Below are positions 1-64,000 of a DNA stretch of 64,000 nucleotides, in pieces. The notes under the pieces were generated by a model, which saw nothing but the letters and a program-made list of their open reading frames with translations, made no database searches and was not told the DNA's origin. Each line of letters opens with the position of its first letter. Position 1 is the stretch's first letter. Both the position numbers and the translations under genes were made by a program. Source of the DNA: Candidatus Omnitrophota bacterium (GTDB taxonomy: Bacteria > Omnitrophota > Omnitrophia > Omnitrophales > Aquincolibacteriaceae). The stretch spans positions 112,648 to 176,647 of the forward strand of contig JAKLFP010000004.1 in assembly GCA_022711115.1 (NCBI GenBank), written 5' to 3'.

Positions 1-252
1 AAAAAGGTTGTGTTCGTTCAAAATCCTTGCGATATGGGGGGCGTGAACGTTTTCATCGGAGGATGTGGGCAAGTCCTTGATGGAAAGGGTCCCGTACCCA
101 AACAGAATCAATGAGACTGAAAAAAAGATAACAAATTTATAAATTTCCTTATTTACTTTCATCATAACCTTATCTTACTGGTGCGCTGCTTCAGAAGCCT
201 TTGGAATGTTAAAAGCCGGCAGATTTCAAAAGGGGATCTCAGCCGGTTCATC

Positions 253-1470
253 TTAAGGGAAAAAAGATCCATCCCACATTAAGAAAATCAAGCATCCGAT
301 GACAACAATGTTAATGGCGTGTGTCATGAGTATGATCCGTTCGGAATCTTTTTCCTTGAATAATAAGAACAGCGAAAAGGGAATGAAGGAATAACGAATT
401 TCGACAAAGGACAACGGCAACAGGAAAAGAATCGCAAAGGGATAGAAAAGATAAAAGGACGGCCGATGCAGGCGTGTGACGCAAAGCGAAAGAACGGCAT
501 AGGCGATCGGCAAAAAGGTCAAGAATCTGTTAAACAAGGACGCCGTCATCATGAACATGATCCAAGTGCGTATGAAGCGGCCAAACCGGTTGTAAGGGTG
601 ATCCGCGTTGAAAAATAAATAATAAACGAGGAATAATTCAATCAGGATGAGCCACATGATCTTGTTTTGCTTCAGAAACGCGACAATTTTTGGAAAATTC
701 CTTAGATTTAGAGGCAGGAAGAAAAAAAAGAAAAGGAAAAGCGAAAAAAAGATATTGCCGCAAGTCAGAGTTAAGAAATGATGCGCTTTATCGCCGATAA
801 TGAGGCCTTTATTCAAAATAGCGAAGGCAACAAGCAAAATGGCCGCGAGAAAGAAAAAGAAGAATTTTGGCATCCATCGTTTGATATCCCGCCACCGGTA
901 TTGGGGATAATAATTCTGGAAATAAACAAGCAACCCGATGAAAGCAAGCCAAATGATATTGTTTTGTCGGACGAAAAGACTCAGGATGCCGAACATACCG
1001 GAAAGCCAAAGCCGCTTGTTGAGCGCGGCCCAAAGAGCCAGGAAAACATAAAACATAGAATAAATGTCCGTATAGACCAAAAAGAAGAATGGAAAAAATA
1101 ACGGGAAAAAAAGAAAAAGGAGGGATTTCTGTATCGCGGAGTCTCGATCGACTTTATTTGCCAGCATGAAAAAAATGACAAAACAGAGAAAGGAAAGCAG
1201 GGCGGTCAGGGTGCGCATCGAGATAAAATCAGAGACATGACACAACTTCATCAATAGCGCCATCGACCAATGATATCCCGGCAGATAAGGGCAATGGGTC
1301 GGGAATAGATTCGTGCCGCCTAAAATATCGGAAATGATAGGGGCATGGACCGTTTCGTCAGCGCTCATCGCGATGTTTTTCATCAGGAAGAAACCGCTGA
1401 TGAACACAAGCACGACCAATGTTCCCCAAAAGGCGATTGTTTGATTATCTTTTGATGGCTCAAATTTCAT
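253..1470 (-). CDS. ALG10/DIE2-family (GT59-like) GT-C membrane glycosyltransferase, paralog A
   Basis: 405 aa, polytopic. Motifs ADETVH...CPYLPGYHW, FPLFFPFFFLVYTDIYSMFYVFLALW, VRQNNIIWLAF, NKGLIIGDKAHH, HPYNRFGRF and EIRYSFIPF align with the eukaryotic ALG10 motifs I recall (DEIFH..PGLY, FPTLYFFNFLYYTEAGSMFF, FRQTNIIWAVF, NGGIVIGDRSSHE, NRHYTFY, EFRYFILPY). Confidence 0.6.
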   Translation of the reverse strand: MKFEPSKDNQTIAFWGTLVVLVFISGFFLMKNIAMSADETVHAPIISDILGGTNLFPTHCPYLPGYHWSMALLMKLCHVSDFISMRTLTALLSFLCFVIFFMLANKVDRDSAIQKSLLFLFFPLFFPFFFLVYTDIYSMFYVFLALWAALNKRLWLSGMFGILSLFVRQNNIIWLAFIGLLVYFQNYYPQYRWRDIKRWMPKFFFFFLAAILLVAFAILNKGLIIGDKAHHFLTLTCGNIFFSLFLFFFFFLPLNLRNFPKIVAFLKQNKIMWLILIELFLVYYLFFNADHPYNRFGRFIRTWIMFMMTASLFNRFLTFLPIAYAVLSLCVTRLHRPSFYLFYPFAILFLLPLSFVEIRYSFIPFSLFLLFKEKDSERIILMTHAINIVVIGCLIFLMWDGSFFP

Positions 1471-1544
1471 AAGGTTTTTTTTGTTTCAAAAAGCCCCGTT
1501 CGTGATGACAGACCCGTTTTAAGTTAAGCATTTAATTTTTTAAA

Positions 1545-2765
1545 CTACGGAAAAAAAGTTCCATGCAAAATAAGATAAATGACGCAAATATTCGGGACAA
1601 TATAAGTTGCGAGTGTAAAAAGCGTGATATTTTCCGGATCCTTTTGTTTGAAAAGAATAAAAAAAGCCAAGGGAATGAAAAGATACCGGATTTCGATGAC
1701 CGGGAGCGGAAGTAAAAACAAGATCGAGAACGGATACAAAAGGTAATAGGATTTGCGTTGCAACGGGGTGACGCAAAGCGAAAGCACCGAATAAACGATA
1801 GGGATGAATGCCGCGGCCTTAACAAGTATGGACGGTGAAGTCATCCAGAAAATAAACCAGTTATGCAGAAAACGGGCAAATCCGTTGTAGTAATGGGTTG
1901 ATTGGAAAAAGAAAAAATAAATCATGGTGATTTCGATTAAAATAAGCCAGAGCATGATACTGCGTTTTAAATGGGATATGATCTTAAAGAAATTCGAAAG
2001 ATTTAAAGGCAGAAAAAGGAAAAAGAAAATAAAAAGCGCCAGAAATATATTGCCGCCATTGAAAGTTACATAATGATATTTTCGGTCTCCGAGAATAAAA
2101 CCCTTATTCCAGATAACGAACGCGATCATCAAGGCCGCTGCAAGAAAGAAAAAAAAGAACTTGGGCATCCATCGTTTGATGTCTTGCCAACGGTATTGCG
2201 GGTAATAATTCTGGAAGTAAGCAAGCCATCCGATAAAAGCAAGCCAGATAATATTATTTTGGCGGACCATGAGGCTGAGAATGCCGAAGATGCCGGAAAG
2301 CCAAAGACGTTGATTGAGCGCAGCCCCTAGGGCTAGAAAAACATAAAACATGGCGTAAATATCCGTATAGATCACAAAAAAGAACGGAAAGAAAACAGGG
2401 GATAAAAGAAACAATAAGGATTTTTGGATGGAGGAGCGAGCATCGATCTTTTTTGCCAGCATAAAGAAAGCCAGGACGCAAAGAAAAGAAAGGGCTGTGC
2501 TTAAAAAACGGATACTGTCACCATGATCACTGCGGATCAACCAGCTTAAAATGGCCGTTGACCAATGGTAGCCGGGCAAGTAAGGACAGCGGCTGGGGAA
2601 GAAATTTTTACCTTCAAGGATCTCCATGATCTGCATGTGATGGCAGTATTCATCGGCGAGGTGAAGCATGTTTTTTACCGCAAGGTAACCACCGGTAAAA
2701 ACAACGAAAGCAAAAACGAAAAAGGCAACGGTTTTGTAGGTCTCTTTTTTTTCTATGGGCATCAT
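1545..2765 (-). CDS. ALG10/DIE2-family GT-C membrane glycosyltransferase, paralog B (tandem to A)
   Basis: 406 aa, roughly 55-60% identical to paralog A by eye. Same motif set: ADEYCH, CPYLPGYHW, YTDIYAMFYVFLAL, RQNNIIWLAF, NKGFILGDRKYH, EIRYLFIPL. Confidence 0.6.
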   Translation of the reverse strand: MMPIEKKETYKTVAFFVFAFVVFTGGYLAVKNMLHLADEYCHHMQIMEILEGKNFFPSRCPYLPGYHWSTAILSWLIRSDHGDSIRFLSTALSFLCVLAFFMLAKKIDARSSIQKSLLFLLSPVFFPFFFVIYTDIYAMFYVFLALGAALNQRLWLSGIFGILSLMVRQNNIIWLAFIGWLAYFQNYYPQYRWQDIKRWMPKFFFFFLAAALMIAFVIWNKGFILGDRKYHYVTFNGGNIFLALFIFFFLFLPLNLSNFFKIISHLKRSIMLWLILIEITMIYFFFFQSTHYYNGFARFLHNWFIFWMTSPSILVKAAAFIPIVYSVLSLCVTPLQRKSYYLLYPFSILFLLPLPVIEIRYLFIPLAFFILFKQKDPENITLFTLATYIVPNICVIYLILHGTFFP

Positions 2766-3231
2766 TTTTGTTCTATCAGAAGAGACTTTCGGGACGATGG
2801 GTAAGTAATGTTCAAAGTTTTATCAGAAATTCGTGTAAAACAACAAATCCATTATTCAATTTTAGAATCGTATAAAATCTTTTGAAAGATTTTATCCGTC
2901 TTTAGTGAATATGTCCACAAAATCACAGTTCGAATGAATAGGATTTCGGAAAAGGGCGTTTCAATTTTAAAACCTTTGTGACATAATAAACTTCGTAAAA
3001 TTTGATTCCACCCGGCGGAAAAATGAACGTCATTGTAAAACGTCATTGTAAAATCATGAGGTCTTTTGCTGAAACGGGAATTTGAATGCGTCCAGCTAAA
3101 GATCGAGAGGTCGAAGGCGCATAAGTCGATCTCGTTAGTGCGCGATTCTCATCGATCATGGAATGGGGAGCTCCGAAAAATATGAATCTTACCTTAAAGC
3201 CTTGTCCGCGACTGTCTCCACGATACAGGCA

Positions 3232-3663
3232 ATGAATCGATTTTATTGGAAAAAAATAATTTTCAGGACTTTTCTCGGGGTCATTCTTAATGTTGTTTTT
3301 ATCTTGATAGACCATAACAGCGCTTTCCCTGCCGAAGATGTCTCCGGACTCATCGCTCAAGGTGAAACGTTTCTGGCTCAAGGAGATTTTAAGCAAACTT
3401 GGGCGGTGGCGAAAAAAATTCTGACTGAGGACCCCCAAAATTTAACCGGTTATCGTCTTGCCTTGATTTATTTCATCAACATCGGAAACGAAACAGGTTT
3501 TTATAAAATGATCAGAGAAGCAAAAAAACATGGCGTTTCAGATCTGGCGATCGATGAAATTGCCTTGCAGCTCTTATTTTTGGCGGATCAACAGCAGCAA
3601 GCCTATTACAGATTATATGAGTATGAAATGAAGTGGCGTGAAACTTATGATCCCGCTTATTAA
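3232..3663 (+). CDS. small membrane-anchored TPR-like protein
   Basis: In-frame ATG at 3232 followed by a hydrophobic anchor (FRTFLGVILNVVFILI) and a TPR-like helical region. Overlaps the start of the downstream membrane protein gene. Confidence 0.35.
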   Translation: MNRFYWKKIIFRTFLGVILNVVFILIDHNSAFPAEDVSGLIAQGETFLAQGDFKQTWAVAKKILTEDPQNLTGYRLALIYFINIGNETGFYKMIREAKKHGVSDLAIDEIALQLLFLADQQQQAYYRLYEYEMKWRETYDPAY

Positions 3664-5395
3664 AAGATCTTTTTTTCGTACGCCGCTTGCCGTTTACACC
3701 CTGGCTGTGACTTTTATTTTTGTCTTGGGTTTTTTTATTCATTATGGGCGGGAAGCCCGTCATTCAAAATCTTGGCAGTATGTGATGTCGGACGACCAAC
3801 TGGTCTACTGGAGTATTGCCAAGGGCAGAATGATGTCGCCCCGCTGTGATGGAAATCCTTATTATTACGAAGAGCAGGGCACTCGGAATATCATCCCTTT
3901 TACTACGGCTGAAGTCATAGGGCTCGTCTCTAAATATACAAAAATCCCTCTCGAGTGGTTTTTCCCATTATGGCAAATTCTCATGCCGCTTTTTGTTTGG
4001 TTTGTTATTGCCGTTTGTTGCTGGAAATTATGGAACTATCCTCTCAGTGTCAGTGCCGCAGCAGCCTTGCTCCTTCTTCTGGGCACCCTATTCTGTCCCT
4101 GGCCGGGTATCCACACGACCTTGTTCAGGTTTTCAAGACCTCTGGATGGAATCGCGCCCATTTTTTTGTGGATCTCTCTGATCTATAAGGGAGATCCGGG
4201 CAATAAAAAACATCATATCGCGATCATCATGACAGCGGCCTTAACGTTATGGTTACAACCTTTTTATGCTGTTTTCTGTTTATGGATCACGGTTTTTGAA
4301 TACATGAGTTCCATCGCCCAAAGGGGAGGTTTTTTAAAACATCGGCTTTATTTCCATGCCTTGGGAAGCAGTCTTGTTTCCGGACTTATTTTTGCGGACT
4401 ATGCCTTTCATGGTAAAAATATCACGGCCGCGTATTTGCCCACAAGGGATGCCCCGGGAGGTGCGCCCCTTTTTTGCCTTCTCATGACGCTCCTCATGTT
4501 GATCGTCGTTGTATCCGTTGTGATTTTCTTTTATGTTTGCTTGAAAAAGGAAGTCTCGCCGCTCGATCGTTTGATGACCGCATGGACTTTTTTTGGAGTT
4601 CTGATTTACGCAACGTTAAAACCGCTATCGGAATTAACCATCCATATGCTGTACTTTGCGCCTGTCATGATATTGTCTTCAGCTGGGTGGATTCATGAAA
4701 AAATTTCTATATTAAAAGGAACGCGCTATTTTTCTTTTTTTAGCCGTGCGGTTGTTATTCTTTCGGTTTTTTTTCTTGCGGCGGCATTGATTTCCAAGAA
4801 AAACTTTTTCAGTCTAGAGAGTCGCCACTATTTTGTTTATATCCCACAATATTTTTTCATCATGCTCTTTTCTTTTTGGCTTTCCGCAAGGTTCCATCTT
4901 ATAAAAACGTGGGTGATGCAGAAAAAAACTGTTTGCGGCATCATACTTCTGCTTGCCGTGGCGGGATTTTGGAAAATGCCCCTGTCTCTTTGGAATCGTG
5001 ATTTTTCCTTTGGCGGGGGATACCAGTGGCTTAAAGCACATGCGCAGCAAAACGATGTCGTTCTGACGGCGTCATTTAAATGCATGTACAGCGAATATCT
5101 GTTTTATAAAACAGGATTGAAGTCCTATTTTACCGATCATGGACAAGCATCTGAATTTCGAAGAACCCCGAAGGCTTTTCGGATCAATTTTGTCAATGGG
5201 TTGTTATTGGGTTTGTTGGATCACATGCCCCATTATGGCAGTTTACCGCTTGCCCAAAAGCTCCGCTTTTTCAAGCTGGACTATGTGTTAATTCCCAAAC
5301 CAAGTCCTTTTCTTGAGGAGGTCACGACCCAGCTGAAGGGGCATCTACAGGAAGTTTATCAGGATCAGAAATGTCTGCTGTGGAAAGTTATCTGA
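3638..5395 (+). CDS. large polytopic membrane protein with a C-terminal soluble domain, possibly GT-C-like, family unassigned
   Basis: 585 aa: about 400 aa with many TM helices, then about 150 aa hydrophilic C-terminus. SDDQ in the first loop. The true start may be the ATG at 3647. Confidence 0.55.
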   Translation: MKLMIPLIKRSFFRTPLAVYTLAVTFIFVLGFFIHYGREARHSKSWQYVMSDDQLVYWSIAKGRMMSPRCDGNPYYYEEQGTRNIIPFTTAEVIGLVSKYTKIPLEWFFPLWQILMPLFVWFVIAVCCWKLWNYPLSVSAAAALLLLLGTLFCPWPGIHTTLFRFSRPLDGIAPIFLWISLIYKGDPGNKKHHIAIIMTAALTLWLQPFYAVFCLWITVFEYMSSIAQRGGFLKHRLYFHALGSSLVSGLIFADYAFHGKNITAAYLPTRDAPGGAPLFCLLMTLLMLIVVVSVVIFFYVCLKKEVSPLDRLMTAWTFFGVLIYATLKPLSELTIHMLYFAPVMILSSAGWIHEKISILKGTRYFSFFSRAVVILSVFFLAAALISKKNFFSLESRHYFVYIPQYFFIMLFSFWLSARFHLIKTWVMQKKTVCGIILLLAVAGFWKMPLSLWNRDFSFGGGYQWLKAHAQQNDVVLTASFKCMYSEYLFYKTGLKSYFTDHGQASEFRRTPKAFRINFVNGLLLGLLDHMPHYGSLPLAQKLRFFKLDYVLIPKPSPFLEEVTTQLKGHLQEVYQDQKCLLWKVI

Positions 5396-5517
5396 GGGGA
5401 GGATTTCCTGCAGGAAGCTTTTTGATAAGGCGTTTTTAATTTAACAAGGATCCGGATTATTTTATGCGGCATGACTTTTAGATATGATTAGTAGTGTAAA
5501 AATCTTTTTATCACAGA

Positions 5518-6645
5518 GTGTCAACCAAGGTTTTGCTCTTTATGGGAAATAAAAAGATACTTTTCCTCTCGTTTTCACGTAGTCCATGGATTTTGTTTTT
5601 CAAATATCTTGTTTTTTCCATCCTCCCGTTTGTGCTTTTGTTATTTGTCAGCGAAGTGGTCCTGCGGGTTTTAAATTTTAGATATTCCGATACACCTCTG
5701 GTCATCCAGTCCCAGCCTGAAACGACCTCGGTTCTGAATTTTTCCCGGTATTTCAAAGAAAATCCGGACAGTACTTTTGTAAAAGACAAACTCCTTTTTT
5801 GGACCCAGAGGCCTTATTGGGAAGATCAGTATGTTTTGGAGAAGCCTCGCGGGATCACGCGCATCATGACTCTCGGATGTTCCTGCACGCATGGGTGTGA
5901 CAATATGAAAAATTCTTATCCCAATTACATGGATGAAATTCTTGAAATACAATTCCCTGACAGTTATCAGGTCATTAACGCCGGCGCCAGCGGCTATTCT
6001 TCCTATCAGGGATTGCAGGTGCTCAGGCATGTGATCCTGAAGTATCAACCCGAGATCGTGACTATTTTTTTTGGATGGAATGACCATTGGTTTGCAAGCA
6101 AGCCCGATCATTTGGTGCGCGTGAAAGAGGATTGGGAGGTCAGTCTGATTAATTTTCTGGAAAAATGCAGAACTTATCAGGCTTACCACTGGATGATCGC
6201 TCAATTGAAAGAAAAAGTTTTTAAAACGACGAAAACAGGTCCCTCGCGTACCTTTCGTGTGCCGCAGGAGAAATATAAAGCTAACTTGAACGCCATGGTG
6301 GATTTTTGTCAAAGCCATAATATCAAGCCGGTATTGATGACAGCACCGTTTGATGCATCGCAGTTGGCAGGGCACGGGCCAACCTTTTTCTGTTTTAATT
6401 CTTATGAAGATCTGGTGAAAACCCATATGGCTTATAACCATATTGTGCGGGAAGTAGGCGCGTCTCGGCAGGTTCCGGTGATCGATCTCGAAAGGGTGTT
6501 TTTTCAACTAGAAAAGAAACAATCGGCGCCCTATTTTACGGACGGCATTCATTTATCCTCCGTGGGTTGCCCGCTCGCGGCAAGTTTCATCGTTGAAAAA
6601 CTGAGGGAATTTGCTCTTCTCAAAGATCCTCCCGTCAAAAATTAA
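5518..6645 (+). CDS. membrane-anchored SGNH/GDSL-family hydrolase
   Basis: N-terminal TM segment. SGNH blocks: I (RIMTLGCSCTHG), III (GWNDHW), V (DGIHLS). Confidence 0.7.
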   Translation: MSTKVLLFMGNKKILFLSFSRSPWILFFKYLVFSILPFVLLLFVSEVVLRVLNFRYSDTPLVIQSQPETTSVLNFSRYFKENPDSTFVKDKLLFWTQRPYWEDQYVLEKPRGITRIMTLGCSCTHGCDNMKNSYPNYMDEILEIQFPDSYQVINAGASGYSSYQGLQVLRHVILKYQPEIVTIFFGWNDHWFASKPDHLVRVKEDWEVSLINFLEKCRTYQAYHWMIAQLKEKVFKTTKTGPSRTFRVPQEKYKANLNAMVDFCQSHNIKPVLMTAPFDASQLAGHGPTFFCFNSYEDLVKTHMAYNHIVREVGASRQVPVIDLERVFFQLEKKQSAPYFTDGIHLSSVGCPLAASFIVEKLREFALLKDPPVKN

Positions 6646-6647
6646 AG

Positions 6648-6671
6648 GCCCTGTAATTTTTCTTTCAGGGC
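6648..6671. terminator. weak hairpin between convergent genes
   Basis: GCCCTG-12 nt-CAGGGC directly after the SGNH stop. No clean T-run follows. Confidence 0.25.
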
Positions 6672-6759
6672 TACTTGATTCCGGGTCTATCCACCATTTT
6701 TGTCACTGCATCGCGCTCTTTTTCTGACAGAAAGAATACTGGATTTCTCCGGTTGATCT

Positions 6760-8055
6760 TTAAGGGAAAAAACGGAGTGCCATCGGGGTTGACAAAGCTG
6801 CGATCAAACAACCCGTCAGTGTGAGGTTGGTAGCCAGGGTCGCAAGCGTTATTTCTTCGGAAGGAGGTTCCATAAAGAGGATGAAAAAAGCGATGGGAAT
6901 AAAAAGATAGCGGGGTTCGATGACGACGATCGGGGACAGAAACAAAAACGTAAACGGATAAAGGAGATAAAAAGATCTTCGTTCTAAGCGTGTGACGCAA
7001 AGGGAAAGGAGACTATAACCTATCGGTAAAAAGGTGAGCATTTTGCTCCAGAGGGCAGGGTTCCTCATCCACTCGAGGAGCCAGTTGTGGAGAAAACGCT
7101 GGAACCAGCTTTGCACAGTGTTGTAAAGGTGATTGGCTTTAAAACAAAAAAGATATAATAAAAAAGTCACGATCAAAATGGGAATGATCCATCGGTTCCG
7201 TTTCAAGAGCGCGAGGATTTTGGGGGCGTTAAAAAGATTTTGAGGAAGAAAAAGAAAAAAGAAAAGAAAAAGCAATAAAAAAAAGTTATCGAGTGAAAAA
7301 CCTAGCGGGTGATGAGCTTTGTCGCCGAGGATGAATCCTTTATTCCAGATCACAAAGACTGCGACTAAAAACAGGGCGAAAAAGAAGAAGAAAAATTTTG
7401 AGATCCATTGCCTGACGTCTTTCCACTTGTACTGCGGGTAGTAATCTTCAATATAGACAAGTGCGACGATAAATCCAAGCCAAAAGATATTATTTTGTCG
7501 GATCATGAGGCTGAGAATGCCGAAGAAACCGGAAAGCCACAGGCGCCGTTTGATCGCGAATAAAAGAGCCAGGAAAAGATACATCAGGGAATAGATGTCT
7601 GTATAAATCAAAAAGAAATAGGGAACAAAAAGCGGCGAGAAAAGAAAAAAAGTGGCTTTTGCCGCGGTGGAATTTCTATCCAGGGTTTTTACGAGAAAAA
7701 AATAGACGACAAAACTAGCAAATGAAAGGATCGTGGATAAAAGCCGTAGCATGGTCGGAAAGAAGTATAGAGCCACGGGCGAAGCAAGCGGTAAAAGCTC
7801 AGTCGATCCCGGTCCCCTGAAATGAGTCAGCCAATATAAAAGAGCCACGGTCCAGTGATAGCCCGGTAAATAGGGGCAGAGTTTTGGGAAACGATCAGTG
7901 CCATCCAGAATTCCGAGGATCATCCGACTGTGGCAGGGCTCGTCGGCAATAGCTGGTAGGAGTTTGAAAAATAAAAAAAAGCAGGACATAAAAATAACCA
8001 GTGCTGAAAAAAGGAAAAGAAAATCCGGGGAAAGGCCTTTAGCTTTTGGTAACAT
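6760..8055 (-). CDS. ALG10/DIE2-family GT-C membrane glycosyltransferase, paralog C (more divergent)
   Basis: 431 aa. Motifs ADEPCH, CPYLPGYHW, YTDIYSLMYLFLAL, RQNNIFWLGF, NKGFILGDKAHH, EPRYLFIPIAFF. Confidence 0.6.
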   Translation of the reverse strand: MLPKAKGLSPDFLFLFSALVIFMSCFFLFFKLLPAIADEPCHSRMILGILDGTDRFPKLCPYLPGYHWTVALLYWLTHFRGPGSTELLPLASPVALYFFPTMLRLLSTILSFASFVVYFFLVKTLDRNSTAAKATFFLFSPLFVPYFFLIYTDIYSLMYLFLALLFAIKRRLWLSGFFGILSLMIRQNNIFWLGFIVALVYIEDYYPQYKWKDVRQWISKFFFFFFALFLVAVFVIWNKGFILGDKAHHPLGFSLDNFFLLLFLFFFLFLPQNLFNAPKILALLKRNRWIIPILIVTFLLYLFCFKANHLYNTVQSWFQRFLHNWLLEWMRNPALWSKMLTFLPIGYSLLSLCVTRLERRSFYLLYPFTFLFLSPIVVIEPRYLFIPIAFFILFMEPPSEEITLATLATNLTLTGCLIAALSTPMALRFFP

Positions 8056-8353
8056 GATTTCTCATAAGGCGTTTCAAAATCACCAATATCATCTGGATTG
8101 TCATTGCTTCAAAAAATAGGCACCTAAAATTTAAAAAAGTATAAAACCTCCCGTGATGTTCCACAAGCAGAATTTGATTTAAAGGGGCGTTGCGATGGGA
8201 GGGTAAAGAAAAGGTCGGCGGCTTTGGAAACAGCCGGAATCGGAGGTTCCTATTTTCAGATCTCTGTGACATAATGGTTTTCAGAAATTTTATTTCATGC
8301 CGTTCAAACGTTACTTTTAGAAACCCTTCAACATCTGTTTACAGGAGGTTCCA

Positions 8354-9397
8354 ATGTATCCGACGAAAGCTTACGCAGCCGAAAGCGCTGTAAAACCTTT
8401 AGGCCCTTTCGAGTTCAACCGGCGTGCGGTGGGGCCAAACGATATCCTGATAGACATTCATTTCTGCGGCATCTGCCATTCGGATATTCACCAGGTCCGT
8501 GACGAATGGGGGCATTCCTTGTACCCGATGGTCCCGGGACATGAAATCGTGGGCATCATAGCTCAAGTAGGGGCTCAAGTGAAAAAATTCAAACCTGGCG
8601 ATAGAGTCGGAGTCGGGTGTCTCGTAGAATCCTGTCGGGAGTGTCCGGAATGCAAAGAAGGATATGAACAATATTGTCCTCAGCCGGTTTTCACCTATAA
8701 TTGCAAGGAAAAAGACGGTAAAACTCTGACCCAAGGAGGGTATTCAACCCGGATCGTTGTCAACGAGGATTTTGTTCTTCGCCTGCCTGAAAATCTTCCC
8801 ATGAATGCCACAGCACCGCTTCTTTGTGCCGGTATCACGACTTATTCCCCCCTTCGCCACTGGAAAGCGGGTCCTGGGAAAAAGGTGGGTGTGATCGGTC
8901 TGGGTGGTCTCGGACATATGGCGGTCAAGATCGCAAAGGCCATGGGAGCGGAGGTATCTGTGCTCAGTCGATCACGTAAAAAGGAGACCGACGCCAAACG
9001 TCTCGGTGCGGATCACTACTGTGCGACGGCGGAAGCAGGAACCTTCGAGAAACTGGCGAAGACTTTTGACCTTATCATCTGCACGGTTTCGGTGGATGTT
9101 GATTGGAATCAGTATCTCAATACTCTCAAACGCGACGGAACGATGGTGGTGGTCGGTGTGCCCCCCAAGTCTCCGACCGTGAATGCTGCCAATCTTATCT
9201 TTGGCCGCCACAGTTTGGCGGGGTCACTGATCGGCGGGATCCGGGAAACGCAGGAGATGCTGGATTTTTGCGGCAAGCACAATATCGTTTCTGATATCGA
9301 AATGATTCCTATCCAGAAAGTCAATGAAGCCTATGAGCGCGTGATCAAGGGGGATGTGAAATTCCGTTTCGTGATTGACATCGCATCCTTGAAATAA
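8354..9397 (+). CDS. zinc-dependent alcohol dehydrogenase, cinnamyl-alcohol/NADP-dependent family
   Basis: GICHSDIH...PGHEIVG catalytic Zn motif. Structural-Zn CxxC cluster (CRECPEC). GLGGLGHMAVK Rossmann motif. Confidence 0.9.
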   Translation: MYPTKAYAAESAVKPLGPFEFNRRAVGPNDILIDIHFCGICHSDIHQVRDEWGHSLYPMVPGHEIVGIIAQVGAQVKKFKPGDRVGVGCLVESCRECPECKEGYEQYCPQPVFTYNCKEKDGKTLTQGGYSTRIVVNEDFVLRLPENLPMNATAPLLCAGITTYSPLRHWKAGPGKKVGVIGLGGLGHMAVKIAKAMGAEVSVLSRSRKKETDAKRLGADHYCATAEAGTFEKLAKTFDLIICTVSVDVDWNQYLNTLKRDGTMVVVGVPPKSPTVNAANLIFGRHSLAGSLIGGIRETQEMLDFCGKHNIVSDIEMIPIQKVNEAYERVIKGDVKFRFVIDIASLK

Positions 9398-9829
9398 GTT
9401 ACCGGACACTGTCGAGGATAACATTCACTATCGATTGAAAACAGACCTTAGAGGAAAGCCGAGAAATCAAATTGAGGCAACTCCTTGAGAGGGCTTTTTT
9501 TCAGCGTAGTTAATTTTATTCTATGGATGACATTTGAATCGAATGAATCTTCTTGAGATGTATCCCATCAAGCCGAAGATCAAAACAATACTAATATGTT
9601 TATTTTAATAAAGCTAAGCGCTTGAATAGAACAAAAAATTATAAATTGCTATAAATTATAATTTTAAAAAGTAAATGGGATAGGTTATAGTTTTAACATA
9701 AGGAAACAAAAGAAATAAAGCCATTTAAAACAGATGCGTAGAAAGGGATTCATTTTAAATTTTGGCACGAGGGTTAATTACGAGAATGATATGAAAACAA
9801 TGGGCGTTGGAAAGGAGTCTTTGATTTTT

Positions 9830-10279
9830 ATGAAAAAATGGAGAAACCACAAAAAAGGTTTTACGCTTGTCGAAATTCTCATCGTAATAGTCATTTTAGC
9901 TGTTCTAGCGTCCATGATCCTTCCTAGATTAACAGCTCAGCCGGAAACTGGATATATTGCGGAAGCCCAAAATGTATTGGGTTTCGTACGCTCGGCTTTA
10001 GTCATGAATATAGACTCCGCAGGCGGGACGTGGCCGACTTTAAGCAATGCGGATTTCCAGAATGCGGCGACCATGTTATCGCATAACTTACGGCCTGTTG
10101 TCAGTACGAACTGGAGTTTTAGCTGTGGTCAAACGAGCGGCGGGTTTTGTATGGCAACACGATTGGGCACAGGCAGTCATGCCGGCGCTTCGATCATTTT
10201 GAATCAAACAGGTAGTTTTAGCTGTGCTGGAACTAATCCCTACACGCTCATTGACGCTGCCAAGGGTTGCAAGTCGTAG
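9830..10279 (+). CDS. type IV pilin / pseudopilin-like protein (N-terminal methylation motif)
   Basis: MKKWRNHKKGFTLVEILIVIVILAVLASMILP is a prepilin leader plus conserved hydrophobic helix. RBS AAAGGAG lies 12 nt upstream. The tracked ORF begins earlier at 9734. Confidence 0.75.
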   Translation: MKKWRNHKKGFTLVEILIVIVILAVLASMILPRLTAQPETGYIAEAQNVLGFVRSALVMNIDSAGGTWPTLSNADFQNAATMLSHNLRPVVSTNWSFSCGQTSGGFCMATRLGTGSHAGASIILNQTGSFSCAGTNPYTLIDAAKGCKS

Positions 10280-10301
10280 GAATATGAGAGTTGGCTTTGG
10301 G

Positions 10302-11420
10302 TTAATGATTTGGAAGTGTCGTTTCTTTTTTTGTGGCGGTGGTGACAGTTTTTGGGATAGCTGGGAGGGTGAAATAAAAAATCGAGCCCTTTGCAGGTTC
10401 GGCAGTCTTAGGGCGGTGACCAGACTCGGCGGAATTTTGAGGCGGGGATTCGACCCAAAGGCGTCCGTGATAACGTTCAATGATTTTTTGGCAGGTTGCG
10501 AGTCCGATTCCCGTGCCCGGATATTTTTTTGAGGTCGGTAATTTTTCAAACATGAGAAAGATTCTCTTCTGGGCTTCCTTTGGGATACCGATCCCGTTGT
10601 CACGAACAGAAAAAAGCCATTCCTTTCCCTTCCGGACTGCGGCAATATGGATGCGCGGTTCTTGCTCACAATACTTCAGGGCGTTGCCGATCAGATTTTG
10701 GAAAAGCAATCCGATGAGCCCGGGCTGAACCGCCAGACAGGGGAGAGGATCGACGACAATCGTCGCTTTCTTTTCCGCGATCTCAAAGGAAAAAGTCTCA
10801 AGCGTTTCCTTTACGATTTTTTCAAGATCAACGAGGGATACGGGAAGATCCCTGTTTCCGACTCTCGCATAGTCCAAAAGCTCCGTGATCATGGTTGTCA
10901 TGCGATTCACATTCTTCTGTATGTTCTCGGCAATATCCTTCGTTTCAAGATCCGAACTATTTTGGAACCTTTCATCGAGCAACTGCGCGTATCCGAGAAT
11001 GTTGGTCGTCGGTGACTGCAGTTCGTGCGCGGCATGAAGAGCGAACTGCTCAAGTTCTTGGGACCTTTTTTTAAGATTCTCTTCGCGATCGCGTAGGGCG
11101 AGAGTCATCCAGCAAATGGCGCAAAAACTCGCGAGGCAGATCATGCCGTTCCAGACCATCGAGACTTTAAGTTCCGCTTGTCCCATATCCCATTGCTTCA
11201 AAAACCACAATACAAAACATAAAATCACCATGGGCCAGGAAGCATATTTTCCGAAACGCCATGCCATCACGGCGATGTAGGGGAAATAAAAAATGTAGAA
11301 AGAGATGTTTGCTTTGACAAAGACATCCAGGGAAAAAATCACGAGGGTGCAGAAAAAGATAAGAAAAACGACGAGGACTTCCGATATTTTGAGATTTTTC
11401 AAGGCTGATGCGGTATCCAA
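10302..11420 (-). CDS. membrane sensor histidine kinase (HisKA + HATPase_c)
   Basis: H-box HELQSPTTNILGYAQLL. N-box GNALKY. G-boxes DNGIGIP and GTGIGLATCQKII. N-terminal TM helices. No cognate response regulator adjacent. Confidence 0.85.
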   Translation of the reverse strand: MDTASALKNLKISEVLVVFLIFFCTLVIFSLDVFVKANISFYIFYFPYIAVMAWRFGKYASWPMVILCFVLWFLKQWDMGQAELKVSMVWNGMICLASFCAICWMTLALRDREENLKKRSQELEQFALHAAHELQSPTTNILGYAQLLDERFQNSSDLETKDIAENIQKNVNRMTTMITELLDYARVGNRDLPVSLVDLEKIVKETLETFSFEIAEKKATIVVDPLPCLAVQPGLIGLLFQNLIGNALKYCEQEPRIHIAAVRKGKEWLFSVRDNGIGIPKEAQKRIFLMFEKLPTSKKYPGTGIGLATCQKIIERYHGRLWVESPPQNSAESGHRPKTAEPAKGSIFYFTLPAIPKTVTTATKKETTLPNH

Positions 11421-11659
11421 GGCCTGTTCCCTCTATGACTATAGTATGAACACCTCTTCGGTGCTGTCAACGAAAATAGAAGAAAGGATCGTGATCGAAC
11501 AGAATAGGCTCTTTCCAAAATGAATCATAATGCGCTGAGGGGGAGCTTCGTTCGTCATCAAAAGATTGTCCAGGTGCTTTGCCCGGTTTTAAAACACGCC
11601 TAGCCAGGTTATTCTGACAGGAGTATAATGCTTGCACTTTAAAGGAGTTTTTTCAACTT

Positions 11660-12181
11660 ATGCGTAAACACTTTTTCGAGTGGTCTATTTTTTGTCTCTT
11701 CTTCCTTCCTCTTTCCGTTTACGCCCAGTCCGAATCATCCCGTACGAGTCAAGTCTATTTCTCCCCCCAGGGCGGTTGCACAGGAGCCATTGTCGAAGCT
11801 TTAAGTGAGGCTAAGTCCTCCATCTTTGTCCAGGCCTTCTCGTTCACCTCGAATACCATTGCCGACGTTCTTATCCAGGCCCATAAGAGGGGCGTCAAAG
11901 TTGAAGTCATTGTGGATAAAAGACGGAAACGTGAAAATAAGAAGATCCTGAGGCGCTTGGTTGGGGCGGGGATCTCTGTGGCGCTTGATGGAGAACATAA
12001 AAAGGCGCATAACAAAGTCATGATCATTGATGGGAAGACGGTCATCACGGGCTCTTTTAATTTCACCAAAGAGTCGGAAAAAAAGAATGCCGAGAACCTT
12101 TTGATCCTCGACGATGAAGCTTTGGCGAGGGAATATACGGACAACTGGCAAAAACACCGAGAACATTCGAAGCCATTATAA
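11660..12181 (+). CDS. secreted PLD-family (HKD) endonuclease, Nuc-like
   Basis: Signal peptide. Single HKD motif HNKVMIIDGKTVITGSFNFT. Size typical of Nuc. Confidence 0.8.
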   Translation: MRKHFFEWSIFCLFFLPLSVYAQSESSRTSQVYFSPQGGCTGAIVEALSEAKSSIFVQAFSFTSNTIADVLIQAHKRGVKVEVIVDKRRKRENKKILRRLVGAGISVALDGEHKKAHNKVMIIDGKTVITGSFNFTKESEKKNAENLLILDDEALAREYTDNWQKHREHSKPL

Positions 12182-12281
12182 CGATAATGGCGCCAGGTAC
12201 CATTTAACATCTAACAATCCACTAACCATCAACGAGGTCGGCGAGCAATGGGGTCGGCCGGCATTCTCAAGGAGGTAGACG

Positions 12282-13076
12282 ATGAAGTTCTCAAAAAACA
12301 TTATGGTGGCCCTCGCTTTTTTTGTGATCGTCGGTATTTCACTGGCTCCAGCAGTCTTTGCGGCGTGCTGTGACGGTAAAACCAAAAGTTCTCCGCTTCG
12401 CATCGAAAAAAATATGCCTCCTCAGATCGTTATCGGAAAACCCTATGCTTACACGATCCGTGTTACCAACCAGTCCGAGTGTCTGATGAATGATGTTTCT
12501 GTGGTGGAAACATTGCCTGCGACGTATGATCTGAGCACGGCATCGCCGGAAGCCTCCAGCGTGTCGGGAAGGGTCGCTCAATGGGATTTTGGTTCTTTGA
12601 AAGCCGGTGAATCCAAAACGATCAACATCAACGGCAGCGCGAAGTCCGTCGGCTCGTTTGTGTCGTGCACCAAGGTATTCCACAGCCAGACCCTTTGTTT
12701 CGGTCCCGAATTGGCCATGCCGGCGATCCTGCTTGAGGTGGTTGATACGGAAGATCCCGTTCAGGTCGGCGGGATGGAAAAATTCTACGTGACTGTGACC
12801 AACCAGGGGAATGCTGAAGATACAAACATTGTCGTGAAGCTGGACTTTGAGGCGAACTTCGATTATGCGTCATCCGCGGGGCCGACCCGGGCAAAGAGCG
12901 AATCGGCAAAATCCGTGGAATTTTCGCCGTTGCCGACGCTTGGCGCCGGTCAAAAAGCCACTTGGGGGATTGTGGTCAAAGCCCTTTCCGAGGGAGATCA
13001 CCGTACGGCGGTCAAAGTGACCAGCGATGCGATCCAGCGTTCGGTGGATGAAACCGAAGCGACACGAGTTTATTGA
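12282..13076 (+). CDS. secreted protein with two DUF11/CARDB-like repeats
   Basis: Signal peptide. Repeats ...YAYTIRVTNQSECLMNDVSVVETLP... and ...FYVTVTNQGNAEDTNIVVKLDF... Confidence 0.55.
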   Translation: MKFSKNIMVALAFFVIVGISLAPAVFAACCDGKTKSSPLRIEKNMPPQIVIGKPYAYTIRVTNQSECLMNDVSVVETLPATYDLSTASPEASSVSGRVAQWDFGSLKAGESKTININGSAKSVGSFVSCTKVFHSQTLCFGPELAMPAILLEVVDTEDPVQVGGMEKFYVTVTNQGNAEDTNIVVKLDFEANFDYASSAGPTRAKSESAKSVEFSPLPTLGAGQKATWGIVVKALSEGDHRTAVKVTSDAIQRSVDETEATRVY

Positions 13077-13262
13077 TCCCTTAACAGTACCGGGTACCGA
13101 GGGGACAGGTCTAACGAGATTAACGTGTCCCTTTTGCACCCGGTACCATTTACTTTGAACAAGGGTTTTACGGTCAATTTATATGAGTTTATAAGTCATA
13201 CGATTGTATAAAGAAAGGGGACAAAGGCTCTTTATACCAATTAAGATGAAAGGAATATATCC

Positions 13263-14252
13263 ATGAAGAATGCTTACAAAATTTTTCCTATGGTTATGTT
13301 AACACTATCACTTTTTGTCACAAATGGCTATTCCGTAGGCTCGGGTAAAGAAGAGCTAGAAAAAGTATACGATCTGCTAATTAAAGGAAAATATGATGAA
13401 GCTACTATAAAATGTACGAATCTAATCCAAGCGAATCCCAACAACGCCGAAGCATTTTTCTATCGAGGACTCTCTAATTATAAAAAGAATCAATCAGATG
13501 AGGCTGTGACTGATTTTAGCAAAGCAATAGCAATTAACCCTGCAATGGAAAAAGCCTATCTCGATCGAGGCATAATTTACAGAGAAAAAAAGAATTTTGA
13601 AAGCGCAAAAGCTGATTTTAACAAAGTTATTGAACTCGATCCCCAAAATGCTGATGCCTATGTTGAAATAGGCAACATCTTTCTTCTGGTTGAAGATTCT
13701 GCGCAAAAAGCGATAGAAAATTACACGAAAGCCATTGAGCTTAACCCCAAACCGAGTCGCATTATTGGTAATGCTTATAACGATCGTGGTCGGGCATTTG
13801 CGAAGATCGGAAACCTAAAGCAAGGACTCAAAGATTGTAACATGGCAATAGAGATTAACCCTCAAGATGCAACGACTTATGATAATCGGGGACTTATTTA
13901 TTGGGCGATGGGGGAATTAGATAAAGCTATTGCAGATTTCAATCAAGCCATCAAACTTGATGCGAAACATGCAAGGGCCTATTACCGACTCGGGCGGGTT
14001 TATGCGCAAAAATCAGATCTGGATTCTGAAATCCGATATTTGGGCAAAGCAATAGATATTAACTCCAAATATGCTAAGGCATATTATTGGCGGAGTATTG
14101 CTTACCGTCAGAAAGGATTAAGCGGACAGGCGGATGTAGATTACAAAAAAGCTGTTGAATTGGATCCTAGTTATGCCACCAAAGATAGTTATGCCAAGGG
14201 ATCCCCGCCCGCCTTTCCCGCATATACAGTTGATGATCTAGTTGCTTCTTAA
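13263..14252 (+). CDS. secreted tetratricopeptide-repeat protein
   Basis: Signal peptide, then at least 8 canonical TPR units (A..YY.RG..Y......A..D...A..L.P). AT-rich codon usage. Confidence 0.85.
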   Translation: MKNAYKIFPMVMLTLSLFVTNGYSVGSGKEELEKVYDLLIKGKYDEATIKCTNLIQANPNNAEAFFYRGLSNYKKNQSDEAVTDFSKAIAINPAMEKAYLDRGIIYREKKNFESAKADFNKVIELDPQNADAYVEIGNIFLLVEDSAQKAIENYTKAIELNPKPSRIIGNAYNDRGRAFAKIGNLKQGLKDCNMAIEINPQDATTYDNRGLIYWAMGELDKAIADFNQAIKLDAKHARAYYRLGRVYAQKSDLDSEIRYLGKAIDINSKYAKAYYWRSIAYRQKGLSGQADVDYKKAVELDPSYATKDSYAKGSPPAFPAYTVDDLVAS

Positions 14253-14506
14253 ATTCTGAAAATCGTACCACTCTCCTCGGGGGTGGACTCATGGCTTTGA
14301 GGCGGTATCGGAGCGTCAAAGGTTCGACAGGGAGAAGGCGAGGTTATTTGAAGAAAGATATTAAATATAACGCCATGAAAAAATATTCGTCCACCAGGCT
14401 CCTTCCGTAATTCCGGCATTTATTTCTGTAGATTTTTCCCTCCAATCCGTCCAGCATGACACATATTAATCATCCGCGATGAAGTTCTTAAATCAGAGGT
14501 GAACGC

Positions 14507-14764
14507 ATGAGTGAGCAAAAAACTCCTGACCCTATCATAGAGAAACTCAACGAACTCGACCATGACCTTGGTGTCTTGATATTTCATTTTTGTTCATACC
14601 AACTTGCAATGACGAAACTCTTGGCAGAAAAAGGAATTGCGCATCCTGCGGAACTTGAAAAGTTTGAGGTAGAGGCTAAGAGGGAAGTGAGACAGCGACG
14701 CGATAATGCGATATTTAAAAGAATGGTGAAAGATTTTATGCCTAAAGATACAGAGACAAAATAA
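14507..14764 (+). CDS. hypothetical protein
   Basis: 85-aa ORF with an RBS-like GAGGTG upstream. No recognizable motif. Confidence 0.35.
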   Translation: MSEQKTPDPIIEKLNELDHDLGVLIFHFCSYQLAMTKLLAEKGIAHPAELEKFEVEAKREVRQRRDNAIFKRMVKDFMPKDTETK

Positions 14765-14766
14765 AG

Positions 14767-14949
14767 ATGAGTTTCAGACAGATCATTGCAAACGTATTCG
14801 GGAAGTCTAGTGATCAAAAAGACGCGTATTTGTCGTCGAAACTGAGGGGATCCTACAGGATTCTAGGAATAAAGCCTGGCGCACCCGTCTCTGCGGTCGA
14901 AGTCGCGTATAAGGCCCCGAAACAGCGGTTGGTCGCGGATTTAGAGTAA
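14767..14949 (+). CDS. hypothetical small protein, possible J-domain-like fragment
   Basis: SYRILGIKPGAPVSAVEVAYK resembles the start of a DnaJ J-domain. The ORF stops at the edge of repeat copy A. Confidence 0.25.
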   Translation: MSFRQIIANVFGKSSDQKDAYLSSKLRGSYRILGIKPGAPVSAVEVAYKAPKQRLVADLE

Positions 14950-15050
14950 AAACGGTATCGGTTCTGAAAGTGCCGGGTTAAAGAACATAAAAAAGGCTAG
15001 CATTTTAAATCTGCTGGCCCTTTTGCGTCTGCCAGCAGGTACGTGCCACC
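14948..15050 (+). repeat. ~100-bp palindromic repeat element, copy A
   Basis: About 85% identical to 16984-17080. Contains GCTAGCA-loop-TGCTGGC followed by CCTTTTGCG (terminator-like), plus an alternative pairing CTGCTGGC...GCCAGCAG. Confidence 0.7.
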
Positions 15051-15418
15051 GAACGAATTTGAGGAAAACTGGCTGAAGTAGCAGGAAGCGCGACCGGCTT
15101 TGGAATTGGTCTAGCGGTTGTCCACATGTTAACATTGTCCACAAAGAAATAAAAAAGAACCAAAAAAGAAAGAAAAGGCTTCGAATAATCTTCTTTTTCT
15201 TTCAATTCTTTCTGTCCAGCCCCTTGGGTGCAACTCAATTAATATAGTAAATAATAGCAAATAATAACTTTCTATTGTCAAAATATATTTTAAAAGTTAC
15301 ATTTTTAATATACTTAAAAATAGTTAAGAAATGTATTTAAGAATCAGCTTTATTAAAAAATGTGAAGATAATTTGAAAAAATGGAAATAAAAATCAAATT
15401 GAAAAGGAAGATCGCAAA

Positions 15419-16495
15419 ATGAAAACGAAAAGAGAATTAATGGGTTTTTTTTTCGGTGTAGTTGCAGTAATCCTTCTGAGTGCACTCATCGTACCTGTGT
15501 CGTTTGCGGCAACTCAGCCGACGTCGACTGGCGAACAGCTTCAGCCTGAAAAGCCCATCGACACGGCGAGTCCCGACACTTCCACACAGAACACACAGCA
15601 AGCGTTGAAAGATGCCGTAAGCCAGGCCAACAGCCTTGATTTGCAGGCAACAACTCTGACGGCGCCTAGTGCGCAATCGACGACGGTCACGGAAATCTCA
15701 CCGACCGATTCAAGGCAGGTCACACTGGCCGCCGCGAACACAGTTCCAATTTATCAATTTAAATATAAAAATCCACCGATTGATGTCCTCTATCATCCCA
15801 CTCAAGATTTATTTGATAACTTTTGTCCATTGAAACTTCGGCAATTAGCAGTTTCTCCTCTATATGTGTTTGATGTAGTGAATCTTATTCTTAAAAACAT
15901 CCCACCCCCAGTAGAGATGCTTAAAGCAGCGCAAGAGATTATGGGGAACTTAATGCTTAGGCTAGAGGAAGTGATTAAGCGGGTGGAAGGCTATATAGCT
16001 CAGCAGGAGAATAATATTACTTTGTGGACAACGATGTATGATGCGGAAAAAAGTGCTGTTGCATCAGGTGGCGCTTTTACCATGGCTGATAGCGCTTGGC
16101 TTCAGAATTATAGAAATGCGATGTATGTTTCTTACCAAAATTCCCTGAATGATTTCAGTTACGGGTATAAACAAAGTACTGCCATCTTAACTGTTGATGG
16201 CAAAATGGAAATTAAACAGGATGCATGGAAAAATATGGATAATACAATAGGTAACATTTATTGGTTGCCAATGAAAAGTTATCTCGATAGCTTGGTCAGG
16301 GCGCCAGAAGCAGTAATGTTAGAGGTTCAGATACAAGGTGCTAATCACGCCTTGGATGCTGCTCGAAAGTTCTTGAAAGAGCTAACTGATTTACGCAAAA
16401 CCTATGCGAACATAATAAACGCATTGATTTATAGACAGCAAATAAAAATTGCACCAGATGCCAATGTGATAATCACACCACCAGTTGTCGAATAA
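15419..16495 (+). CDS. secreted hypothetical protein (island cargo)
   Basis: N-terminal TM/signal. S/T/Q-rich linker, then a 250-aa domain of unknown function. AT-rich. Lies between the two repeat copies. Confidence 0.55.
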   Translation: MKTKRELMGFFFGVVAVILLSALIVPVSFAATQPTSTGEQLQPEKPIDTASPDTSTQNTQQALKDAVSQANSLDLQATTLTAPSAQSTTVTEISPTDSRQVTLAAANTVPIYQFKYKNPPIDVLYHPTQDLFDNFCPLKLRQLAVSPLYVFDVVNLILKNIPPPVEMLKAAQEIMGNLMLRLEEVIKRVEGYIAQQENNITLWTTMYDAEKSAVASGGAFTMADSAWLQNYRNAMYVSYQNSLNDFSYGYKQSTAILTVDGKMEIKQDAWKNMDNTIGNIYWLPMKSYLDSLVRAPEAVMLEVQIQGANHALDAARKFLKELTDLRKTYANIINALIYRQQIKIAPDANVIITPPVVE

Positions 16496-16587
16496 TTACG
16501 CCCAGTGAACTCATGAACAGGGTTGAAATGCGATTACTGAAGCGAAGTTGATTTATAAGGCTTGTTTGAAAAAACGAGCTTTTTGTT

Positions 16588-17019
16588 TTGTTAAGTGGTC
16601 CGCTAATCATAGCTTGTAACTTGCCCCGGTTTTTTACGGATGATAAGTATTTGAGGATCGAAAAGGCTGCCGAAGGCCATCCGCTTTACCCCATGATCGT
16701 TACCGCTCGCTATACTGGGCTCCGTTTGCGGGAATTGATACACCTTGAATGGCAAGATTTTGATTGGGAAAAGAAAATTGTCCGGGTTGAGAATAAACCG
16801 CAATACGGCCACACCGTAAAGAATTATCAAGTCCGAGTAGTGCCTGTATCGGATGAATTGACGGATAAGCTACTGCCCTATATCAAGCGCGAAGGAATTT
16901 GCTTCCCGGTCTATAACACTGTGGAGAAATATTCGGGCGAAGGGTCGAAGCGGTCCATTAAGAATATTTTTGGAAAACGGTACCGGTTCTGTAATGAAAG
17001 TGCTTGGTTAAAGAAATAA
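16588..17019 (+). pseudogene. tyrosine-recombinase (phage integrase family) fragment
   Basis: TARYTGLRLRELIHLEWQDFDWEKKIVRV...RVVPVSDEL matches the integrase catalytic-core box I region. The N-terminal domain and the C-terminal HxxR...Y region are both missing. Confidence 0.5.
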
Positions 17020-17080
17020 AAAAAGCCAGCATTTTTAATCTGCTGGCCTTTTTGCGTTTGCTAGCGGGTACTTGTGTACC
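16984..17080 (+). repeat. ~100-bp palindromic repeat element, copy B
   Basis: GCCAGCA-tttttaatc-TGCTGGC-CTTTTTGCG perfect hairpin plus T-run. Overlaps the 3' end of the integrase fragment. Confidence 0.7.
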
Positions 17081-17333
17081 AATGTGCAAGTATTACGTCG
17101 TCGGAGCTTAATGTCAGCTCCGTACGGCTTCTCGCAATCATTGCCTCGAATAAAAAAGCCTGGTTTTTTGGACGGGGACTCTTATTGAAGAATTGGTAGC
17201 GTGGGCTGTACTCATGCCCTGTGGCATCAGTATCACGCCGTGAGGGCTTTGAGCCCTCTACGGCTTCAGCCCCCGACAACATCAAAAAAAAACCCGACAG
17301 GGCGGAAGCCCTATCGGGTTATGAATGAACTTA

Positions 17334-18654
17334 CTGGCACACTGTTTACACTTTATACCGGACACATAGGTTACACTTTTTTGTCTTATTTTAAAGTGCT
17401 TTTTCTAAAATGAGCCCAAACGGATCTTCTTTGGGAGCGAATTTTCCGCTGGCTTCATCGAAAAATCCAAGGTCATACTCCTTAAAAGAAACCTCCCAGA
17501 TCCCATCCTCCACTAACCGAATTCCCACGGGTTGATTCGCCAAAGCGCAGCTGATATGAATCTTTAGATTCTTTATACAGATTCTGCCACAATGGGTCAC
17601 AAGCATTGTTTTGTCGTGGCCAGGGTAGGTGATATCGGGAAGCCCTCGATAAGGGGTTTGAGATTTTTGATATAAATCGCCCGGGCATTTCATTCCAAGG
17701 GCTTGGTGCGGCCTTTCGAAATTGTACTCCTTCATAAACCGATAAAACTTTTCTTGTTGCTGCAGAAAGCCGAATGCCGGAGGCTGTGTTGCTTCCAGCT
17801 TGAGCGTTCGGTGCATTCTCTCATGCCGACCGTTTTGTTGGGGGCATCCTGGCTCGATCCTCTCGAGTTGAATCCCTAACCGGATCCACCAAACCGAAAG
17901 TTTTGTTAATCCCCAGGCCGAATTCCCGGATGCGAACGGGATCCCATGATCGCTTCGAATGGCCCCGGGAAGGCCATATTCCTTGAAGGTCTCCTCAAAT
18001 ACCCTATAAGCGGTCGTTTCTCGGGTGCTTGTAAGGGCTTCACAGTTAATTAAAAATCGGGTCGCAAAATCAGAAATCGTCAGCGGGTAGCAATAAACCT
18101 TCTTCCCTAATTTAAACTCACCTTTAAAATCAACACACCACAGGTCATTAGCCCCTTTCGGATTGGAAAGATATGTTGCCGTCGCTCGGTAGGGGGATCT
18201 TTGCCTCCGTTTCTTGACAAGATCATGCCGGTCTAATATTTCATGAACTGTGCTAACAGCGGGTAGTTTGATTTCGGGGTGGCGTTTGGAAACTAATTCG
18301 CGGATTTTAGGAGCGCCCCAGTTTGGTTTTTCCCTTTTAAAGCGAACGATCAATTGCTCGATCTCGAAGGGAAGCTGATTGGGATGCTTATGTGGAGCTC
18401 TCGATCGATCAAAAAGGGCCACCGAACCAAACTCATGGTAACGTTTCCAGAGTTTGTATCCGGTGACCCTTGACATTCCAAATTCCCGGCACAATGGCGC
18501 CATCTTTTCGCCTGACAAAAGACGGCCGATAAATTTCGTTCGTTCATCCATCACACATGTCTCCTTCCATGGCATATGCGCCCCCTTTGTTAGGTTCGAT
18601 ATGCCTGAAAGTGTAAACTATGTGCTCAGAATGAACTGTAAACCATGTGCCCGG
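17334..18654 (-). mobile_element. IS481-family-like insertion sequence (~1.3 kb) with compound terminal inverted repeats
   Basis: Left end 17334-17376 (CTGGCACACTGTTTACAC..CCGGACACATAGGTTACAC). Its reverse complement matches the right end 18611-18654 (GTGTAAACTATGTGCTCAG..TGTAAACCATGTGCCCGG). Encloses a DDE transposase gene. Confidence 0.7.
17391..18575 (-). CDS. DDE transposase (HTH + rve integrase core), IS481-like
   Basis: N-terminal HTH (FGMSRVTGYKLWKRY). DDE triad candidates WCVDFKGEF, IRSDHGIPF, NGRHERMHRTLK. Confidence 0.8.
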   Translation of the reverse strand: MPWKETCVMDERTKFIGRLLSGEKMAPLCREFGMSRVTGYKLWKRYHEFGSVALFDRSRAPHKHPNQLPFEIEQLIVRFKREKPNWGAPKIRELVSKRHPEIKLPAVSTVHEILDRHDLVKKRRQRSPYRATATYLSNPKGANDLWCVDFKGEFKLGKKVYCYPLTISDFATRFLINCEALTSTRETTAYRVFEETFKEYGLPGAIRSDHGIPFASGNSAWGLTKLSVWWIRLGIQLERIEPGCPQQNGRHERMHRTLKLEATQPPAFGFLQQQEKFYRFMKEYNFERPHQALGMKCPGDLYQKSQTPYRGLPDITYPGHDKTMLVTHCGRICIKNLKIHISCALANQPVGIRLVEDGIWEVSFKEYDLGFFDEASGKFAPKEDPFGLILEKAL

Positions 18655-18668
18655 AATTTACCGAAACG

Positions 18669-18744
18669 GGTGGGCGACGGGAATTGAACCCGCAACCCCA
18701 AGATCCACAATCTTGTGCTCTAACCAAATTGAGCTACGCCCACC
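18669..18744 (-). tRNA. tRNA-His (GTG)
   Basis: Reverse complement GGTGGGCGTAGCTCAATTTGGTTAGAGCACAAGATTGTGGATCTTGGGGTTGCGGGTTCAATTCCCGTCGCCCACC. Extra 5' G(-1) paired to discriminator C. Anticodon loop TTGTGGA. Canonical T-arm GGTTCAATTCC. Confidence 0.9.
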
Positions 18745-18983
18745 ATGATTCTCATTGATTAAAAAAGAACAAAGAAATCATGGTTGTCTTGGCTTGCCAT
18801 CATGAAAATAAAAAAAAGAGCCAGGACACCACGGTATTCTTGGAGAAAGGCATTATAGCGAAAAAAAGGTTTAAGGGAAGGAAGAAAGCAACGTCCGAAG
18901 AATGGTCCTAATTTCTCCTTCATCTAATGCTAATTGGGGCTATAATGCATCATGTATTTCAACTTTAGGCAAGGAGATCTCAT

Positions 18984-19187
18984 ATGAAAGCATTTTGGGT
19001 TGGGCTCTTGGTGCTGGTGATGGTCATTGTTCTTTCCGGGATCGGGATTCTTTTGTTGCCGCTTTTTTTGGTGCTTGGTATTTTTCTTCGTCTGGTGGTA
19101 GGTCTGTTTGTTCTTATTTTTGTGATCTGGGCGGTAGGGCAGGTCACGCTTCTTTTGATCGAATTGCTTTCGGCGAAACCCAAATAG
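18984..19187 (+). CDS. small hydrophobic membrane protein
   Basis: 67 aa, two predicted TM helices. No motif. Located in the mobile-element remnant. Confidence 0.3.
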   Translation: MKAFWVGLLVLVMVIVLSGIGILLLPLFLVLGIFLRLVVGLFVLIFVIWAVGQVTLLLIELLSAKPK

Positions 19188-19205
19188 CCAAAGAGGCCCG
19201 AGTCT

Positions 19206-19469
19206 ATGCAACGGCTTATGACAGCCAAGCAGGTCAGTGAGCTTATTGAGGTCAAACCCTCCACGATTTATCAGTGGGTGCATCTTGGGCTTATCCCTTA
19301 TGTGAAGCTCGGGAAATGTGTCCGTTTCAAAAAAGCCGAACTTTTCCGTTGGATCGATAAAAACCTCCGCAAAGAGCGTGTCTCGTTCAAATCCGTAGAA
19401 CGCACGCTTGGTAAACATCCCTCTGCGAAACAAAAAGAGATCTTTGATTTGTTCGGTAAGGAGTCTTAG
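19206..19469 (+). CDS. AlpA/excisionase-family HTH DNA-binding protein
   Basis: MTAKQVSELIEVKPSTIYQWVHLGLIPYVKLGKCVRFKKAELFRWI is the typical AlpA/Xis-like helix-turn-helix. Confidence 0.6.
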   Translation: MQRLMTAKQVSELIEVKPSTIYQWVHLGLIPYVKLGKCVRFKKAELFRWIDKNLRKERVSFKSVERTLGKHPSAKQKEIFDLFGKES

Positions 19470-19533
19470 CCGGCCAGGGAACAGGTAGTTGCTTCCAGTC
19501 GGTTAAGAGGTTTATAATAATGCCGTAAATGAA

Positions 19534-19773
19534 ATGCCGAAAACATGGTGGTTTCGGTTTGGTTTGCACCTGAGGAGGTGTGCCATGACAGAACCCCAAA
19601 GGCATAAGCTGGTTGTCAGTAGTGCGGTGACCGTGCTTGTATGCCTGATAGGTTATGTGATGATCTTCGGATTTCATTCATTCGATGCCAAGGCTTTGAT
19701 CGTGATGGCCGGTTTTTTTGGCATGGCGTGGAAGATTTCGACGATCAAGAAAAAACAAAGCCCGCTGATTTAA
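19534..19773 (+). CDS. small membrane protein
   Basis: 79-aa ORF with two hydrophobic helices. The start may be the internal Met (MTEPQ...). Confidence 0.25.
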   Translation: MPKTWWFRFGLHLRRCAMTEPQRHKLVVSSAVTVLVCLIGYVMIFGFHSFDAKALIVMAGFFGMAWKISTIKKKQSPLI

Positions 19774-19968
19774 AAAAAATTCCTCAGTGGTAGTGCTCAG
19801 ACAGAAAGTTTTTTCCAACATTATAAAGCAGTTTACTGATCCTTTCCCTTGTAAAACCCTGAGCCATTCAGTACACTACACATTCTATTCCGGCTTTAAA
19901 TTTTTTTCGAAGGAATAGTTGAGTTTAATCCCATTTTTGATTTGTAAAAATTAAGAGGTTTTAGATTT

Positions 19969-21079
19969 ATGAAAGAGGAAATTGATGCGCTGACGGACCG
20001 GTTGACGGATCTCAAGGAAAAACTCCGAGAGATAAGGGGGTACCTTTGACCTGGAGTCCTTGGAAAAAGAAATTGCGTCCATCAATCAAAAAATGGCTAG
20101 GGCTGATTTCTGGGATCGTCAGCAGGATGCCCAGGCTACGGTTGAAAGACTGAAAACTCTCAAAAAAATTGTGGATCCCTGGCATAAAGCCAATCATGCC
20201 GCCAGTGATCTTGTCGAGTTGCTCGGCATGATGGATGAACATCAGGCGGAATCCCTTGCGGAATTTCAGCAGGATGTCGCGAAGCTTGCCAGGGAAGTCG
20301 AACTTCTGGAATTCCAACGCCTTCTCTCCGATCCTTTTGATCCCAATAACGCCATCGTCAGTATTAATGCCGGAGCCGGCGGAACGGAGGCTTGTGATTG
20401 GGCCCAAATGCTTTTTCGCATGTATAGCCGATGGACGGAACAGCATGATTGCACCATGCAGATGATCGATATGATGCAGGGTGAAGAAGCAGGGATTAAG
20501 AGCGTCACCTTTTTGGTGCAGGGCAGTTATGCTTATGGTTATCTCAAGGCTGAATCCGGCGTGCACCGGCTTGTCCGCATCTCTCCTTTTGATGCGAACA
20601 AGCGCCGCCACACTTCTTTCGCTTCGGTCGATGTGATCGCGGAAGTGGATGACGTCCCCGAAATCGAAATTAAAGATGCCGATATCCGGATCGACGCGTA
20701 CCGTGCAGGAGGCGCGGGCGGGCAGCATGTGAACAAGACTTCGAGTGCGATCCGCATTACGCATCTTGCGACAGGGATTGTGACGCAGTGCCAAAATGAA
20801 AGGTCGCAATTCCAGAACAAACAAGTGGCGCTGAAAGTTTTAAAAGCCAGACTTTTTGAAAGATTGCGCCAGGAAAAGGAAGCGGCGCTTTCCACAAAAT
20901 ACGGGCCCAAAAAAAAGATCGAGTGGGGCTCTCAAATACGTTCCTATGTTTTTCATCCTTATACCATGGTCAAGGATCATCGTACCGACTATGAAACGTC
21001 GAACGGCCAGGCCGTGATGGACGGTGATTTGGACGCTTTTATTGAAACTTATTTAAAACAGAACGTGACAAAGAGTTAA
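19969..21079 (+). CDS. prfB: peptide chain release factor 2 with programmed +1 frameshift
   Basis: Frame 0 runs ATG 19969 ... AGG GGG TAC CTT TGA (stop at 20047-20049). Shifting +1 reads CTT-(T)-GAC and continues as [14 protein letters not shown] into the 20060 ORF. SD-like AGGGGG sits before the CUU UGA C slippery site, as in E. coli. GGQ motif GGQHVNKT. Confidence 0.9.
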
Positions 21080-21096
21080 ATCGCAAGGAAAACTCC

Positions 21097-23781
21097 ATGA
21101 TTAATTTGATATTGCAAAAGATATTCGGCACGCAGAATGCGCGCACGCTAAAAAAGATTTGGCCGATTGTGGCGCAGGTCAATGCCTTCGAACCGGCGGT
21201 TCAAAAGCTCACAGACGGTGAACTTCGTGCCAAGACCGATGAATTCAGGAAACGTTTGGCAGACGGTCAAACGCTTAATGATATTCTTCCCGAGGCATTT
21301 GCCGTAGTACGCGAGGCATCCAAACGCACGACCAAAATGCGGCATTTCGATACGCAGATCCTCGGTGGTATTGTGCTTCATCAGGGCAAGATCGCGGAGA
21401 TGTCCACCGGCGAGGGGAAAACGCTTGTGGCTACGTTGCCCGTTTATTTGAATGCGCTCGAAGGGAAGGGTGTGCATCTTGTAACGGTGAACGATTATTT
21501 AGCCAAGCGTGACCGAAACTGGATGGGACCCATTTACGAATTCCTCGGGCTTACGGTTGGTGTAATCCAGCATGATATTCCCCAGGAAGAACGGCAGGCT
21601 GCTTATGCCGCGGACATCACATACGGAACAAACAATGAATTTGGGTTCGACTACCTTCGCGATAACATGGTCACCAGTCTTGAAATGCGCGTGCAGCGGC
21701 CGCTTCATTACGCGATCGTGGACGAAGTCGACTCGATCCTGATCGATGAGGCTCGGACGCCGCTCATTATTTCCGGCCCGGCAGAAGAATCAACGGACAA
21801 ATATTATAAAGCCCAGCGTGCGGCTCTTTCGCTCCAAGGTCACCGGATTACCAAGGAGGAGGTCGATCCCGAATGGAAAGCAAAGCTGGAACAAATTAAA
21901 AAGGAATGCGATTACATCGCGGATGAAAAAGCCAAGACCATACGGCTGACGGAATCTGGGGAAACCAAAGCCGCGCGGATCATGGGTGTCGCCAATATGC
22001 ACGATTCGGACACCGTGGCCGAGCGTCATCACGTTATCACCGCTTTGCGCGCGAAGGAGTTTTTCGAGCGTGATGTGGATTATGTGGTCAAGGATGACGA
22101 GATTTTGATTGTTGATGAATTCACGGGGCGACTGATGCCGGGGCGCCGTTTTTCGGACGGTCTCCATCAAGCGCTCGAAGCCAAGGAGAATGTGGAAATT
22201 CAACGCGAGAACCAGACGCTTGCCACGATCACTTTTCAGAATTATTTCCGCATGTACAAGAAGCTTGCCGGCATGACGGGTACGGCCGCGACCGAGGCCG
22301 TGGAATTCGACAAAATTTATAAACTAGATGTGGTGGTGGCCCCGACAAACCGCCCCTGTATTCGAGACGATCACGCGGATTGCATCTACCGTACCGAAAA
22401 AGAAAAATTCGACGCCGTGGTGCGTGAAATTGTGGAGATTCATAAAGAAGGCCGTCCGGTGCTGGTGGGGACCATCTCAATCGAAAAGTCCGAGCGCTTG
22501 AGTCGCATGCTCCAGAAGATCAATCTGCCGCATACCGTGCTCAACGCCAAGTACCACGAAAAAGAAGCTGAGATCGTGGCGCAGGCCGGGCAACCCGCGG
22601 TCGTGACAATCGCGACGAATATGGCAGGCCGCGGTACTGATATCGTGCTTGGGCCGGGGATCGCGGAAAAGGGAGGTCTTGCGGTGATCGGCACGGAGCG
22701 GCATGAGGCGCGGCGTATCGACAATCAGTTGCGAGGTCGGTGCGGCCGCCAGGGCGATCCCGGTTCTTCGAAATTTTTCATTTCTCTCGAAGACGAACTC
22801 ATGCGGCTTTTCGGTTCGGATCGCATTTCGGTTTTAATGCAGAGGATGGGGATGCAGGAAGGCGATGAGATCCAGCACCCGCTGATCAGCCGGGCCATGG
22901 AAACGGCACAGAGACGTGTGGAAGCTCATAACTTTGATATCCGCAAACATCTTCTGGAATATGATGACGTCATGAACCGTCAGCGCGAATTGATCTATGG
23001 CGAGCGCGATCTCGTGCTCAAAGGAAACTACGAAGAACTAAAGAAACATTTATTTGCGATGTTCGAAAATGTCGTCGAAAACATGGCGGTGACTTATGTG
23101 AATCCGGATATCCGCGAAGAAGAGAAAGATCCCGAAGGGTTCATCACGGCTCTCGGAGAGCGGTTTGGCGTAAATTTTCGTGAATGTGTGGACCAAAATC
23201 TGGACAGCATCGATGCTCTTCTTGAGGCTATCGAAAAAAAGATCCAAGAAGCATTTCAGACGCGCGAACAATCGTTCGGTTCCGAGCGGATGCAGTACCT
23301 TTTGAAATTTATTTTACTTCAAGTGCTCGACACGAAATGGAAAGAACACCTTTATGGATTGGATAATCTCCGTGAGGGGATCGGTTTACGGGCCTACGGG
23401 CAGCGCGATCCGCTGGTAGAATACAAGCGCGAGGCTTTCAATATGTTCGATCAGATGACGGACAGCGTCAAAGAAGAAGCCGTGGATCTTCTGTTCCGGG
23501 TGCAGGTGGTTCATGAAACCAAAACAATGAGTGCGGTCGATGCCCAAAAAGCCCAATTTCTTCATCCCGAATCGCAAAGCCTTGCTGAAAGCAAACCCGC
23601 GAAACTTGACCGAGGTTTGAGGAACATGGGGGAACCGTCGGGATTTGCCGCGCGAAATGAAGCCCCGGACAATCGAGCGCCGGAACCGATCCGGCGTGCA
23701 GCCGAAAAGGTCGGCCGTAATGATCCCTGCCCTTGCGGGAGCGGCAAAAAATATAAAAAGTGTTGCGGGGCCAATGGCTAA
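21097..23781 (+). CDS. secA: preprotein translocase ATPase SecA
   Basis: 894 aa. DEAD-like motor motifs. C-terminal zinc-binding [14 protein letters not shown]. Confidence 0.95.
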
Positions 23782-25336
23782 AAATATGCCGGCGTTTGCT
23801 TTTTTAAAAAAGCCGGTTTTTCTTTCCTTCCTTTCCGGTCTTCTGCTTACTTTTTCTTTTCCGAATTTCTCATTCGGTTTTCTTGCCTGGCTGGCTTTTG
23901 TCCCGCTGTTGCTTGCGATCCGGCGCGCCCAAACGGATTTTCAGGCGCTCCGCTGTGGTTTCGTCACCGGGATCACTTTTTTTGGATCCTCGATGCACTG
24001 GATGACTCATGTGACGTTTGTGGGCTGGCTTTTGCTGATCTTGATGGAATCCATTTACTTTATCCTGTTCGCTTGGTGTGTTTTCTTACCGCACAGGGTA
24101 CGAATGCCCCGAGCTGTCATTCTTGTATGGATCGCATTGTCATGGAGTGCCACGGAATGGTTGCGTTCTGAAATGCCGGTGTTCGGCTTCGGATGGAATC
24201 TGCTCGCGTATTCGCAATCTTTTTATCTTACACTGATCCAATCTGCCAATTGGGCAGGCGCGTATGGTCTCGGCTTTTTGATGATGATTGTGAACGTCTG
24301 TGCTGCGGAGCTCTTGAGCCCTCGGCAAAAGAAAGTCAAGGGAGCGGCCGCAGCATTTTTTTCGGTGATCGCTTTGATCTTCATAGTTCTTTTTACTTAT
24401 GGCCAGAAAAGTCTGGCGGATGAGAAAAAACCCGAGGAGTTTTTGCGTATTTCGGTATTGCAAGGAAATATCCCCCAGTCGGTCAAGTGGGAGCTTATCG
24501 CTAAAGAAAAGATTCTTGAGATTTATGAAAAACTCACGCAGCTGGCCGCAACAGAACAGCCGGATTTGATCATTTGGCCCGAGGCCTCGTTTCCCGGCTA
24601 TTTCAACAGAGATCTTCAGTCCGAAAAGATCCAGCAGCTGGCAAGGGAAGTTCAGACACCTCTCCTGGTCGGTGCTCTCGAATGGGAAAGTCGTGAAGAA
24701 GCTTATAACAGTGCTTATTTTTTGGACAAAAAGGGGGTGGTCACTCAACGCTATGACAAACTCCGCCTCGTTCCGTTCGGCGAATACATCCCGCTACAAT
24801 TTCTCTTCGGATGGCTGACTCCGATTGCGAATGCGCTCGGGATCAGTGATTTCAGCGCCGGAAAGGATCTGGTTGTTTTCAAGTGGGCGCGGGAATCCTG
24901 GCCATTCGGGGTTTTAATCTGTTTTGAGGATGTTTTCAGTGATCTTGCCCGCCGTTACGCCGATCGCGGTGCCGTATTTTTGGCCGTGATCACGAATGAT
25001 GCCTGGTTCGGGAAGACCGGAGCGCCTTTTCAGCATCTTCAGGCTTCGATTTTCCGCGCCGTGGAAAATGGTCTTCCCGTTGTCCGATCTGCGAATACAG
25101 GTGTTTCGGCTTTTATTTCCTATCAAGGAGAGGTTCTTTCGACCGTAAAAGATAAACAGGGGAAAGAAATTTTTATGATGGGACAAACATTTGTGGATTT
25201 GCCGCTTATCACCCAGCGGACTTTTTTCCGTCAGGGGGGGTATCTTTTTTCTTGCATGGCCTTTACTTTATGGATTATTTTAGGAATCATCTTCTGGATC
25301 CGGAGCGGAATTTTTAAAAAAGGAATGCTTTTATGA
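23774..25336 (+). CDS. lnt: apolipoprotein N-acyltransferase
   Basis: N-terminal multi-TM domain. CN-hydrolase domain with LIIWPE, K ([10 protein letters not shown]) and C (VLICFE) catalytic residues. ATG 23774 overlaps the secA stop by 8 nt; the tracked ORF begins at 23645. Confidence 0.85.
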
Positions 25337-25524
25337 AAATCATAAAACTTTTATTTACGGCTTTCTTTTTTGTTTTATTTTTTCAGGGTTGCGTACGCGT
25401 GGCAGGCACGGCCGGCTATTGGCATCAGGGAGCAGAGGATGCCGAACCCAAAGTCAAACAAGTGGGTTTTGATACGCAAAATCTCATTCCGGCGGCTCCA
25501 CCCTCTGCGGATATCAAGATATAA
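25333..25524 (+). CDS. small putative lipoprotein
   Basis: [20 protein letters not shown] has a lipobox-like FQGC. 63 aa. Confidence 0.35.
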   Translation: MKIIKLLFTAFFFVLFFQGCVRVAGTAGYWHQGAEDAEPKVKQVGFDTQNLIPAAPPSADIKI

Positions 25525-25645
25525 CGGTCCAATCTCCGGAGTTGGGATGCGCAAGGATGCTTGAGGCTGGTTTGATGATGGTGCTTTCGATGCAAGTCAA
25601 AAATGATAAAAATAGTTTGCCGTTCTTAATAAGTTGCCCAACCGT

Positions 25646-27619
25646 TTATAAACGGTTTTGAGAAAGTTCCGCGTTATTTATTTTACTCCACTCTTGAGAT
25701 AATCGTTTGGCCCTGTCCCATTCCTGCATTTGTTCCAGTTTCTCAAGTTGTTTTTGAGCGGCGGTGACGTTACCTGTTTGGGCATAAGCTTCACCGAGGT
25801 CATAAATCATTTCCGCATTATGAGGATCCAGCGAGCAAGCCTTCTGAAGAAGGTTGATGGCTTTTTCGAATTCTTTGCGGCCTCGAGCTATTAACCCGAG
25901 ATTATAGTAAGCAGGAGATAAAAAAGGGTTGATCTTTATGGCTGCTTCAAGATTTGTGACGGCCTCAGCGATATTTCTCTTTCGGATATTAAAGATTCCT
26001 AAATTGACATAAGCAATGTAATAAGTCGGGAACTTCTGTATAGCTTTCTGGAGTATTTCAATCGCAAGATCCTGTTGGCCCATCGCGTCGTAGAGAAGTC
26101 CTAAATTGTTGTACGAGTCATAAAATTCGGGATCCGATTCGATGGCTTTTTGATAGAGAGGCAAGGCTTTTTCGAAATTTCCGCTTTGATGAAACAAGGT
26201 AGCAAGATTGAAATAGCTAATGGCAAAGTGAGGATCTTTTTCCAGGGCCTTCTCGTAAGACTCTTTGGCTCTTATGGGGTCATGCAAGCTGTGATAGAAG
26301 TAATTCCCCAAATTGTTGTAAGGTCTTGCTTTATTCGGCGATTTTTTAATGACATCTTCCCACAGCAACTGTTCCGACCCCCAAATATGATTGCGGGTGT
26401 AGGCCATGCACGAAAAGATCATAACGACCAGAGAACCCGCCACCATAAAGTAAGACGCCTTCTCTAAAAAAGAAAATAGGCCGATCCCTAGCAGTAATGC
26501 GCATCCGACAAGGGGAAGATACATGCGGTGTTCGAAAATGACGTCCTCAAGCGGGATGACGGATGATTCAACGCTCAAGGTTAGAAAGAACCAGAAGATC
26601 GAAAATGTGATAAAACGGTTTTTTTTGATCGTCCCAAGGGCTGCTGCCAATAACGTCCCCAGCAAAAATAAGCAAGCCAAAGTTTTTGGCTCCCACAAAG
26701 AATGTGCTGTCGGGTAGTCATAATCAAAATTCTGATTCACCGGCAGGAGGAAGAGACGCAGATAGGTGCATAAAACGTTAAGTTCCGTTAAAAAGTAATC
26801 GCCGCGTGGGAGTGCCTTTATGCGGATGGGAAGAAAGTTTTTGGAGTGAATGTTGTAGCTGGCGGCTTCTGAATGAACAAAATAGGGGATAATGGCCATA
26901 GTGGCTAAAAAGGGGATCAGGCGAAGAAGATTCTTTTTGGAAAAATCAAAAAACAGAAACTCAACCAACAAAAGAGCCAAAGGCAATGTAAAAGCAGTTT
27001 CTTTGCAAAACATGGCCGCAAGATTCATTCCAAAGGCCATTCCGTAATGGATCTTGTTTTGAGTCAGTCTTGCTTTGAGGTAAAAAATAATGGTTCCCAA
27101 ATAGAAAAAAGCAGTTAGGGAGGTCATGCGCTGAACAATGTAGGTTACCGATTGGGTTTGGAGCGGGTGCGACAGGAAAATTAAGGAACTGAAGGCTGCC
27201 AGAAAATATCCCGCTTTTTCAGGGTATTTTCCTTTCATTTTAGGGGTTATCAGGAGAAGCGAGATGAGAAAGTAAACCCAAATGGAGTTCAGTAGATGCA
27301 CCGCCAGATTGAAAAGGTGGTAGCCCCACACCTGATCCTTGCCCAGAGCATGATTGATTGCAAAGGACACAAAAGGAAGAAATCGGATTTTGTTATTCGA
27401 AGACCAGATCGCAGGAATGTCCCATGTCTTATAAAGGGAGATATTTTGTTTGATGTTCATACTGTCATCAAACAGGAAGGGAACATGCCAGGTATTGGAA
27501 TAAATCAGGAGCCCGAGAATGAAAATGGCAAAGCATAATAATGGAAACTTATTTTTAAAAATAAATTCCGGTATTTTTTTTTCATTTCGTGATGCGGAAG
27601 TCATTCGTTTTGTCATCAT
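25646..27619 (-). CDS. TMTC-like polytopic membrane protein (GT-C/PMT_2-like N-domain + C-terminal TPR array)
   Basis: About 400 aa with roughly 10 TM helices and an FDD motif after TM1, then at least 7 TPR repeats. This architecture matches eukaryotic TMTC O-mannosyltransferases and bacterial DUF1736-TPR proteins. Confidence 0.65.
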   Translation of the reverse strand: MMTKRMTSASRNEKKIPEFIFKNKFPLLCFAIFILGLLIYSNTWHVPFLFDDSMNIKQNISLYKTWDIPAIWSSNNKIRFLPFVSFAINHALGKDQVWGYHLFNLAVHLLNSIWVYFLISLLLITPKMKGKYPEKAGYFLAAFSSLIFLSHPLQTQSVTYIVQRMTSLTAFFYLGTIIFYLKARLTQNKIHYGMAFGMNLAAMFCKETAFTLPLALLLVEFLFFDFSKKNLLRLIPFLATMAIIPYFVHSEAASYNIHSKNFLPIRIKALPRGDYFLTELNVLCTYLRLFLLPVNQNFDYDYPTAHSLWEPKTLACLFLLGTLLAAALGTIKKNRFITFSIFWFFLTLSVESSVIPLEDVIFEHRMYLPLVGCALLLGIGLFSFLEKASYFMVAGSLVVMIFSCMAYTRNHIWGSEQLLWEDVIKKSPNKARPYNNLGNYFYHSLHDPIRAKESYEKALEKDPHFAISYFNLATLFHQSGNFEKALPLYQKAIESDPEFYDSYNNLGLLYDAMGQQDLAIEILQKAIQKFPTYYIAYVNLGIFNIRKRNIAEAVTNLEAAIKINPFLSPAYYNLGLIARGRKEFEKAINLLQKACSLDPHNAEMIYDLGEAYAQTGNVTAAQKQLEKLEQMQEWDRAKRLSQEWSKINNAELSQNRL

Positions 27620-27739
27620 GCTCCCTGGTGCGGAGCGCTCGTATGAACGTTGCTCCGGTCTTGTGTATCGCTTTTGGTCATGAACTGCCGCGTGAGGGTG
27701 ATTTTAACCGAAAGTTAAGATGACTGGAAATATTAAAAA

Positions 27740-28498
27740 TTAAATAAGAGAAAGACCGCCGTCGGCAATGAGCACTTGCCCGACGATCCAGGAAGATTCC
27801 GGAGAACAGAGGAAAGCGACGACGCGGGCAAGGTCTTCGGGTTTTCCGATCCGGCCGGCCGGGGTGCGTTTCAAGACTTCTGTTTTAAAAGTATCAAAAA
27901 AGGGAAAGGCTTTTAAGGCGTCTGTATCCACTAGACCGCCCGAGACACCATTCACACGGATGCCTTTGGGCATCAGTTCCACACCCAAATAACGGATCAT
28001 GCCTTCTAAGGCCGCTTTTGAAATTCCGATGGCACCGTAATTGGGAATATAGCGGTGAGATCCCAAACTTGAAATAGCGATGATGGAACCCTCTTTTTTG
28101 GGCTCCATGATCGGAATGACTTTTTGGACCAAGGAAAGAAAGGCTTTTGTGTTGATATTGAACGAAAGGTCCCACTGATTCATTTTGAGTCGATGGACAG
28201 GTTTGAACGCGCCGAGAGCCGCGTTATGAATCAGAATGTCGATCGTCCCGAAGGTTTTAAGAACATTTTCAATCAAAGCGGGATGGGCATCAAAATCGCC
28301 GACATTAGTTTGAAAAATATCGGTTTTGACGCCCTTAGCTTGGATTTCTTCCGCAGTCTTTTTTGCAGCTTCTTCATTTTGAAGATAATTGATCGCGATA
28401 TTCACCCCTTCCTCTGCAAGACGAAGGGCCGTAGCCTTGCCGATACCGCGTGATGCTCCCGTAATGAGAGCCGTTTTGCCTTTCAGATGCGTTTTCAT
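27740..28498 (-). CDS. SDR-family enoyl-ACP reductase, FabL-like
   Basis: TGASRGIGKA cofactor motif. Y-x6-K catalytic spacing (YGAIGISK), typical of FabI/FabL rather than FabG. SSLGS.RY..NY...G.SKAALE...RYL.VEL.PK.I.VN.VSGG..DTDALK.FP closely follows B. subtilis FabL. Start taken at MKTHLKGK. Confidence 0.65.
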   Translation of the reverse strand: MKTHLKGKTALITGASRGIGKATALRLAEEGVNIAINYLQNEEAAKKTAEEIQAKGVKTDIFQTNVGDFDAHPALIENVLKTFGTIDILIHNAALGAFKPVHRLKMNQWDLSFNINTKAFLSLVQKVIPIMEPKKEGSIIAISSLGSHRYIPNYGAIGISKAALEGMIRYLGVELMPKGIRVNGVSGGLVDTDALKAFPFFDTFKTEVLKRTPAGRIGKPEDLARVVAFLCSPESSWIVGQVLIADGGLSLI

Positions 28499-28622
28499 GA
28501 GCGATAAGATATCAGAAAAGATCAAAAATCGAAATAAAAACTTAGAGTCATTCATAAAAGTCAATCATTTCAATAAAACCCCATAATGTTCAAAGGAGTT
28601 TTTTAGGGCACAAGAACTTATC

Positions 28623-29345
28623 GTGGTTCATCGTTTTTATCGAGTTTTCAAAAAAGAAGCTTTGGGCAAAAAGATAGCATGTGCTATAATTTCCTGCCCA
28701 AAAGCAGAACTTAATGTGAATTCTATCTATCAGGGACTACGGTCTTTTCAGCGCAAAATACTGGATGGTTTGGTACGGCACTTTGCCCATCATGCATTGG
28801 AATTAAGAGCTGAAAAATTTACCAGGCTTTTTGAAAATCAGATACCCGAAAGAAGCCGGATCTTGGATCTGGGCGGGGGTTGGGGTTTTTATGCAGAGCC
28901 TCTCAAACAAAGGGGCCATGAGCATTTGATCCTGGATGTCGTGAAACCAGGGTATCAAAAAGCCCCTGTGGTGCTCTATGAGGGCACAAAGATCCCGTTT
29001 CCGGATCAAAGTTTTGATGTGACGCTTCTTGTGACCATGCTTCATCATGTGGACGATCCGGAAAGCCTTTTTCGTGAAGTTTATCGCGTGACCAGAAAAA
29101 AAGTCGTGGTGATCGAAGATCTTTATCATCATGCGGTTGGTCGTTTGTGGACCATAGGCCGTGATCGGCTTTTAAATATGGAATTTATGAGTCATCCGCA
29201 TCAATTTCGGAAACATGATGAGTGGCTTGTTTTTTTTCAGAAACAGAAATTCGCAATACTTGATTTTAAATCGGCCTATACTTGGTTGTCGGGTTTCCGT
29301 ATCTTGAACGGCGTTTATATTTTGGAACCAAATAAAAATTTATGA
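28623..29345 (+). CDS. class I SAM-dependent methyltransferase
   Basis: Motif I ILDLGGGWGFYA. Motif II acidic LDVV. Methyltransf_11-like size. Confidence 0.7.
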   Translation: MVHRFYRVFKKEALGKKIACAIISCPKAELNVNSIYQGLRSFQRKILDGLVRHFAHHALELRAEKFTRLFENQIPERSRILDLGGGWGFYAEPLKQRGHEHLILDVVKPGYQKAPVVLYEGTKIPFPDQSFDVTLLVTMLHHVDDPESLFREVYRVTRKKVVVIEDLYHHAVGRLWTIGRDRLLNMEFMSHPHQFRKHDEWLVFFQKQKFAILDFKSAYTWLSGFRILNGVYILEPNKNL

Positions 29346-29749
29346 CAACGCTCGCGATCGAAAAAGTGCTCTGGGTCAAGGAAGGCGAGGGAATTGCGGC
29401 TTGCGGTAAAATCCCTGCTGATTCGGAATTTTTTAAAGATCATTTTCCGGCTTTTCCGGTTCTTCCGGGTGTTTTAGCGCTTGAAATGCTCAAGCAGACC
29501 GCGGAGCGCTATCTGGATTCTATGGGGGAGCAACGCGGGCAGCACTATTTTTTAAAACAGATTCGCGCGACACGTTTTACAAAGTACCTCCGTCCCGGAG
29601 ACGAATGGGAAAGCAGATTGACGCTTTTACAGTATTCGGACGAAGAAACGGTTTGGGATGCAAAATTATTGCACCATCAGGAAGTGGCAGTTTCGGCGAA
29701 ATTAATTTTGGCTAAAGTTAAGAATCCGCAATCATCAGCATTATCCTAG
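29342..29749 (+). CDS. hot-dog fold beta-hydroxyacyl-ACP dehydratase, FabZ-like
   Basis: DHFPAFPVLPGVLALEMLKQ matches the FabZ HFPGNPVMPGVL..E..AQ active-site region. Start overlaps the MT stop (ATGA). Confidence 0.65.
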   Translation: MTTLAIEKVLWVKEGEGIAACGKIPADSEFFKDHFPAFPVLPGVLALEMLKQTAERYLDSMGEQRGQHYFLKQIRATRFTKYLRPGDEWESRLTLLQYSDEETVWDAKLLHHQEVAVSAKLILAKVKNPQSSALS

Positions 29750-29765
29750 GAGGAGAAAGAGAATC

Positions 29766-30173
29766 ATGGAAAACGAGCTTTTTGTAAAAGTTCAGCAGAC
29801 ATTAGCCGGAGCCTTGGGTGTGGAACAAAGTGAAATCACCCCTGAAGCATCCCTTAAGCGCGATCTCGGTGCCGAATCGATAGACTTTATTGACATTATT
29901 TTTCGGCTTGAAAAAACTTTTGATATCAAAATCCCGAGCGGCGATCTCTTTCCCAGCCATCTGCTGAATGACGAGAAGTTCGTTAAAGAGGGGATAATCA
30001 CCGCAGAAGGACTCAACGAGCTCCGCACGAAACTCCCTTATCTCGAATTAGGTGAATTTTCCAAAGACCCGCAAATTACCAAGCTGGCGGATCAATTCAC
30101 CGTCAATATGATACTTCGTTATCTTCAGGATCGTTTAGGCAAGCATTCCTGCTCTGATCAATGCTGCTCGTAA
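29766..30173 (+). CDS. acyl carrier protein with an unusual ~55-aa C-terminal extension
   Basis: DLGAESIDFIDI carries the phosphopantetheine-attachment Ser. 135 aa against about 78 for canonical ACP. Cys-rich tail HSCSDQCCS. Confidence 0.65.
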   Translation: MENELFVKVQQTLAGALGVEQSEITPEASLKRDLGAESIDFIDIIFRLEKTFDIKIPSGDLFPSHLLNDEKFVKEGIITAEGLNELRTKLPYLELGEFSKDPQITKLADQFTVNMILRYLQDRLGKHSCSDQCCS

Positions 30174-30547
30174 AGCAACAACACGCTGCGCTAAAGGGCG
30201 TTGGCGTTGATCTCATTTCCTGCTTGCGAATCAAACAATTCCTAGCGCGTCATGGTGATTATGTTCGTGCGCGATTTCTGAATGCCTCCGAACGCCGTTC
30301 TTTCAAGCGATTGTCTTTACAGAACTTTGCCGAACTTTTTACGGCGAAGGAGGCTTTCTTTAAAGCCTGCGGGGAAGCATGGATGGGGCTTGAGGGGTTT
30401 CAGGGTATGCGCATGAAACGGCGGAGTGGTGATTTTTTTGAAATGGAATGGCGTCCCGCCAGACACTCAAAAGTGATTTATCGCGGAGAAGGCCATTTTT
30501 TCCGTAGCGGTGATCTTGTCGGCGCGCAAGCGATGATCTGGAAATAA
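30161..30547 (+). CDS. AcpS-type 4'-phosphopantetheinyl transferase (holo-ACP synthase-like)
   Basis: GVGVDLISCLRI (compare AcpS GIGTDIVEI.R) and KEAFFKA (compare KEAVSKA). 128 aa. Confidence 0.6.
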   Translation: MLLVKQQHAALKGVGVDLISCLRIKQFLARHGDYVRARFLNASERRSFKRLSLQNFAELFTAKEAFFKACGEAWMGLEGFQGMRMKRRSGDFFEMEWRPARHSKVIYRGEGHFFRSGDLVGAQAMIWK

Positions 30548-30548
30548 T

Positions 30549-30986
30549 ATGCGCTGGCTTCTTCTGGATAAAGTCCTCTCGATTCACAAAGGTAAAAAAG
30601 CGATTGCCTCTTCTAAAGTTCCCCAGGCTCCTTATAGTTCCGAGATCCTCCTTGTCGAAATGATGGCACAAGCCGGTGGTTTGCTTGTGGGTGCCGAGAG
30701 CGATTATCAGAAAGATCTTATTTTTGCCAAAATCGAAAATGTGACTTTTACGGAAATGCCGAAATCCGGGACGCCGATTCAAATCGAAACTTGGGCCGAC
30801 GGCCTTGGCCCGGACGGCGGTTGGTTGGAAGGCCATGTGACTTGTGCGGAGGGGGTTTTGGCTAAAGGAAAATTTCTGCTGATGACCGTGGGGCGCCTTA
30901 TCCCTGAGCACGCGAGTTCCATTACGTTTCATGAGGCTTTTATGAATTATTTCAAAGTTCGTGAAAAAATTTTTGTGGAATCATGA
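30549..30986 (+). CDS. second hot-dog fold dehydratase-like protein
   Basis: 145 aa. LLVEMMAQAGGLL core typical of FabA/FabZ/ApeI-like hot-dog proteins. Confidence 0.5.
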   Translation: MRWLLLDKVLSIHKGKKAIASSKVPQAPYSSEILLVEMMAQAGGLLVGAESDYQKDLIFAKIENVTFTEMPKSGTPIQIETWADGLGPDGGWLEGHVTCAEGVLAKGKFLLMTVGRLIPEHASSITFHEAFMNYFKVREKIFVES

Positions 30987-32269
30987 GCGCGAAACGCCGG
31001 GTGGTTATCGCGGGATTGGGCGCTATTACGGCCTGTGGCAAAGGGTGGGAGCCTTATTGGAATGCCGCGATTCAAGGTCGCTCTGCCATTGTCAGTGCCA
31101 AACCGCTCAACCTCGGCAACTTTCCGTTTAAAAATGCCGGCATGATTCCTGATTTTGACGCGAAGGAATTCGTTGAGAATCGAAAATCGATCAAGGTGAT
31201 GTCGCGAGAAATTCAGCTGGCTGTGGGGGCCAGCCGTCTGGCTCTTCGGGATGCGAAACTTTCTCCGGAGAATTACGATCCGACGCGCATTGGAGTGACT
31301 CTCGGAACCGGGATCATCAATAATGATCTCGATGAGATCGGTATCGGTTTTCGGAATAGTTTGGATGAATCCGGGCATTTTTCCATGAATAAATTCGGAC
31401 AGGAAGGTATCCGGTCGCTTTTCCCTCTTTGGTTTTTGAAATATCTTCCGAACATGCCTGCTTGTCATGTTTCGATGGTGAACCAGCTTCGCGGTCCGAA
31501 CAACACCGTGACAACTTCTTCTGCGGCAAGCACCCAAGCGATCGGAGAAGCCTATCATGTGATTGAACGAGGTGATGCGGATGTGATGCTCGCGGGAGGG
31601 ACGGATTCTAAGCTCAATGCCATGGGCATTTCCCGGTTGCACCTTCTCGGATTTTTGTCTCAGCATGAAGATGCCCCCGAGAAAGTTTATTGCCCCTTTG
31701 ATGAAAAGCATGATGGGATTGTACTCGGAGAAGGTGCGGGCATTATGGTGCTGGAGTCTTTGGAAAGTGCGAAAAGGCGCGGGGCGAATATTTATGCCGA
31801 AATCATTGGCTATGGTTCTTCTTCGGATTTTAATTATGACCCGCGCGATGCGGATGATTTTACGGGCAAGCGTGTAGCCATCCGGCGAGCCCTTGAAGAT
31901 GCCGGACTTGAGCCCGAGGACGTGAATGTGATCGTTGCAAACGGAAGCGGGATCCCCCAGGAGGATGTCCAGGAATCGCTTGCGATCCAATCTTTTTACG
32001 GACAAACTTTCGGAAAGCTTCAAGTCACCGCAGTGAAACCTGTGACAGGGCATCTGGTCTATGGGTCAGGGAGTGTGGAGGCAATGGTCGCTGCCTTAAC
32101 CACCAAGAAAAAACTGATCCCTCCGGTCATCAATCTTGTAAAGCCGGATTCGAATTGCCCATTGCCTTTTGTTATCGGGAAGACAAAATCCTGTGAAGTG
32201 AAGGTAGCGGTTATCAATACATTCGGTTTTGGCGGGCAAAATGCATCCTTGGTGTTTCAACATGTCTAA
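30983..32269 (+). CDS. ketosynthase-like chain-length-factor partner (KS-beta, non-canonical active site)
   Basis: Thiolase fold. At the FabF ATACTSG position it has TTSSAAS (Cys to Ser). HGTGT is replaced by ANGSG. Second His retained (GHLVYGSGSVE). Confidence 0.75.
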   Translation: MSAKRRVVIAGLGAITACGKGWEPYWNAAIQGRSAIVSAKPLNLGNFPFKNAGMIPDFDAKEFVENRKSIKVMSREIQLAVGASRLALRDAKLSPENYDPTRIGVTLGTGIINNDLDEIGIGFRNSLDESGHFSMNKFGQEGIRSLFPLWFLKYLPNMPACHVSMVNQLRGPNNTVTTSSAASTQAIGEAYHVIERGDADVMLAGGTDSKLNAMGISRLHLLGFLSQHEDAPEKVYCPFDEKHDGIVLGEGAGIMVLESLESAKRRGANIYAEIIGYGSSSDFNYDPRDADDFTGKRVAIRRALEDAGLEPEDVNVIVANGSGIPQEDVQESLAIQSFYGQTFGKLQVTAVKPVTGHLVYGSGSVEAMVAALTTKKKLIPPVINLVKPDSNCPLPFVIGKTKSCEVKVAVINTFGFGGQNASLVFQHV

Positions 32270-33560
32270 GCGACGCGTGGTTGTGACAGGTATGGGTGCT
32301 GTGACGCCATTGGGCAACAATCTCAAGGATACTTGGCTGCGTATCACGCAGGGAAAATCCGGGATAGGTCCGATCACGCTTTTTGACGCAAGCCGTTTTC
32401 CGACGCGAATCGCGGGAGAGGTGAAAGGATTTCCTTTCGAGAAGTGGGTGGAGCACGACCCGCCGCTTGCTTGCGCGACACGAAGCACATTTTTCGCGCT
32501 TCAAGCCGCTGCGGAAGCTTATAAAGACGCCGGGCTCAGGCCTTTTTGTGTGAATCCGAACCGTTTTGGCATTTATTTCGGGGCGGGGGACAGCGGTATT
32601 GATTTCGAACCTTTTCTAAAAACTCTTTTACCGTCTTTTACGACAAGTGGCAGCGAAATTATTGATAAAGAAAAATATCTGGTGAATTCCAGTCAGCATA
32701 TGAGCGCTCTCCGTGAATTGGAAAGCCAGCCTTTTATGACCGTGACCCACCTGACGCGTCTTTTCGATATCCGGGGACCTGTTTCTAATTGTCTGACAGC
32801 TTGCGCGGCATCTTCCCAAGCGATTGGCGAAGCTTTTGAATGGCTCAGGCGCGGGGATGCAGATGTGATCATGGCCGGAGGAACGCATTCCATGATCTAT
32901 CCGATGGGAGTGGCGGGTTTCAGTTTGTTGACGGCGCTTTCCACGCGCAATGATGCGCCGGAAAAGGCATCCCGGCCTTTTGATAAAAAACGTAATGGTT
33001 TTGTAATCGGTGAAGGTTCCGGTGTTTTAATTCTTGAGGATTTGGATCATGCGCTCCATCGTCAGGCCCAGATTTACGGTGAAATCGTGGGGTATGGTTC
33101 CACTGCCGATGCTTACCGGCTTACGGATATGGACCCGGAAGGCAAGGGAGCTTCCCGGGCTATGGAGATTGCACTTGAAAAAGGCGGGCTTGGGCCTGAG
33201 AATGTGGACTATATCAATGCGCATGGCACATCAACGGTAGTGAATGATTCTCTCGAAACGTTGGTGATCAAAAAAGTGATGAAAGAATATGCGCCGAAGA
33301 TCCCGGTCAGCTCGACAAAATCCATGTTAGGCCATATGATCGCAGCGGCGGGGGGCGTGGAAGCGGCGTTTTGCTTTTTAGCGATGCGCGACTCAATCCT
33401 TCCGCCGACCATCAACTACGAAGAACCGGATCCCGATTGCGATCTGGATTATGTTCCCAATATGGCACGGCGTGCGGAAATTGCTGTGACACTGTCGAAC
33501 TCTTTTGGATTCGGCGGACAGAATATTTGTTTAGCGATGAGGAAATACAATGGCAAATAA
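32262..33560 (+). CDS. beta-ketoacyl-ACP synthase (KS-alpha, FabF/FabB-like)
   Basis: Active-site Cys in LTACAASSQAIGEA. HGTST present. Second His GHMIAAAGGVEA. Start ATG 32262 overlaps the CLF stop (ATGTCTAA). Confidence 0.85.
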   Translation: MSKRRVVVTGMGAVTPLGNNLKDTWLRITQGKSGIGPITLFDASRFPTRIAGEVKGFPFEKWVEHDPPLACATRSTFFALQAAAEAYKDAGLRPFCVNPNRFGIYFGAGDSGIDFEPFLKTLLPSFTTSGSEIIDKEKYLVNSSQHMSALRELESQPFMTVTHLTRLFDIRGPVSNCLTACAASSQAIGEAFEWLRRGDADVIMAGGTHSMIYPMGVAGFSLLTALSTRNDAPEKASRPFDKKRNGFVIGEGSGVLILEDLDHALHRQAQIYGEIVGYGSTADAYRLTDMDPEGKGASRAMEIALEKGGLGPENVDYINAHGTSTVVNDSLETLVIKKVMKEYAPKIPVSSTKSMLGHMIAAAGGVEAAFCFLAMRDSILPPTINYEEPDPDCDLDYVPNMARRAEIAVTLSNSFGFGGQNICLAMRKYNGK

Positions 33561-34644
33561 ATTGATTTTTATGACTGGTGCAACCGGAGTTCTCGGTCAA
33601 GACCTGATCAAAGAACTTCTTGAAACGACAGATGCGGATATCGCGATCCTTGCGCGTGCGAAAAACAGAAAATCTCATGATGAACGCGTTAGAAAGATTC
33701 TCAAATCAATCGGATTGGATGCTCATATGGGAAAGCGCATCCGTGTTGTGGAAGGTGATGTGACGCAGCATAAGTTCGGGATTACCAAAGAAAATCTTGC
33801 CTTTCTCGAAAAAGAAGCAAAGGTTTTTTATCATATTGCTGCGCTTACGGCGCTCAACGGTACCGAGAAGGAGTGCCAGCAAATCAATGTGGGGGGCACG
33901 CAGCACGCACTGGAACTGGCATGGGATCTTCGCAAGAAAGGCAAGCTGGAGCGGTTCGTTTATTTCAGTACCGCATTCGTGGCCGGCAGTGTCTGGCAAC
34001 ATTGTTCGAAGGAGGATGAATTGCCGGAAAAACCGAAGTTTGCAAATTACTATGAATCCAGCAAGTACCAGGCTGAAAGCAGGGTTCGCGAATCCATGGC
34101 GAAAGGGTTGCCGGTGACGATCATCCGGCCGAGTATTGTGGTCGGACATTCCGAGACCGGTGAAGTTTCGGATTTTAACGTGATCTATCCGTTTTTTAAA
34201 TTGTTCGCTCACGGGGCCATTTCAAAATTACCGACGCATGTTGAAAACACATTTAATATTGTCCCCATTGATTTTGTGATTAAGGCAACGGCCACGATCG
34301 TAAAAAATCCTAAAAGCATCAATAAAACCTTTCATTTAGTATCTCCTCATCCTCCTTCGATCGGCATGCTTTTGAAACTGGCAAAAGATGAATACCCGAA
34401 AGTGCCATCGATCGAAGTGATGGATATCAAGGATTTTCAAAAAACAAAATTGAACGCGCAGGAACAAATGGTTTTTACGATTATGGAGCCTTATCTCGGC
34501 TACTTGAACGGGGACCTGACCTTTGACATGAGTAATACCCGGGAGATTCTTCGCGGGACTAAGGTTTTACTTCCAAAGACCGATTATAAATTTCTTAAGA
34601 CAATGATTCATTATGCTGTGAAAGCGGGCTATCTAGTCATCTGA
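33550..34644 (+). CDS. stand-alone thioester reductase domain protein (NAD_binding_4 / fatty acyl reductase-like)
   Basis: FMTGATGVLGQDL (GxTGxxG). YYESSKYQAESRV (YxxSKxxAE). Length and motif spacing match terminal R domains. Confidence 0.75.
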   Translation: MANKLIFMTGATGVLGQDLIKELLETTDADIAILARAKNRKSHDERVRKILKSIGLDAHMGKRIRVVEGDVTQHKFGITKENLAFLEKEAKVFYHIAALTALNGTEKECQQINVGGTQHALELAWDLRKKGKLERFVYFSTAFVAGSVWQHCSKEDELPEKPKFANYYESSKYQAESRVRESMAKGLPVTIIRPSIVVGHSETGEVSDFNVIYPFFKLFAHGAISKLPTHVENTFNIVPIDFVIKATATIVKNPKSINKTFHLVSPHPPSIGMLLKLAKDEYPKVPSIEVMDIKDFQKTKLNAQEQMVFTIMEPYLGYLNGDLTFDMSNTREILRGTKVLLPKTDYKFLKTMIHYAVKAGYLVI

Positions 34645-34673
34645 TTTTTTGGCCCATAACGGAGGTAGGTGCG

Positions 34674-35033
34674 ATGAAAAAAACAATGATGTCGATTTTG
34701 CTTCTGGCGATTTTCGGAATGTTCACTTCTTTTGCGATGGCGGAGTCTTCTTATGATCTGGATCCGGCGTCTCCGGTTGAGCAATTGGATGATACGGTTT
34801 CCAGCAATGCCCCTGCGGCTACGGTGAGCGATACGATGAATGCCGAGGACACGACAGTTCAGAGTGAAGTGGAGAAGAAGGAAAAGAAAGAGAAAAAAGA
34901 GAAGAAAGAAAAAAAAGGAAAAAAGAAAGAAACAAAGAAAAAAGCCAAATCCGCCAAGAAGAGCATGAAAAAAGCCGGCAATACCGGTATGAGCGCGAAG
35001 GCACATAAGGCGAAAAAGCAACAGGTTCAATAA
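34674..35033 (+). CDS. secreted lysine-rich low-complexity protein
   Basis: Sec signal (…SFAMA-ESS), acidic middle, then KEKKEKKEKKEKKGKKKETKKKAKSAKK tail. Last gene of the operon before a strong terminator. Confidence 0.5.
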   Translation: MKKTMMSILLLAIFGMFTSFAMAESSYDLDPASPVEQLDDTVSSNAPAATVSDTMNAEDTTVQSEVEKKEKKEKKEKKEKKGKKKETKKKAKSAKKSMKKAGNTGMSAKAHKAKKQQVQ

Positions 35034-35056
35034 GATAAGACAGTTTAATTTTATGA

Positions 35057-35099
35057 GAGGCGTTGTTTCAAGCGTTTGCTTGGAGCAACGCCTTTTTTT
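35057..35099. terminator. rho-independent terminator (bidirectional position)
   Basis: GGCGTTG-20 nt-CAACGCC followed by TTTTTTTG. Sits between convergent genes. Confidence 0.8.
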
Positions 35100-35102
35100 G
35101 AT

Positions 35103-36335
35103 TTAACGCCAATGGGTGGGGCGCTTTAGGATCGCCATTTGCAAGGCATCCAAAAGGATCATGAAGAGGATCAGGGCTGCGAAGGGATGAAGAAAGGCGT
35201 AAGCTTTTTTTGCTTTGACGATACTGTAAGCCTTCCATGCGGTGGCGAACATAATTCCCAGAATCGCGAGGGTAAGAACCATGGGAACAGAAAGGGCAGT
35301 TGTTTTGGCGAGTAAGCAGATGAATGCGATGAAGGGAAAGACAGAAAAAAAGAAGACGCTTAAAGCACATCTCAAAAGAGGCAACGGTTTTTGCTCAAAA
35401 CCATGGAGAAAGATTCTTCGCCAGCCTCGCCAGATCGAGCCATAGGAGTCATACATTCGAGTGCCGTAAATATCCATCCCAAAGGCACAGATTCCGCGGG
35501 CGCCTATTTTTTTGGTTTTCTTCATAAGAGCAAAATCCTCCAGAAATGCTTCTTTAACGGAAGCGTGGCCGCCCATTTTTTGATAATGCTCCTTACGAAT
35601 GAGCATGTATTGTCCGTTGCCGAAGTAAACCCTGGATTTCGGATCATTGATCTTTTGAACCGGAAACCACAAGCCGGTATAGCCCATGGCGCATGGCTGC
35701 ATTAAAAATTCCCAGAAACTGTCCGCCAGGCAGCGCGGAAGAAGCGTTAAAAGATCCACCCCATTTTTTTCCGCGAAGGCAACTGCCGCAGTCACGCTTC
35801 CGGGTTGGTGGCGTGTGTCCGCATCCGTAAAAAGGAGCCAGTCGCCCCCAGCGTAATAGATGCCGAGATGAAGTGCGAAGTTCTTGCCGGTCCAGCCGCC
35901 GGGCGTCTGCGGCGTGTTCAGGTATTTAAGCCGGATATTCGGATCTGTTGGGAGATCACCCAAAGCAATTTGTTGTGCGCCGAGAGATTTCAAAATATCT
36001 TCGGTCTTATCCTGGGAACAATTATTAATGACAAGGATCTCGTCTCCGTCATGCAATTGAGGCAGGAGAGATTGAACACAATCTCCGATATTTTTTTCTT
36101 CATTTTTGGCCGGAATTAAAACCGTAACTTTCCCAACGCGGGGTTCCTGGTCCTGACAAGTGAGCCTGGGAGCCTGTTTGAGCTCCGAGAGGGCACGCCA
36201 GCTTCGATAGACCCATCCGGCAAGAATGATGAGGAACACTAAGGATGAAAGGAGTCGTAACGTTTCCATATTATTTGGAATCATAACATAAAGGTCAAAC
36301 AGACAAAGCAAAATATCCGTAAACAACGAAGTCAT
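35103..36335 (-). CDS. membrane-anchored GT2-family glycosyltransferase (DPM1/ALG5/GtrB-like catalytic core, HpnI-like topology)
   Basis: N-terminal TM pair. VLIPAKNEEKNIGDC...ILVINNCSQD. DAD motif FTDADTRH. C-terminal TM helices with SIWRGWRRIF ((Q/R)xxRW-like). Confidence 0.75.
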   Translation of the reverse strand: MTSLFTDILLCLFDLYVMIPNNMETLRLLSSLVFLIILAGWVYRSWRALSELKQAPRLTCQDQEPRVGKVTVLIPAKNEEKNIGDCVQSLLPQLHDGDEILVINNCSQDKTEDILKSLGAQQIALGDLPTDPNIRLKYLNTPQTPGGWTGKNFALHLGIYYAGGDWLLFTDADTRHQPGSVTAAVAFAEKNGVDLLTLLPRCLADSFWEFLMQPCAMGYTGLWFPVQKINDPKSRVYFGNGQYMLIRKEHYQKMGGHASVKEAFLEDFALMKKTKKIGARGICAFGMDIYGTRMYDSYGSIWRGWRRIFLHGFEQKPLPLLRCALSVFFFSVFPFIAFICLLAKTTALSVPMVLTLAILGIMFATAWKAYSIVKAKKAYAFLHPFAALILFMILLDALQMAILKRPTHWR

Positions 36336-36540
36336 TAAGCTCTTAGAATGTTATGTCGAATTATTATGCGGATTGAAAGCAGATGACAGGGAGGATTCCC
36401 GCTTTCATGCTTAATCCGTTGGCAGATGGTTTCTTTATCTTTCTATTGACGATCAAAATGGTCGGAATTATAGTTTTTCAGCTTTATCATGATCAGCATA
36501 GTGGGACTTAAACAAATATTCCAAAGAAAGCCGAAATCGC

Positions 36541-37353
36541 ATGGAACGAAAAATATTAGTTGTGGATGATGAGCCGGATATTGTCGAACTCATTGAGGCA
36601 GTGCTCAATGAGCATGGGTTCGAAGTCTTTACAGCCCATAACGGCAAGGACGCTCTTGAGGTTGCCAGGCGTGAAAAGCCGGATCTGATCATTTCCGATA
36701 TTTGTATGCCGGGTCTTTCCGGATATGAATTTTGGAAGGCCCTCAAGGACCTCAAGCTTGGGAATGCGGGTGAGATTCCCGTGCTCATTATTTCCGCGCA
36801 TGGCGACATGCAATCCTTTTTTGATTCTTGGGGCATTTGTGGTTTTCTTGCCAAACCTTTTAATGAACAGGAGTTGATGGTAAAAGTCCTAGAAGTTATC
36901 GGCCCGGAGGCAGAAAAAAAAGCGGAAATGATGGAAAAAATCGCGAAAAGAAAGAAGATCCTTATTCGCAGCATTCAAGATTTTTCGGTTAAAAAGCTTA
37001 CCTCCTTTTTGGAATCTCAAGGACATACGGTGATGCATGCCTATGATGAAAATGAAACGATCGCCGTGGCCCAGAAGTTTTTACCCGATTTTGTTTTCAA
37101 TCAATATTTGGAAGATACGCCGGCGTCTGATAGCGAGAAAATTTTAGAGGGACTTGCCGCGATTACTCCTCCCCAAAAAATCGAATATGCGGTTTTTTGT
37201 CTGGAACCTCTTACGGTGGAGGCAAAGAAAAACGTTCCGGAACCTCATCCCGTCTTCAGTTATGTCAATTCCGAATGGCTCATTCATATGGTAGAGCGTT
37301 TTATCGCGCAGCAAGGCGAAAAAAAAGACGTTTCAGAAGAAAAAAATAAGTGA
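36541..37353 (+). CDS. response regulator, receiver domain only (second half is a degenerate REC-like domain)
   Basis: ILVVDDEPDIVELIEAV...PDLIISDICMPGLSGYEF...LISAHGD is a canonical CheY-like REC. No DNA-binding output domain. Confidence 0.7.
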   Translation: MERKILVVDDEPDIVELIEAVLNEHGFEVFTAHNGKDALEVARREKPDLIISDICMPGLSGYEFWKALKDLKLGNAGEIPVLIISAHGDMQSFFDSWGICGFLAKPFNEQELMVKVLEVIGPEAEKKAEMMEKIAKRKKILIRSIQDFSVKKLTSFLESQGHTVMHAYDENETIAVAQKFLPDFVFNQYLEDTPASDSEKILEGLAAITPPQKIEYAVFCLEPLTVEAKKNVPEPHPVFSYVNSEWLIHMVERFIAQQGEKKDVSEEKNK

Positions 37354-37498
37354 TCCTTAAAATTCCCCTTGGCTGCGCGACTTTCTTTCAGGATATCGTG
37401 TTTATTAACCGAAAGCCCAAGCGGCAAAAAGCCATCGATCAGTTTCGAGGATGTTTTTTAAATTGAAACCGAATTTTTAAAATAAACGGTAAAGGGAC

Positions 37499-38248
37499 AT
37501 GAGAACCGAACAAGATCTTTACGTGGAAACGGGATACCGTATCTTGCATGAAGACGACTTTTTTTTCGTCGTAGATAAGCCTTCGCCGCTGCCCGTGCAT
37601 CCGGTGGGACGTTTTAAGGAAAAAAACCTGCTAAGCCTTCTTAAAAGAGATTTGGTTTCATGTCGCGGGGAGTTGCGGATCGTGAACCGTCTTGATTCTG
37701 AGACGAGCGGTCTTGTGATGGTCGCGAAGTCAAGTTCTGTTGCCGGGAAATTGGGAATTCTTTTTGAAAGAAGACAAGTGAGGAAGGAGTATTATACCGT
37801 AGTTTTCGGTGTGCCGATAGAAAAGGAAGGGACGATCGCAATGTCTCTCGGGACCAAGATCGAGAGGGGGCACAATATCCGAATGCCGGATCCCGACGGG
37901 GAAAAGGCTCAGACGGATTTTCAAGTTCTAAGGAGTTTTGGCGATTATTCCTTACTCAAAGTGATCCCGCGGACAGGGCGGACGCATCAAATCCGGGCCC
38001 ATCTTGCGTACTTGGGGCATCCGGTCGTCGGAGACAAAGTCTACATTGATGCAGCGATCTTTGAACGTTACATTCATGACGGTTGGCAGGAGGACATGCG
38101 GTCTGTGGTCAAAGCTGAAAGGCTTCTTTTACACGCCTCTTTGCTGGCATTCCAACATCCCGTCACCGGTGAAGACCTGAAATTTACGGCTGAGATTCCA
38201 CCTTGTTTTGATGTATTTTTGGATCAAGCAATGAGCCGAATTGCATAA
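37499..38248 (+). CDS. RluA-family pseudouridine synthase
   Basis: HRLDSETSGLVMVAK catalytic Asp motif. GRTHQIRAHLA motif III. Confidence 0.85.
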   Translation: MRTEQDLYVETGYRILHEDDFFFVVDKPSPLPVHPVGRFKEKNLLSLLKRDLVSCRGELRIVNRLDSETSGLVMVAKSSSVAGKLGILFERRQVRKEYYTVVFGVPIEKEGTIAMSLGTKIERGHNIRMPDPDGEKAQTDFQVLRSFGDYSLLKVIPRTGRTHQIRAHLAYLGHPVVGDKVYIDAAIFERYIHDGWQEDMRSVVKAERLLLHASLLAFQHPVTGEDLKFTAEIPPCFDVFLDQAMSRIA

Positions 38249-38340
38249 GCTGTCAAGAAAGTCAACGGCCAGACGGTCTTGCATTGCTGCTTGTTCAAAT
38301 GGGTTAAAGTCGGCCTTTTGGGGGAGGCGAAGTCAGAAAA

Positions 38341-38754
38341 TTGATGAATGAGAAAACGAAAATATTTTTCCGGTTCTGGATGCCCGTTTTTTTGTGGATG
38401 ACGTTTATTTTTTTTCTGTCGTCATTTCAAGGTTCGGAGATTCTTGATTTGCCCATTCCTTTTTTTCATAAGGTCGTCCATTTTTTTGAATACTCAATTC
38501 TCGGAATCCTATGGCTCCGGCTTCTTGGGTATCGGCGAGACAAGCGAGGTGTTTTTGGGGCCTCCGTTTTTGCGCTGATCCTGACCTCTGGTTTTGCCAT
38601 GACCGATGAATGGCACCAAACATTTGTACCCGGAAGATCCGGCAGTATCGAGGATGTTGGCTGGGATATGATTTGTGCTTTTATGGGTATTTTTCTATAT
38701 GCGCTAGACAGGTTTTTTTGTATCTTTCAAAAAGCAAATGACATGACTACATAA
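38341..38754 (+). CDS. VanZ-like family membrane protein
   Basis: DEWHQTFVPGRSGSIEDVGWD matches the VanZ signature (DExHQ.F.PGR......D). Four TM helices. Confidence 0.6.
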   Translation: MMNEKTKIFFRFWMPVFLWMTFIFFLSSFQGSEILDLPIPFFHKVVHFFEYSILGILWLRLLGYRRDKRGVFGASVFALILTSGFAMTDEWHQTFVPGRSGSIEDVGWDMICAFMGIFLYALDRFFCIFQKANDMTT

Positions 38755-39018
38755 AATGTGCCATTTTTAGTATATCAATGCTGCCAATGGTTTATTGTAT
38801 AGGATGATGCCTGCGTTTCATTGACCCCGTTAGAAAACTAACATATAATAGTTATTCTAAATATCTTAAACCATTGAGCAATAAGGAATAAGGATCACTA
38901 TCGCCTTTTTTGTCTTCCTGAGCAAAGCGGAAAATCTGAAATAAAGATCCCACGAGAGCCAGAAGAGAGAACAATCTCGAAATTAACAGGCGACTGTTGG
39001 AATAAGGGTGAAATATCA

Positions 39019-40422
39019 ATGAGTAAATACGTGTACGGACAAAGATTTCTTCCTAAGGATTCCTTGGAAGAATTGCATGCTGATTTTCAGGAGCACCGGA
39101 AGGTACGTGTGGCTGGCCGTTTAATGACGCGCCGGGACATGGGAAAAAGTACGTTTGGGGATCTGAAAGATGAGAGCGGCCGTTTTCAGATTTATGCCAA
39201 AAAAGACGTGCTAGGCGAAGAAAATTACAAGGCATTCAAAGATCTTTCTCTTGGGGATATCATCGGGGTGGAAGGGGAACTTTTTAATTCTAAGACCGGC
39301 GAGCATACGATCAAGGTTGAAAAGTTCGAGCAGCTTTCTAAGATCGTTCGCACCTTACCCGAAAAATGGCACGGATTGAAAGATGTGGAAACCCGCTACC
39401 GTCAACGTTACGTGGACTTGATTGCCAACGATGAGGTACGCAAGACATTCAAAATGCGCAGTCGGATCATCCGTGAGATTCGCACCTTTTTGGATGAACG
39501 GGGCTTTATGGAAGTGGAAACGCCGATGATGCAACCGCTCGCCGGAGGTGCGCGCGCCAAACCCTTCGTGACGCATCATCACACGCTTCACACGGATCTT
39601 TATCTGCGTGTGGCCCCGGAACTTTATCTCAAACGTCTTCTCGTGGGTGGGTTCGAAAATGTTTATGAAATTAATCGGAATTTCCGCAATGAAGGAATTT
39701 CGGTTCGGCATAATCCGGAGTTCACCATGCTGGAACTTTATCAGGCCTACGCGGATTACACGGACATGATGAATATTACGGAATCCATGATCCAGCATCT
39801 GGTGAAAATGCTTTATGGCAAGGATGAAATTCCTTACGGTGATAAAGTCTTAAATTTTAAAACGCCTTGGAAACGCGTTTCGTTTTATGGTGCGCTTCAG
39901 GAAGCAACCGGCATTGATTTTCGGAAGGCCAATGTCCGGGAAGCTGCGAAAAAACTTCATATCGAATGCGATGAGGATATGGAAGATATCGATGTTTTGA
40001 ACGAGATTTTCGGGGAAAAGGTCGAGAAAGATCTTTGGGATCCAACCTTTGTCATCGATTATCCGACCGTGATGACGCCACTTGCGAAAGCGAAAGCGGA
40101 AGATGCGGAGCTTGTCTATCGTTTCGAACTTTTCGTAGCGAAGATGGAGATCGCGAACGCGTTCTCGGAATTGAACGATCCGTCGGTCCAGCGACAGCGT
40201 TTGACCGATCAAAAGGAACTGATTGGAGAGAGTAAGGAAATTGACGAAGATTTTTTAGCGGCCTTGGAGTACGGGATGCCGCCCGCAGGCGGACTTGGGA
40301 TCGGCATTGATCGTTTGATCATGCTTCTTACAAATCAGGTTTCCATTCGAGACGTGATCTTGTTTCCTCAGCTTAAGCCCGAGAAAAAAGTGTCCGGGCC
40401 AGCAGATACAGAACTTCCGTAA
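39019..40422 (+). CDS. lysS: lysyl-tRNA synthetase, class II
   Basis: OB-fold N-domain. Class II motifs FRNEGISVRHNPEFTMLELYQAY and GLGIGIDRLIMLL. Confidence 0.95.
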   Translation: MSKYVYGQRFLPKDSLEELHADFQEHRKVRVAGRLMTRRDMGKSTFGDLKDESGRFQIYAKKDVLGEENYKAFKDLSLGDIIGVEGELFNSKTGEHTIKVEKFEQLSKIVRTLPEKWHGLKDVETRYRQRYVDLIANDEVRKTFKMRSRIIREIRTFLDERGFMEVETPMMQPLAGGARAKPFVTHHHTLHTDLYLRVAPELYLKRLLVGGFENVYEINRNFRNEGISVRHNPEFTMLELYQAYADYTDMMNITESMIQHLVKMLYGKDEIPYGDKVLNFKTPWKRVSFYGALQEATGIDFRKANVREAAKKLHIECDEDMEDIDVLNEIFGEKVEKDLWDPTFVIDYPTVMTPLAKAKAEDAELVYRFELFVAKMEIANAFSELNDPSVQRQRLTDQKELIGESKEIDEDFLAALEYGMPPAGGLGIGIDRLIMLLTNQVSIRDVILFPQLKPEKKVSGPADTELP

Positions 40423-40431
40423 GGAGTTTTC

Positions 40432-41739
40432 ATGAATTTCGAATTATTTATCGCATACAGACATTTAACAAGGCGGAGAAAAACCGGCTTTATCTCCATC
40501 ATTTCGCTTATTACGGTTGTAGGCATCGCGATCGGAGTGGCAGCTCTGATTATTGTGCTTTCGGTGATGACGGGTTTTGATAATGAGTTGAAGCGTAAAA
40601 TCGTGAGTGTCCAACCTCATTTGCGCATTGAAAAAATTGACGGGATCGAGGACGCGCCAGGGGACATCCAAAAGATCTTAGCCCACAAAATTCCGACCTT
40701 GAAATCTGTCGCCAGGATCATCGAAAAACAGGCAATCCTCCGAAGTAACCATGGCGCTCAGGGGATTGTGATTATGGGGATTGATACCCAGAATGAAGAT
40801 TTAACCTTTTATCAAAAAAATCTGGTGTCCGGTACGCTGGGTTTTCAGGATTCAGTTTATTCCGAGACTAAACGTAGTTGGTGGTTCAAAAAAACGACTC
40901 AGAAATCAAGTGTTTCCAGCATTATGATCGGAGATATCTTGGCGAGTCGGCTGAATGTGCAAGTCGGAGATGTGATTTATCTTGTGACGCCGGAACCTGA
41001 AAAACGGAATCTGCTTTTACCGCTTCCGGTAAATGTGAAAACCTGGCCAGTGATGGTCCGGGGGGTTTTCCATGTCGGGATGGTGGATGCCGATACGCAA
41101 CTGGCGCTTCTTAATCTCGAGACGGCGCAAAAATTTTATAACATGAACGGCAAGGTCATGGGGCTCGATTTGCGTTTTGAAAAGGTGGATGAAGCGGAGA
41201 AATGGAAATGGGTTCTCGCGGGTGATTTCTCGAATCAATATTTTTTGCGTTCATGGTATGACATGAATCAGCATTTTTTTCAGGCGTTGAAAGTGGAAAA
41301 GACCCTGCTGAGCATTTTGCTTTCCTTGATTATTGTGGTTGCGGCACTAAACATCATCTCCACTTTGATTATGGTTTCGATGGAAAAAACGAAGGATATC
41401 GGTATTTTGCGCGCTCTCGGCGCAACAAAGGGTGCGATTCGGAGGATTTTTCTGATCGAGGGGATTAATTACGGATTTTGGGGGCTTGTCATTGGCATCG
41501 GGCTTGGATTGATGGGTGCCTTCCACATTAACGATGTTTCAAATTTTATAAGAGACACATTCGGCTTCGAACTTTTCCCCAAAGATATCTATATTTTTGA
41601 CAAAATTCCCGCGGAGGTGCAATCGGGAGATGTCATCATGGTCGCTTTTTTCGCTTTTCTCATTGCGGTCTTTGCGGCTTTTTATCCGGCGCATCGTGCA
41701 GCCAATCTTGATCCCGTGGAGGCGCTGCGTTATGAATAA
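40432..41739 (+). CDS. lipoprotein-release ABC permease LolC/LolE family (FtsX-like)
   Basis: MacB/FtsX topology. N-terminus FELFIAYRHLTRRRK...SIISLITVVGIAIGVAALI. C-terminal permease helices. Confidence 0.85.
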   Translation: MNFELFIAYRHLTRRRKTGFISIISLITVVGIAIGVAALIIVLSVMTGFDNELKRKIVSVQPHLRIEKIDGIEDAPGDIQKILAHKIPTLKSVARIIEKQAILRSNHGAQGIVIMGIDTQNEDLTFYQKNLVSGTLGFQDSVYSETKRSWWFKKTTQKSSVSSIMIGDILASRLNVQVGDVIYLVTPEPEKRNLLLPLPVNVKTWPVMVRGVFHVGMVDADTQLALLNLETAQKFYNMNGKVMGLDLRFEKVDEAEKWKWVLAGDFSNQYFLRSWYDMNQHFFQALKVEKTLLSILLSLIIVVAALNIISTLIMVSMEKTKDIGILRALGATKGAIRRIFLIEGINYGFWGLVIGIGLGLMGAFHINDVSNFIRDTFGFELFPKDIYIFDKIPAEVQSGDVIMVAFFAFLIAVFAAFYPAHRAANLDPVEALRYE

Positions 41740-42433
41740 TGGCGATCGGCCGATTCTTGCGTCCTTTGACCTGAAGAAAAATTATGAAATGGAATCCGGT
41801 AAGCTCGAGGTGCTTCGGGGGGTGACGTTGGAAATCCGGAAAGGAGAGATGGTTTTTGTGACGGGAAAATCGGGCTCGGGAAAATCGACGCTTTTGCATC
41901 TCTTAGGCGGATTAGACCGGCCTTCGGGGGGGCAGATTCTTTTTGAAGACGAAGACCTGGCCGAAAAATCAGAGAAACAACTTGCAAAAATGAGGAGCCG
42001 TCGGATCGGTTTTGTGTTCCAATTCTATCATCTGTTGCCGGAACTTACGGTTTATGAAAACGTGCTGCTTCCGTCTTTGATCGCAAAGAAACAGGACCGG
42101 CCTTGGATCAAAGAAGTTCTGAAACGCGTCAAACTTTGGAGCCGGCGAACCCATTTTCCTTCAGAACTTTCGGGAGGTGAAAAACAGCGCGCGGCCATTG
42201 CCCGCGCCTTGGTCAATCGGCCCGAAATTGTTCTGTGTGATGAGCCGACCGGAAATCTCGATGAAGAAACAGCCGCTTCAGTCATGGAATTGCTCAGTGA
42301 GCTTCACAAAATGGAACTCCAGTCTTTTTTAATTGTGACGCATGATGAAGAAATGGCCAAGCGGGGGAATCGAACGCTTCGTTTGCACGAAGGGATTCTG
42401 GTTCCACCCGAAAAGACTTTTTCAGCGGTTTAA
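41732..42433 (+). CDS. lolD: lipoprotein-release ABC ATPase LolD
   Basis: Walker [10 protein letters not shown]. Signature LSGGEKQR. Walker [12 protein letters not shown]. Start ATG 41732 overlaps the lolC stop. Confidence 0.9.
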
Positions 42434-42470
42434 AACTTTTTCTACCAACGGGGAGCATTTGAAATAGGAG

Positions 42471-43382
42471 ATGACTATGGAATTACAAATTTATATCGAC
42501 GGTAAATGGTATCCGAAAAGTGAAGCCAAAATATCAATTTTTGATCATGGTCTTCTTTATGGGGATGGTGTGTTTGAAGGGATAAGGGCCTATAACGGCC
42601 TTGTCTTTAAACTGGAGGAACATTTGCAGCGGCTTTGGGAATCTGCGCACACGATTATGCTGACGATCCCGGTGGATGTGAAAACCATGAGAACAGCGAT
42701 TGTAGAGACTCTTCGCAAAAATAAATTATTGGATGCGTACATCCGCGTTGTGGTGACACGGGGTGTGGGTGATCTCGGACTTTCACCATGGCTCTGTAAA
42801 AAAGCTACGGTTTTTATTATTACAGACAAAATCACGCTTTATCCGAAAAGCCTTTATCAGAAAGGTTTGGAAATTATTACCGTGCCGACGGTGCGGAATC
42901 TCCCGGAGGCCGTAAATCCATCGATTAAAAGTCTCAATTATCTCAATAATATCATGGCAAAGATCGAAGCCAAGAACGGTGGTTGTATGGAAGCACTTAT
43001 GCTCAATCACCAGGGGTATGTGACGGAATGTACCGGGGACAATGTGTTTATGATCAAAAAAATCGGCAAAGGGCATACGGTCAAAGATCACGTGCTTTTG
43101 ACGCCGCCGACTTATCTGGGTGCGCTTAAGGGCATCACTCGCCAAGCGATCCTCGAGATTGCGGCGAAGATCAAACTGCCTTTTGAAGAACGAATCCTGA
43201 CGCGGCATGACCTTTTCAATGCGGAGGAAGTTTTTTTGACCGGGACTGCGGCCGAAGTGATTCCGGTTGTAAAGATCGACGGACGCAAGATTGGAGAAGG
43301 GCAACCGGGCAAGATTACAAACCTGTTGCTCAAGGATTTTCATGAATTAACGCATAAAGACGGTGCGCGTTACAGCCTTTAA
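42471..43382 (+). CDS. class IV aminotransferase (branched-chain amino acid / D-amino acid aminotransferase family)
   Basis: FDHGLLYGDGVFEGIRAY, EVFLTGTAAEVIPV. 303 aa. Confidence 0.8.
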   Translation: MTMELQIYIDGKWYPKSEAKISIFDHGLLYGDGVFEGIRAYNGLVFKLEEHLQRLWESAHTIMLTIPVDVKTMRTAIVETLRKNKLLDAYIRVVVTRGVGDLGLSPWLCKKATVFIITDKITLYPKSLYQKGLEIITVPTVRNLPEAVNPSIKSLNYLNNIMAKIEAKNGGCMEALMLNHQGYVTECTGDNVFMIKKIGKGHTVKDHVLLTPPTYLGALKGITRQAILEIAAKIKLPFEERILTRHDLFNAEEVFLTGTAAEVIPVVKIDGRKIGEGQPGKITNLLLKDFHELTHKDGARYSL

Positions 43383-43403
43383 ATTGAGGCTAGAAAAACT
43401 CTT

Positions 43404-43925
43404 ATGATCTGCAATGTCTGCGGTACCAAAGAAGCAACGATTCATCTGACCGAAGTGATGAATGGTCAGATGTCTGAAGTCCATATTTGTGAATCTTGCG
43501 CGGAAGAAAAGGGCACTGAATTTAAAACCTATTTTAATTTCGGAGATCTTCTGGCGGGAGTTCCGGGTATCGAAGGGCTGATGGAAGGTGTGGGCAAAAA
43601 AACACCGCTGGTATGCAAGGATTGCGGGATGACTTATGAAGAGTTTGGCAAGAGCGGTCGCTTGGGTTGTGCGGAATGCTATCAGGCTTTTCAAAAACCT
43701 CTCGTGGCATTGATCAAACAAGTGCAGCGGGCGAATTATCATGTAGGGAAAAAGCCATCCCGGATTGCCAAAGATGTCAGGAATGTTCATGACCTGAGAC
43801 AACTTCAGGAAAAGCTCCGGAAAAGCATTCAGATGGAACAATTTGAAGAAGCTGCGCGTTTGAGGGATGCCATCAAACAGGCCGAGGAAAAAACGAAAAA
43901 AGGGAAAAAGACAAAAGATGAGTGA
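43404..43925 (+). CDS. mcsA: McsA-like protein-arginine-kinase activator (zinc fingers + UVR domain)
   Basis: Four CxxC pairs (CNVC..CESC..CKDCG..CAEC). C-terminal UVR motif EQFEEAARLRDAIK. Collinear with B. subtilis McsA. Confidence 0.85.
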   Translation: MICNVCGTKEATIHLTEVMNGQMSEVHICESCAEEKGTEFKTYFNFGDLLAGVPGIEGLMEGVGKKTPLVCKDCGMTYEEFGKSGRLGCAECYQAFQKPLVALIKQVQRANYHVGKKPSRIAKDVRNVHDLRQLQEKLRKSIQMEQFEEAARLRDAIKQAEEKTKKGKKTKDE

Positions 43926-44982
43926 GGTCGATCGATTTCTTAATCAACCGGTGAATTGGTTGAAATCCACAGGTCCGGAAAGTGATGTGGTCATCAGCTC
44001 GCGTTTGCGCATGGCGAGGAATTTGAAAACGTTTCATTTTTCAGGGCGCCTGGTGGCTGAAAAACGAGCGGACCTGATCCGGGAAGTTGGTGATGTGGTG
44101 AGAAACTCCAACTTTCTCAAAAAGGCATCTTATATTTTGGTGGATGGACTTTGCGAACTCGACCGGCAATTTCTCTTAGAACGGCATCTTGTCAGTCGGG
44201 AACTGATTGCCGAGGAAGGCAAATGTGCGGTTGCGATCACACCGGATGAAATGGTCAGTCTGATGGTGATCGAGGAAGATCATCTCCGGCTTCAGGTTTT
44301 TCAGTCTGGCCTTAATCTTTTGGAAACATGGCGGATCGCGGATGAAATCGATACGGAGCTTGAGAAAAAACTGGAATTTGCGTTCGATGCGACCCTCGGC
44401 TATTTGACAGCTTGTCCCACGAATGTCGGCACCGGTCTCCGGGCCTCATGCATGCTTCACCTGCCAAGCCTTGTACTGACGAAACAAGTGCATAAGGTGC
44501 TGCAGGCTTTATCTAAGCTGAATCTTGCGGTGAGGGGACTTTATGGCGAAGGGACGCAGGCAAGCGGCAATTTCTTCCAGTTTTCGAATCAGATCACCTT
44601 GGGACAGCCGGAAGAAGAAGTCATCAATAATCTAGAAGGAGTGATCCGTCAGGTCATTACACATGAACGCGAAGCCCGGGAATATCTCAAGAAAAAAAGA
44701 AAATCAAAAATGGAAGATCAAATATGGCGTGCCCTGGCGGCTTTAAAGGCAGCGCGTCTGATGTCGTCTTCCGAAGCCATCCAGTTGCTTTCACTTGTGC
44801 AGGTCGGCGTGGACGTCGGGATTCTTCAAGGGCAAGTGACCCATACGGACCTGAATCAGCTTTTTCTTTTGATCCAACCGGCTCATTTGCAGAAGACAAA
44901 TGGCAAGGAACTGAATACGACGGATCGTGATGCTTTTCGCGCCGATCGTATCCGGGAATATTTTTCTAAGGTTGTTCTTTAA
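43918..44982 (+). CDS. mcsB: protein arginine kinase McsB (ATP:guanido phosphotransferase)
   Basis: Phosphagen-kinase signature CPTNVGTGLRAS. Start ATG 43918 overlaps the mcsA stop by 8 nt. Confidence 0.9.
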   Translation: MSEVDRFLNQPVNWLKSTGPESDVVISSRLRMARNLKTFHFSGRLVAEKRADLIREVGDVVRNSNFLKKASYILVDGLCELDRQFLLERHLVSRELIAEEGKCAVAITPDEMVSLMVIEEDHLRLQVFQSGLNLLETWRIADEIDTELEKKLEFAFDATLGYLTACPTNVGTGLRASCMLHLPSLVLTKQVHKVLQALSKLNLAVRGLYGEGTQASGNFFQFSNQITLGQPEEEVINNLEGVIRQVITHEREAREYLKKKRKSKMEDQIWRALAALKAARLMSSSEAIQLLSLVQVGVDVGILQGQVTHTDLNQLFLLIQPAHLQKTNGKELNTTDRDAFRADRIREYFSKVVL

Positions 44983-45008
44983 ATCCAATGCAGCGGGAGG
45001 CGGAAGTT

Positions 45009-46697
45009 ATGAAAAAGTTTTTTGGCGTCTTCGCACTAGTTATTTTGTCCCATGGCAGTGTCTTTGCGGAGGATATCGAGGCTCAATCCCGTATCAGCCA
45101 AGTGACGGTTTATTCGTCGAGCGCTTTTGTAACCCGCTCGGCCAAGATCCCTCTGCCGCCAGGGGATAGCCGTGTTATTTTTGCCAATATCATTCCGGAC
45201 ATCGATGAGAATTCCTTGAGGGTTAAAGGAAAAGGTTCCGCCGAGGTAAAAATACTTGGGGCCCAAGTGAAACGGGCATATACCGAAGAGGCTCCTGCGG
45301 AAAGAGTCCAGCAGCTTCAGGCTCAAATTCAGAGTATGGAAGACCAGCATGCGAAGCTTGACAATGAAAAACTAGTTCTTACCGAGGAAAAACAATATCT
45401 CGATTCCGTGCGTCTCTATGCAAACCAGCAGATCCCAAAGGATCTGGTGACCAAAATGCCTCCGGCGCAGGAACTTGAAGCAACACTGAATTTTCTGGGT
45501 GTGAAATTAAGAGCAAATTTTGATCGAGGACAGGAGATCGACATTGCGCTTCGTGAAGGCCGGAAAAAACTTGACGCACTCAAGCGGCAACTAGGGGAAA
45601 TCTCGGGTTCAAGCAGGAACGTCAAACGTTCGATCGTCGTCGAGATCGAAGCTGCTAAGGCGGGCGATCTCGAGTTTGAAGTTTCTTATATGGTAAACGG
45701 AGCATCTTGGAATGCAGTTTATGATGCACGGACTGATTTTGAGAGGTCCGAGGTCGAACTTGTTTCTCATGCAGTGGTACGGCAAAGTTCCGGAGAAAAT
45801 TGGGAAGATGTGGCGTTGGTGCTTTCCACAGCCCAAGTCTCGGTCAGCGGGAAAATGCCGGATGTGAATTCCTGGTTTATCCGTCCCTATCAACCCCCAG
45901 TGCCTCTTCAGCGTAATAAGATGTATGCCGACAAATCGGAGCACCTTATGTCGATGGAAAGTGCCGTTGGCGTAGCAGGTTCTGCGCCGGCAGCATTGGC
46001 TGTCCATGTTCCCGAGAAGAGAGCTGTTGCGGAGAATCTTTACGCTATGGCGGAAGCCAAAGGTGTTTCCGTATCCTACAAGTTGACTCGGACAGCAACG
46101 ATCAAAACCGATGGAACGGATCACAAATTGCCTGTTTCTTCTCAAATATTAAAGGCAAGCTTTGAGTATTCCGCCTATCCTCGCATAACGCCTTTGGCGT
46201 ATCTCAGGAGTCTTGTGACCAATGCCAAAGACTTGCAACTGCTCGGGGGCCATGTGAATGTATTTTTTGAAGGGGATTTTGTCGGAACTTCCTGGATCGA
46301 AAGCATTGCCCCTGGCCAGGAATTCGATCTTTATATGGGGTCGGATGAGAATGTAAAAATCAAGCGGGAACTGCTAGAAAAGAAGGCCGATGATGTTCTG
46401 TTGGGCGGGATTCCGTCTCCGAATCGAAAAATGATTTATAAATACAAGCTTACGGCCGAAAATTATAAAACCAACGCCATCAAGATGCACCTTTTTGAAG
46501 CGATTCCTGTTTCCGAAGATGAGCGGATTAAGGTCAAAGTGACCCAACTCAGTGTAGAGCCGAAGCAAAAGGACTGGAAAGATAAAAAAGGGATTTGGCG
46601 ATGGGAACTTCAATTGGAACCAAAGGCAAAGCAGGAAATTTTTTATACATGTACCGTGGAATTTCCGCGGGATATGCGTGTGGAAGGACTTGAGTAA
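45009..46697 (+). CDS. secreted coiled-coil protein, possibly DUF4140/DUF4139 (MuiA-like) family
   Basis: Signal peptide. N-terminal beta-rich region (VTVYSSSAFVTRSAKIPLP), long coiled coil, C-terminal beta-rich domain. Family assignment is from recollection only. Confidence 0.45.
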   Translation: MKKFFGVFALVILSHGSVFAEDIEAQSRISQVTVYSSSAFVTRSAKIPLPPGDSRVIFANIIPDIDENSLRVKGKGSAEVKILGAQVKRAYTEEAPAERVQQLQAQIQSMEDQHAKLDNEKLVLTEEKQYLDSVRLYANQQIPKDLVTKMPPAQELEATLNFLGVKLRANFDRGQEIDIALREGRKKLDALKRQLGEISGSSRNVKRSIVVEIEAAKAGDLEFEVSYMVNGASWNAVYDARTDFERSEVELVSHAVVRQSSGENWEDVALVLSTAQVSVSGKMPDVNSWFIRPYQPPVPLQRNKMYADKSEHLMSMESAVGVAGSAPAALAVHVPEKRAVAENLYAMAEAKGVSVSYKLTRTATIKTDGTDHKLPVSSQILKASFEYSAYPRITPLAYLRSLVTNAKDLQLLGGHVNVFFEGDFVGTSWIESIAPGQEFDLYMGSDENVKIKRELLEKKADDVLLGGIPSPNRKMIYKYKLTAENYKTNAIKMHLFEAIPVSEDERIKVKVTQLSVEPKQKDWKDKKGIWRWELQLEPKAKQEIFYTCTVEFPRDMRVEGLE

Positions 46698-46737
46698 TGC
46701 TTATTTTTTATCATAGGACTAGATCCGGAGGTTAAAA

Positions 46738-49194
46738 ATGTTTGATCGTTTTACAGAAAGAGCACGCAAAGTCATTATCCTCGCCAAGGAAGAGGCAAAA
46801 AGATTTAATCACGATTATATCGGGACGGAACATATTCTGCTTGGACTCATCAAGGAAGGGGAAAGTGTTGCCGCAGCTGTTCTTCAGAACCTAGGCCTTT
46901 CGCTTGACACAATCCGTTTGGAAGTTGAAAAACTCGTTCAGTTTGGTCCCAGTACGGTTGTTTCCGGAGATATCCCTTTTACGCCGAAGGCTAAAAAAGT
47001 GATAGAACTCGCCATGGATGAAGCGCGTCGTCTCGGACACAACTATATCGGGACAGAACATTTACTTCTTGGACTCATCAAAGAAGGTGAGGGTGTGGCC
47101 AGCCATGTGCTGATGAATGTCGGGCTTGATCTCAATAAAGTCCGGGCCGAGGTGATTAAACTTTTAGGGTCGACGACCCCGAGCGGAGAACCCGGGATGC
47201 CTCCTCCGGGAATGGGACCCGGCGGCGGAAGTAAAGCTAAAACAAAGACGCCGGCTCTGGATGCTTTTGGCCGGGATTTGTCCCAACTTGCGCGCGAAGG
47301 GAAATTGGACCCGGTGGTGGGTCGAGCGGATGAAATTGAACGCGTGATCCAGATTTTGGCACGGCGCACCAAAAATAACCCGGTTCTTTTGGGTGAAGCG
47401 GGTGTCGGAAAAACGGCGATCGTGGAAGGTTTAGCGCAAAAAATCATTGCAGGCGATGTGCCGGAGATCCTGATCGATAAGCGCATTGTGGTATTAGATC
47501 TTGCGCTGATGGTGGCCGGAACGAAATACCGCGGTCAGTTCGAAGAACGTATCAAGGCCGTGATGGATGAAATCCGTCGCACGGATAACGTCATGATTTT
47601 TATTGATGAGTTGCATACACTTGTCGGTGCCGGAGGCGCGGAAGGAGCAATCGATGCGTCGAATATTTTAAAACCGTCACTTTCCCGAGGCGAAATTCAA
47701 TGCATCGGGGCCACAACGCTTGATGAATACCGGAAATATATCGAAAAAGACGCGGCCTTGGCGCGCCGGTTTCAGACCGTGGTGGTGGATCCGCCGTCCG
47801 TCGATGATACGATTCAGATTTTGAAAGGATTGCGGGATAAATATGAGGCGCATCACCGTGTTAAGATTACGGATGAAGCCTTGGCGGCTGCCGCAAAACT
47901 TTCGGACCGCTATATTGCCGGCCGTTTTCTTCCGGACAAAGCGATCGATATCATCGATGAAGCGGCTTCGCGCGCCAGGTTATCCGTAACAACCCTGCCG
48001 AAGGATTTAAAAAAAGTGGAAACCGAGATCGAATCGTTGCGTCGGGAAAAGGAAGCTTCCATCAAAGCGCAGGATTTTGAAAAAGCCGCCAGGATGCGTG
48101 ACGAAGAACGCAAGGCCAAGGAAGAACTCCAGAGAATGAAAAAAAGCTGGAAGGAATCCAAATCTGAAGTGGAGATTCAGGTCAATGAAGAAGACATTGC
48201 CTTTGTGGTTTCAAAGTGGACCGGTGTGCCGCTGGCCCGGCTGGAAGAAAAAGAAACAGCGCGGCTTCTGAAAATGGAAGAAGAGTTGCACCAGGCGGTT
48301 ATCGGCCAGGATGAGGCGATTCGCGCGATTTCGAATGCGGTTCGCCGTTCCCGTTCCGGTCTTCGCAACCCGCGCCGTCCCATCGGGACTTTCATCTTTT
48401 TGGGACCTACGGGCGTTGGCAAGACGCTCCTCGCCCGCGCTTTGGCCTCTTTCATGTTTGGAGACGAGGATGCGGTGATTACAGTGGATTGTTCCGAATA
48501 TAGCGAGAAGTTCAATGTATCGCGGCTTGTGGGAGCCCCTCCTGGATATGTTGGCTATGAGGAAGGTGGGCAGCTGACGGAAAAAGTGAGACGCCGCCCT
48601 TATTCCGTGGTGCTTTTGGATGAAATTGAAAAAGCTCACCCGGATGTTTTTAACATTCTTCTCCAATTGATGGAAGAAGGGCGTTTGACGGATTCGTTCG
48701 GCCGCAAGGTGGACTTTCGCAACACACTTCTGATCATGACCTCCAATGTCGGTGCGGATCTCATCCGGAAACAGGGGGATTTAGGTTTCCAACCGCAAAA
48801 AGAGGAAATGAATTATGAAAGATTGAAGCAGAAACTCTTGGACGAGACGAAGAAGGTTTTTCGTCCGGAATTTTTAAATCGTGTAGATGATATCATCGTG
48901 TTTCATCCTTTGTCGCGGCAGGATCTTGAGCAGATCATCCATATTGAATTGAAAGAAGTCATGGATCGGCTCAAAGATAAGAAGATGGATATTACGCTGT
49001 CCGACGAAGTTCTTAAATTCCTTATTGATCAAGGGTATGACCCTGTTTTTGGGGCTCGTCCGCTGAAACGGACGATCCAGCGTTATATAGAAAACGTTCT
49101 TGCAGAGGAAATCCTTGAAGGAAAATTTCAGGAAGGCGATAAAATACGGGCGGAACTTCGGGGCGAAAGAGTTGTCTTCGAAAAGGCGACATAA
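46738..49194 (+). CDS. clpC: ATP-dependent Clp protease ATP-binding subunit ClpC
   Basis: Two Clp_N repeats. Two AAA+ modules (GEAGVGKTA, GPTGVGKT). Middle UVR motif QDFEKAARMRDEE diagnostic of ClpC. Confidence 0.95.
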   Translation: MFDRFTERARKVIILAKEEAKRFNHDYIGTEHILLGLIKEGESVAAAVLQNLGLSLDTIRLEVEKLVQFGPSTVVSGDIPFTPKAKKVIELAMDEARRLGHNYIGTEHLLLGLIKEGEGVASHVLMNVGLDLNKVRAEVIKLLGSTTPSGEPGMPPPGMGPGGGSKAKTKTPALDAFGRDLSQLAREGKLDPVVGRADEIERVIQILARRTKNNPVLLGEAGVGKTAIVEGLAQKIIAGDVPEILIDKRIVVLDLALMVAGTKYRGQFEERIKAVMDEIRRTDNVMIFIDELHTLVGAGGAEGAIDASNILKPSLSRGEIQCIGATTLDEYRKYIEKDAALARRFQTVVVDPPSVDDTIQILKGLRDKYEAHHRVKITDEALAAAAKLSDRYIAGRFLPDKAIDIIDEAASRARLSVTTLPKDLKKVETEIESLRREKEASIKAQDFEKAARMRDEERKAKEELQRMKKSWKESKSEVEIQVNEEDIAFVVSKWTGVPLARLEEKETARLLKMEEELHQAVIGQDEAIRAISNAVRRSRSGLRNPRRPIGTFIFLGPTGVGKTLLARALASFMFGDEDAVITVDCSEYSEKFNVSRLVGAPPGYVGYEEGGQLTEKVRRRPYSVVLLDEIEKAHPDVFNILLQLMEEGRLTDSFGRKVDFRNTLLIMTSNVGADLIRKQGDLGFQPQKEEMNYERLKQKLLDETKKVFRPEFLNRVDDIIVFHPLSRQDLEQIIHIELKEVMDRLKDKKMDITLSDEVLKFLIDQGYDPVFGARPLKRTIQRYIENVLAEEILEGKFQEGDKIRAELRGERVVFEKAT

Positions 49195-49212
49195 AGTAGA
49201 GAGTTCGTTCCC

Positions 49213-51135
49213 ATGCATTTTACCCTGAAAATCATTTTGCTTATTTTCATCCTTGCGTTTCTGCTGGGTGCATTTTTTTTAAATACACTTCTTGCGCGCA
49301 TAGCCTCCTCCGAGGAATTCAGGCATTTTGCGGAACAGAAAGTGGGCGAGTACCTGAAGGCCAAGGTCAATATTGGTGAGATACGTCCGTATCGTTTTAA
49401 CCAGATTGCAATCGATAAAATCATCATTGAAACGCCTTCGGTTCAGGGCGCTTCTCAGTTTGTTCACATTGAACGGTTGTTTTTTCGCTACCATTGGAAT
49501 CAACTTTGGAACCGGCGTTTTGACGCACCTGCAGGCGTTGTTTTAAAAAACCCCGCAATCCTGATCGATCAGAATCACTTCCCCTACCATTTTTTTGAAA
49601 ATGGTAATCCCAAAACCGCAGGACTTACCATGCCTTCGCTCGATTTTAAAGGCGGTGAAATCCGTTACCTTCTCCCTTCAGTGAATAAGGAAATTTTGCT
49701 GACGGAGGTAGCGGGGAAAATGATGCCGGCTTTGGACCAAACAGTCCAGGTCGATGTCCGTGCCAAAGTCTCCGGTTTTTTGAAGGGGACCGTGCGTATT
49801 TGCGGGACGATTCAATCGAACAAAAGCTCTCATAACCTTAGTATGGAACTGGAAGATATGAGTTTTTCAAATGATATCCCGGTGCCTTTGACGGAAATGA
49901 AGGGAAAAGTCCGGTGGGTGGATCAGGATCTTTTTTTCGATGATCTTCAGGCAAACCTGCACGGTTGGCAGACCGCACTGACAGGTTCGTTTTTGAATCA
50001 CCAAGGACAGCCAGCAATCACGCTGCATGCGAGAGTCGGCAAGGGAACTCCATGGTTCAAACTAGACTTTTCGTTAAATCTTCTCGAGAGAAAATTCGAA
50101 GGAGTTTTTCAACCCGCAGCCGGGACGGCGTCCAATTTTAGGGGGAATGTGTTTCGTAAGGGAAAAAAGTTTCTGATGGAGTCTTTTTGGGTGGATCCCG
50201 GTTACCATGGACGCGGGGAGTGGGATTTTGCGACCGGAAATTACGAACTCATTTTTGAAAAAGGGACAAAAAGATTGGCGGTACACTCTAATTTGAGGGG
50301 ATTGGAGTTTGTGCTTTATTTTCATTTGGATCACTGGCGCGTCTTGGGTCTTGATCTGGTAACGCAAGGAAAGCTTTTTCTTCGCCACCTGACACCGCAT
50401 TGGCGCAGCAAAGAACTGCTTTTTAGGGGCAATTTTGAAACGGATTATTTTATTTTGGAGAGGCAGCCCTTTGAAGATTTAAAAGGAACATTTGAATTAA
50501 GTCCGTACGGTATAACGAATCTTCGTACTTCGTGGGGGACGGCGTTTCAAATGGCTGGGCAGGTGGTTTTTCTTGGCAAAAAACCGAAGATAAAATGCCT
50601 TCTGCGTGTTTCCGATTTTAATTTAGGATTGGTCCATGAATTTGCTTCCAAGCCGCTGCCGAAAGAACTGGGCGGATTTCTGGACGGGAAGTTATCCATC
50701 GAAGGGGAAATGAATAAGCCTGAAATTACGGGCACTTTTAATGTCCAAGACGGAAAATGGGGACGGCTGCGTTATGATCGTGGTATCATTCGCTTTCGCG
50801 GATTTCCACCCTACTTTCCGATGGAAGGTTCTAAGATCCTCAAAGGGCGGAGTACTTTTTTTCTAACGGGTGCGATTGATTTGAAGCTTGACAACGTTTT
50901 TGCGGGCGTAAAAATAGAGACGCCGGATCACTTGGTGATCTGGAAAGGTCTGGAGGCCACTCTTCATGAAGCAGACAGAAGCGTGGAACTGAACCGTTCA
51001 AAGCTGGGGAAGTGGGGGGAGTTATCTGTTTTTGAGGCGGAGACTCATGAAAGTAATGCGACAGAAAAAACAGGAGGATTAAAAGACTCTGAAGACGAAA
51101 ACGTGGTACAATTCGGACCCAAATTAAAATTTTAA
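49213..51135 (+). CDS. AsmA-like / TamB-like envelope protein (N-terminal TM anchor, beta-rich)
   Basis: 640 aa. Single N-terminal TM, then a long beta-rich domain. Starts 19 nt after clpC. Assignment is by architecture only. Confidence 0.4.
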   Translation: MHFTLKIILLIFILAFLLGAFFLNTLLARIASSEEFRHFAEQKVGEYLKAKVNIGEIRPYRFNQIAIDKIIIETPSVQGASQFVHIERLFFRYHWNQLWNRRFDAPAGVVLKNPAILIDQNHFPYHFFENGNPKTAGLTMPSLDFKGGEIRYLLPSVNKEILLTEVAGKMMPALDQTVQVDVRAKVSGFLKGTVRICGTIQSNKSSHNLSMELEDMSFSNDIPVPLTEMKGKVRWVDQDLFFDDLQANLHGWQTALTGSFLNHQGQPAITLHARVGKGTPWFKLDFSLNLLERKFEGVFQPAAGTASNFRGNVFRKGKKFLMESFWVDPGYHGRGEWDFATGNYELIFEKGTKRLAVHSNLRGLEFVLYFHLDHWRVLGLDLVTQGKLFLRHLTPHWRSKELLFRGNFETDYFILERQPFEDLKGTFELSPYGITNLRTSWGTAFQMAGQVVFLGKKPKIKCLLRVSDFNLGLVHEFASKPLPKELGGFLDGKLSIEGEMNKPEITGTFNVQDGKWGRLRYDRGIIRFRGFPPYFPMEGSKILKGRSTFFLTGAIDLKLDNVFAGVKIETPDHLVIWKGLEATLHEADRSVELNRSKLGKWGELSVFEAETHESNATEKTGGLKDSEDENVVQFGPKLKF

Positions 51136-51283
51136 AGATTCTTGTGCTCGTTTTCATTTAATAGCTTCACAAAAGCGGCAATGTTAACTTGTGCATCGTC
51201 GTTATCGGCATCAAGGCCGAAACGATAAATGCCTGAGCAAAAAACTTGGTAAATTCGGTTTCAACTCAATCGTAAGGAATGGT

Positions 51284-52096
51284 ATGTCTCATTTTAAAGA
51301 TCTGAAAAGATACGTCTCAGTTCGCGAATGGTTTGAAAAATTCGGTGTTTTATGCCTTCGGTTTTTTAAAAATGCAGGCGGCATTTCGATTCTTTTTTGC
51401 GATACCTGTTTCTTGCTTTGGATCAAGGGTTTTCGCTGGAATACGACGCTGGACCAAATGAACAAAATCGGGGTGATGTCTCTTCCGCTTGTTTTTTTGA
51501 CGTCCCTTTTTACCGGCATGGTGCTTGCTTTGCAAGGGGCCTATCAGCTCAGGTTGTTTGCGGCCCAGCAATTCACCGCCGATCTCGTGGCGCTTTCGAC
51601 GGTTCGCGAATTGGGGCCGGTGCTTACCGCCATGGTCGTTGCCGGGCGCGTCGGTGCTTCGATTGCGGCAGAACTTGGTACGATGAAAGTCACGGAACAA
51701 ATTGATGCTTTGAAGGCCCTGGCGGCCAATCCCGTACAGTACCTTGTGATCCCGCGGTTTGTGGCCGGATTTACCATGCTTTTTGTTTTGACCGTCTATG
51801 CAGATTGGATTGGCATGTTCGGTGGCTATCTGATCTCCGTTTTTAAGCTTGGCATGAGTTCCTCCCAATATATCAAAAGAAGCTTTCATGCGATGTTGGT
51901 TAAAGACGTGATCACGGGACTCATTAAGGCTTTTTTCTTCGGGGGGATCATCTCTGTGGTTGGCTGTTATTTCGGTTTTCAAGCCCGCGGCGGGGCCGAA
52001 GGCGTTGGGCGCGCGACAACTTTGGCAGTGGTTGTTTCTTTGATTATGGTGATTGCATTTGACGCATTATTTACCGCGATTTTTTATTTCGTTTAA
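51284..52096 (+). CDS. mlaE: MlaE-family ABC permease
   Basis: VRELGPVLTAMVVAGRVGASIAAELGTMKVTEQIDAL is the MlaE/Ttg2B signature. RBS AGGA precedes ATG 51284. Confidence 0.85.
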   Translation: MSHFKDLKRYVSVREWFEKFGVLCLRFFKNAGGISILFCDTCFLLWIKGFRWNTTLDQMNKIGVMSLPLVFLTSLFTGMVLALQGAYQLRLFAAQQFTADLVALSTVRELGPVLTAMVVAGRVGASIAAELGTMKVTEQIDALKALAANPVQYLVIPRFVAGFTMLFVLTVYADWIGMFGGYLISVFKLGMSSSQYIKRSFHAMLVKDVITGLIKAFFFGGIISVVGCYFGFQARGGAEGVGRATTLAVVVSLIMVIAFDALFTAIFYFV

Positions 52097-52107
52097 GTGA
52101 GAGGCTG

Positions 52108-52875
52108 ATGATTCAAATCCAAGGCGTGCATAAATGGTTCGGGACGAATCATGTCCTTCGGGGTGTTGACCTGACCATTAAAGATGGAGAAACGTTGGTG
52201 ATCATCGGGCGTTCTGGCTGCGGGAAAAGTGTCCTTCTGAAACATATTATGGCGATCCTGGAGCCGGATGAAGGTGACATCAAGATCGATGGCCATTCCA
52301 TGTTCTCCATGCTGCCTACGGAACAGGATCAATTCCGTTTGCAGCTCGGTATGTTGTTTCAAGGCGCCGCACTTTTTGATTCATTAACCGTCTGTGAGAA
52401 TGTCGGGTTTTCGCTTTTTGAACACACAAACTTATCTGAAGATATTATCGTCCAGAAGGTTCGCGAAAAATTAAGTCTTGTGGGATTACAGGGTATTGAA
52501 GAGCATAAGCCCGCGAGTCTTTCGGGAGGTATGAAAAAAAGGGTTGGTTTAGCACGGGCGATTTGCAATGAACCTAAGATTATTCTTTATGATGAACCGA
52601 CCACGGGTTTGGATCCGATCAATGCGGACGTCATCAATGACTTGATCCTCCGGATGCAGGCGCAACTGCAAGTGACTTCGATCGTAGTGACGCATGACAT
52701 GATAAGCGCCTATAAGGTGGCGGACCGGATTGCCATGCTTTATGAAGGCCGGATCATCGGTGTCGGGACGTCCGATGAAATCAAAAATTCCGAGGATCCC
52801 ATTATTCAGCAATTCATTACCGGATCAGCCAAAGGGCCGATCACGGATAGGCATCAAGAAACGGAGCCATTATGA
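52108..52875 (+). CDS. mlaF: MlaF-family ABC ATPase
   Basis: Walker A GRSGCGKS. LSGGMKKRVGLARA. Walker B ILYDEPTTGLD. Confidence 0.9.
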   Translation: MIQIQGVHKWFGTNHVLRGVDLTIKDGETLVIIGRSGCGKSVLLKHIMAILEPDEGDIKIDGHSMFSMLPTEQDQFRLQLGMLFQGAALFDSLTVCENVGFSLFEHTNLSEDIIVQKVREKLSLVGLQGIEEHKPASLSGGMKKRVGLARAICNEPKIILYDEPTTGLDPINADVINDLILRMQAQLQVTSIVVTHDMISAYKVADRIAMLYEGRIIGVGTSDEIKNSEDPIIQQFITGSAKGPITDRHQETEPL

Positions 52876-53672
52876 AAAAGAAAACAAATGAGACGGCGGT
52901 GGGTGTTTTTGTGGTGGTGGGTTTTATCTTACTGACGATGGTAGTGTTTTTTATCAGTGGCGCCTATTTCGTCCGGCCGGGTTACAAAATCAATGTGATG
53001 TATTCCTTTGTCAGTATCCTTGACAAAGGAGCTCCGGTGCGAATGGCCGGGGTTCGCGTCGGTGAAGTGAGTAAAGTGGATCTTATGTATGACGTGAAAA
53101 AACAAATCACACGCGTGAAGGTCAAACTTTTTATTGAAAAGGGCATTGAAATCAGGGAAAATTATGATTTCATGATCCAAGGCACGCACGTTTTGAGCGA
53201 GCCGCATATCGAAATCAAGCCAAAGCCGGGGAATTTTCCCGTCTTGCGCAAAGGCGCTACCGTGGAAGGCGTGAACTTGGTTGCGGTGGAGGAGCTTATT
53301 GACAGGGCCCATGAGATCTTAAGCTCTCTTTCGGCAATCATGAACAAAGCCAAAACAGAAATCGGCAGTGACAAGACCATGCAGGATCTGAAGGTTATGA
53401 TCACTAATTTTTCGGAATTGAGCGTGGCCCTAAATGATTCCCTGAAGGGGGCCCATGGAAACGTGAAGCAGAGTCTTCAAAACATCGACGCCTCGAGTGC
53501 TTCGCTAAGTGCTATTCTCAGTCATGTTGAAAAAGGGGAAGGGACGGTTGGAAAGTTGCTGGTGAAGGATGATCTGTATAACGAAATGGATGCACTAGTA
53601 AAGGATGTTCGTGCGCATCCTTGGAAACTCTTAAAAAAGGATTCAACGAAGAAGAGGTTTCTCTTCTTTTAA
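52872..53672 (+). CDS. mlaD: MlaD / MCE-domain protein
   Basis: N-terminal TM, then an MCE domain (…VRMAGVRVGEVSKVDL…). Confidence 0.8.
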   Translation: MKKKTNETAVGVFVVVGFILLTMVVFFISGAYFVRPGYKINVMYSFVSILDKGAPVRMAGVRVGEVSKVDLMYDVKKQITRVKVKLFIEKGIEIRENYDFMIQGTHVLSEPHIEIKPKPGNFPVLRKGATVEGVNLVAVEELIDRAHEILSSLSAIMNKAKTEIGSDKTMQDLKVMITNFSELSVALNDSLKGAHGNVKQSLQNIDASSASLSAILSHVEKGEGTVGKLLVKDDLYNEMDALVKDVRAHPWKLLKKDSTKKRFLFF

Positions 53673-53802
53673 TATAAAACGATGAATATAAATACTGCGT
53701 TTTTAAACTTTTGTAGGTTCGCAGTAGGGTCCCGCGGGTCCTTTCAATTATGGAAACGCGGTGCTTACTATTTATTCTTACTAAATCAAAGGAGTCACTA
53801 TC

Positions 53803-54942
53803 ATGATTTTTGTCATACGGATTCTATTTATATTAGGTTGTACCGCGTTTGGTTATATTTCACAAATGCCTCGGCTTACGGCACTTCAAATCTCTCATGC
53901 GGGATGGATCGCAAGCGCCTTGGGGTTGGCGATTGGCGTCCTTTTTGTTTTATTTGATATCTTTTTCAAACAGTTCACTGTCCGTAACATCCTTTCCGTC
54001 ATTTTGGGATTGGGGATTGGTCTTTTAACCCACCGTCTTCTCATGATTGTTGTTGCCTATGCCAACGTTCCGGCAGAGCCCATGAGTAATATCGTTTTAG
54101 CTTCTGCGATCATTTTCGCATATTTGGGAATCATCACGGTTTTGCGCGGTCAGGATGAGTTTACCCTCATGATTCCGTTTGTCCGGCTTGATTCCAAAGG
54201 CCCCGGCGAGGAATTGATCTTATTGGATACAAGCGTTATCATCGATGGACGTATCGCGGACATTGCGAATACCTATTTTCTTTCCGGTAAATTGATTCTT
54301 CCCAGGTTCGTGTTGAAGGAGTTGCAGCTTATTGCGGATTCTTCAGATCCTTTGAAGCGCAATCGCGGCCGAAGAGGGCTTGATGTGCTGAATGCAATTC
54401 AATCCAATCCCAACATCCAGGTCAAGATCCATGAACTGGATTTTCCGGAATTCAATACCGTGGATGCAAAACTGGTCAAAATGGGGCAGGTGCTTCAGGC
54501 CAAGGTTTTTACGAATGATTACAATCTTAACAAGGTCGCGGAGCTCCAGGGAGTGAAGGTCCTCAATATTAATGATCTTGCGAATGCCTTGAAACCGGTG
54601 GTCATGCCGGGTGAGGAAATGGAAATTAAGATCCTCAAGGAAGGGAAGGAACACGAGCAAGGAGTTGCCTATCTGGATGACGGGACGATGGTGGTGGTGG
54701 ACAATGGGAAGCGCCGTTTGGGCCATGCGGTCAAAGTCACGATTACGAGCGTTTTGCAAACGCAGGCCGGCCGTATGATTTTTGCGAAGCTTTCTGATGA
54801 TGGTGACCATCGCCAGGATCGCGGAGAGCGTTGGCGCGATAAAGGACATGATCCAAGGCGTCAGCGTAATGGTCACGATCGCCCCAATCATCAGAACTAT
54901 CCGAATCCATCGAGTTTTCAGGGCCAAGAGGGAGGGAGGTGA
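53803..54942 (+). CDS. YacL-like membrane PIN-TRAM domain protein
   Basis: N-terminal TM helices. PIN domain ([13 protein letters not shown]...). C-terminal TRAM-like beta domain. Highly charged Arg/Asp/His-rich tail. Sits upstream of ispDF, as B. subtilis yacL does. Confidence 0.7.
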
Positions 54943-55057
54943 GCCCCGTTGAAAATTCAACGGACCTCCTATGGAAATATCCTTAGTCGAGCATCCACGC
55001 GGTTTTGAGCAGTTTCTTATCTGTTCAAGTGATACAAATTTCCAACAGGGTAGATGA

Positions 55058-56281
55058 ATGCGGATCTCCCTTGTTATCCCGGCAGCCGGGTTAGGCAGTC
55101 GTTTTTACCAGAGTCTTTCGGGATGGCAGCCTTTTGGAAAAACAGTTTCAAAAGCGGGAGTTCCTTCTCAGTCCAAGCTCTTTTGTGTTTTAAATGGGGA
55201 ACCGATACTGCTCCGAACCCTTAAAGCATTTGATAAAATTCCTCAGATAAAAGAGATTTTGCTCGTCCTAAGTCCGGAAATGCGTCCGGAAGTGGGCAAG
55301 TGGATGCATGCTTTCCAAAAATCAAGAATCAAACTGATTTCCGGCGGAAAAACCCGTGCGGAATCCGTGTGGCATGCGTTGAGAAAAGCTTCGCCACGAA
55401 GCGACTGGGTCATGGTTCATGACGGGGCTCGTCCTCTCATTTCTTCTAAAGCGGTCAAAGATGTTTTGAGGGCTTCAAAGGGCTGGGACGGAGTGATCCT
55501 TGCAAAGAAAGTGGTTCCGACCATCAAAAAAGTTTTGACCGCGGACGGTCGCATTCAGGAGACCGTGGACCGGAACATGCTTTTTGAGGCCGAAACGCCG
55601 CAGTTGATCCGCCGGGATTTATTGTTCAAGGCGTACACCCAGCATCCCAAAGCGCTTCAGGTGACGGATGAGGCGAGTCTTTTGGAAATGGTTGGTGCCC
55701 GAGTTCGTGTGGTAGCGCATGATGGTTGGAATCCCAAACTGACGACACTGCAGGATTTACTGTTGGCAAAAGCGATGTTGGAAAAAGACCCTGCGCCTCA
55801 AGTTCGAGTCGGGATCGGATTCGACACGCACCGGCTGGTTAAAGGCCGTAAGCTTTATTTGGGAGGCATCGTGGTACCATCCCCCAAAGGTTCTCTTGGG
55901 CATTCGGATGGAGATGCCCTTCTTCACGCGATCGCGGACGCGATACTCGGAGTGATCGGAGCGGGCGATATCGGCGAATGGTTCTCTGACCGCAATCCGA
56001 AGTTTAAAAACATTCGCAGCACCAGAATCCTTAAAACGATTCTTGGCGAAGCGAGGCGGCGAGGTTGGGAGCCTTATCACGTAGACACTAATATTATTTT
56101 ACAGTCGCCGAAGCTTGGACCTTATAAACAAAAAATCAGGAAGAGCGTGACTCACTGTCTCAAAATACCGGAAAAAGATGTTTCTATCAAAGCTCGGACT
56201 CGAGAAGGACTGGGACCCGAAGGAAAAGGGTTGGCGGTAACTTGCGAGGCTGTGGTGAGTATGAGAAAGGTTGAGGGATGA
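55058..56281 (+). CDS. ispDF: bifunctional 2-C-methyl-D-erythritol 4-phosphate cytidylyltransferase / 2,4-cyclodiphosphate synthase
   Basis: N-terminal IspD (VIPAAGLGSRF...) with an ~18-aa insertion after the GxGxR loop. C-terminal IspF (GIGFDTHRL...GHSDGDALLHAI). Confidence 0.9.
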   Translation: MRISLVIPAAGLGSRFYQSLSGWQPFGKTVSKAGVPSQSKLFCVLNGEPILLRTLKAFDKIPQIKEILLVLSPEMRPEVGKWMHAFQKSRIKLISGGKTRAESVWHALRKASPRSDWVMVHDGARPLISSKAVKDVLRASKGWDGVILAKKVVPTIKKVLTADGRIQETVDRNMLFEAETPQLIRRDLLFKAYTQHPKALQVTDEASLLEMVGARVRVVAHDGWNPKLTTLQDLLLAKAMLEKDPAPQVRVGIGFDTHRLVKGRKLYLGGIVVPSPKGSLGHSDGDALLHAIADAILGVIGAGDIGEWFSDRNPKFKNIRSTRILKTILGEARRRGWEPYHVDTNIILQSPKLGPYKQKIRKSVTHCLKIPEKDVSIKARTREGLGPEGKGLAVTCEAVVSMRKVEG

Positions 56282-57708
56282 TCAGACTTCATAATACGCT
56301 TTCGGGAAAATCGGAAGAATTCAAGCCGCTCCAAGCCAACGAAGTCACGCTTTATACCTGCGGGCCGACGGTCTACAACTACGCGCATATCGGCAATTTC
56401 CGGACATTTGTGTTCGAAGACCTGCTTCGCCGCTTTCTTGAGTTGAAAGGTTTCAAGGTCAAGCACGTGATGAATATTACGGATGTGGATGATAAAACTA
56501 TCACGGGCGCGGCCAAAGAAAAGAAAACACTTCAGGAATACACCGCTTTTTATACGCAGGCTTTTCTGGAAGATATGAAAACGCTGAACATGCTTTCGCC
56601 AACGCTTCAGCCGCACGCGACGGATTCCATTCCTGATATGATTGCGCTCATTGATCAACTCATAAAAAAAAGCATTGCTTATCAAGCGGAAGACAAATCG
56701 ATTTATTATCGCGTTTCCAAATTCGAACGCTACGGCAGTCTTTCCAAAAAAAAACTGGACGGCAATATCGCCGGCGCGCGCGTGGCTGTGGATGAATATG
56801 AAAAGGAAGAAGGCGCAGATTTTGTGCTTTGGAAAGCGGCCAAAGAAGGGGAGCCGTCCTGGGATTCTCCGTGGGGTAAAGGCCGTCCTGGGTGGCATAT
56901 CGAGTGTTCCGCGATGTGCATGCGGCATCTCGGAGAAACGATCGATATTCACGCCGGCGGTGAAGACCTTGTGTTCCCGCATCACGAAAACGAGATCGCG
57001 CAATCCGAGGCGGCGACCGGAAAACCGTTCGTGAATTACTGGCTCCACGCAAAGCATCTTCTCGTGAATAATGAAAAAATGTCCAAATCCAAAGGCAATT
57101 TCTTCACGCTCCGTGATCTTCTGGCCAAAGGCTATGACCCCATGGCCATCCGTTACACGCTCTTGTCCGTTCATTACCGTCATTCGCTTAACTTTACTCT
57201 GGAAAGTTTAAAAGAAGCCCGGGAAATCATTGAGAAATTAGATAATTGTTTCTGGGCTTGCGTCAGCCGACTCGGACGAACTTCTTATCCTGCATGTGAT
57301 CCGACTTATTGGCAGAACATGATTTGCGGCCCTGCTTTTGATGAGATGACGAAGTGGATGGGAGATGACTTGAATGTCTCTGCCGTTTTCGCCGAGTTCT
57401 TTGAGATTGTCACTGAAATTAATAAAAATTTGGATAAAATGGACGAACAGGGGTTGAAAGCGTGTATTGAATTTTTTAAAACGGCAGACCGCTTGTTTGG
57501 TTTTGATATCGCGTTCCTTGAATCTATCCCTCGGGATGTTGTGAAAAAACTCAAACAGTATTCGGATGCTCGAAAAGAAAAGAACTTTGCAGGTTCGGAT
57601 GCATTGCGTAAGGAGATCGAAAAACTTGGCTGGCTTGTCAAGGACGGCCGCCCTGGCGAACCCTCCACCGTCAAAAAAATCCGAAGGACTTGGGATATTA
57701 AAAAATGA
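56278..57708 (+). CDS. cysS: cysteinyl-tRNA synthetase
   Basis: HIGN (AHIGNFRT) and KMSKS (KMSKSKGN) class I motifs. Zn-binding Cys. Confidence 0.95.
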   Translation: MIRLHNTLSGKSEEFKPLQANEVTLYTCGPTVYNYAHIGNFRTFVFEDLLRRFLELKGFKVKHVMNITDVDDKTITGAAKEKKTLQEYTAFYTQAFLEDMKTLNMLSPTLQPHATDSIPDMIALIDQLIKKSIAYQAEDKSIYYRVSKFERYGSLSKKKLDGNIAGARVAVDEYEKEEGADFVLWKAAKEGEPSWDSPWGKGRPGWHIECSAMCMRHLGETIDIHAGGEDLVFPHHENEIAQSEAATGKPFVNYWLHAKHLLVNNEKMSKSKGNFFTLRDLLAKGYDPMAIRYTLLSVHYRHSLNFTLESLKEAREIIEKLDNCFWACVSRLGRTSYPACDPTYWQNMICGPAFDEMTKWMGDDLNVSAVFAEFFEIVTEINKNLDKMDEQGLKACIEFFKTADRLFGFDIAFLESIPRDVVKKLKQYSDARKEKNFAGSDALRKEIEKLGWLVKDGRPGEPSTVKKIRRTWDIKK

Positions 57709-58322
57709 AAAAAGGGTATTTCATCACATTCGAAGGCGCGGAAGGGAGCGGGAAGAGTACGCAGATACGTAATGCTGTTGCATTTCTCAAGAAACAAGGC
57801 TATTCCGTGTTGATGCTGCGGGAACCGGGCGGGACGCGGATCAGCGAGGCTATCCGGAGCATTCTTCTCAATAAAGAGCTGACCGAAATGGCGGATGTGA
57901 CGGAACTCTTGCTTTATTTGGCGGCAAGGGCCCAGATCGTCCGCGAAAAAATCCTGCCGGCGCTCAAAAAAGGAAAAGTCGTGATCTGCGACCGTTTTGA
58001 GGATTCGACGTGGGCTTATCAAGGATTCGGCCGCAAGATCCCGATCCCAGCGATCGAACAGGCAAGCCGGCTGGTGCGCGGCAACTTGAAGCCGGATCTG
58101 ACTTTTGTTCTGGACGTGGATACAACCCAAGGGCTCAAACGAGGCGGACGGCATGACCGGATCGAACGTGAGGCGCTTAGCTTTCACAGACGTGTGCGCC
58201 AAGGTTTTTTGACGCTTGCCAAGAAAAACCCGAATCGTATGGTGGTATTGGACACCGGCAAACCGCTGGAGTGGGTCACTCAAAAAGTACGGGAAAGGCT
58301 TGAACGTGTTTTTGGCAAATAA
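57705..58322 (+). CDS. tmk: thymidylate kinase
   Basis: P-loop FEGAEGSGKSTQ. DRF motif (CDRFEDS). Start overlaps the cysS stop (ATGA). Confidence 0.9.
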   Translation: MKKGYFITFEGAEGSGKSTQIRNAVAFLKKQGYSVLMLREPGGTRISEAIRSILLNKELTEMADVTELLLYLAARAQIVREKILPALKKGKVVICDRFEDSTWAYQGFGRKIPIPAIEQASRLVRGNLKPDLTFVLDVDTTQGLKRGGRHDRIEREALSFHRRVRQGFLTLAKKNPNRMVVLDTGKPLEWVTQKVRERLERVFGK

Positions 58323-59169
58323 TACACAGAAATTAGCAGCCCGCATCCTTGAGGCGCATATCAAGGAAAACCGTGTCGCATCGTCCTATATATTCAGCGG
58401 CCGCGAAGAGAATTCCATCACGGCCGAGATGGACACGGATCAGGGGAGTGCAGACATCAAAGAAACCTTTGCGGTCGCGTTTGCGTGCGCCCTGGAAAAT
58501 GGAGCAAAGAAACTTTTCGGATTTGAGGATTCCTTGATTTTACAGCGGATTTGCAATCGCAATTATCCGGATGTTCGTTGGCTCGGAGAAGACCGGGACG
58601 CGCGCTCGATTAAAATCGAAGCCGTGCGCGAGGTGATTCAGTGGGCGTATCGGAAGCCGTACGAAGGATCTTGGAAAATCTGTATGGTCGTGAAGGCCGA
58701 GCGCCTTACGGAAGAGGCCGCAAACGCGTTTCTAAAAACCTTGGAAGAACCGCCTGAACGTACGGTTTTTTGTCTTCTGGTAGAAGAGAAGGGGCACCTT
58801 TTGGAGACGATCCAGTCCCGTTCCTTTGAAATCCGTCTCATGGCTGCGGCAGTTCAACCGACGCATGCGGGCCTTAGTTCTTTGGAGGCTTTGCCGGTTC
58901 GCGAGATCTTTGAAACGTACGCGACTCTGCCGCGGGAAGAGGCCAAACAAAAACTGGACGGGCTCATGTCCTTATCACGTGAAAAAATCTATGAGCTTGC
59001 ATCAGAAAAGAAGGATCCAGCCGAAAATATCCAGCGATGGATCGAAGCCATGGACTTACTTTATGATTCCAAAGCCGCGCTGGATATGAATGTGAACCAG
59101 AAGCTGATGGCCACGCGCTTGGCCATGCGTCTCCGGCGGCTATTTCCGTCCCAGAAAGTGTTTATGTGA
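58305..59169 (+). CDS. holB: DNA polymerase III delta-prime subunit-like
   Basis: Sits downstream of tmk, as in many genomes. AAA+-like fold with a degenerate Walker A (SSYIFSGREENS). Start GTG/TTG is uncertain; the tracked ORF begins at 58216. Confidence 0.55.
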
Positions 59170-60698
59170 TGACAAAGACGTATTATTTGACAACGCCAAT
59201 CTACTATGTGAACGGCAAACCGCATATCGGGCATGCCTACACGAGCATTTTGTGCGACACGTTCGCACGCTTTCACCGGATGCTTGGAGAGCCGGTATTT
59301 TATATTACCGGGACGGATGAACACGGGATCAAGGTCCAGAAAGCCGCGCAGGAACAGAAAAAAGAGCCGAGGGCCTTTGTGGACGAGATCGTGCCGCAGT
59401 TCAAGGAGCTATGGCGCGTGATGGGGATCCAATATGACTATTTCATTCGTACGACCGACGACGATCATAAAAAAGTAGTTCAAAAAATTTTGGCGGACCT
59501 CGAAAAAAAAGGGGATATCTATAAAGCCAAGTATCAGGGTTGGTATTGCACGCCGTGCGAATCGTTCTGGACGGAATTGCAGCTCAAAGACGGAAAGTGT
59601 CCGGATTGTAATCGCGCGGTGGATCGACTTGAAGAGGAAAATTATTTTTTCAAGCTTTCCAAATACCAGGCATGGCTCATCCAGTACATCGAAGATCATC
59701 CCGCATTTATCCAGCCGGAATACCGGAAAAATGAAGTGCTCGGTTTTCTCAAGGAACCGCTCGAAGATCTTTGCATCACGCGGCCCAAGGCCCGTCTTAC
59801 ATGGGGGATCGAATATCCCGGCTCAAAAGACCATGTGGTTTATGTGTGGTTTGACGCGCTTGTCAATTATGTGACCGGTGCCGGGTATCTTCAGGATGAT
59901 AAGAAATTCAAATCGCTTTGGCCCGCGGATATCCATCTTGTGGGGAAAGATATCCTTCGCCAGCACGCCGTGTTTTGGCCGATCATGCTCAAAACCATGG
60001 GTGTGGAAATGCCGAAACTCGTGTTTGCGCACGGCTGGTGGCGGATTGGAGGCGCGAAGATGTCGAAGTCGGTCGGGAATGTCGTGGATCCAATCGCGAT
60101 CGTTCAGAAATACGGCAGCGATGTGCTCCGTTATTTTCTGTTAAACGAAGTGACGCTCGGTCTGGACGGTACTTATTCCGAGGATCTCTTGGCGGAGCGT
60201 TACTCAAGCGATCTTGCGAACAGCCTCGGAAATCTTTGGCACAGGACAGCTTCCATGATCGAAAAATATTTTGAAGGGAAGGTTCCGCAGGGGAAGCAGG
60301 AAAGCCGTTTTTATGATCCCAAGGGCTTGTGGGAGGATGTTTCAAAGGCGATCCTTTCCTATGACCCGCGTGAGGCCGTGGCTCGGATTTGGGCCGTCAT
60401 TACCCGGGCCAATCAGCGTGTGGAAGAAACAAAGCCTTGGATCCTGGCCAAAGACGTTTCGAAAAAAGGAGAACTGGCGGACGTGCTTTTTAATTTGGCA
60501 GACAGTGTGGCTCATGTGGCGGTCCTGTTGCAGGCATTCATGCCGGACACTGCGCACAAAATGCTGAACCGGTTGAAAATGACTCATGGCGAGACAATCG
60601 GTCATGTGTCTGAATTTTGCAAGCCGCTTGTCACTGCGGGAACCGTTCTCGAAAAAGGAGAGCCGCTTTTTCCTCGGTTTGAAGAGAAAAAGTCATGA
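59166..60698 (+). CDS. metG: methionyl-tRNA synthetase (short form, no C-terminal tRNA-binding domain)
   Basis: HIGH motif (PHIGHAYT). KMSKS (KMSKSVGN). Zn knuckle CTPCE...CPDC. Confidence 0.95.
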   Translation: MMTKTYYLTTPIYYVNGKPHIGHAYTSILCDTFARFHRMLGEPVFYITGTDEHGIKVQKAAQEQKKEPRAFVDEIVPQFKELWRVMGIQYDYFIRTTDDDHKKVVQKILADLEKKGDIYKAKYQGWYCTPCESFWTELQLKDGKCPDCNRAVDRLEEENYFFKLSKYQAWLIQYIEDHPAFIQPEYRKNEVLGFLKEPLEDLCITRPKARLTWGIEYPGSKDHVVYVWFDALVNYVTGAGYLQDDKKFKSLWPADIHLVGKDILRQHAVFWPIMLKTMGVEMPKLVFAHGWWRIGGAKMSKSVGNVVDPIAIVQKYGSDVLRYFLLNEVTLGLDGTYSEDLLAERYSSDLANSLGNLWHRTASMIEKYFEGKVPQGKQESRFYDPKGLWEDVSKAILSYDPREAVARIWAVITRANQRVEETKPWILAKDVSKKGELADVLFNLADSVAHVAVLLQAFMPDTAHKMLNRLKMTHGETIGHVSEFCKPLVTAGTVLEKGEPLFPRFEEKKS

Positions 60699-61471
60699 AT
60701 TTGCCCGGGTTAACGGACACCCACCTTCATCTGCACTTTCCTCAATATGATGCGGATCGTGCCGAGGTGATTCAGCGTGCTTTAAAAAACGGATTTTCTT
60801 TTCTCATCAATATCGGCACGGATCTCGAAGATTCCCGGAGGGCGATTGCCATCGCGGAAGAATATCCAGAAGTTTATGCCGCGGTCGGTTATCACCCGCA
60901 TGAGACGAAAACCGCCAATCCCGAGGATCTGGAGGAGCTCGCGAAGCTTCTCGCGCATCCCAAGGTTGTGGCGATCGGCGAGGTGGGACTCGATTATTTT
61001 CATGATCACTCGCCGCGGGATGTTCAGGAAAAACTCTTCCAGACGTTTCTGGATTGGTGCAAGCAATATCAAAAACCCATCATCATCCATTGCCGTGATG
61101 CCTACGCTGATCTTTTACGGACTCTCCGAGGAACAGGACAGACGTCTTTTCGAGGCGTGCTCCATTGTTTTTCTTCAACGGCTGAAACAATGATGCAATT
61201 CTTGGAGTTGGGGTTTTATATCGCCTTTGGGGGCGCTTTGACCTATAAGAAAAATGACAGTTTGCGGGAAGCTTGCAGGCTTTGTCCCGAAGACCGGCTT
61301 CTTTTAGAAACGGATGCGCCTTATCTGGCACCTCAATCGAAACGCGGGCAGCGGAATGAGCCGCTTTTTATGATGGAAACCGCGGAATTTGCGGCGGGAT
61401 TGCGAGGAGTTTCTACGGAAAAAGTTGCGGCATCGACCACAGTGAATGCGAAAAGACTTTTCGGTTTATGA
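60695..61471 (+). CDS. tatD: TatD-family metal-dependent deoxyribonuclease
   Basis: DTHLHL N-terminal motif. GEVGLDY, HCRDA, ETDAPYL. Confidence 0.9.
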   Translation: MNLPGLTDTHLHLHFPQYDADRAEVIQRALKNGFSFLINIGTDLEDSRRAIAIAEEYPEVYAAVGYHPHETKTANPEDLEELAKLLAHPKVVAIGEVGLDYFHDHSPRDVQEKLFQTFLDWCKQYQKPIIIHCRDAYADLLRTLRGTGQTSFRGVLHCFSSTAETMMQFLELGFYIAFGGALTYKKNDSLREACRLCPEDRLLLETDAPYLAPQSKRGQRNEPLFMMETAEFAAGLRGVSTEKVAASTTVNAKRLFGL

Positions 61472-62556
61472 TCAAAGATATCTGTCATTTCTTCAAGACG
61501 GAGAAAAAATATTTTTGGCTCCTTCTCGCCATTTTTTCCTTTTATGCCTTTTTCCTATTTGGATCCCAATCCAGGAATCATCATGCCAAGTTGCTTCCTT
61601 CCAAAGAAATCGTGAAATTTAACCAAACCGAACAAAAGTGGGATGCTGAGATGAGCCGGGAACAAGGATTTGCGGAGTTTGCGAGACGCCAGCCTCGCTT
61701 AGCATTCCTTTTTGAAATTATGGTCCTCTTTTTTGCCGGGGGTTTTTTGGTCGGGTGCGTCATCGATGTCCTGTTTTTGGCAAGCGCCTCATTTCGCGGC
61801 CGGTGGGAATCCCGTAGCCCGCCGGGGGACTCGCCGAAGACTTTTTCGATTCTTTTGAAGGTGGTAATACTTTTTGTTTTCTGGGGAATTGCCTTGAGCT
61901 TTCTGATGGGAATTATCGAAACGGTTTTTCCCAAAGGGGTCTCGGAGAATTTTTTTATGATCTTGCATACGCTGATCATGAACCTCGTCTGTTTTTATTT
62001 TATGATCCGATTCGTGAAGCATTCCGGCGGTAAGTGGCAGGATCTCGGGCTCAGCATTCCGGATTCCGGACTTTTTCGTGAGGTTTGGATGGGCATTGTC
62101 GGTTATTTTAGTGTGCTTCCGGTGTTTTTGATTTCGCTGGTTATTTTGTTCGTGATCGCCAATATGCTTCACTATGAACCTCCGGCGCATCCAATCGTAA
62201 ATGTTTTTTTAGAGGAAGAGAAACGGTCCCCGTTATTGATGGTTGCTTCAATTCTTTTAGGGACGTTGATCGGCCCGATTTTTGAGGAGATTTTTTTTCG
62301 TGGCCTCTGCTATCCCATTCTCAAGAATAGGTGGGGAAAATTCTGGGGGATGGTGCTGAGCGCCGCTTTTTTTGCCGGGATCCACTATTCGGGATTCGTA
62401 TTCTGGCCGATTTTTATTCTTGGGATCGCATTGGCTTATCTTTATGAAAAACGCCGTTCCCTGATCGCCCCCATGACATTTCATGTCGTCAACAATACGA
62501 TTTTCATATTCTACTTTTTCTTAATCAAGCAAGTGATAGGTGTGAAACTTCCTTAA
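61468..62556 (+). CDS. CPBP-family (CAAX/Abi) intramembrane metalloprotease
   Basis: EExxxR motif (FEEIFFRGL). FxxxH (FFAGIHY). Terminal HVVNN motif. Confidence 0.75.
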   Translation: MIKDICHFFKTEKKYFWLLLAIFSFYAFFLFGSQSRNHHAKLLPSKEIVKFNQTEQKWDAEMSREQGFAEFARRQPRLAFLFEIMVLFFAGGFLVGCVIDVLFLASASFRGRWESRSPPGDSPKTFSILLKVVILFVFWGIALSFLMGIIETVFPKGVSENFFMILHTLIMNLVCFYFMIRFVKHSGGKWQDLGLSIPDSGLFREVWMGIVGYFSVLPVFLISLVILFVIANMLHYEPPAHPIVNVFLEEEKRSPLLMVASILLGTLIGPIFEEIFFRGLCYPILKNRWGKFWGMVLSAAFFAGIHYSGFVFWPIFILGIALAYLYEKRRSLIAPMTFHVVNNTIFIFYFFLIKQVIGVKLP

Positions 62557-62558
62557 AA

Positions 62559-63155
62559 ATGATTGTTACTATTCTTTTGCTTCTGATAGCCATAACTATT
62601 CATGAGGTGGGCCATGGCTATGTCGCGCACCGGTTGGGAGACGACACGGCCAAGCGCCATGGAAGGTTGACGCTTAACCCGCTTCGGCATATCGATCCTT
62701 TTTGGACCGTCCTTTTGCCCGTGATGCTTTTTATGGCGACAAAGGGGAGCTTTATTTTCGCCATGGCAAAACCGGTTCCCGTTGATTTTTCCCAACTCAG
62801 GAATCCTCGCCGGGACATGGTCTGGGTGGCATTGGCGGGGCCTTTGACCAATATTTTACTTGCGACTGCGCTTGCCTTCTTGTTTCAAATTACCAATAAT
62901 AATGTGTATGTGCTTTACGGGGTCTACATGAATCTGGGGCTTGCGCTTTTTAACCTCGTTCCAATCCCGCCGCTTGACGGTTCCAGGGTTCTGGCGGGCA
63001 TGCTGCCGGCCCGCTGGGTCTTGCCGTACTTGAGACTGGAACGTTTCGGTTTTCTTTTGGTGGTGCTGTTTTATATGTCGGGTTTATTAATGCAATGGGT
63101 GGTCAGCGGCATGAATTTTTTCTGCTATCTGTTACAGATCCCAACGCTAACATAG
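62559..63155 (+). CDS. site-2 protease family (M50-like) membrane zinc metalloprotease
   Basis: HExxH in the first TM (IHEVGHGY). Conserved LNP motif. Polytopic, 198 aa. Confidence 0.7.
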   Translation: MIVTILLLLIAITIHEVGHGYVAHRLGDDTAKRHGRLTLNPLRHIDPFWTVLLPVMLFMATKGSFIFAMAKPVPVDFSQLRNPRRDMVWVALAGPLTNILLATALAFLFQITNNNVYVLYGVYMNLGLALFNLVPIPPLDGSRVLAGMLPARWVLPYLRLERFGFLLVVLFYMSGLLMQWVVSGMNFFCYLLQIPTLT

Positions 63156-63176
63156 GGGAGATTCCCTGAGGAGTTT

Positions 63177-64000
63177 ATGCAAAATCTCAAAGTTCCGTTC
63201 TCGCCGCTTCATTTTCAAAATGATACGCTTTATCTTCTCGATCAGCGGAAGTTGCCTTTGCGTGAGGTCTGGGTCAGGTGCCGGGATTCCAGGGCCGTTT
63301 GGCAAGCCATCCGGACCATGGTCGTTCGGGGCGCGCCGGCAATCGGAGTAACGGCGGGTTATGGACTTTATCTCGGGATACGTACCTTCCAGGGCAATCG
63401 GAGAGCTTTTTGCCGGAAATTAGTCGAGCAAGCTAAGTATCTTGATTCTTCGAGGCCCACGGCCCGCAATTTGGCGTATGCGGTGGAACGGATCGTCAAA
63501 AAAGTTAACGCAAGCGAAGAATCCAATGTTCTTCGGTTGAAACGCAGGGTTCTGGAAGAAGCCCGCAACATCCATCAAGAGGATATTCTTATCAGTCGCA
63601 ATATCGGGAAATACGGTTCACGTCTTTTTAAAAAAGGAGATTGCATTTTGACACATTGTAACGCCGGCGGTTTGGCGACTTCAGGATACGGGACAGCGCT
63701 TGCGGTGTTTTATGCCATGAAGGAAAAGGGTATTTCTTTCTCAGTTCTCGTGGATGAAACAAGACCGCTTCTGCAAGGCGCGCGGTTGACGGCTTGGGAA
63801 CTTCAAAAGAGCAAAATCCCATCAACGCTCATCTGCGATAATATGGCGGCAAGTCTGATGCGCGCCGGGAAAGTCAACGGAGTTGTTGTGGGCGCGGACC
63901 GTATTGCCATGAACGGCGATACGGCCAACAAGATCGGGACGTATGGCGTTGCGGTGCTGGCGCACCATCACGGCATTCCGTTTTATATTGCGGCACCCAG
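63177..64000 (+). CDS. mtnA: S-methyl-5-thioribose-1-phosphate isomerase, truncated at the window end
   Basis: Not in the ORF track because it runs off the end. LDQRKLP, VRGAPAIGV, SRPTARNL, GADRIAMNGDTANKIGTYGVAVLA. The last motif discriminates MtnA from eIF2B-like paralogs. Confidence 0.8.
   Translation, partial: MQNLKVPFSPLHFQNDTLYLLDQRKLPLREVWVRCRDSRAVWQAIRTMVVRGAPAIGVTAGYGLYLGIRTFQGNRRAFCRKLVEQAKYLDSSRPTARNLAYAVERIVKKVNASEESNVLRLKRRVLEEARNIHQEDILISRNIGKYGSRLFKKGDCILTHCNAGGLATSGYGTALAVFYAMKEKGISFSVLVDETRPLLQGARLTAWELQKSKIPSTLICDNMAASLMRAGKVNGVVVGADRIAMNGDTANKIGTYGVAVLAHHHGIPFYIAAP

Follow-up and report, generated by a model that had tools for sequence, protein, structure and literature searches.

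A conserved type II fatty acid synthase-like gene cluster of Omnitrophota combining a thioester reductase, an insertion-bearing acyl carrier protein and a membrane glycosyltransferase

The window analyzed here is a stretch of 64 kb from a contig of Candidatus Omnitrophota. All 11 open reading frames of the locus (11/11) were found at the coordinates given by an earlier note on this DNA (Table 1), in the order FabL(-)-MT-DH1-ACP-PPTase-DH2-CLF-KS-TR ... GT2(-). The start/stop overlaps claimed from MT through TR are present in the sequence: MT/DH1 and DH2/CLF are joined by ATGA and CLF/KS by ATGTCTAA, while ACP/PPTase and KS/TR overlap by 13 nt and 11 nt, respectively, and 1 nt separates PPTase from DH2. 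The strong terminator described earlier was likewise recovered; it sits amid convergent genes and is common to the operon and the GT2 gene. No homologue of the Lys-rich protein was detected in any other group A locus, and since its homologues are limited to near-identical contigs, this protein is probably not a member of the system. FabD, FabH, FabG and PlsX are not encoded in the cluster, and other fab genes were found neither in the window nor in any Omnitrophota flank examined. The earlier description as a compact type II FAS/PKS-like cluster agrees with a content of a ketosynthase (KS) and a non-condensing partner, two hot-dog proteins, FabL, an acyl carrier protein (ACP), a phosphopantetheinyl transferase (PPTase) and a thioester reductase (TR).

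Table 1. Positions, strands and family matches of the features at the locus
Feature	Position	Strand	Assignment and main matches
FabL	27740-28564	-	FabL-type enoyl-ACP reductase, SDR; divergent; NCBIfam FabL 296.6 bits (cut-off 328)
MT	28623-29345	+	Class I SAM methyltransferase; first gene of the operon; Methyltransf_11 55.8 bits
DH1	29342-29749	+	Hot-dog dehydratase; FabA Pfam 44 bits, FabZ model 65.7 bits
ACP	29766-30173	+	Acyl carrier protein, 135 aa; PP-binding 46.5 bits, residues 8-62 only; attachment Ser38
PPTase	30161-30547	+	AcpS-type 4'-phosphopantetheinyl transferase; ACPS Pfam 45.7 bits
DH2	30549-30986	+	Hot-dog protein; without Pfam match; FabZ model E 8e-7
KS partner (CLF-like)	30983-32269	+	ketoacyl-synt N + C domains
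KS	32262-33560	+	FabF-type beta-ketoacyl-ACP synthase; ketoacyl-synt N + C domains
TR	33550-34644	+	Stand-alone thioester reductase; NAD_binding_4 187 bits
Lys-rich protein	34674-35033	+	Signal peptide; without Pfam family
Intrinsic terminator	35055-35096	.	19-bp stem, 8 G-C pairs, then T-run
GT2	35103-36335	-	Membrane GT2; Glycos_transf_2 79 bits

The active site of the KS is intact (Cys/His/Lys/His), and in the partner Ser replaces Cys163 and Asn replaces His303, as had been read before. Among 118 partner homologues the Cys position is occupied by Ser in 97, Ala in 18 and Cys in 2, and the His position by Asn in 114. The KS scored 481.6 bits against the fabF model TIGR03150 (cut-off 493.75), 471.6 bits against the FabF subfamily model NF005589 (over the cut-off of 387) and 390 bits against B. 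subtilis FabF; in the KS phylogeny its clade is sister to housekeeping FabF and separate from it. The solved structures nearest to the partner are those of FabF (275 bits), ahead of the actinorhodin KS/CLF (~166 bits), and the partner falls in a Cys-less paralogue clade of Omnitrophota and Planctomycetota. Divergent FabF paralogues in Planctomycetota have been described by Rattray et al. 2009 (PMC2649909), and within the partner clade the sequences from Planctomycetota show the Glu/His/Lys/Asn pattern of R. baltica NP_866153 (Table 2 of PMC2649909). Judged by these comparisons, both proteins are FabF-derived, and the partner is classed as a systematically Cys-less, non-condensing FabF paralogue that is "chain-length-factor-like".

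The ACP is extended, as noted earlier. Its length is however due to an internal insertion of ~44 residues that, by comparison with AcpP, separates helix III from helix IV, and not, as had been thought, to the Cys-rich tail, which is clade-specific and predicted to be disordered (residues 128-135). In the AlphaFold2 model (pLDDT 87.5) the insertion forms a hairpin and two helices; none of the solved ACP structures spans this region. The insertion is kept in groups A, B1 and B2 and absent from AcpP. With regard to the hot-dog proteins, the DH1 motif HFPxFPVLPGVL...E, including the catalytic His and Glu, is found in nearly all of 35 sequences and in all group A copies, by which DH1 is assigned as a catalytic FabZ-like dehydratase. 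In group A copies of DH2 the segment with the His motif is deleted and the Glu (EMMAQ) retained, and several Planctomycetota copies retain the His; DH2 is a degenerate hot-dog protein that probably acts as the non-catalytic partner of DH1.

The probable start of the FabL gene is the Met at ~28498, resulting in a protein of ~252 aa that matches its relatives. Among solved structures it comes closest to B. subtilis FabL (3OIC), with 235 bits over the full length as compared with 165 bits for the best FabG, and it contains the Y-x6-K motif, so that the protein is classified on sequence grounds as a true FabL-type enoyl reductase. Since this conserved enzyme would saturate the chain, the polyene product proposed in the earlier note is unlikely. 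A pathway to aryl-polyene-like or other polyene pigments that ends in reductive release, as suggested there, would have in its favour the layout of aryl polyene (APE) clusters. The one in E. coli CFT073 (C_RS05565-C_RS05650) likewise pairs a type II KS with a CLF and has a methyltransferase, a GT2, a pair of hot-dog dehydratases and an MMPL exporter, the last of which is found in relatives of the present cluster; in addition, DH1 has a precomputed Pfam match to ApeI-like. At the sequence level the analogy fails against E. coli CFT073 and is architectural only. The KS shares 41% identity with housekeeping FabF, 34% with ApeR and 28% with ApeO, both KS proteins are nearest to FabF, the partner (428 aa) gave no match to ApeC (240 aa), and BLASTP of DH1, DH2, GT2 and MT gave no match to ApeI, ApeP, ApeJ and ApeB. 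Moreover, aryl ligase, ketoreductase, thioesterase, acyltransferases and a LolA-like gene are all absent from the cluster, which in turn has the enoyl reductase and thioester reductase lacking in APE clusters. Identity as an aryl polyene cluster is not supported, and a polyene pigment pathway of any kind is regarded as very improbable.

The TR matches TIGR01746 over the whole model (E 4e-50; 171 bits, below the cut-off of 213) and contains the motifs GxxGxxG and YxxxK. Thioester or acyl-CoA reductases make up its five top matches among solved structures, with the MxaA reductase domain 4U7W (117 bits) in first place and the reductase domains of PKS, NRPS and CAR after it, and its full-length relatives elsewhere are mostly NRPS terminal reductase domains. 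It could instead be a nucleotide-sugar epimerase or dehydratase which makes the donor for the GT2, the chain leaving the ACP by another route, as the matches to Epimerase, 3Beta_HSD, RmlD and GDP_Man_Dehyd and the weak match to HpnA might suggest. The sugar families reach at most 63 bits (Epimerase), though, against the NAD_binding_4 score in Table 1, and the TR gene overlaps the stop codon of the KS gene. The sugar-enzyme assignment was rejected as hardly credible, and the earlier assignment as a thioester reductase was upheld.

The membrane GT2 scored 42.3 bits against Glyco_transf_21, the ceramide glucosyltransferase family (cut-off 21.7), 155 bits against HpnB and 138.5 bits against CruG; the latter two values, like those of the reductase and FabL, fall below the curated NCBIfam cut-offs. 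As HpnB and CruG, its nearest families, act on lipid hydroxyls, the GT2 is considered to be of the lipid-glycosylating kind. The named-family matches of the methyltransferase were weak (DVU_1556 family 40 bits, BioC 27 bits), and solved-structure comparison gave no informative relative.

The same gene order was found in ~20 other species-level Omnitrophota genomes at protein identities of 46-84%; because of this recurrence, which the earlier note had put forward as a check, the cluster is not a chance arrangement. Among group A loci FabL is contained in 16, MT in 17, PPTase in 16, DH2 in 19 and GT2 in 16; DH1 is missing from loci L017, L018 and L020, and in L011 the operon is present without FabL and GT2 within 10 kb. 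The statement that MMPL genes are lacking holds for the window and not for most relatives, in which an HAE3/MMPL exporter adjoins the GT2. Additionally, an aldo-keto reductase is found in six relative loci and a membrane desaturase in three. TR orthologues are confined to Omnitrophota, MT is missing from groups B1 and B2, and the set of reductase, methyltransferase and GT2 is specific to Omnitrophota group A. The core module (DH1, insertion-bearing ACP, degenerate DH2, Cys-less KS partner and FabF-type KS) is common to Planctomycetota, where it adjoins a canonical fab operon and the release enzymes differ. In all of the Omnitrophota genomes with this gene order the cluster is bounded by lnt and lysS-lolCD. 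From this constant position it appears to have been passed on vertically and not to be a mobile island for secondary metabolites, and it is a phylum-wide core-genome feature of Omnitrophota, a point absent from the earlier note, as is the kinship of its core with the Planctomycetota module.

This conservation raises the question of whether these reduced-genome bacteria use the cluster as their principal, or even sole, fatty acid synthase, with TR, MT and GT2 as side branches. Its fixed position among the core envelope genes secA, lnt, lysS and lolCD, a conservation that resembles housekeeping genes (median identity of 70% for KS and 75% for LysS), a KS that scores just short of the equivalog cut-off for fabF and clears that of the FabF subfamily model, and the lack of other fab genes in the window and all Omnitrophota flanks would fit such a role. 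However, FabD, FabH, FabG and PlsX are missing from the cluster, AcpP lacks the ACP insertion, the module KS clade is separate from housekeeping FabF, and translational coupling of TR to KS directs flux to reductive release. Furthermore, one Phycisphaerae genome carries the homologous module beside a complete plsX-fabH-fabD-fabG-acpP-fabF operon. A role as main synthase is therefore quite improbable, and the cluster probably runs beside an ordinary fatty acid synthase, a coexistence seen in Planctomycetota only.

We propose, at about even chances, that the cluster encodes a dedicated type II FAS-like line in which a saturated chain is built on the special ACP, released reductively, glycosylated by the GT2 and exported. 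The cluster PPTase would activate the insertion-bearing ACP, and a putative heterodimer of the FabF-type KS and its Cys-less partner would add malonyl units to the chain. DH1, presumably paired with the His-less DH2, would dehydrate the intermediate and FabL would saturate it, with ketoreduction and malonyl loading possibly borrowed from housekeeping FabG and FabD. The TR would then free the acyl-ACP as a fatty aldehyde or alcohol, whose reduction could be finished by the aldo-keto reductase of some relatives. The lipid hydroxyl would be glycosylated by the GT2, the methyltransferase may tailor the product, and in most relatives the HAE3/MMPL transporter would move it to the envelope. Such a line would be expected to yield an alkyl glycoside, or a related envelope lipid based on a fatty alcohol, whose chain is saturated and may be very long. 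Reductive release followed by glycosylation, as suggested before, is still the best reading; the idea of a "polyprenol-like" lipid found no support.

The link between reductase and GT2 is the step at which a different outcome can be envisaged, namely use of the TR product for wax esters, ether lipids, hydrocarbons or amines, with the GT2 acting on another acceptor or on a module intermediate. The GT2 gene lies on the strand opposite to the operon, and L011 has no nearby GT2. In group B1 the GT2 is tied to a module with FabL and without reductase, to which genes for a class III aminotransferase, a HAD phosphatase and a hexapeptide acyltransferase also belong; the acceptor of the GT2 thus need not be the reductase product. 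On the other hand, neither wax synthase, alkylglycerone-phosphate synthase, aldehyde decarbonylase nor aminotransferase was found in or next to group A loci, the GT2 adjoins 16 of these, and its family affiliation points to glycosylation of lipid hydroxyls. The GT2 stays linked to the module through rearrangements, and its retention beside the group B1 module despite a different position argues for a functional link. We consider the alternative use unlikely.

In the literature searched no characterized pathway with matching synteny was found, in line with the earlier note. The proposed alkyl glycoside pathway would, if true, represent a type II analogue of heterocyst-glycolipid logic. Heterocyst glycolipid synthesis involves KS/CLF, a thioester reductase, a PPTase, a glycosyltransferase and an exporter, and the Nostocales island comprises hglE/C/D/B, hetI, hglT and hgdBCA (PMC11804610). 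Shared with the line proposed here are KS and chain-length factor, dehydratase, enoyl reductase, thioester-reductase release, a dedicated PPTase, transfer of the sugar onto the alcohol as last step and a dedicated envelope exporter. The heterocyst enzymes are multidomain proteins of the PKS type that include AT and KR domains, and the exporter there is of the ABC/TolC type, whereas the present cluster has discrete FabF-derived proteins without AT or KR, FabL, a methyltransferase, the insertion-bearing ACP, a GT2 of the HpnB/CruG/GT21 kind and, in relatives, the HAE3/MMPL exporter. By this comparison of gene functions it is treated here as an analogue and not as a family member.

In gene content, the cluster also resembles the rhizobial acpXL-fabZXL-fabF1XL-fabF2XL cluster, which makes C26-C30 chains and is devoid of ketoreductase, enoyl reductase and malonyl transferase, activities for which it presumably depends on the general fatty acid synthase of the cell (PMC5613085). 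In both, a single operon brings together two FabF paralogues, one FabZ paralogue and a dedicated ACP, in the rhizobial case for a special long chain of an envelope lipid. The rhizobial chain is transferred to lipid A by the acyltransferase LpxXL, whereas release here is by the thioester reductase, and the present cluster differs further in having a PPTase, FabL, a methyltransferase and a GT2.

Finally, antiSMASH "ladderane" calls exist in Omnitrophota (PMC9902471). Ladderane-type clusters likewise contain FabF paralogues without the active-site Cys beside extra ACP and FabZ genes, and to none of these FAS-like clusters has a function been assigned. Radical SAM and phytoene-desaturase-like genes, which the anammox clusters have in addition, are absent from the cluster described here. 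A B12-radical-SAM gene with a weak match to the "lipid biosynthesis B12/rSAM" family was observed in the group A relative L017.

The ORF list returned every gene that the earlier note had described at this locus, at the same coordinates, and the features are collected in the table below. The start/stop overlaps reported there were also read in the sequence, namely ATGA at the junctions of the methyltransferase (MT) with the first hot-dog protein (DH1) and of the second hot-dog protein (DH2) with the ketosynthase partner, and ATGTCTAA between the partner and the ketosynthase (KS). Moreover, the ACP and PPTase genes overlap by 13 nt and the KS and reductase genes by 11 nt. The cluster is predicted to encode enzymes for condensation, dehydration and enoyl reduction as well as a carrier, its activating enzyme and a release enzyme, and it contains no gene for either malonyl loading or ketoreduction. 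Its description as a type II FAS/PKS-like lipid cluster with reductive release was right, the product itself being a prediction from sequence.

Features of the lipid cluster and its flanks in the window
Feature	Position	Strand	Basis or remark
FabL-like SDR	27740-28564	-	family scans; start in public gene call at 28555
Class I methyltransferase (MT)	28623-29345	+	family scans
DH1, FabZ-like hot-dog protein	29342-29749	+	family scans
ACP, 135 aa	29766-30173	+	family scans
AcpS-type PPTase	30161-30547	+	family scans
DH2, second hot-dog protein, very divergent	30549-30986	+	no Pfam match; FabZ model E 8e-7
Partner, full-length ketosynthase	30983-32269	+	family scans
KS, full-length ketosynthase	32262-33560	+	family scans
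Stand-alone NAD_binding_4 protein (reductase)	33550-34644	+	family scans
Lys-rich signal-peptide protein	34674-35033	+	ORF list
Terminator, 19-bp stem	35055-35096		between convergent genes
Membrane GT2	35103-36335	-	family scans

The Lys-rich protein is small and secreted, with an acidic N-terminal half and a Lys-rich C-terminal half carrying an (E/K)KK-repeat. It had no family match, and because homologues were found only in near-identical contigs it was rejected as a member of the cluster.

The partner protein of the window shows 100% identity to one from a Candidatus Omnitrophota MAG, on a 281-kb JGI contig. One genome per GTDB species was scanned, which yielded 80 loci of three types that were mapped by tblastn. 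Homologous clusters in related genomes, a point raised in the earlier note, were found in group A, which comprises about 20 Omnitrophota loci plus two copies of the source contig, with partner proteins 46-80% identical to that of the window. The gene order of group A is lnt, aldo-keto reductase (six loci), FabL (-), MT, DH1, ACP, PPTase, DH2, partner, KS, reductase, membrane desaturase (three loci), GT2 (-), HAE3/MMPL transporter (most loci), lysS and lolC/lolD. The median identities to the window were 70% for KS, 65% for ACP, 64% for FabL, 59% for the partner and 58% for the reductase, with LysS (75%) and Lnt (49%) as references from the same comparison. Given these identities and the fixed chromosomal place, the cluster therefore evolves as a core gene set and not as a mobile island. 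The subclade of the window itself (loci L005, L007, L009 and L010) is devoid of the aldo-keto reductase and MMPL genes, the places of which are taken in the window by genes for a TPR membrane protein, a response regulator, RluA and VanZ. The TPR protein (25646-27619, minus strand; 657 aa), encoded at the position of the aldo-keto reductase gene in deeper group A relatives, combines a polytopic membrane N-terminus with C-terminal TPR repeats and had no homologue in the other loci. In the group A locus L017 (5627-8175) a B12-binding radical SAM gene (DUF4070), weakly matching TIGR04072 ('lipid biosynthesis B12/rSAM'), is inserted between FabL and MT, DH1 is missing and the FabL reading frame appears broken.

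Group B1 (L022-L034, e.g. L026 4760-14647) consists of MAGs labelled Omnitrophota and Planctomycetia and shares the GT2, FabL, DH1, ACP, DH2, partner and KS genes. Its order is GT2 (-), FabL (-), hexapeptide acyltransferase, DH1, FabG (a subset), ACP, PPTase (a subset), DH2, partner, KS, HAD phosphatase and class III aminotransferase. Neither the reductase nor the methyltransferase is present; the hexapeptide-repeat acyltransferase, FabG, the MtnX-like HAD phosphatase and the aminotransferase are found in their place. This swap suggests a different release route, and the product is possibly an acylated amino compound. Group B2 comprises Planctomycetota, including the cultured Kolteria novifilia Pan216, and holds the core alone in the order DH1, FabG, ACP, DH2, partner and KS.

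The KS retains Cys, His, Lys and His and is FabF-like: it reaches 481.6 bits with the fabF equivalog, short of the cut-off of 493.75, passes the FabF subfamily model with 471.6 bits (cut-off 387) and scores 390 bits against B. subtilis FabF. KS and partner share 36% sequence identity. Among 118 partner homologues, the position of Cys163 is occupied by Ser in 97, Ala in 18, Cys in 2 and Thr in 1, that of His303 by Asn in 114, Lys335 is invariant and His340 is kept in 89. Gln was never found at the Cys position, whereas the chain length factors of aromatic type II PKS systems carry Gln there and are accompanied by cyclases/aromatases; no cyclase gene was detected in the cluster by family scan. 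The nearest solved relatives of the partner are FabF proteins (275 bits); the ishigamide KS (177 bits), the actinorhodin KS/CLF pair (about 166 bits) and the remaining solved ketosynthases of the list follow well behind. In a neighbour-joining tree all KS proteins of the module form one clade, sister to housekeeping FabF, and all partners form a second clade without the Cys throughout.

The partners of Planctomycetota show the pattern Glu/His/Lys/Asn, which was tabulated in 2009 for R. baltica NP_866153 in a study that remarked on FabF paralogues without active-site residues (PMC2649909). In Pirellulales, a Cys-less FabF paralogue with this pattern occurs alone or no more than a few kb from the housekeeping fabD-fabG-acpP-fabF operon (L071, L073 and L077 of Pirellulaceae, and many single-gene matches among L044-L084); these loci lack both the special ACP and the DH genes, and the protein matches the R. 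baltica paralogue of 2009. A search of plasmid records with the partner gave ordinary FabF genes only and no similar cluster.

Every group A copy of DH1 retains the motif HFPxFPVLPGVL...E, as do almost all of 35 aligned sequences. In group A, DH2 has lost the His-bearing segment and kept the Glu, and in several Planctomycetota copies the His is still present; no solved relative of DH2 was better than E 0.05. Each FabZ active site combines a His and a Glu from opposite subunits, so it is natural to suppose that DH1 and DH2 would pair as a heterodimer in which one site works. Along its full length the SDR can be aligned with B. subtilis FabL (3OIC), its best solved relative by 70 bits (235 bits vs 165 bits for the best FabG), and its Y-x6-K motif, instead of Tyr-x3-Lys, aligns with that of FabL. 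On the FabL equivalog NF005975 it reaches 296.6 bits, which is under the cut-off of 328 and still makes this the best model by about 90 bits.

The ACP owes its length to about 44 extra internal residues between helices III and IV; this insertion is kept across groups A, B1 and B2, including the ACP genes of L004, L017, L026, L032 and L064. Its consensus is ...PSGDLFP..LLND..FV..G.IT.EGL.EL..K.PY....F..DP..., and in the AlphaFold2 model of the ACP (pLDDT 87.5) it is folded, with high confidence, as a hairpin and two helices. All PDB matches to the ACP were ordinary ACPs of 65-83 residues, none of which covers the insertion. The Cys-rich tail pointed out in the earlier note was rejected as a functional feature, since it is unconserved and predicted to be disordered in the AlphaFold2 model.

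The reductase was scored at 187.4 bits by NAD_binding_4 (cut-off 20.1) and at no more than 63 bits by sugar-nucleotide families. The TIGR01746 model, proposed beforehand as a check, matched over positions 2-371 of 371 with 171 bits, under the curated cut-off of 213. The protein thus matches the thioester reductase domain family over its full length (NAD_binding_4 / TIGR01746), carries the motifs GxxGxxG and YxxxK, and has as best solved relatives the reductase domains of MxaA, a PKS, NRPSs and carboxylic acid reductases. The alternative that it is a sugar epimerase fails and was rejected, as it is contradicted by these model scores and solved relatives. Most likely, judging from its sequence, the protein is a thioester reductase giving an aldehyde or alcohol. 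At E 1e-10, 265 database proteins were retrieved, the best 120 of which were all at least 52% identical, and orthologues occur in Omnitrophota alone. The full-length relatives retrieved from plasmid records were mostly NRPS terminal domains, and no similar cluster was found there. A stand-alone homologue of 30% identity is encoded on the Granulicella tundricola plasmid pACIX901 (L088, 6160-13207) beside genes for an adenylate-forming enzyme, a nucleotide-sugar-binding glycosyltransferase, an ABC transporter and an outer-membrane lipoprotein-sorting (LolA-like) protein; this set is possibly another system by which a fatty alcohol would be made, glycosylated and exported.

The membrane GT2 scored 42.3 bits on Pfam Glyco_transf_21 (ceramide-glucosyltransferase family; over the cut-off of 21.7), 155 bits on HpnB (cut-off 379) and 138.5 bits on CruG (cut-off 600). 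Judged by these scores it is related to the HpnB and CruG families and a member of neither, and its group would comprise enzymes acting on lipid hydroxyls. The GT2 gene stays with the module in group B1 despite the altered gene order, and most group A loci have beside it the gene for the HAE3/MMPL transporter, which is HpnN-related and reaches 200 bits on the HAE3 model. For the MT, no informative family or structure matches were found.

The earlier note had remarked on a resemblance to aryl polyene (APE) clusters; a kinship with them did not survive direct comparison. BLASTP of every protein against the APE cluster of E. coli CFT073 gave similarity at the level of FabF only, so that APE orthology was rejected: the KS is 28% identical to ApeO and 34% to ApeR vs 41% to housekeeping FabF, and the partner had no match to ApeC. 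DH1 has a precomputed Pfam ApeI-like match, a separate Pfam scan returned FabA only and BLASTP gave no match to E. coli ApeI/ApeP. According to the Pfam annotation of all called genes, neither the window nor the group A loci contain an ApeH ligase, ApeK thioesterase, ApeA/D acyltransferases or a LolA-like ApeL. Furthermore, APE clusters have their own ketoreductase and no enoyl reductase, whereas the Omnitrophota cluster has no ketoreductase and a conserved FabL-like neighbour. An APE or polyene pathway thus fails on both the CFT073 comparison and the presence of the FabL-like enoyl reductase, and the polyene product considered in the earlier note is unlikely. A housekeeping FAS operon, a canonical example of which was read in L064, has FabD, FabH, FabG and an AcpP of about 78 aa with FabF, in contrast to the cluster with none of FabD, FabH and FabG and a 135-aa ACP with an insertion.

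Heterocyst glycolipid synthesis employs a KS/CLF, a thioester reductase, a PPTase, a last-step glycosyltransferase and an exporter (PMC11804610). The hgl island encodes an HglE-type multidomain PKS, HglB (an ACP-reductase fusion), HglT and the hgd exporter, whereas the Omnitrophota cluster encodes discrete FabF-derived proteins and is, by this domain architecture, at most an analogue. A precedent for the missing genes of malonyl loading and ketoreduction is the acpXL-fabZXL-fabF1XL-fabF2XL cluster of rhizobia, which produces the C26-C30 acids of lipid A and has no ketoreductase, enoyl reductase or malonyl transferase of its own (PMC5613085). In a Phycisphaerae genome, a complete plsX-fabH-fabD-fabG-acpP-fabF operon and a homologous module lie back to back, and the module is clearly additional to the ordinary synthase. 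On the strength of the rhizobial precedent and the Phycisphaerae arrangement, the Omnitrophota cluster is read as a separate elongation line. It could instead be the main synthase of these small genomes, as no other fab genes were present in the 64-kb window or in any Omnitrophota flank examined.

As a separate elongation line, the cluster would work on its private ACP, and its acyl output would be captured by the reductase, the gene of which overlaps the stop codon of the KS gene. A saturated fatty aldehyde or alcohol would result, and the aldo-keto reductase of six group A loci could finish the reduction. Glycosylation by the GT2 and subsequent export to the envelope would be the simplest continuation; a different fate of the aldehyde or alcohol is possible, as group B1 ties the same GT2 to a module without the reductase. 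With glycosylation as the continuation, the overall logic would be that of heterocyst glycolipid synthesis, carried out by discrete FabF-derived proteins. That the chain is long is speculation, drawn from a comparison of the insertion-bearing ACP with AcpM and from the VLCFA and heterocyst precedents. Rather unlikely in our estimation is the most specific version, a phylum-specific Omnitrophota envelope lipid in the form of a methyl-tailored alkyl glycoside with a very long chain (or, should the MT prime as BioC does, a two-headed lipid), made on an undescribed ACP class with a structured insertion and placed in the outer membrane by the HpnN-like transporter. If true, it would mean that uncultured nanobacteria arrived independently, with a type II system, at heterocyst-glycolipid chemistry, and it would provide the first function for the module of Cys-less FabF, insertion-bearing ACP and degenerate hot-dog protein of Omnitrophota and Planctomycetota.

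All of the proteins fall into known superfamilies, and analogues of the chemistry exist. What is new is that the cluster is phylum-wide and part of the core genome in Omnitrophota, that a FabF-derived KS and partner are combined with reductive release and a lipid-type GT2, and that Omnitrophota and Planctomycetota share the module of Cys-less partner, insertion-bearing ACP and degenerate hot-dog protein. Omnitrophota are widespread, uncultured and very small bacteria. A conserved core pathway ending in a reductase and a lipid-type GT2 predicts a non-glycerol, fatty-alcohol-based glycolipid, which could be a biomarker for the phylum and could bear on outer-membrane building in these cells. To our knowledge, the Planctomycetota Cys-less FabF paralogues, known since 2009, still have no assigned role; the present data suggest that they are partners of FabF-type KS proteins and work with a new kind of ACP. 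For genome mining, the aryl-polyene label is unfit for this cluster. Literature on the gene set, on Omnitrophota lipids and fatty acid synthesis and on non-anammox 'ladderane' clusters yielded no characterised pathway with the same gene set and no description of Omnitrophota lipids. The antiSMASH 'ladderane' calls published for Omnitrophota MAGs without functional assignment (PMC9902471) may include this cluster.

Two further regions of the window were observed. At about 16600-19500, tRNA-His (18668-18743) is accompanied by small HTH genes, an rve-family transposase and a phage-type integrase fragment, which looks like a small mobile-element insertion between the upstream unannotated genes (about 13263-16495) and prfB-secA. 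Proteins of the eukaryote-type DIE2/ALG10 glucosyltransferase family (PF04922) are unusual for bacteria; two membrane proteins matching it are encoded at 1545-2765 and 6760-8055, both on the minus strand, with a GDSL lipase gene and a Zn-dependent alcohol dehydrogenase gene (ADH_N/ADH_zinc_N) located between them.

Follow-up and report, generated by a model that had tools for sequence, protein, structure and literature searches.

Heterocyst glycolipids are made by a PKS/FAS-type synthase that works with a chain-length factor (CLF) and its own phosphopantetheinyl transferase (PPTase), after which a thioester reductase (TR) gives the fatty alcohol and a glycosyltransferase, HglT, attaches the sugar head group last (PMC11804610, PMC10569477). 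We here describe a family 2 glycosyltransferase (GT2) gene from a Candidatus Omnitrophota genome that lies beside a comparable set of genes, in a window of 64,000 nucleotides to which all coordinates below refer. As in the heterocyst pathway, a ketosynthase (KS), a CLF, an acyl carrier protein (ACP), a PPTase and a TR are encoded together with a glycosyltransferase; this likeness is one of pathway logic. The full heterocyst set is KS, CLF, ACP, KR, DH, ER, TR and PPTase together with HglT. However, the heterocyst pathway is cyanobacterial and uses large multidomain synthases, whereas in Omnitrophota, a non-photosynthetic phylum across which the system is conserved, the proteins are discrete and of type II, and a methyltransferase is added.

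A second parallel is found in ApeJ, a GT2 that is likewise encoded in a lipid cluster with KS, CLF, ACP, an ApeI-type dehydratase and MMPL genes. In contrast to the protein described here, ApeJ is a 558-aa GT2 that its authors predicted to be a glycosyltransferase/acyltransferase. Orthology was rejected, as ApeJ of E. coli CFT073 has no detectable similarity to the Omnitrophota GT2 (BLASTP E = 3). In Omnitrophota metagenome-assembled genomes (MAGs), antiSMASH 'ladderane'-type clusters of unknown function have been described (PMC9902471), and these may be the same KS-pair operon. Our literature search for Omnitrophota lipids or glycolipids found nothing relevant. An earlier note on this DNA had left two roles in competition for the GT2, namely synthesis of a polyprenyl-phosphate-sugar for ALG10-like enzymes and glycosylation of the operon's lipid product.

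Gene, fold and membrane architecture of the GT2

The GT2 gene is an uninterrupted open reading frame (ORF) on the minus strand (35103–36335) of 410 aa, and its translation contains LIPAKNEEKNI, FTDADTRH and SIWRGWRRIF, just as the earlier note had read it. The family assignment made there also stands: PF00535 matches residues 71–198 with 79.1 bits (gathering score 23.3), PF13506 (GT21) matches residues 144–284 with 42.3 bits (gathering score 21.7), and the protein is a family 2 glycosyltransferase with a GT-A fold. The true start is probably M23 at 36269, which would give a protein of 388 aa. Our preference for M23 over M1 comes from homology only: orthologues are approximately 385 aa long, most of them begin at the M23 equivalent (MEI...), and residues 1–22 are missing in most. 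The same residues have low model confidence (pLDDT 59–70). No convincing ribosome-binding site was found for either of the two start candidates inspected, and a promoter-like match at 36298–36270 falls within the 5′ extension and cannot decide between them. Among GT2 homologues, identity is 60–74% in many MAGs.

The structure model (pLDDT 88.5) and hydropathy agree on the membrane segments. The N-terminal transmembrane (TM) helix spans residues 23–46 (METLRLLSSLVFLIILAGWVYRSW, with basic residues after it; 36198–36269, minus strand) and appears as model helix H23–54 with a hydropathy peak at residues 32–37. The C-terminal bundle of three TM helices spans residues 317–403 (35127–35387, minus strand; model helices H317–344, H350–372 and H377–403). 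C-terminal TM helices had been proposed before, and so had an N-terminal pair, of which one helix (about residues 24–46) is robust and the second is doubtful, given how residues 1–22 behave in the orthologues and in the model. As modelled, the architecture is 'minimal cellulose-synthase-like', in that a single TM helix at the N-terminus and three at the C-terminus flank a cytoplasmic GT-A domain and amphipathic interface helices.

Across 159 aligned superfamily members, the conserved residues are E79, S107, D109, W148, G150, K151, D171, D173, G241, D267, G304 and W305. Both aspartates of the DxD motif D171-A-D173 (35817–35825, minus strand), predicted to bind metal and NDP-sugar, are identical in 159/159 sequences. 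Equally invariant (159/159) is D267 of E266-D267 (35535–35540, minus strand), a dipeptide corresponding to (T)ED, the motif of the catalytic base in membrane GT2 synthases, and motif order and spacing point to D267 as the putative catalytic base. With regard to the GT21-type D1, D2, D3, (Q/R)xxRW signature, D109, D171/D173 and D267 are present, and the final motif reads R303-G-W-R-R307. The latter is part of W302-R-G-W-R-R307 (35415–35432, minus strand), a variant (Q/R)xxRW motif at the start of an interface helix (model helix H298–312), and its Trp presumably sits two positions ahead of the place expected from the (Q/R)xxRW spacing of BcsA and UGCG. G304-W305 is kept throughout the superfamily, whereas R306 and R307 are specific to the GT2 clade in the 159-sequence alignment, the other clades reading mostly xEGWTK at this position. 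The clade-specific basic residues at the interface (R306, R307 and H311) could indicate an anionic acceptor, which we note as a point against a neutral alcohol.

The best structural matches of the model are PcManGT, hyaluronan synthases and BcsA, and the model superposes on the cellulose/hyaluronan-synthase-like membrane fold, including the interface and TM helices. Sequence identity to PcManGT, hyaluronan synthase, BcsA and GT21 glucosylceramide synthase is only 9–18%. The order of the motifs (D, DxD, ED, xxGW) also resembles the D,D,D,QxxRW signature. Both observations would fit a processive or semi-processive synthase (hyaluronan, chitin or cellulose synthase-like) or a PcManGT-like transferase acting on a lipid-linked glycan, but we consider such a role improbable. 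In size the protein falls well short of the processive synthases, with only four TM helices in approximately 385 aa and no accessory domains. Furthermore, the QxxRW motif is altered, its RW Trp/Arg pattern being changed to GWRR, the closest sequence families are single-sugar lipid glycosyltransferases, and the neighbourhood contains no genes for polysaccharide export or modification.

Placement among membrane glycosyltransferases

On sequence grounds, namely whole-length homology and shared invariant residues, the GT2 is a member of the HpnB/CruG/CruC/CrtQ-like superfamily of membrane lipid glycosyltransferases, which comprises 881 cluster representatives at E ≤ 1e-30. The best-scoring curated model is HpnB (TIGR03469; 155 bits, 2.8e-45), which aligns residues 28–409 to model positions 6–379 of 386, and the CruG equivalog model (138.5 bits, 2.8e-40) aligns residues 47–410 to positions 19–382 of 386. 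Orthology to either was rejected, given that the scores are far under the cut-offs of 379.25 (HpnB) and 600 (CruG), and hence the acceptor is not readable from orthology. Ten relatives from other phyla are also under the HpnB cut-off, at 131.9–222.6 bits. No function has been established for HpnB (PMC12583986), so the HpnB match says little about substrate. Searching PDB sequences with the family profile returned generic N-terminal GT2 matches and no solved close homologue.

Automated annotation (JGI, Prokka) calls homologues carotenoid glycosyltransferases, either chlorobactene glucosyltransferase or diaponeurosporenoate glycosyltransferase. The homology to the curated CruG model is full length and includes the C-terminal TM region, and the chemistry expected is that of CruG, CruC and CrtQ, in which a very hydrophobic lipid receives one sugar on a hydroxyl or carboxyl group at the membrane. 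However, the partner of the GT2 is a KS/CLF/ACP/thioester-reductase operon and not a terpenoid pathway, and WRGWRR takes the place of the xEGWTK found at the interface in most relatives. Neither carotenoid biosynthesis genes nor hopanoid-pathway domains (hpn or squalene-hopene cyclase) were seen among the ORFs scanned in the window. With HpnB the GT2 shares a parallel local gene set of Rossmann-fold reductase, GT2 and, in a sister clade, MMPL/RND protein; the reductase near the GT2 has weak similarity to HpnA (63.6 bits), and the best solved relative of the sister-clade MMPL/RND protein is HpnN. Unlike that of HpnB, the neighbourhood of the GT2 is devoid of a squalene-hopene cyclase or other hpn gene. 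The GT21 match and the HpnB/CruG homology favour the comparison, made in the earlier note, of the RW-type motif with HpnI and ceramide-glucosyltransferase-like enzymes.

The catalytic core had also been likened to DPM1/ALG5 and to GtrB/ArnC. This resemblance is real but generic, covering the nucleotide-binding half of GT-A with its DxD motif. All matches of the family profile to PDB sequences are restricted to profile positions of about 40–175, the N-terminal half of GT-A, and within this partial coverage soluble GT2s (5e-12) and chondroitin synthase (2.5e-11) outscore GtrB (5.6e-8), DPMS (1.1e-6) and ArnC (0.02–0.17). NCBIfam models of polyprenyl-phosphate glycosyltransferases match the GT2 weakly and at the N-terminus only, with 15.4 bits for PpgS (cut-off 370) and 25 bits for AglJ (cut-off 325, residues 69–123 only). 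The membrane architecture of these enzymes, in which GT-A and interface helices are followed by a C-terminal TM hairpin, is also not that of the GT2. Membership of the DPM1/ALG5/GtrB/ArnC group was rejected on the basis of the model scores, the partial extent of the sequence matches and the structure.

We therefore give very little credence to the proposal that the GT2 is a polyprenyl-phosphate-sugar synthase of this type, making the donor for the three ALG10-like GT-C enzymes encoded in the window (253–1470, 1545–2765 and 6760–8055). It does have some attractions, as the GT2 is a membrane enzyme that carries a DxD motif, GtrB and DPMS are among its profile matches, the Arg and His residues that distinguish the clade at the membrane interface could in principle bind phosphate, and no other GT2 able to serve the ALG10-like genes was found among the ORFs scanned in the window. 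Besides the low model scores and the better matches to generic soluble GT2s, however, an N-terminal TM helix and a GW(R/T)(R/K) motif at the QxxRW position are features of the synthase-like class, and the ALG10-like genes are 27–35 kb away, with a transposase, prfB, secA and lnt between. Local co-occurrence was nil: ALG10-like genes were found within 8–10 kb of the GT2 in none of the 167 related loci screened. If the GT2 acts on the operon's lipid, this removes a tempting but wrong link between it and the ALG10-like GT-C genes, and the lipid-linked sugar donor of the latter must come from a gene outside the window.

The neighbouring operon and its linkage to the GT2 gene

The operon is encoded on the plus strand in the order methyltransferase, dehydratase, ACP, PPTase, dehydratase, CLF-like KS, KS and MxaA-like TR. 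Its first gene (28623–29345) encodes a SAM-dependent methyltransferase (PF08241) with weak DVU_1556-family and BioC-like matches, and the second a FabZ/ApeI-like dehydratase (29342–29749; PF07977, with PF22818 ApeI-like in orthologues; FabZ 65.7 bits). The ACP (29766–30173; PF00550 and ACP models) has a C-terminal extension of approximately 55 aa with a Cys-rich tail at its end, and is followed by an AcpS-type PPTase (30161–30547; PF01648, TIGR00556). A second, divergent FabZ-like hot-dog protein (30549–30986) is without a Pfam match and has a weak FabZ match (8.4e-7); the same position is kept in orthologous loci.

In the CLF-like KS paralogue (30983–32269), which has the Pfam KS N- and C-terminal domains, the active-site Cys is replaced by Ser and the first His by Asn, the catalytic positions reading TTSSAAS and ANGSG when aligned with ApeR, ApeO and KS2. 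The FabF-like KS (32229–33560) has the Cys/His/His triad intact, scores 481.6 bits for fabF against an equivalog cut-off of 493.75, and passes for the subfamily model NF005589. KS1 and KS2 are 30–34% identical to ApeR. The operon's last enzyme gene overlaps the KS gene by 11 nt and encodes a stand-alone TR (33550–34644; PF07993, 187 bits), to which TIGR01746 matches at full length with 171 bits, less than its cut-off of 213. The best PDB sequence match of the TR is the MxaA terminal reductase 4u7w (E 4.8e-33), and MxaA reduces a thioester to a primary alcohol. Divergent from the operon, on the minus strand (27740–28564), is a gene for a FabL-like SDR, a probable enoyl-ACP reductase (PF13561 232 bits; FabL 296.6 bits against a cut-off of 328), which occupies the same position in many orthologous loci.

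The GT2 gene does not form the end of this operon, where the earlier note had placed it. It is convergent to the operon on the opposite strand, and a terminator-like hairpin with a 19 bp stem and a T-run (35055–35096, plus strand) separates the operon from the 3′ end of the gene. Hence, the GT2, which has its own promoter region, constitutes a transcription unit by itself and is not co-transcribed with the operon. The opposite strand and the separate promoter region were counted against a functional tie between the two.

Among distinct orthologues with at least 43% identity and at least 1.5 kb of 3′ flank, the TR is adjacent and convergent to the GT2 in 41 of 45 informative loci, and in a neighbour-joining tree every TR-linked GT2 falls into one clade. 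Reverse sampling, seeded with the TR, gave a GT2 that is next to the TR, convergent to it and matching in Pfam type and length (371–389 aa) in four of five lineages, with 46–48% identity by tblastn for the two GT2s tested; the fifth lineage has two other GT2 genes downstream of the TR. In the tier of 43–55% identity an MMPL gene is divergently adjacent in every locus (16/16), and at two loci a fatty-acid desaturase is inserted after the TR. Independent cases occur outside the phylum: a 42%-identical GT2 in a Geobacter-type MAG has an AMP-ligase, an NAD_binding_4 reductase and two genes of family GT1 as neighbours, and a Planctomycetales MAG has the GT2 directly next to an NAD_binding_4-SCP2 reductase. 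A second GT2 clade is found inside KS/CLF/ACP/DH clusters.

Three lineages (L003/L004, L111 and L113) have the GT2 with no operon nearby, and in L111 and L113 it lies amid unrelated genes (PFOR, acetyl-CoA synthetase-like, S41 protease) that give no alternative functional clue. The P0284 lineage has the operon with no orthologous GT2 nearby; it is relocated next to dnaG, which shows that the operon is able to relocate. Both the operon-less GT2 lineages and the operon of P0284 were counted as counter-evidence.

The region secA-lnt-...-aaRS-macB-...-mcsB-clpC is syntenic throughout the phylum, and hence part of the adjacency between GT2 and operon could be inherited gene order and not functional coupling. 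The GT2 might then glycosylate a different membrane lipid (diacylglycerol, ceramide-like, carotenoid or hopanoid), its place beside the operon reflecting conserved Omnitrophota gene order. We think this unlikely, even though the synteny extends to the entire neighbourhood, unrelated housekeeping genes included, and L003, L111 and L113 retain the GT2 with no operon beside it. The GT21-type Pfam match, the terpenoid-lipid glycosyltransferases as nearest curated models, and a very high conservation (60–74% identity in many MAGs), as expected of a housekeeping membrane-lipid enzyme, would also be in line with a different lipid. However, the ORFs scanned in the window include no carotenoid or hopanoid genes, and in two other phyla a GT2 is again paired with an acyl reductase, although the contexts are unrelated. 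In addition, the paralogous GT2 clade lies inside KS/CLF clusters, the MMPL exporter and the desaturase insertions mark one lipid cluster, and the TR-seeded search recovers the GT2 in 4/5 lineages.

A proposed glycolipid pathway

On balance, we consider it more likely than not that the GT2 glycosylates the lipid alcohol made by the adjacent operon, in a manner resembling heterocyst glycolipid synthesis, and it is gene context that points to this acceptor. Of the two roles considered earlier, glycosylation of the lipid product is thus the one favoured by the full-length HpnB/CruG homology, the GT21 match, the synthase-like fold and the linkage to the operon in both search directions. Beyond family, fold, motifs and gene linkage, we infer the acceptor, donor, product and destination as follows.

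The acyl chain would be built by the KS/CLF pair with the dedicated ACP, the two dehydratases and the FabL-like enoyl reductase, and would be released as an aldehyde or primary alcohol by the MxaA-like TR. The membrane-embedded GT2 would be an inverting enzyme whose GT-A domain would bind an NDP-sugar via D109 and D171xD173 with a divalent cation; a UDP-hexose may be the donor, although this is a guess. The hydrophobic acceptor would enter sideways from the inner-membrane leaflet, between the W302-R-G-W-R-R307 interface helix and the TM bundle. With D267 acting as the catalytic base, the GT2 would convert the alcohol into an alkyl (or alkenyl) glycoside, comparable to the last steps of heterocyst glycolipid synthesis, which a thioester reductase and HglT carry out. 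The adjacent MMPL/RND protein of the sister Omnitrophota lineage would then export the product to the envelope.

Taken by itself, the gene encodes an ordinary-looking GT2 with a putative acceptor. The Omnitrophota are for the most part uncultured bacteria of very small size, some of them predators or parasites, and we tentatively raise the possibility, short of calling it probable, that the phylum has a characteristic envelope glycolipid. Its chain would come from the KS/CLF pair, followed by MxaA-like reduction, glycosylation by the HpnB/CruG-like GT2 and, in one major lineage, HpnN/MmpL-like export. If true, this would be a non-cyanobacterial counterpart of the heterocyst glycolipids and a potential lipid biomarker for Omnitrophota, and the glycolipid predicted, in rough outline, for a phylum almost without cultured members would be the glycoside of a long-chain alcohol that may be methylated or unsaturated. 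For a large branch of the HpnB-like superfamily that is as yet uncharacterised, it would also supply the first assigned substrate class, and for a clade of the HpnB/CruG-like superfamily, most of which is without an assigned function, a testable one.

Family and membrane layout of GT2

The minus-strand gene at 35103-36335 is an uninterrupted frame of 410 codons. It includes the sequence strings given in the earlier note and, as that note had read from them, encodes a family 2 glycosyltransferase (GT2): PF00535 scores 79.1 bits (cut-off 23.3), and GT21 (PF13506) and Glyco_tranf_2_3 are also above their Pfam thresholds. The nearest database proteins (60-98% identity, approximately 385 aa) come from Candidatus Omnitrophota MAGs, which identifies the window as part of an Omnitrophota chromosome. 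Because most of 17 aligned homologues begin at the equivalent of M23 (MEI...), codons 1-22 are probably untranslated; a clear ribosome-binding site is absent at both candidate starts, M1 and M23. The AlphaFold2 model built from the 17-homologue alignment is confident (pLDDT 88.5, pTM 0.83) and contains a single long N-terminal helix (residues 23-54) followed by the GT-A domain, an amphipathic helix (298-312) that bears WRGWRR, and C-terminal transmembrane (TM) helices at 317-344, 350-372 and 377-403, with concordant hydropathy. The N-terminal TM pair described previously is therefore probably a single TM helix, and the C-terminal helices stand, as three.

The top two NCBIfam matches both span the full length of the protein: HpnB (TIGR03469; 155 bits, GT2 residues 28-409 on model positions 6-379 of 386, cut-off 379) and the carotenoid 2'-O-glycosyltransferase CruG (138.5 bits, residues 47-410 on 19-382 of 386, cut-off 600). 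The scores are far under both curated cut-offs, which all ten tested relatives from other phyla likewise miss, and the function of HpnB itself is not established (PMC12583986). D109, D171, D173, D267 and G304-W305 are conserved across the whole set of 159 aligned homologues; R306, R307, H311 and several helix residues at 221-223 are specific to the clade of the window's GT2, and in most other clades the interface motif is xEGWTK. The motif order (D, DxD, ED, then a Trp-containing interface motif) matches synthase-like GT2s and GT21; the register of the interface motif against QxxRW is an assumed one, taken from the spacing in BcsA and UGCG. A processive enzyme, or one with a role in lipid-linked glycans, is improbable. 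The superfamily comprises 881 cluster representatives at E <= 1e-30, approximately 15 of them with at least 43% identity to the query, and the protein belongs to an uncharacterised clade of membrane lipid GT2s of the HpnB/CruG/CrtQ type.

Linkage to a convergent lipid operon

Immediately upstream of GT2 in window coordinates, and convergent with it, lies a tightly packed plus-strand operon. It encodes a methyltransferase (28623-29345), a FabZ/ApeI-like dehydratase (29342-29749), a C-terminally extended ACP (29766-30173), an AcpS-type phosphopantetheinyl transferase (PPTase; 30161-30547), a second, divergent FabZ-like protein (30549-30986), a chain-length factor (CLF)-like ketosynthase (KS) paralogue (30983-32269), a FabF-like KS with an intact triad (32229-33560) and a stand-alone thioester reductase (TR; 33550-34644), whose nearest solved relative is the MxaA terminal reductase (4.8e-33). 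A FabL-like SDR (27740-28564) diverges from the operon. The ACP has 135 aa, including an extension of approximately 55 aa with the Cys-rich tail end HSCSDQCCS; orthologue lengths of 128-137 aa indicate that this extension is conserved. The paralogue at 30983-32269 carries Ser at the position of the active-site Cys (TTSSAAS) and has its first catalytic His exchanged for Asn, which makes it a CLF-like partner that differs from the usual Gln type. In its logic the gene set is a type II KS/CLF lipid pathway with reductive release at the end. GT2 had been placed at the end of this operon; it is in fact on the opposite strand, with a strong terminator-like hairpin (35055-35096) between them.

The small ORF between TR and GT2 (34674-35033) encodes a signal peptide and an extremely Lys/Glu-rich tail (EKKEKKEKKEKK...). 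Two related loci (L001, L002) have ORFs of 89-96 aa at the matching position, and in the clade at 43-55% identity the TR and GT2 genes abut and the small ORF is absent. On the other side, between lnt and the FabL-like gene, a minus-strand gene (25646-27619) encodes a protein of 657 aa. Its N-terminal 400 aa lack a significant Pfam match, its C-terminal part carries a TPR array, and Wzy_C_2 is matched weakly; the gene's position is not conserved in other loci.

Loci seeded on GT2 were drawn from genome and metagenome collections and exact-protein look-ups and screened by tblastn with the window's proteins. After removal of duplicates, 45 orthologues with 43% identity or more have 1.5 kb or more of 3' flank, and in 41 of them TR is adjacent and convergent, usually with the whole operon behind it. 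The exceptions are three loci with GT2 in unrelated or rearranged surroundings (L003, L111, L113) and one in a Geobacter-type context (L137). All TR-linked GT2s fall in one neighbour-joining clade (58 representatives, bootstrap 60; next node out 92), in which the window's subclade has a bootstrap of 100. Since this locus set was seeded on GT2, a reverse test was seeded on TR. Four of five lineages (L172-L175) have, next to TR and convergent with it, a GT2 that matches the window's in Pfam type and length (371-389 aa), together with an RND-type MMPL transporter gene; in two of these four (L172, L173) tblastn gives 46-48% identity to the window's GT2. A fatty-acid desaturase directly follows TR in two of the four (L172, 6106-7047; L175, 6107-7072), consistent with an acyl-chain product. 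In the fifth lineage (L169-L171; TR 75% identical to the window's) the operon is beside dnaG. Three B12-binding radical SAM genes and two non-orthologous GT2 genes come after it in the same direction, suggesting that the product there is modified more elaborately.

The MMPL gene is divergently adjacent to GT2 in 16/16 loci of the 43-55% identity tier and in 0/13 of the window's own tier (at least 55%); in the window, a response regulator (36541-37353) and rluA (37499-38248) are found instead. The protein encoded upstream of GT2 in these loci (L005, L087-L089, L117-L142, L172-L175) has a sterol-sensing-type domain, and its nearest solved relatives are HpnN and MmpL4/5, as weak matches. Relatives also occur in other contexts. 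In a Geobacter-type MAG (L014, 2259-11517) a 42%-identical GT2 is clustered with an AMP-binding ligase, an NAD_binding_4 reductase, a radical SAM/SPASM protein and two GT1/GT28-like glycosyltransferases; this cluster, from a different phylum, has the look of one for fatty-alcohol oligoglycosides. In Planctomycetales a homologue lies directly against an NAD_binding_4-SCP2 reductase. A second GT2 clade (33-39% identity; Omnitrophota and Planctomycetia; L015-L017, L152, L154, L158) is found in operons with a FabG/FabL-like SDR, DUF1571, an alpha/beta hydrolase, FabA-like dehydratases and KS/CLF/ACP. Thioester reductase is absent from these operons, which appear to be a related system, perhaps with a carboxylate instead of an alcohol end.

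Synteny across Omnitrophota extends to the wider region (secA, lnt, ..., aaRS, macB-like, mcsB, clpC), so inherited gene order contributes to the linkage statistic. Recurrence in other phyla, accessory genes of lipid type and agreement between the two seeding directions argue for a functional coupling, and the linkage from both seeds supports the other role proposed earlier for GT2, glycosylation of the lipid product. Action on some other lipid acceptor is a distinctly less probable reading.

ALG10-like genes and other neighbours

ALG10/DIE2 is a family named from eukaryotes. Three paralogous minus-strand genes for ALG10/DIE2-like membrane proteins (PF04922, E 2e-24 to 2e-20) lie in the window, two in tandem (253-1470, 1545-2765) and a third 4 kb away (6760-8055) beside a GDSL/SGNH hydrolase gene (5518-6645); none of the three has an NCBIfam match. 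The earlier note had GT2, in one of two competing roles, as a candidate polyprenyl-phosphate-sugar synthase feeding these GT-C enzymes, on the strength of a DPM1/ALG5-like catalytic core. That core is the generic nucleotide-binding half of GT2s: PDB sequence matches, with the single protein or the family profile, cover the N-terminal GT-A only (profile positions approximately 40-175), soluble GT2s and chondroitin synthase outscore GtrB, DPMS and ArnC, and NCBIfam models of polyprenyl-phosphate glycosyltransferases reach 15-25 bits on the first approximately 50 GT-A residues. The ALG10-like genes are 27-35 kb from GT2, with the rve-family transposase, prfB, secA, lnt and others between, and at locus level the suggested co-occurrence is lacking, with an ALG10-like match in the GT2 flanks of 0/167 related loci screened. 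Synthesis of a polyprenyl-phosphate sugar by GT2 is thus very unlikely. No GT2 of any type lies near the ALG10-like genes, and because 35103-36335 is the only GT2 gene in the window, their donor synthase must be encoded elsewhere in the genome. Bacterial ALG10/DIE2 members merit separate study.

A phage-integrase fragment (16588-17019) and the transposase (17391-18575) break an otherwise housekeeping region and may mark a site of rearrangement where the ALG10-like and secA-lnt-lipid regions meet. Beyond GT2, an envelope and stress block (43404-53672) encodes a McsA-like protein (assigned via orthologues bearing a UVR domain), McsB, DUF4140/DUF4139, ClpC, an AsmA/YhdP-like protein (49213-51135) and MlaE/MlaF/MlaD (51191-53672); the AsmA-like and Mla genes represent lipid-transport systems near the lipid cluster.

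A candidate glycolipid pathway

We somewhat favour a role for GT2 in glycosylating the operon's lipid alcohol to an alkyl or alkenyl glycoside. In this reading the family, fold, motifs and linkage of GT2 are demonstrated, and acceptor, donor, product and destination are inferred from gene context. GT2 would be an inverting enzyme that holds an NDP-sugar in its cytoplasmic GT-A domain through D109 and D171xD173 with a metal, and D267 would be the catalytic base. The hydrophobic acceptor, most probably the alcohol freed by the adjoining KS/CLF-ACP-reductase pathway, would enter the active site laterally from the membrane. For the sister lineage, transport of the product to the envelope would fall to the adjacent MMPL protein.

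Among described pathways, heterocyst glycolipid synthesis comes closest in its logic: there, KS, CLF, ACP, KR, DH, ER, thioester reductase and PPTase act and HglT adds the sugar last (PMC11804610, PMC10569477). The window's GT2 differs from its characterised HpnB/CruG/CrtQ-type relatives in the kind of pathway with which it is associated. Our literature search found no description of this GT2-operon system or of Omnitrophota lipids; antiSMASH 'ladderane-like' clusters have been reported in Omnitrophota MAGs (PMC9902471) and may be the same operon. If the proposed role is true, the gene context predicts a new glycolipid in this phylum, and that prediction is testable.
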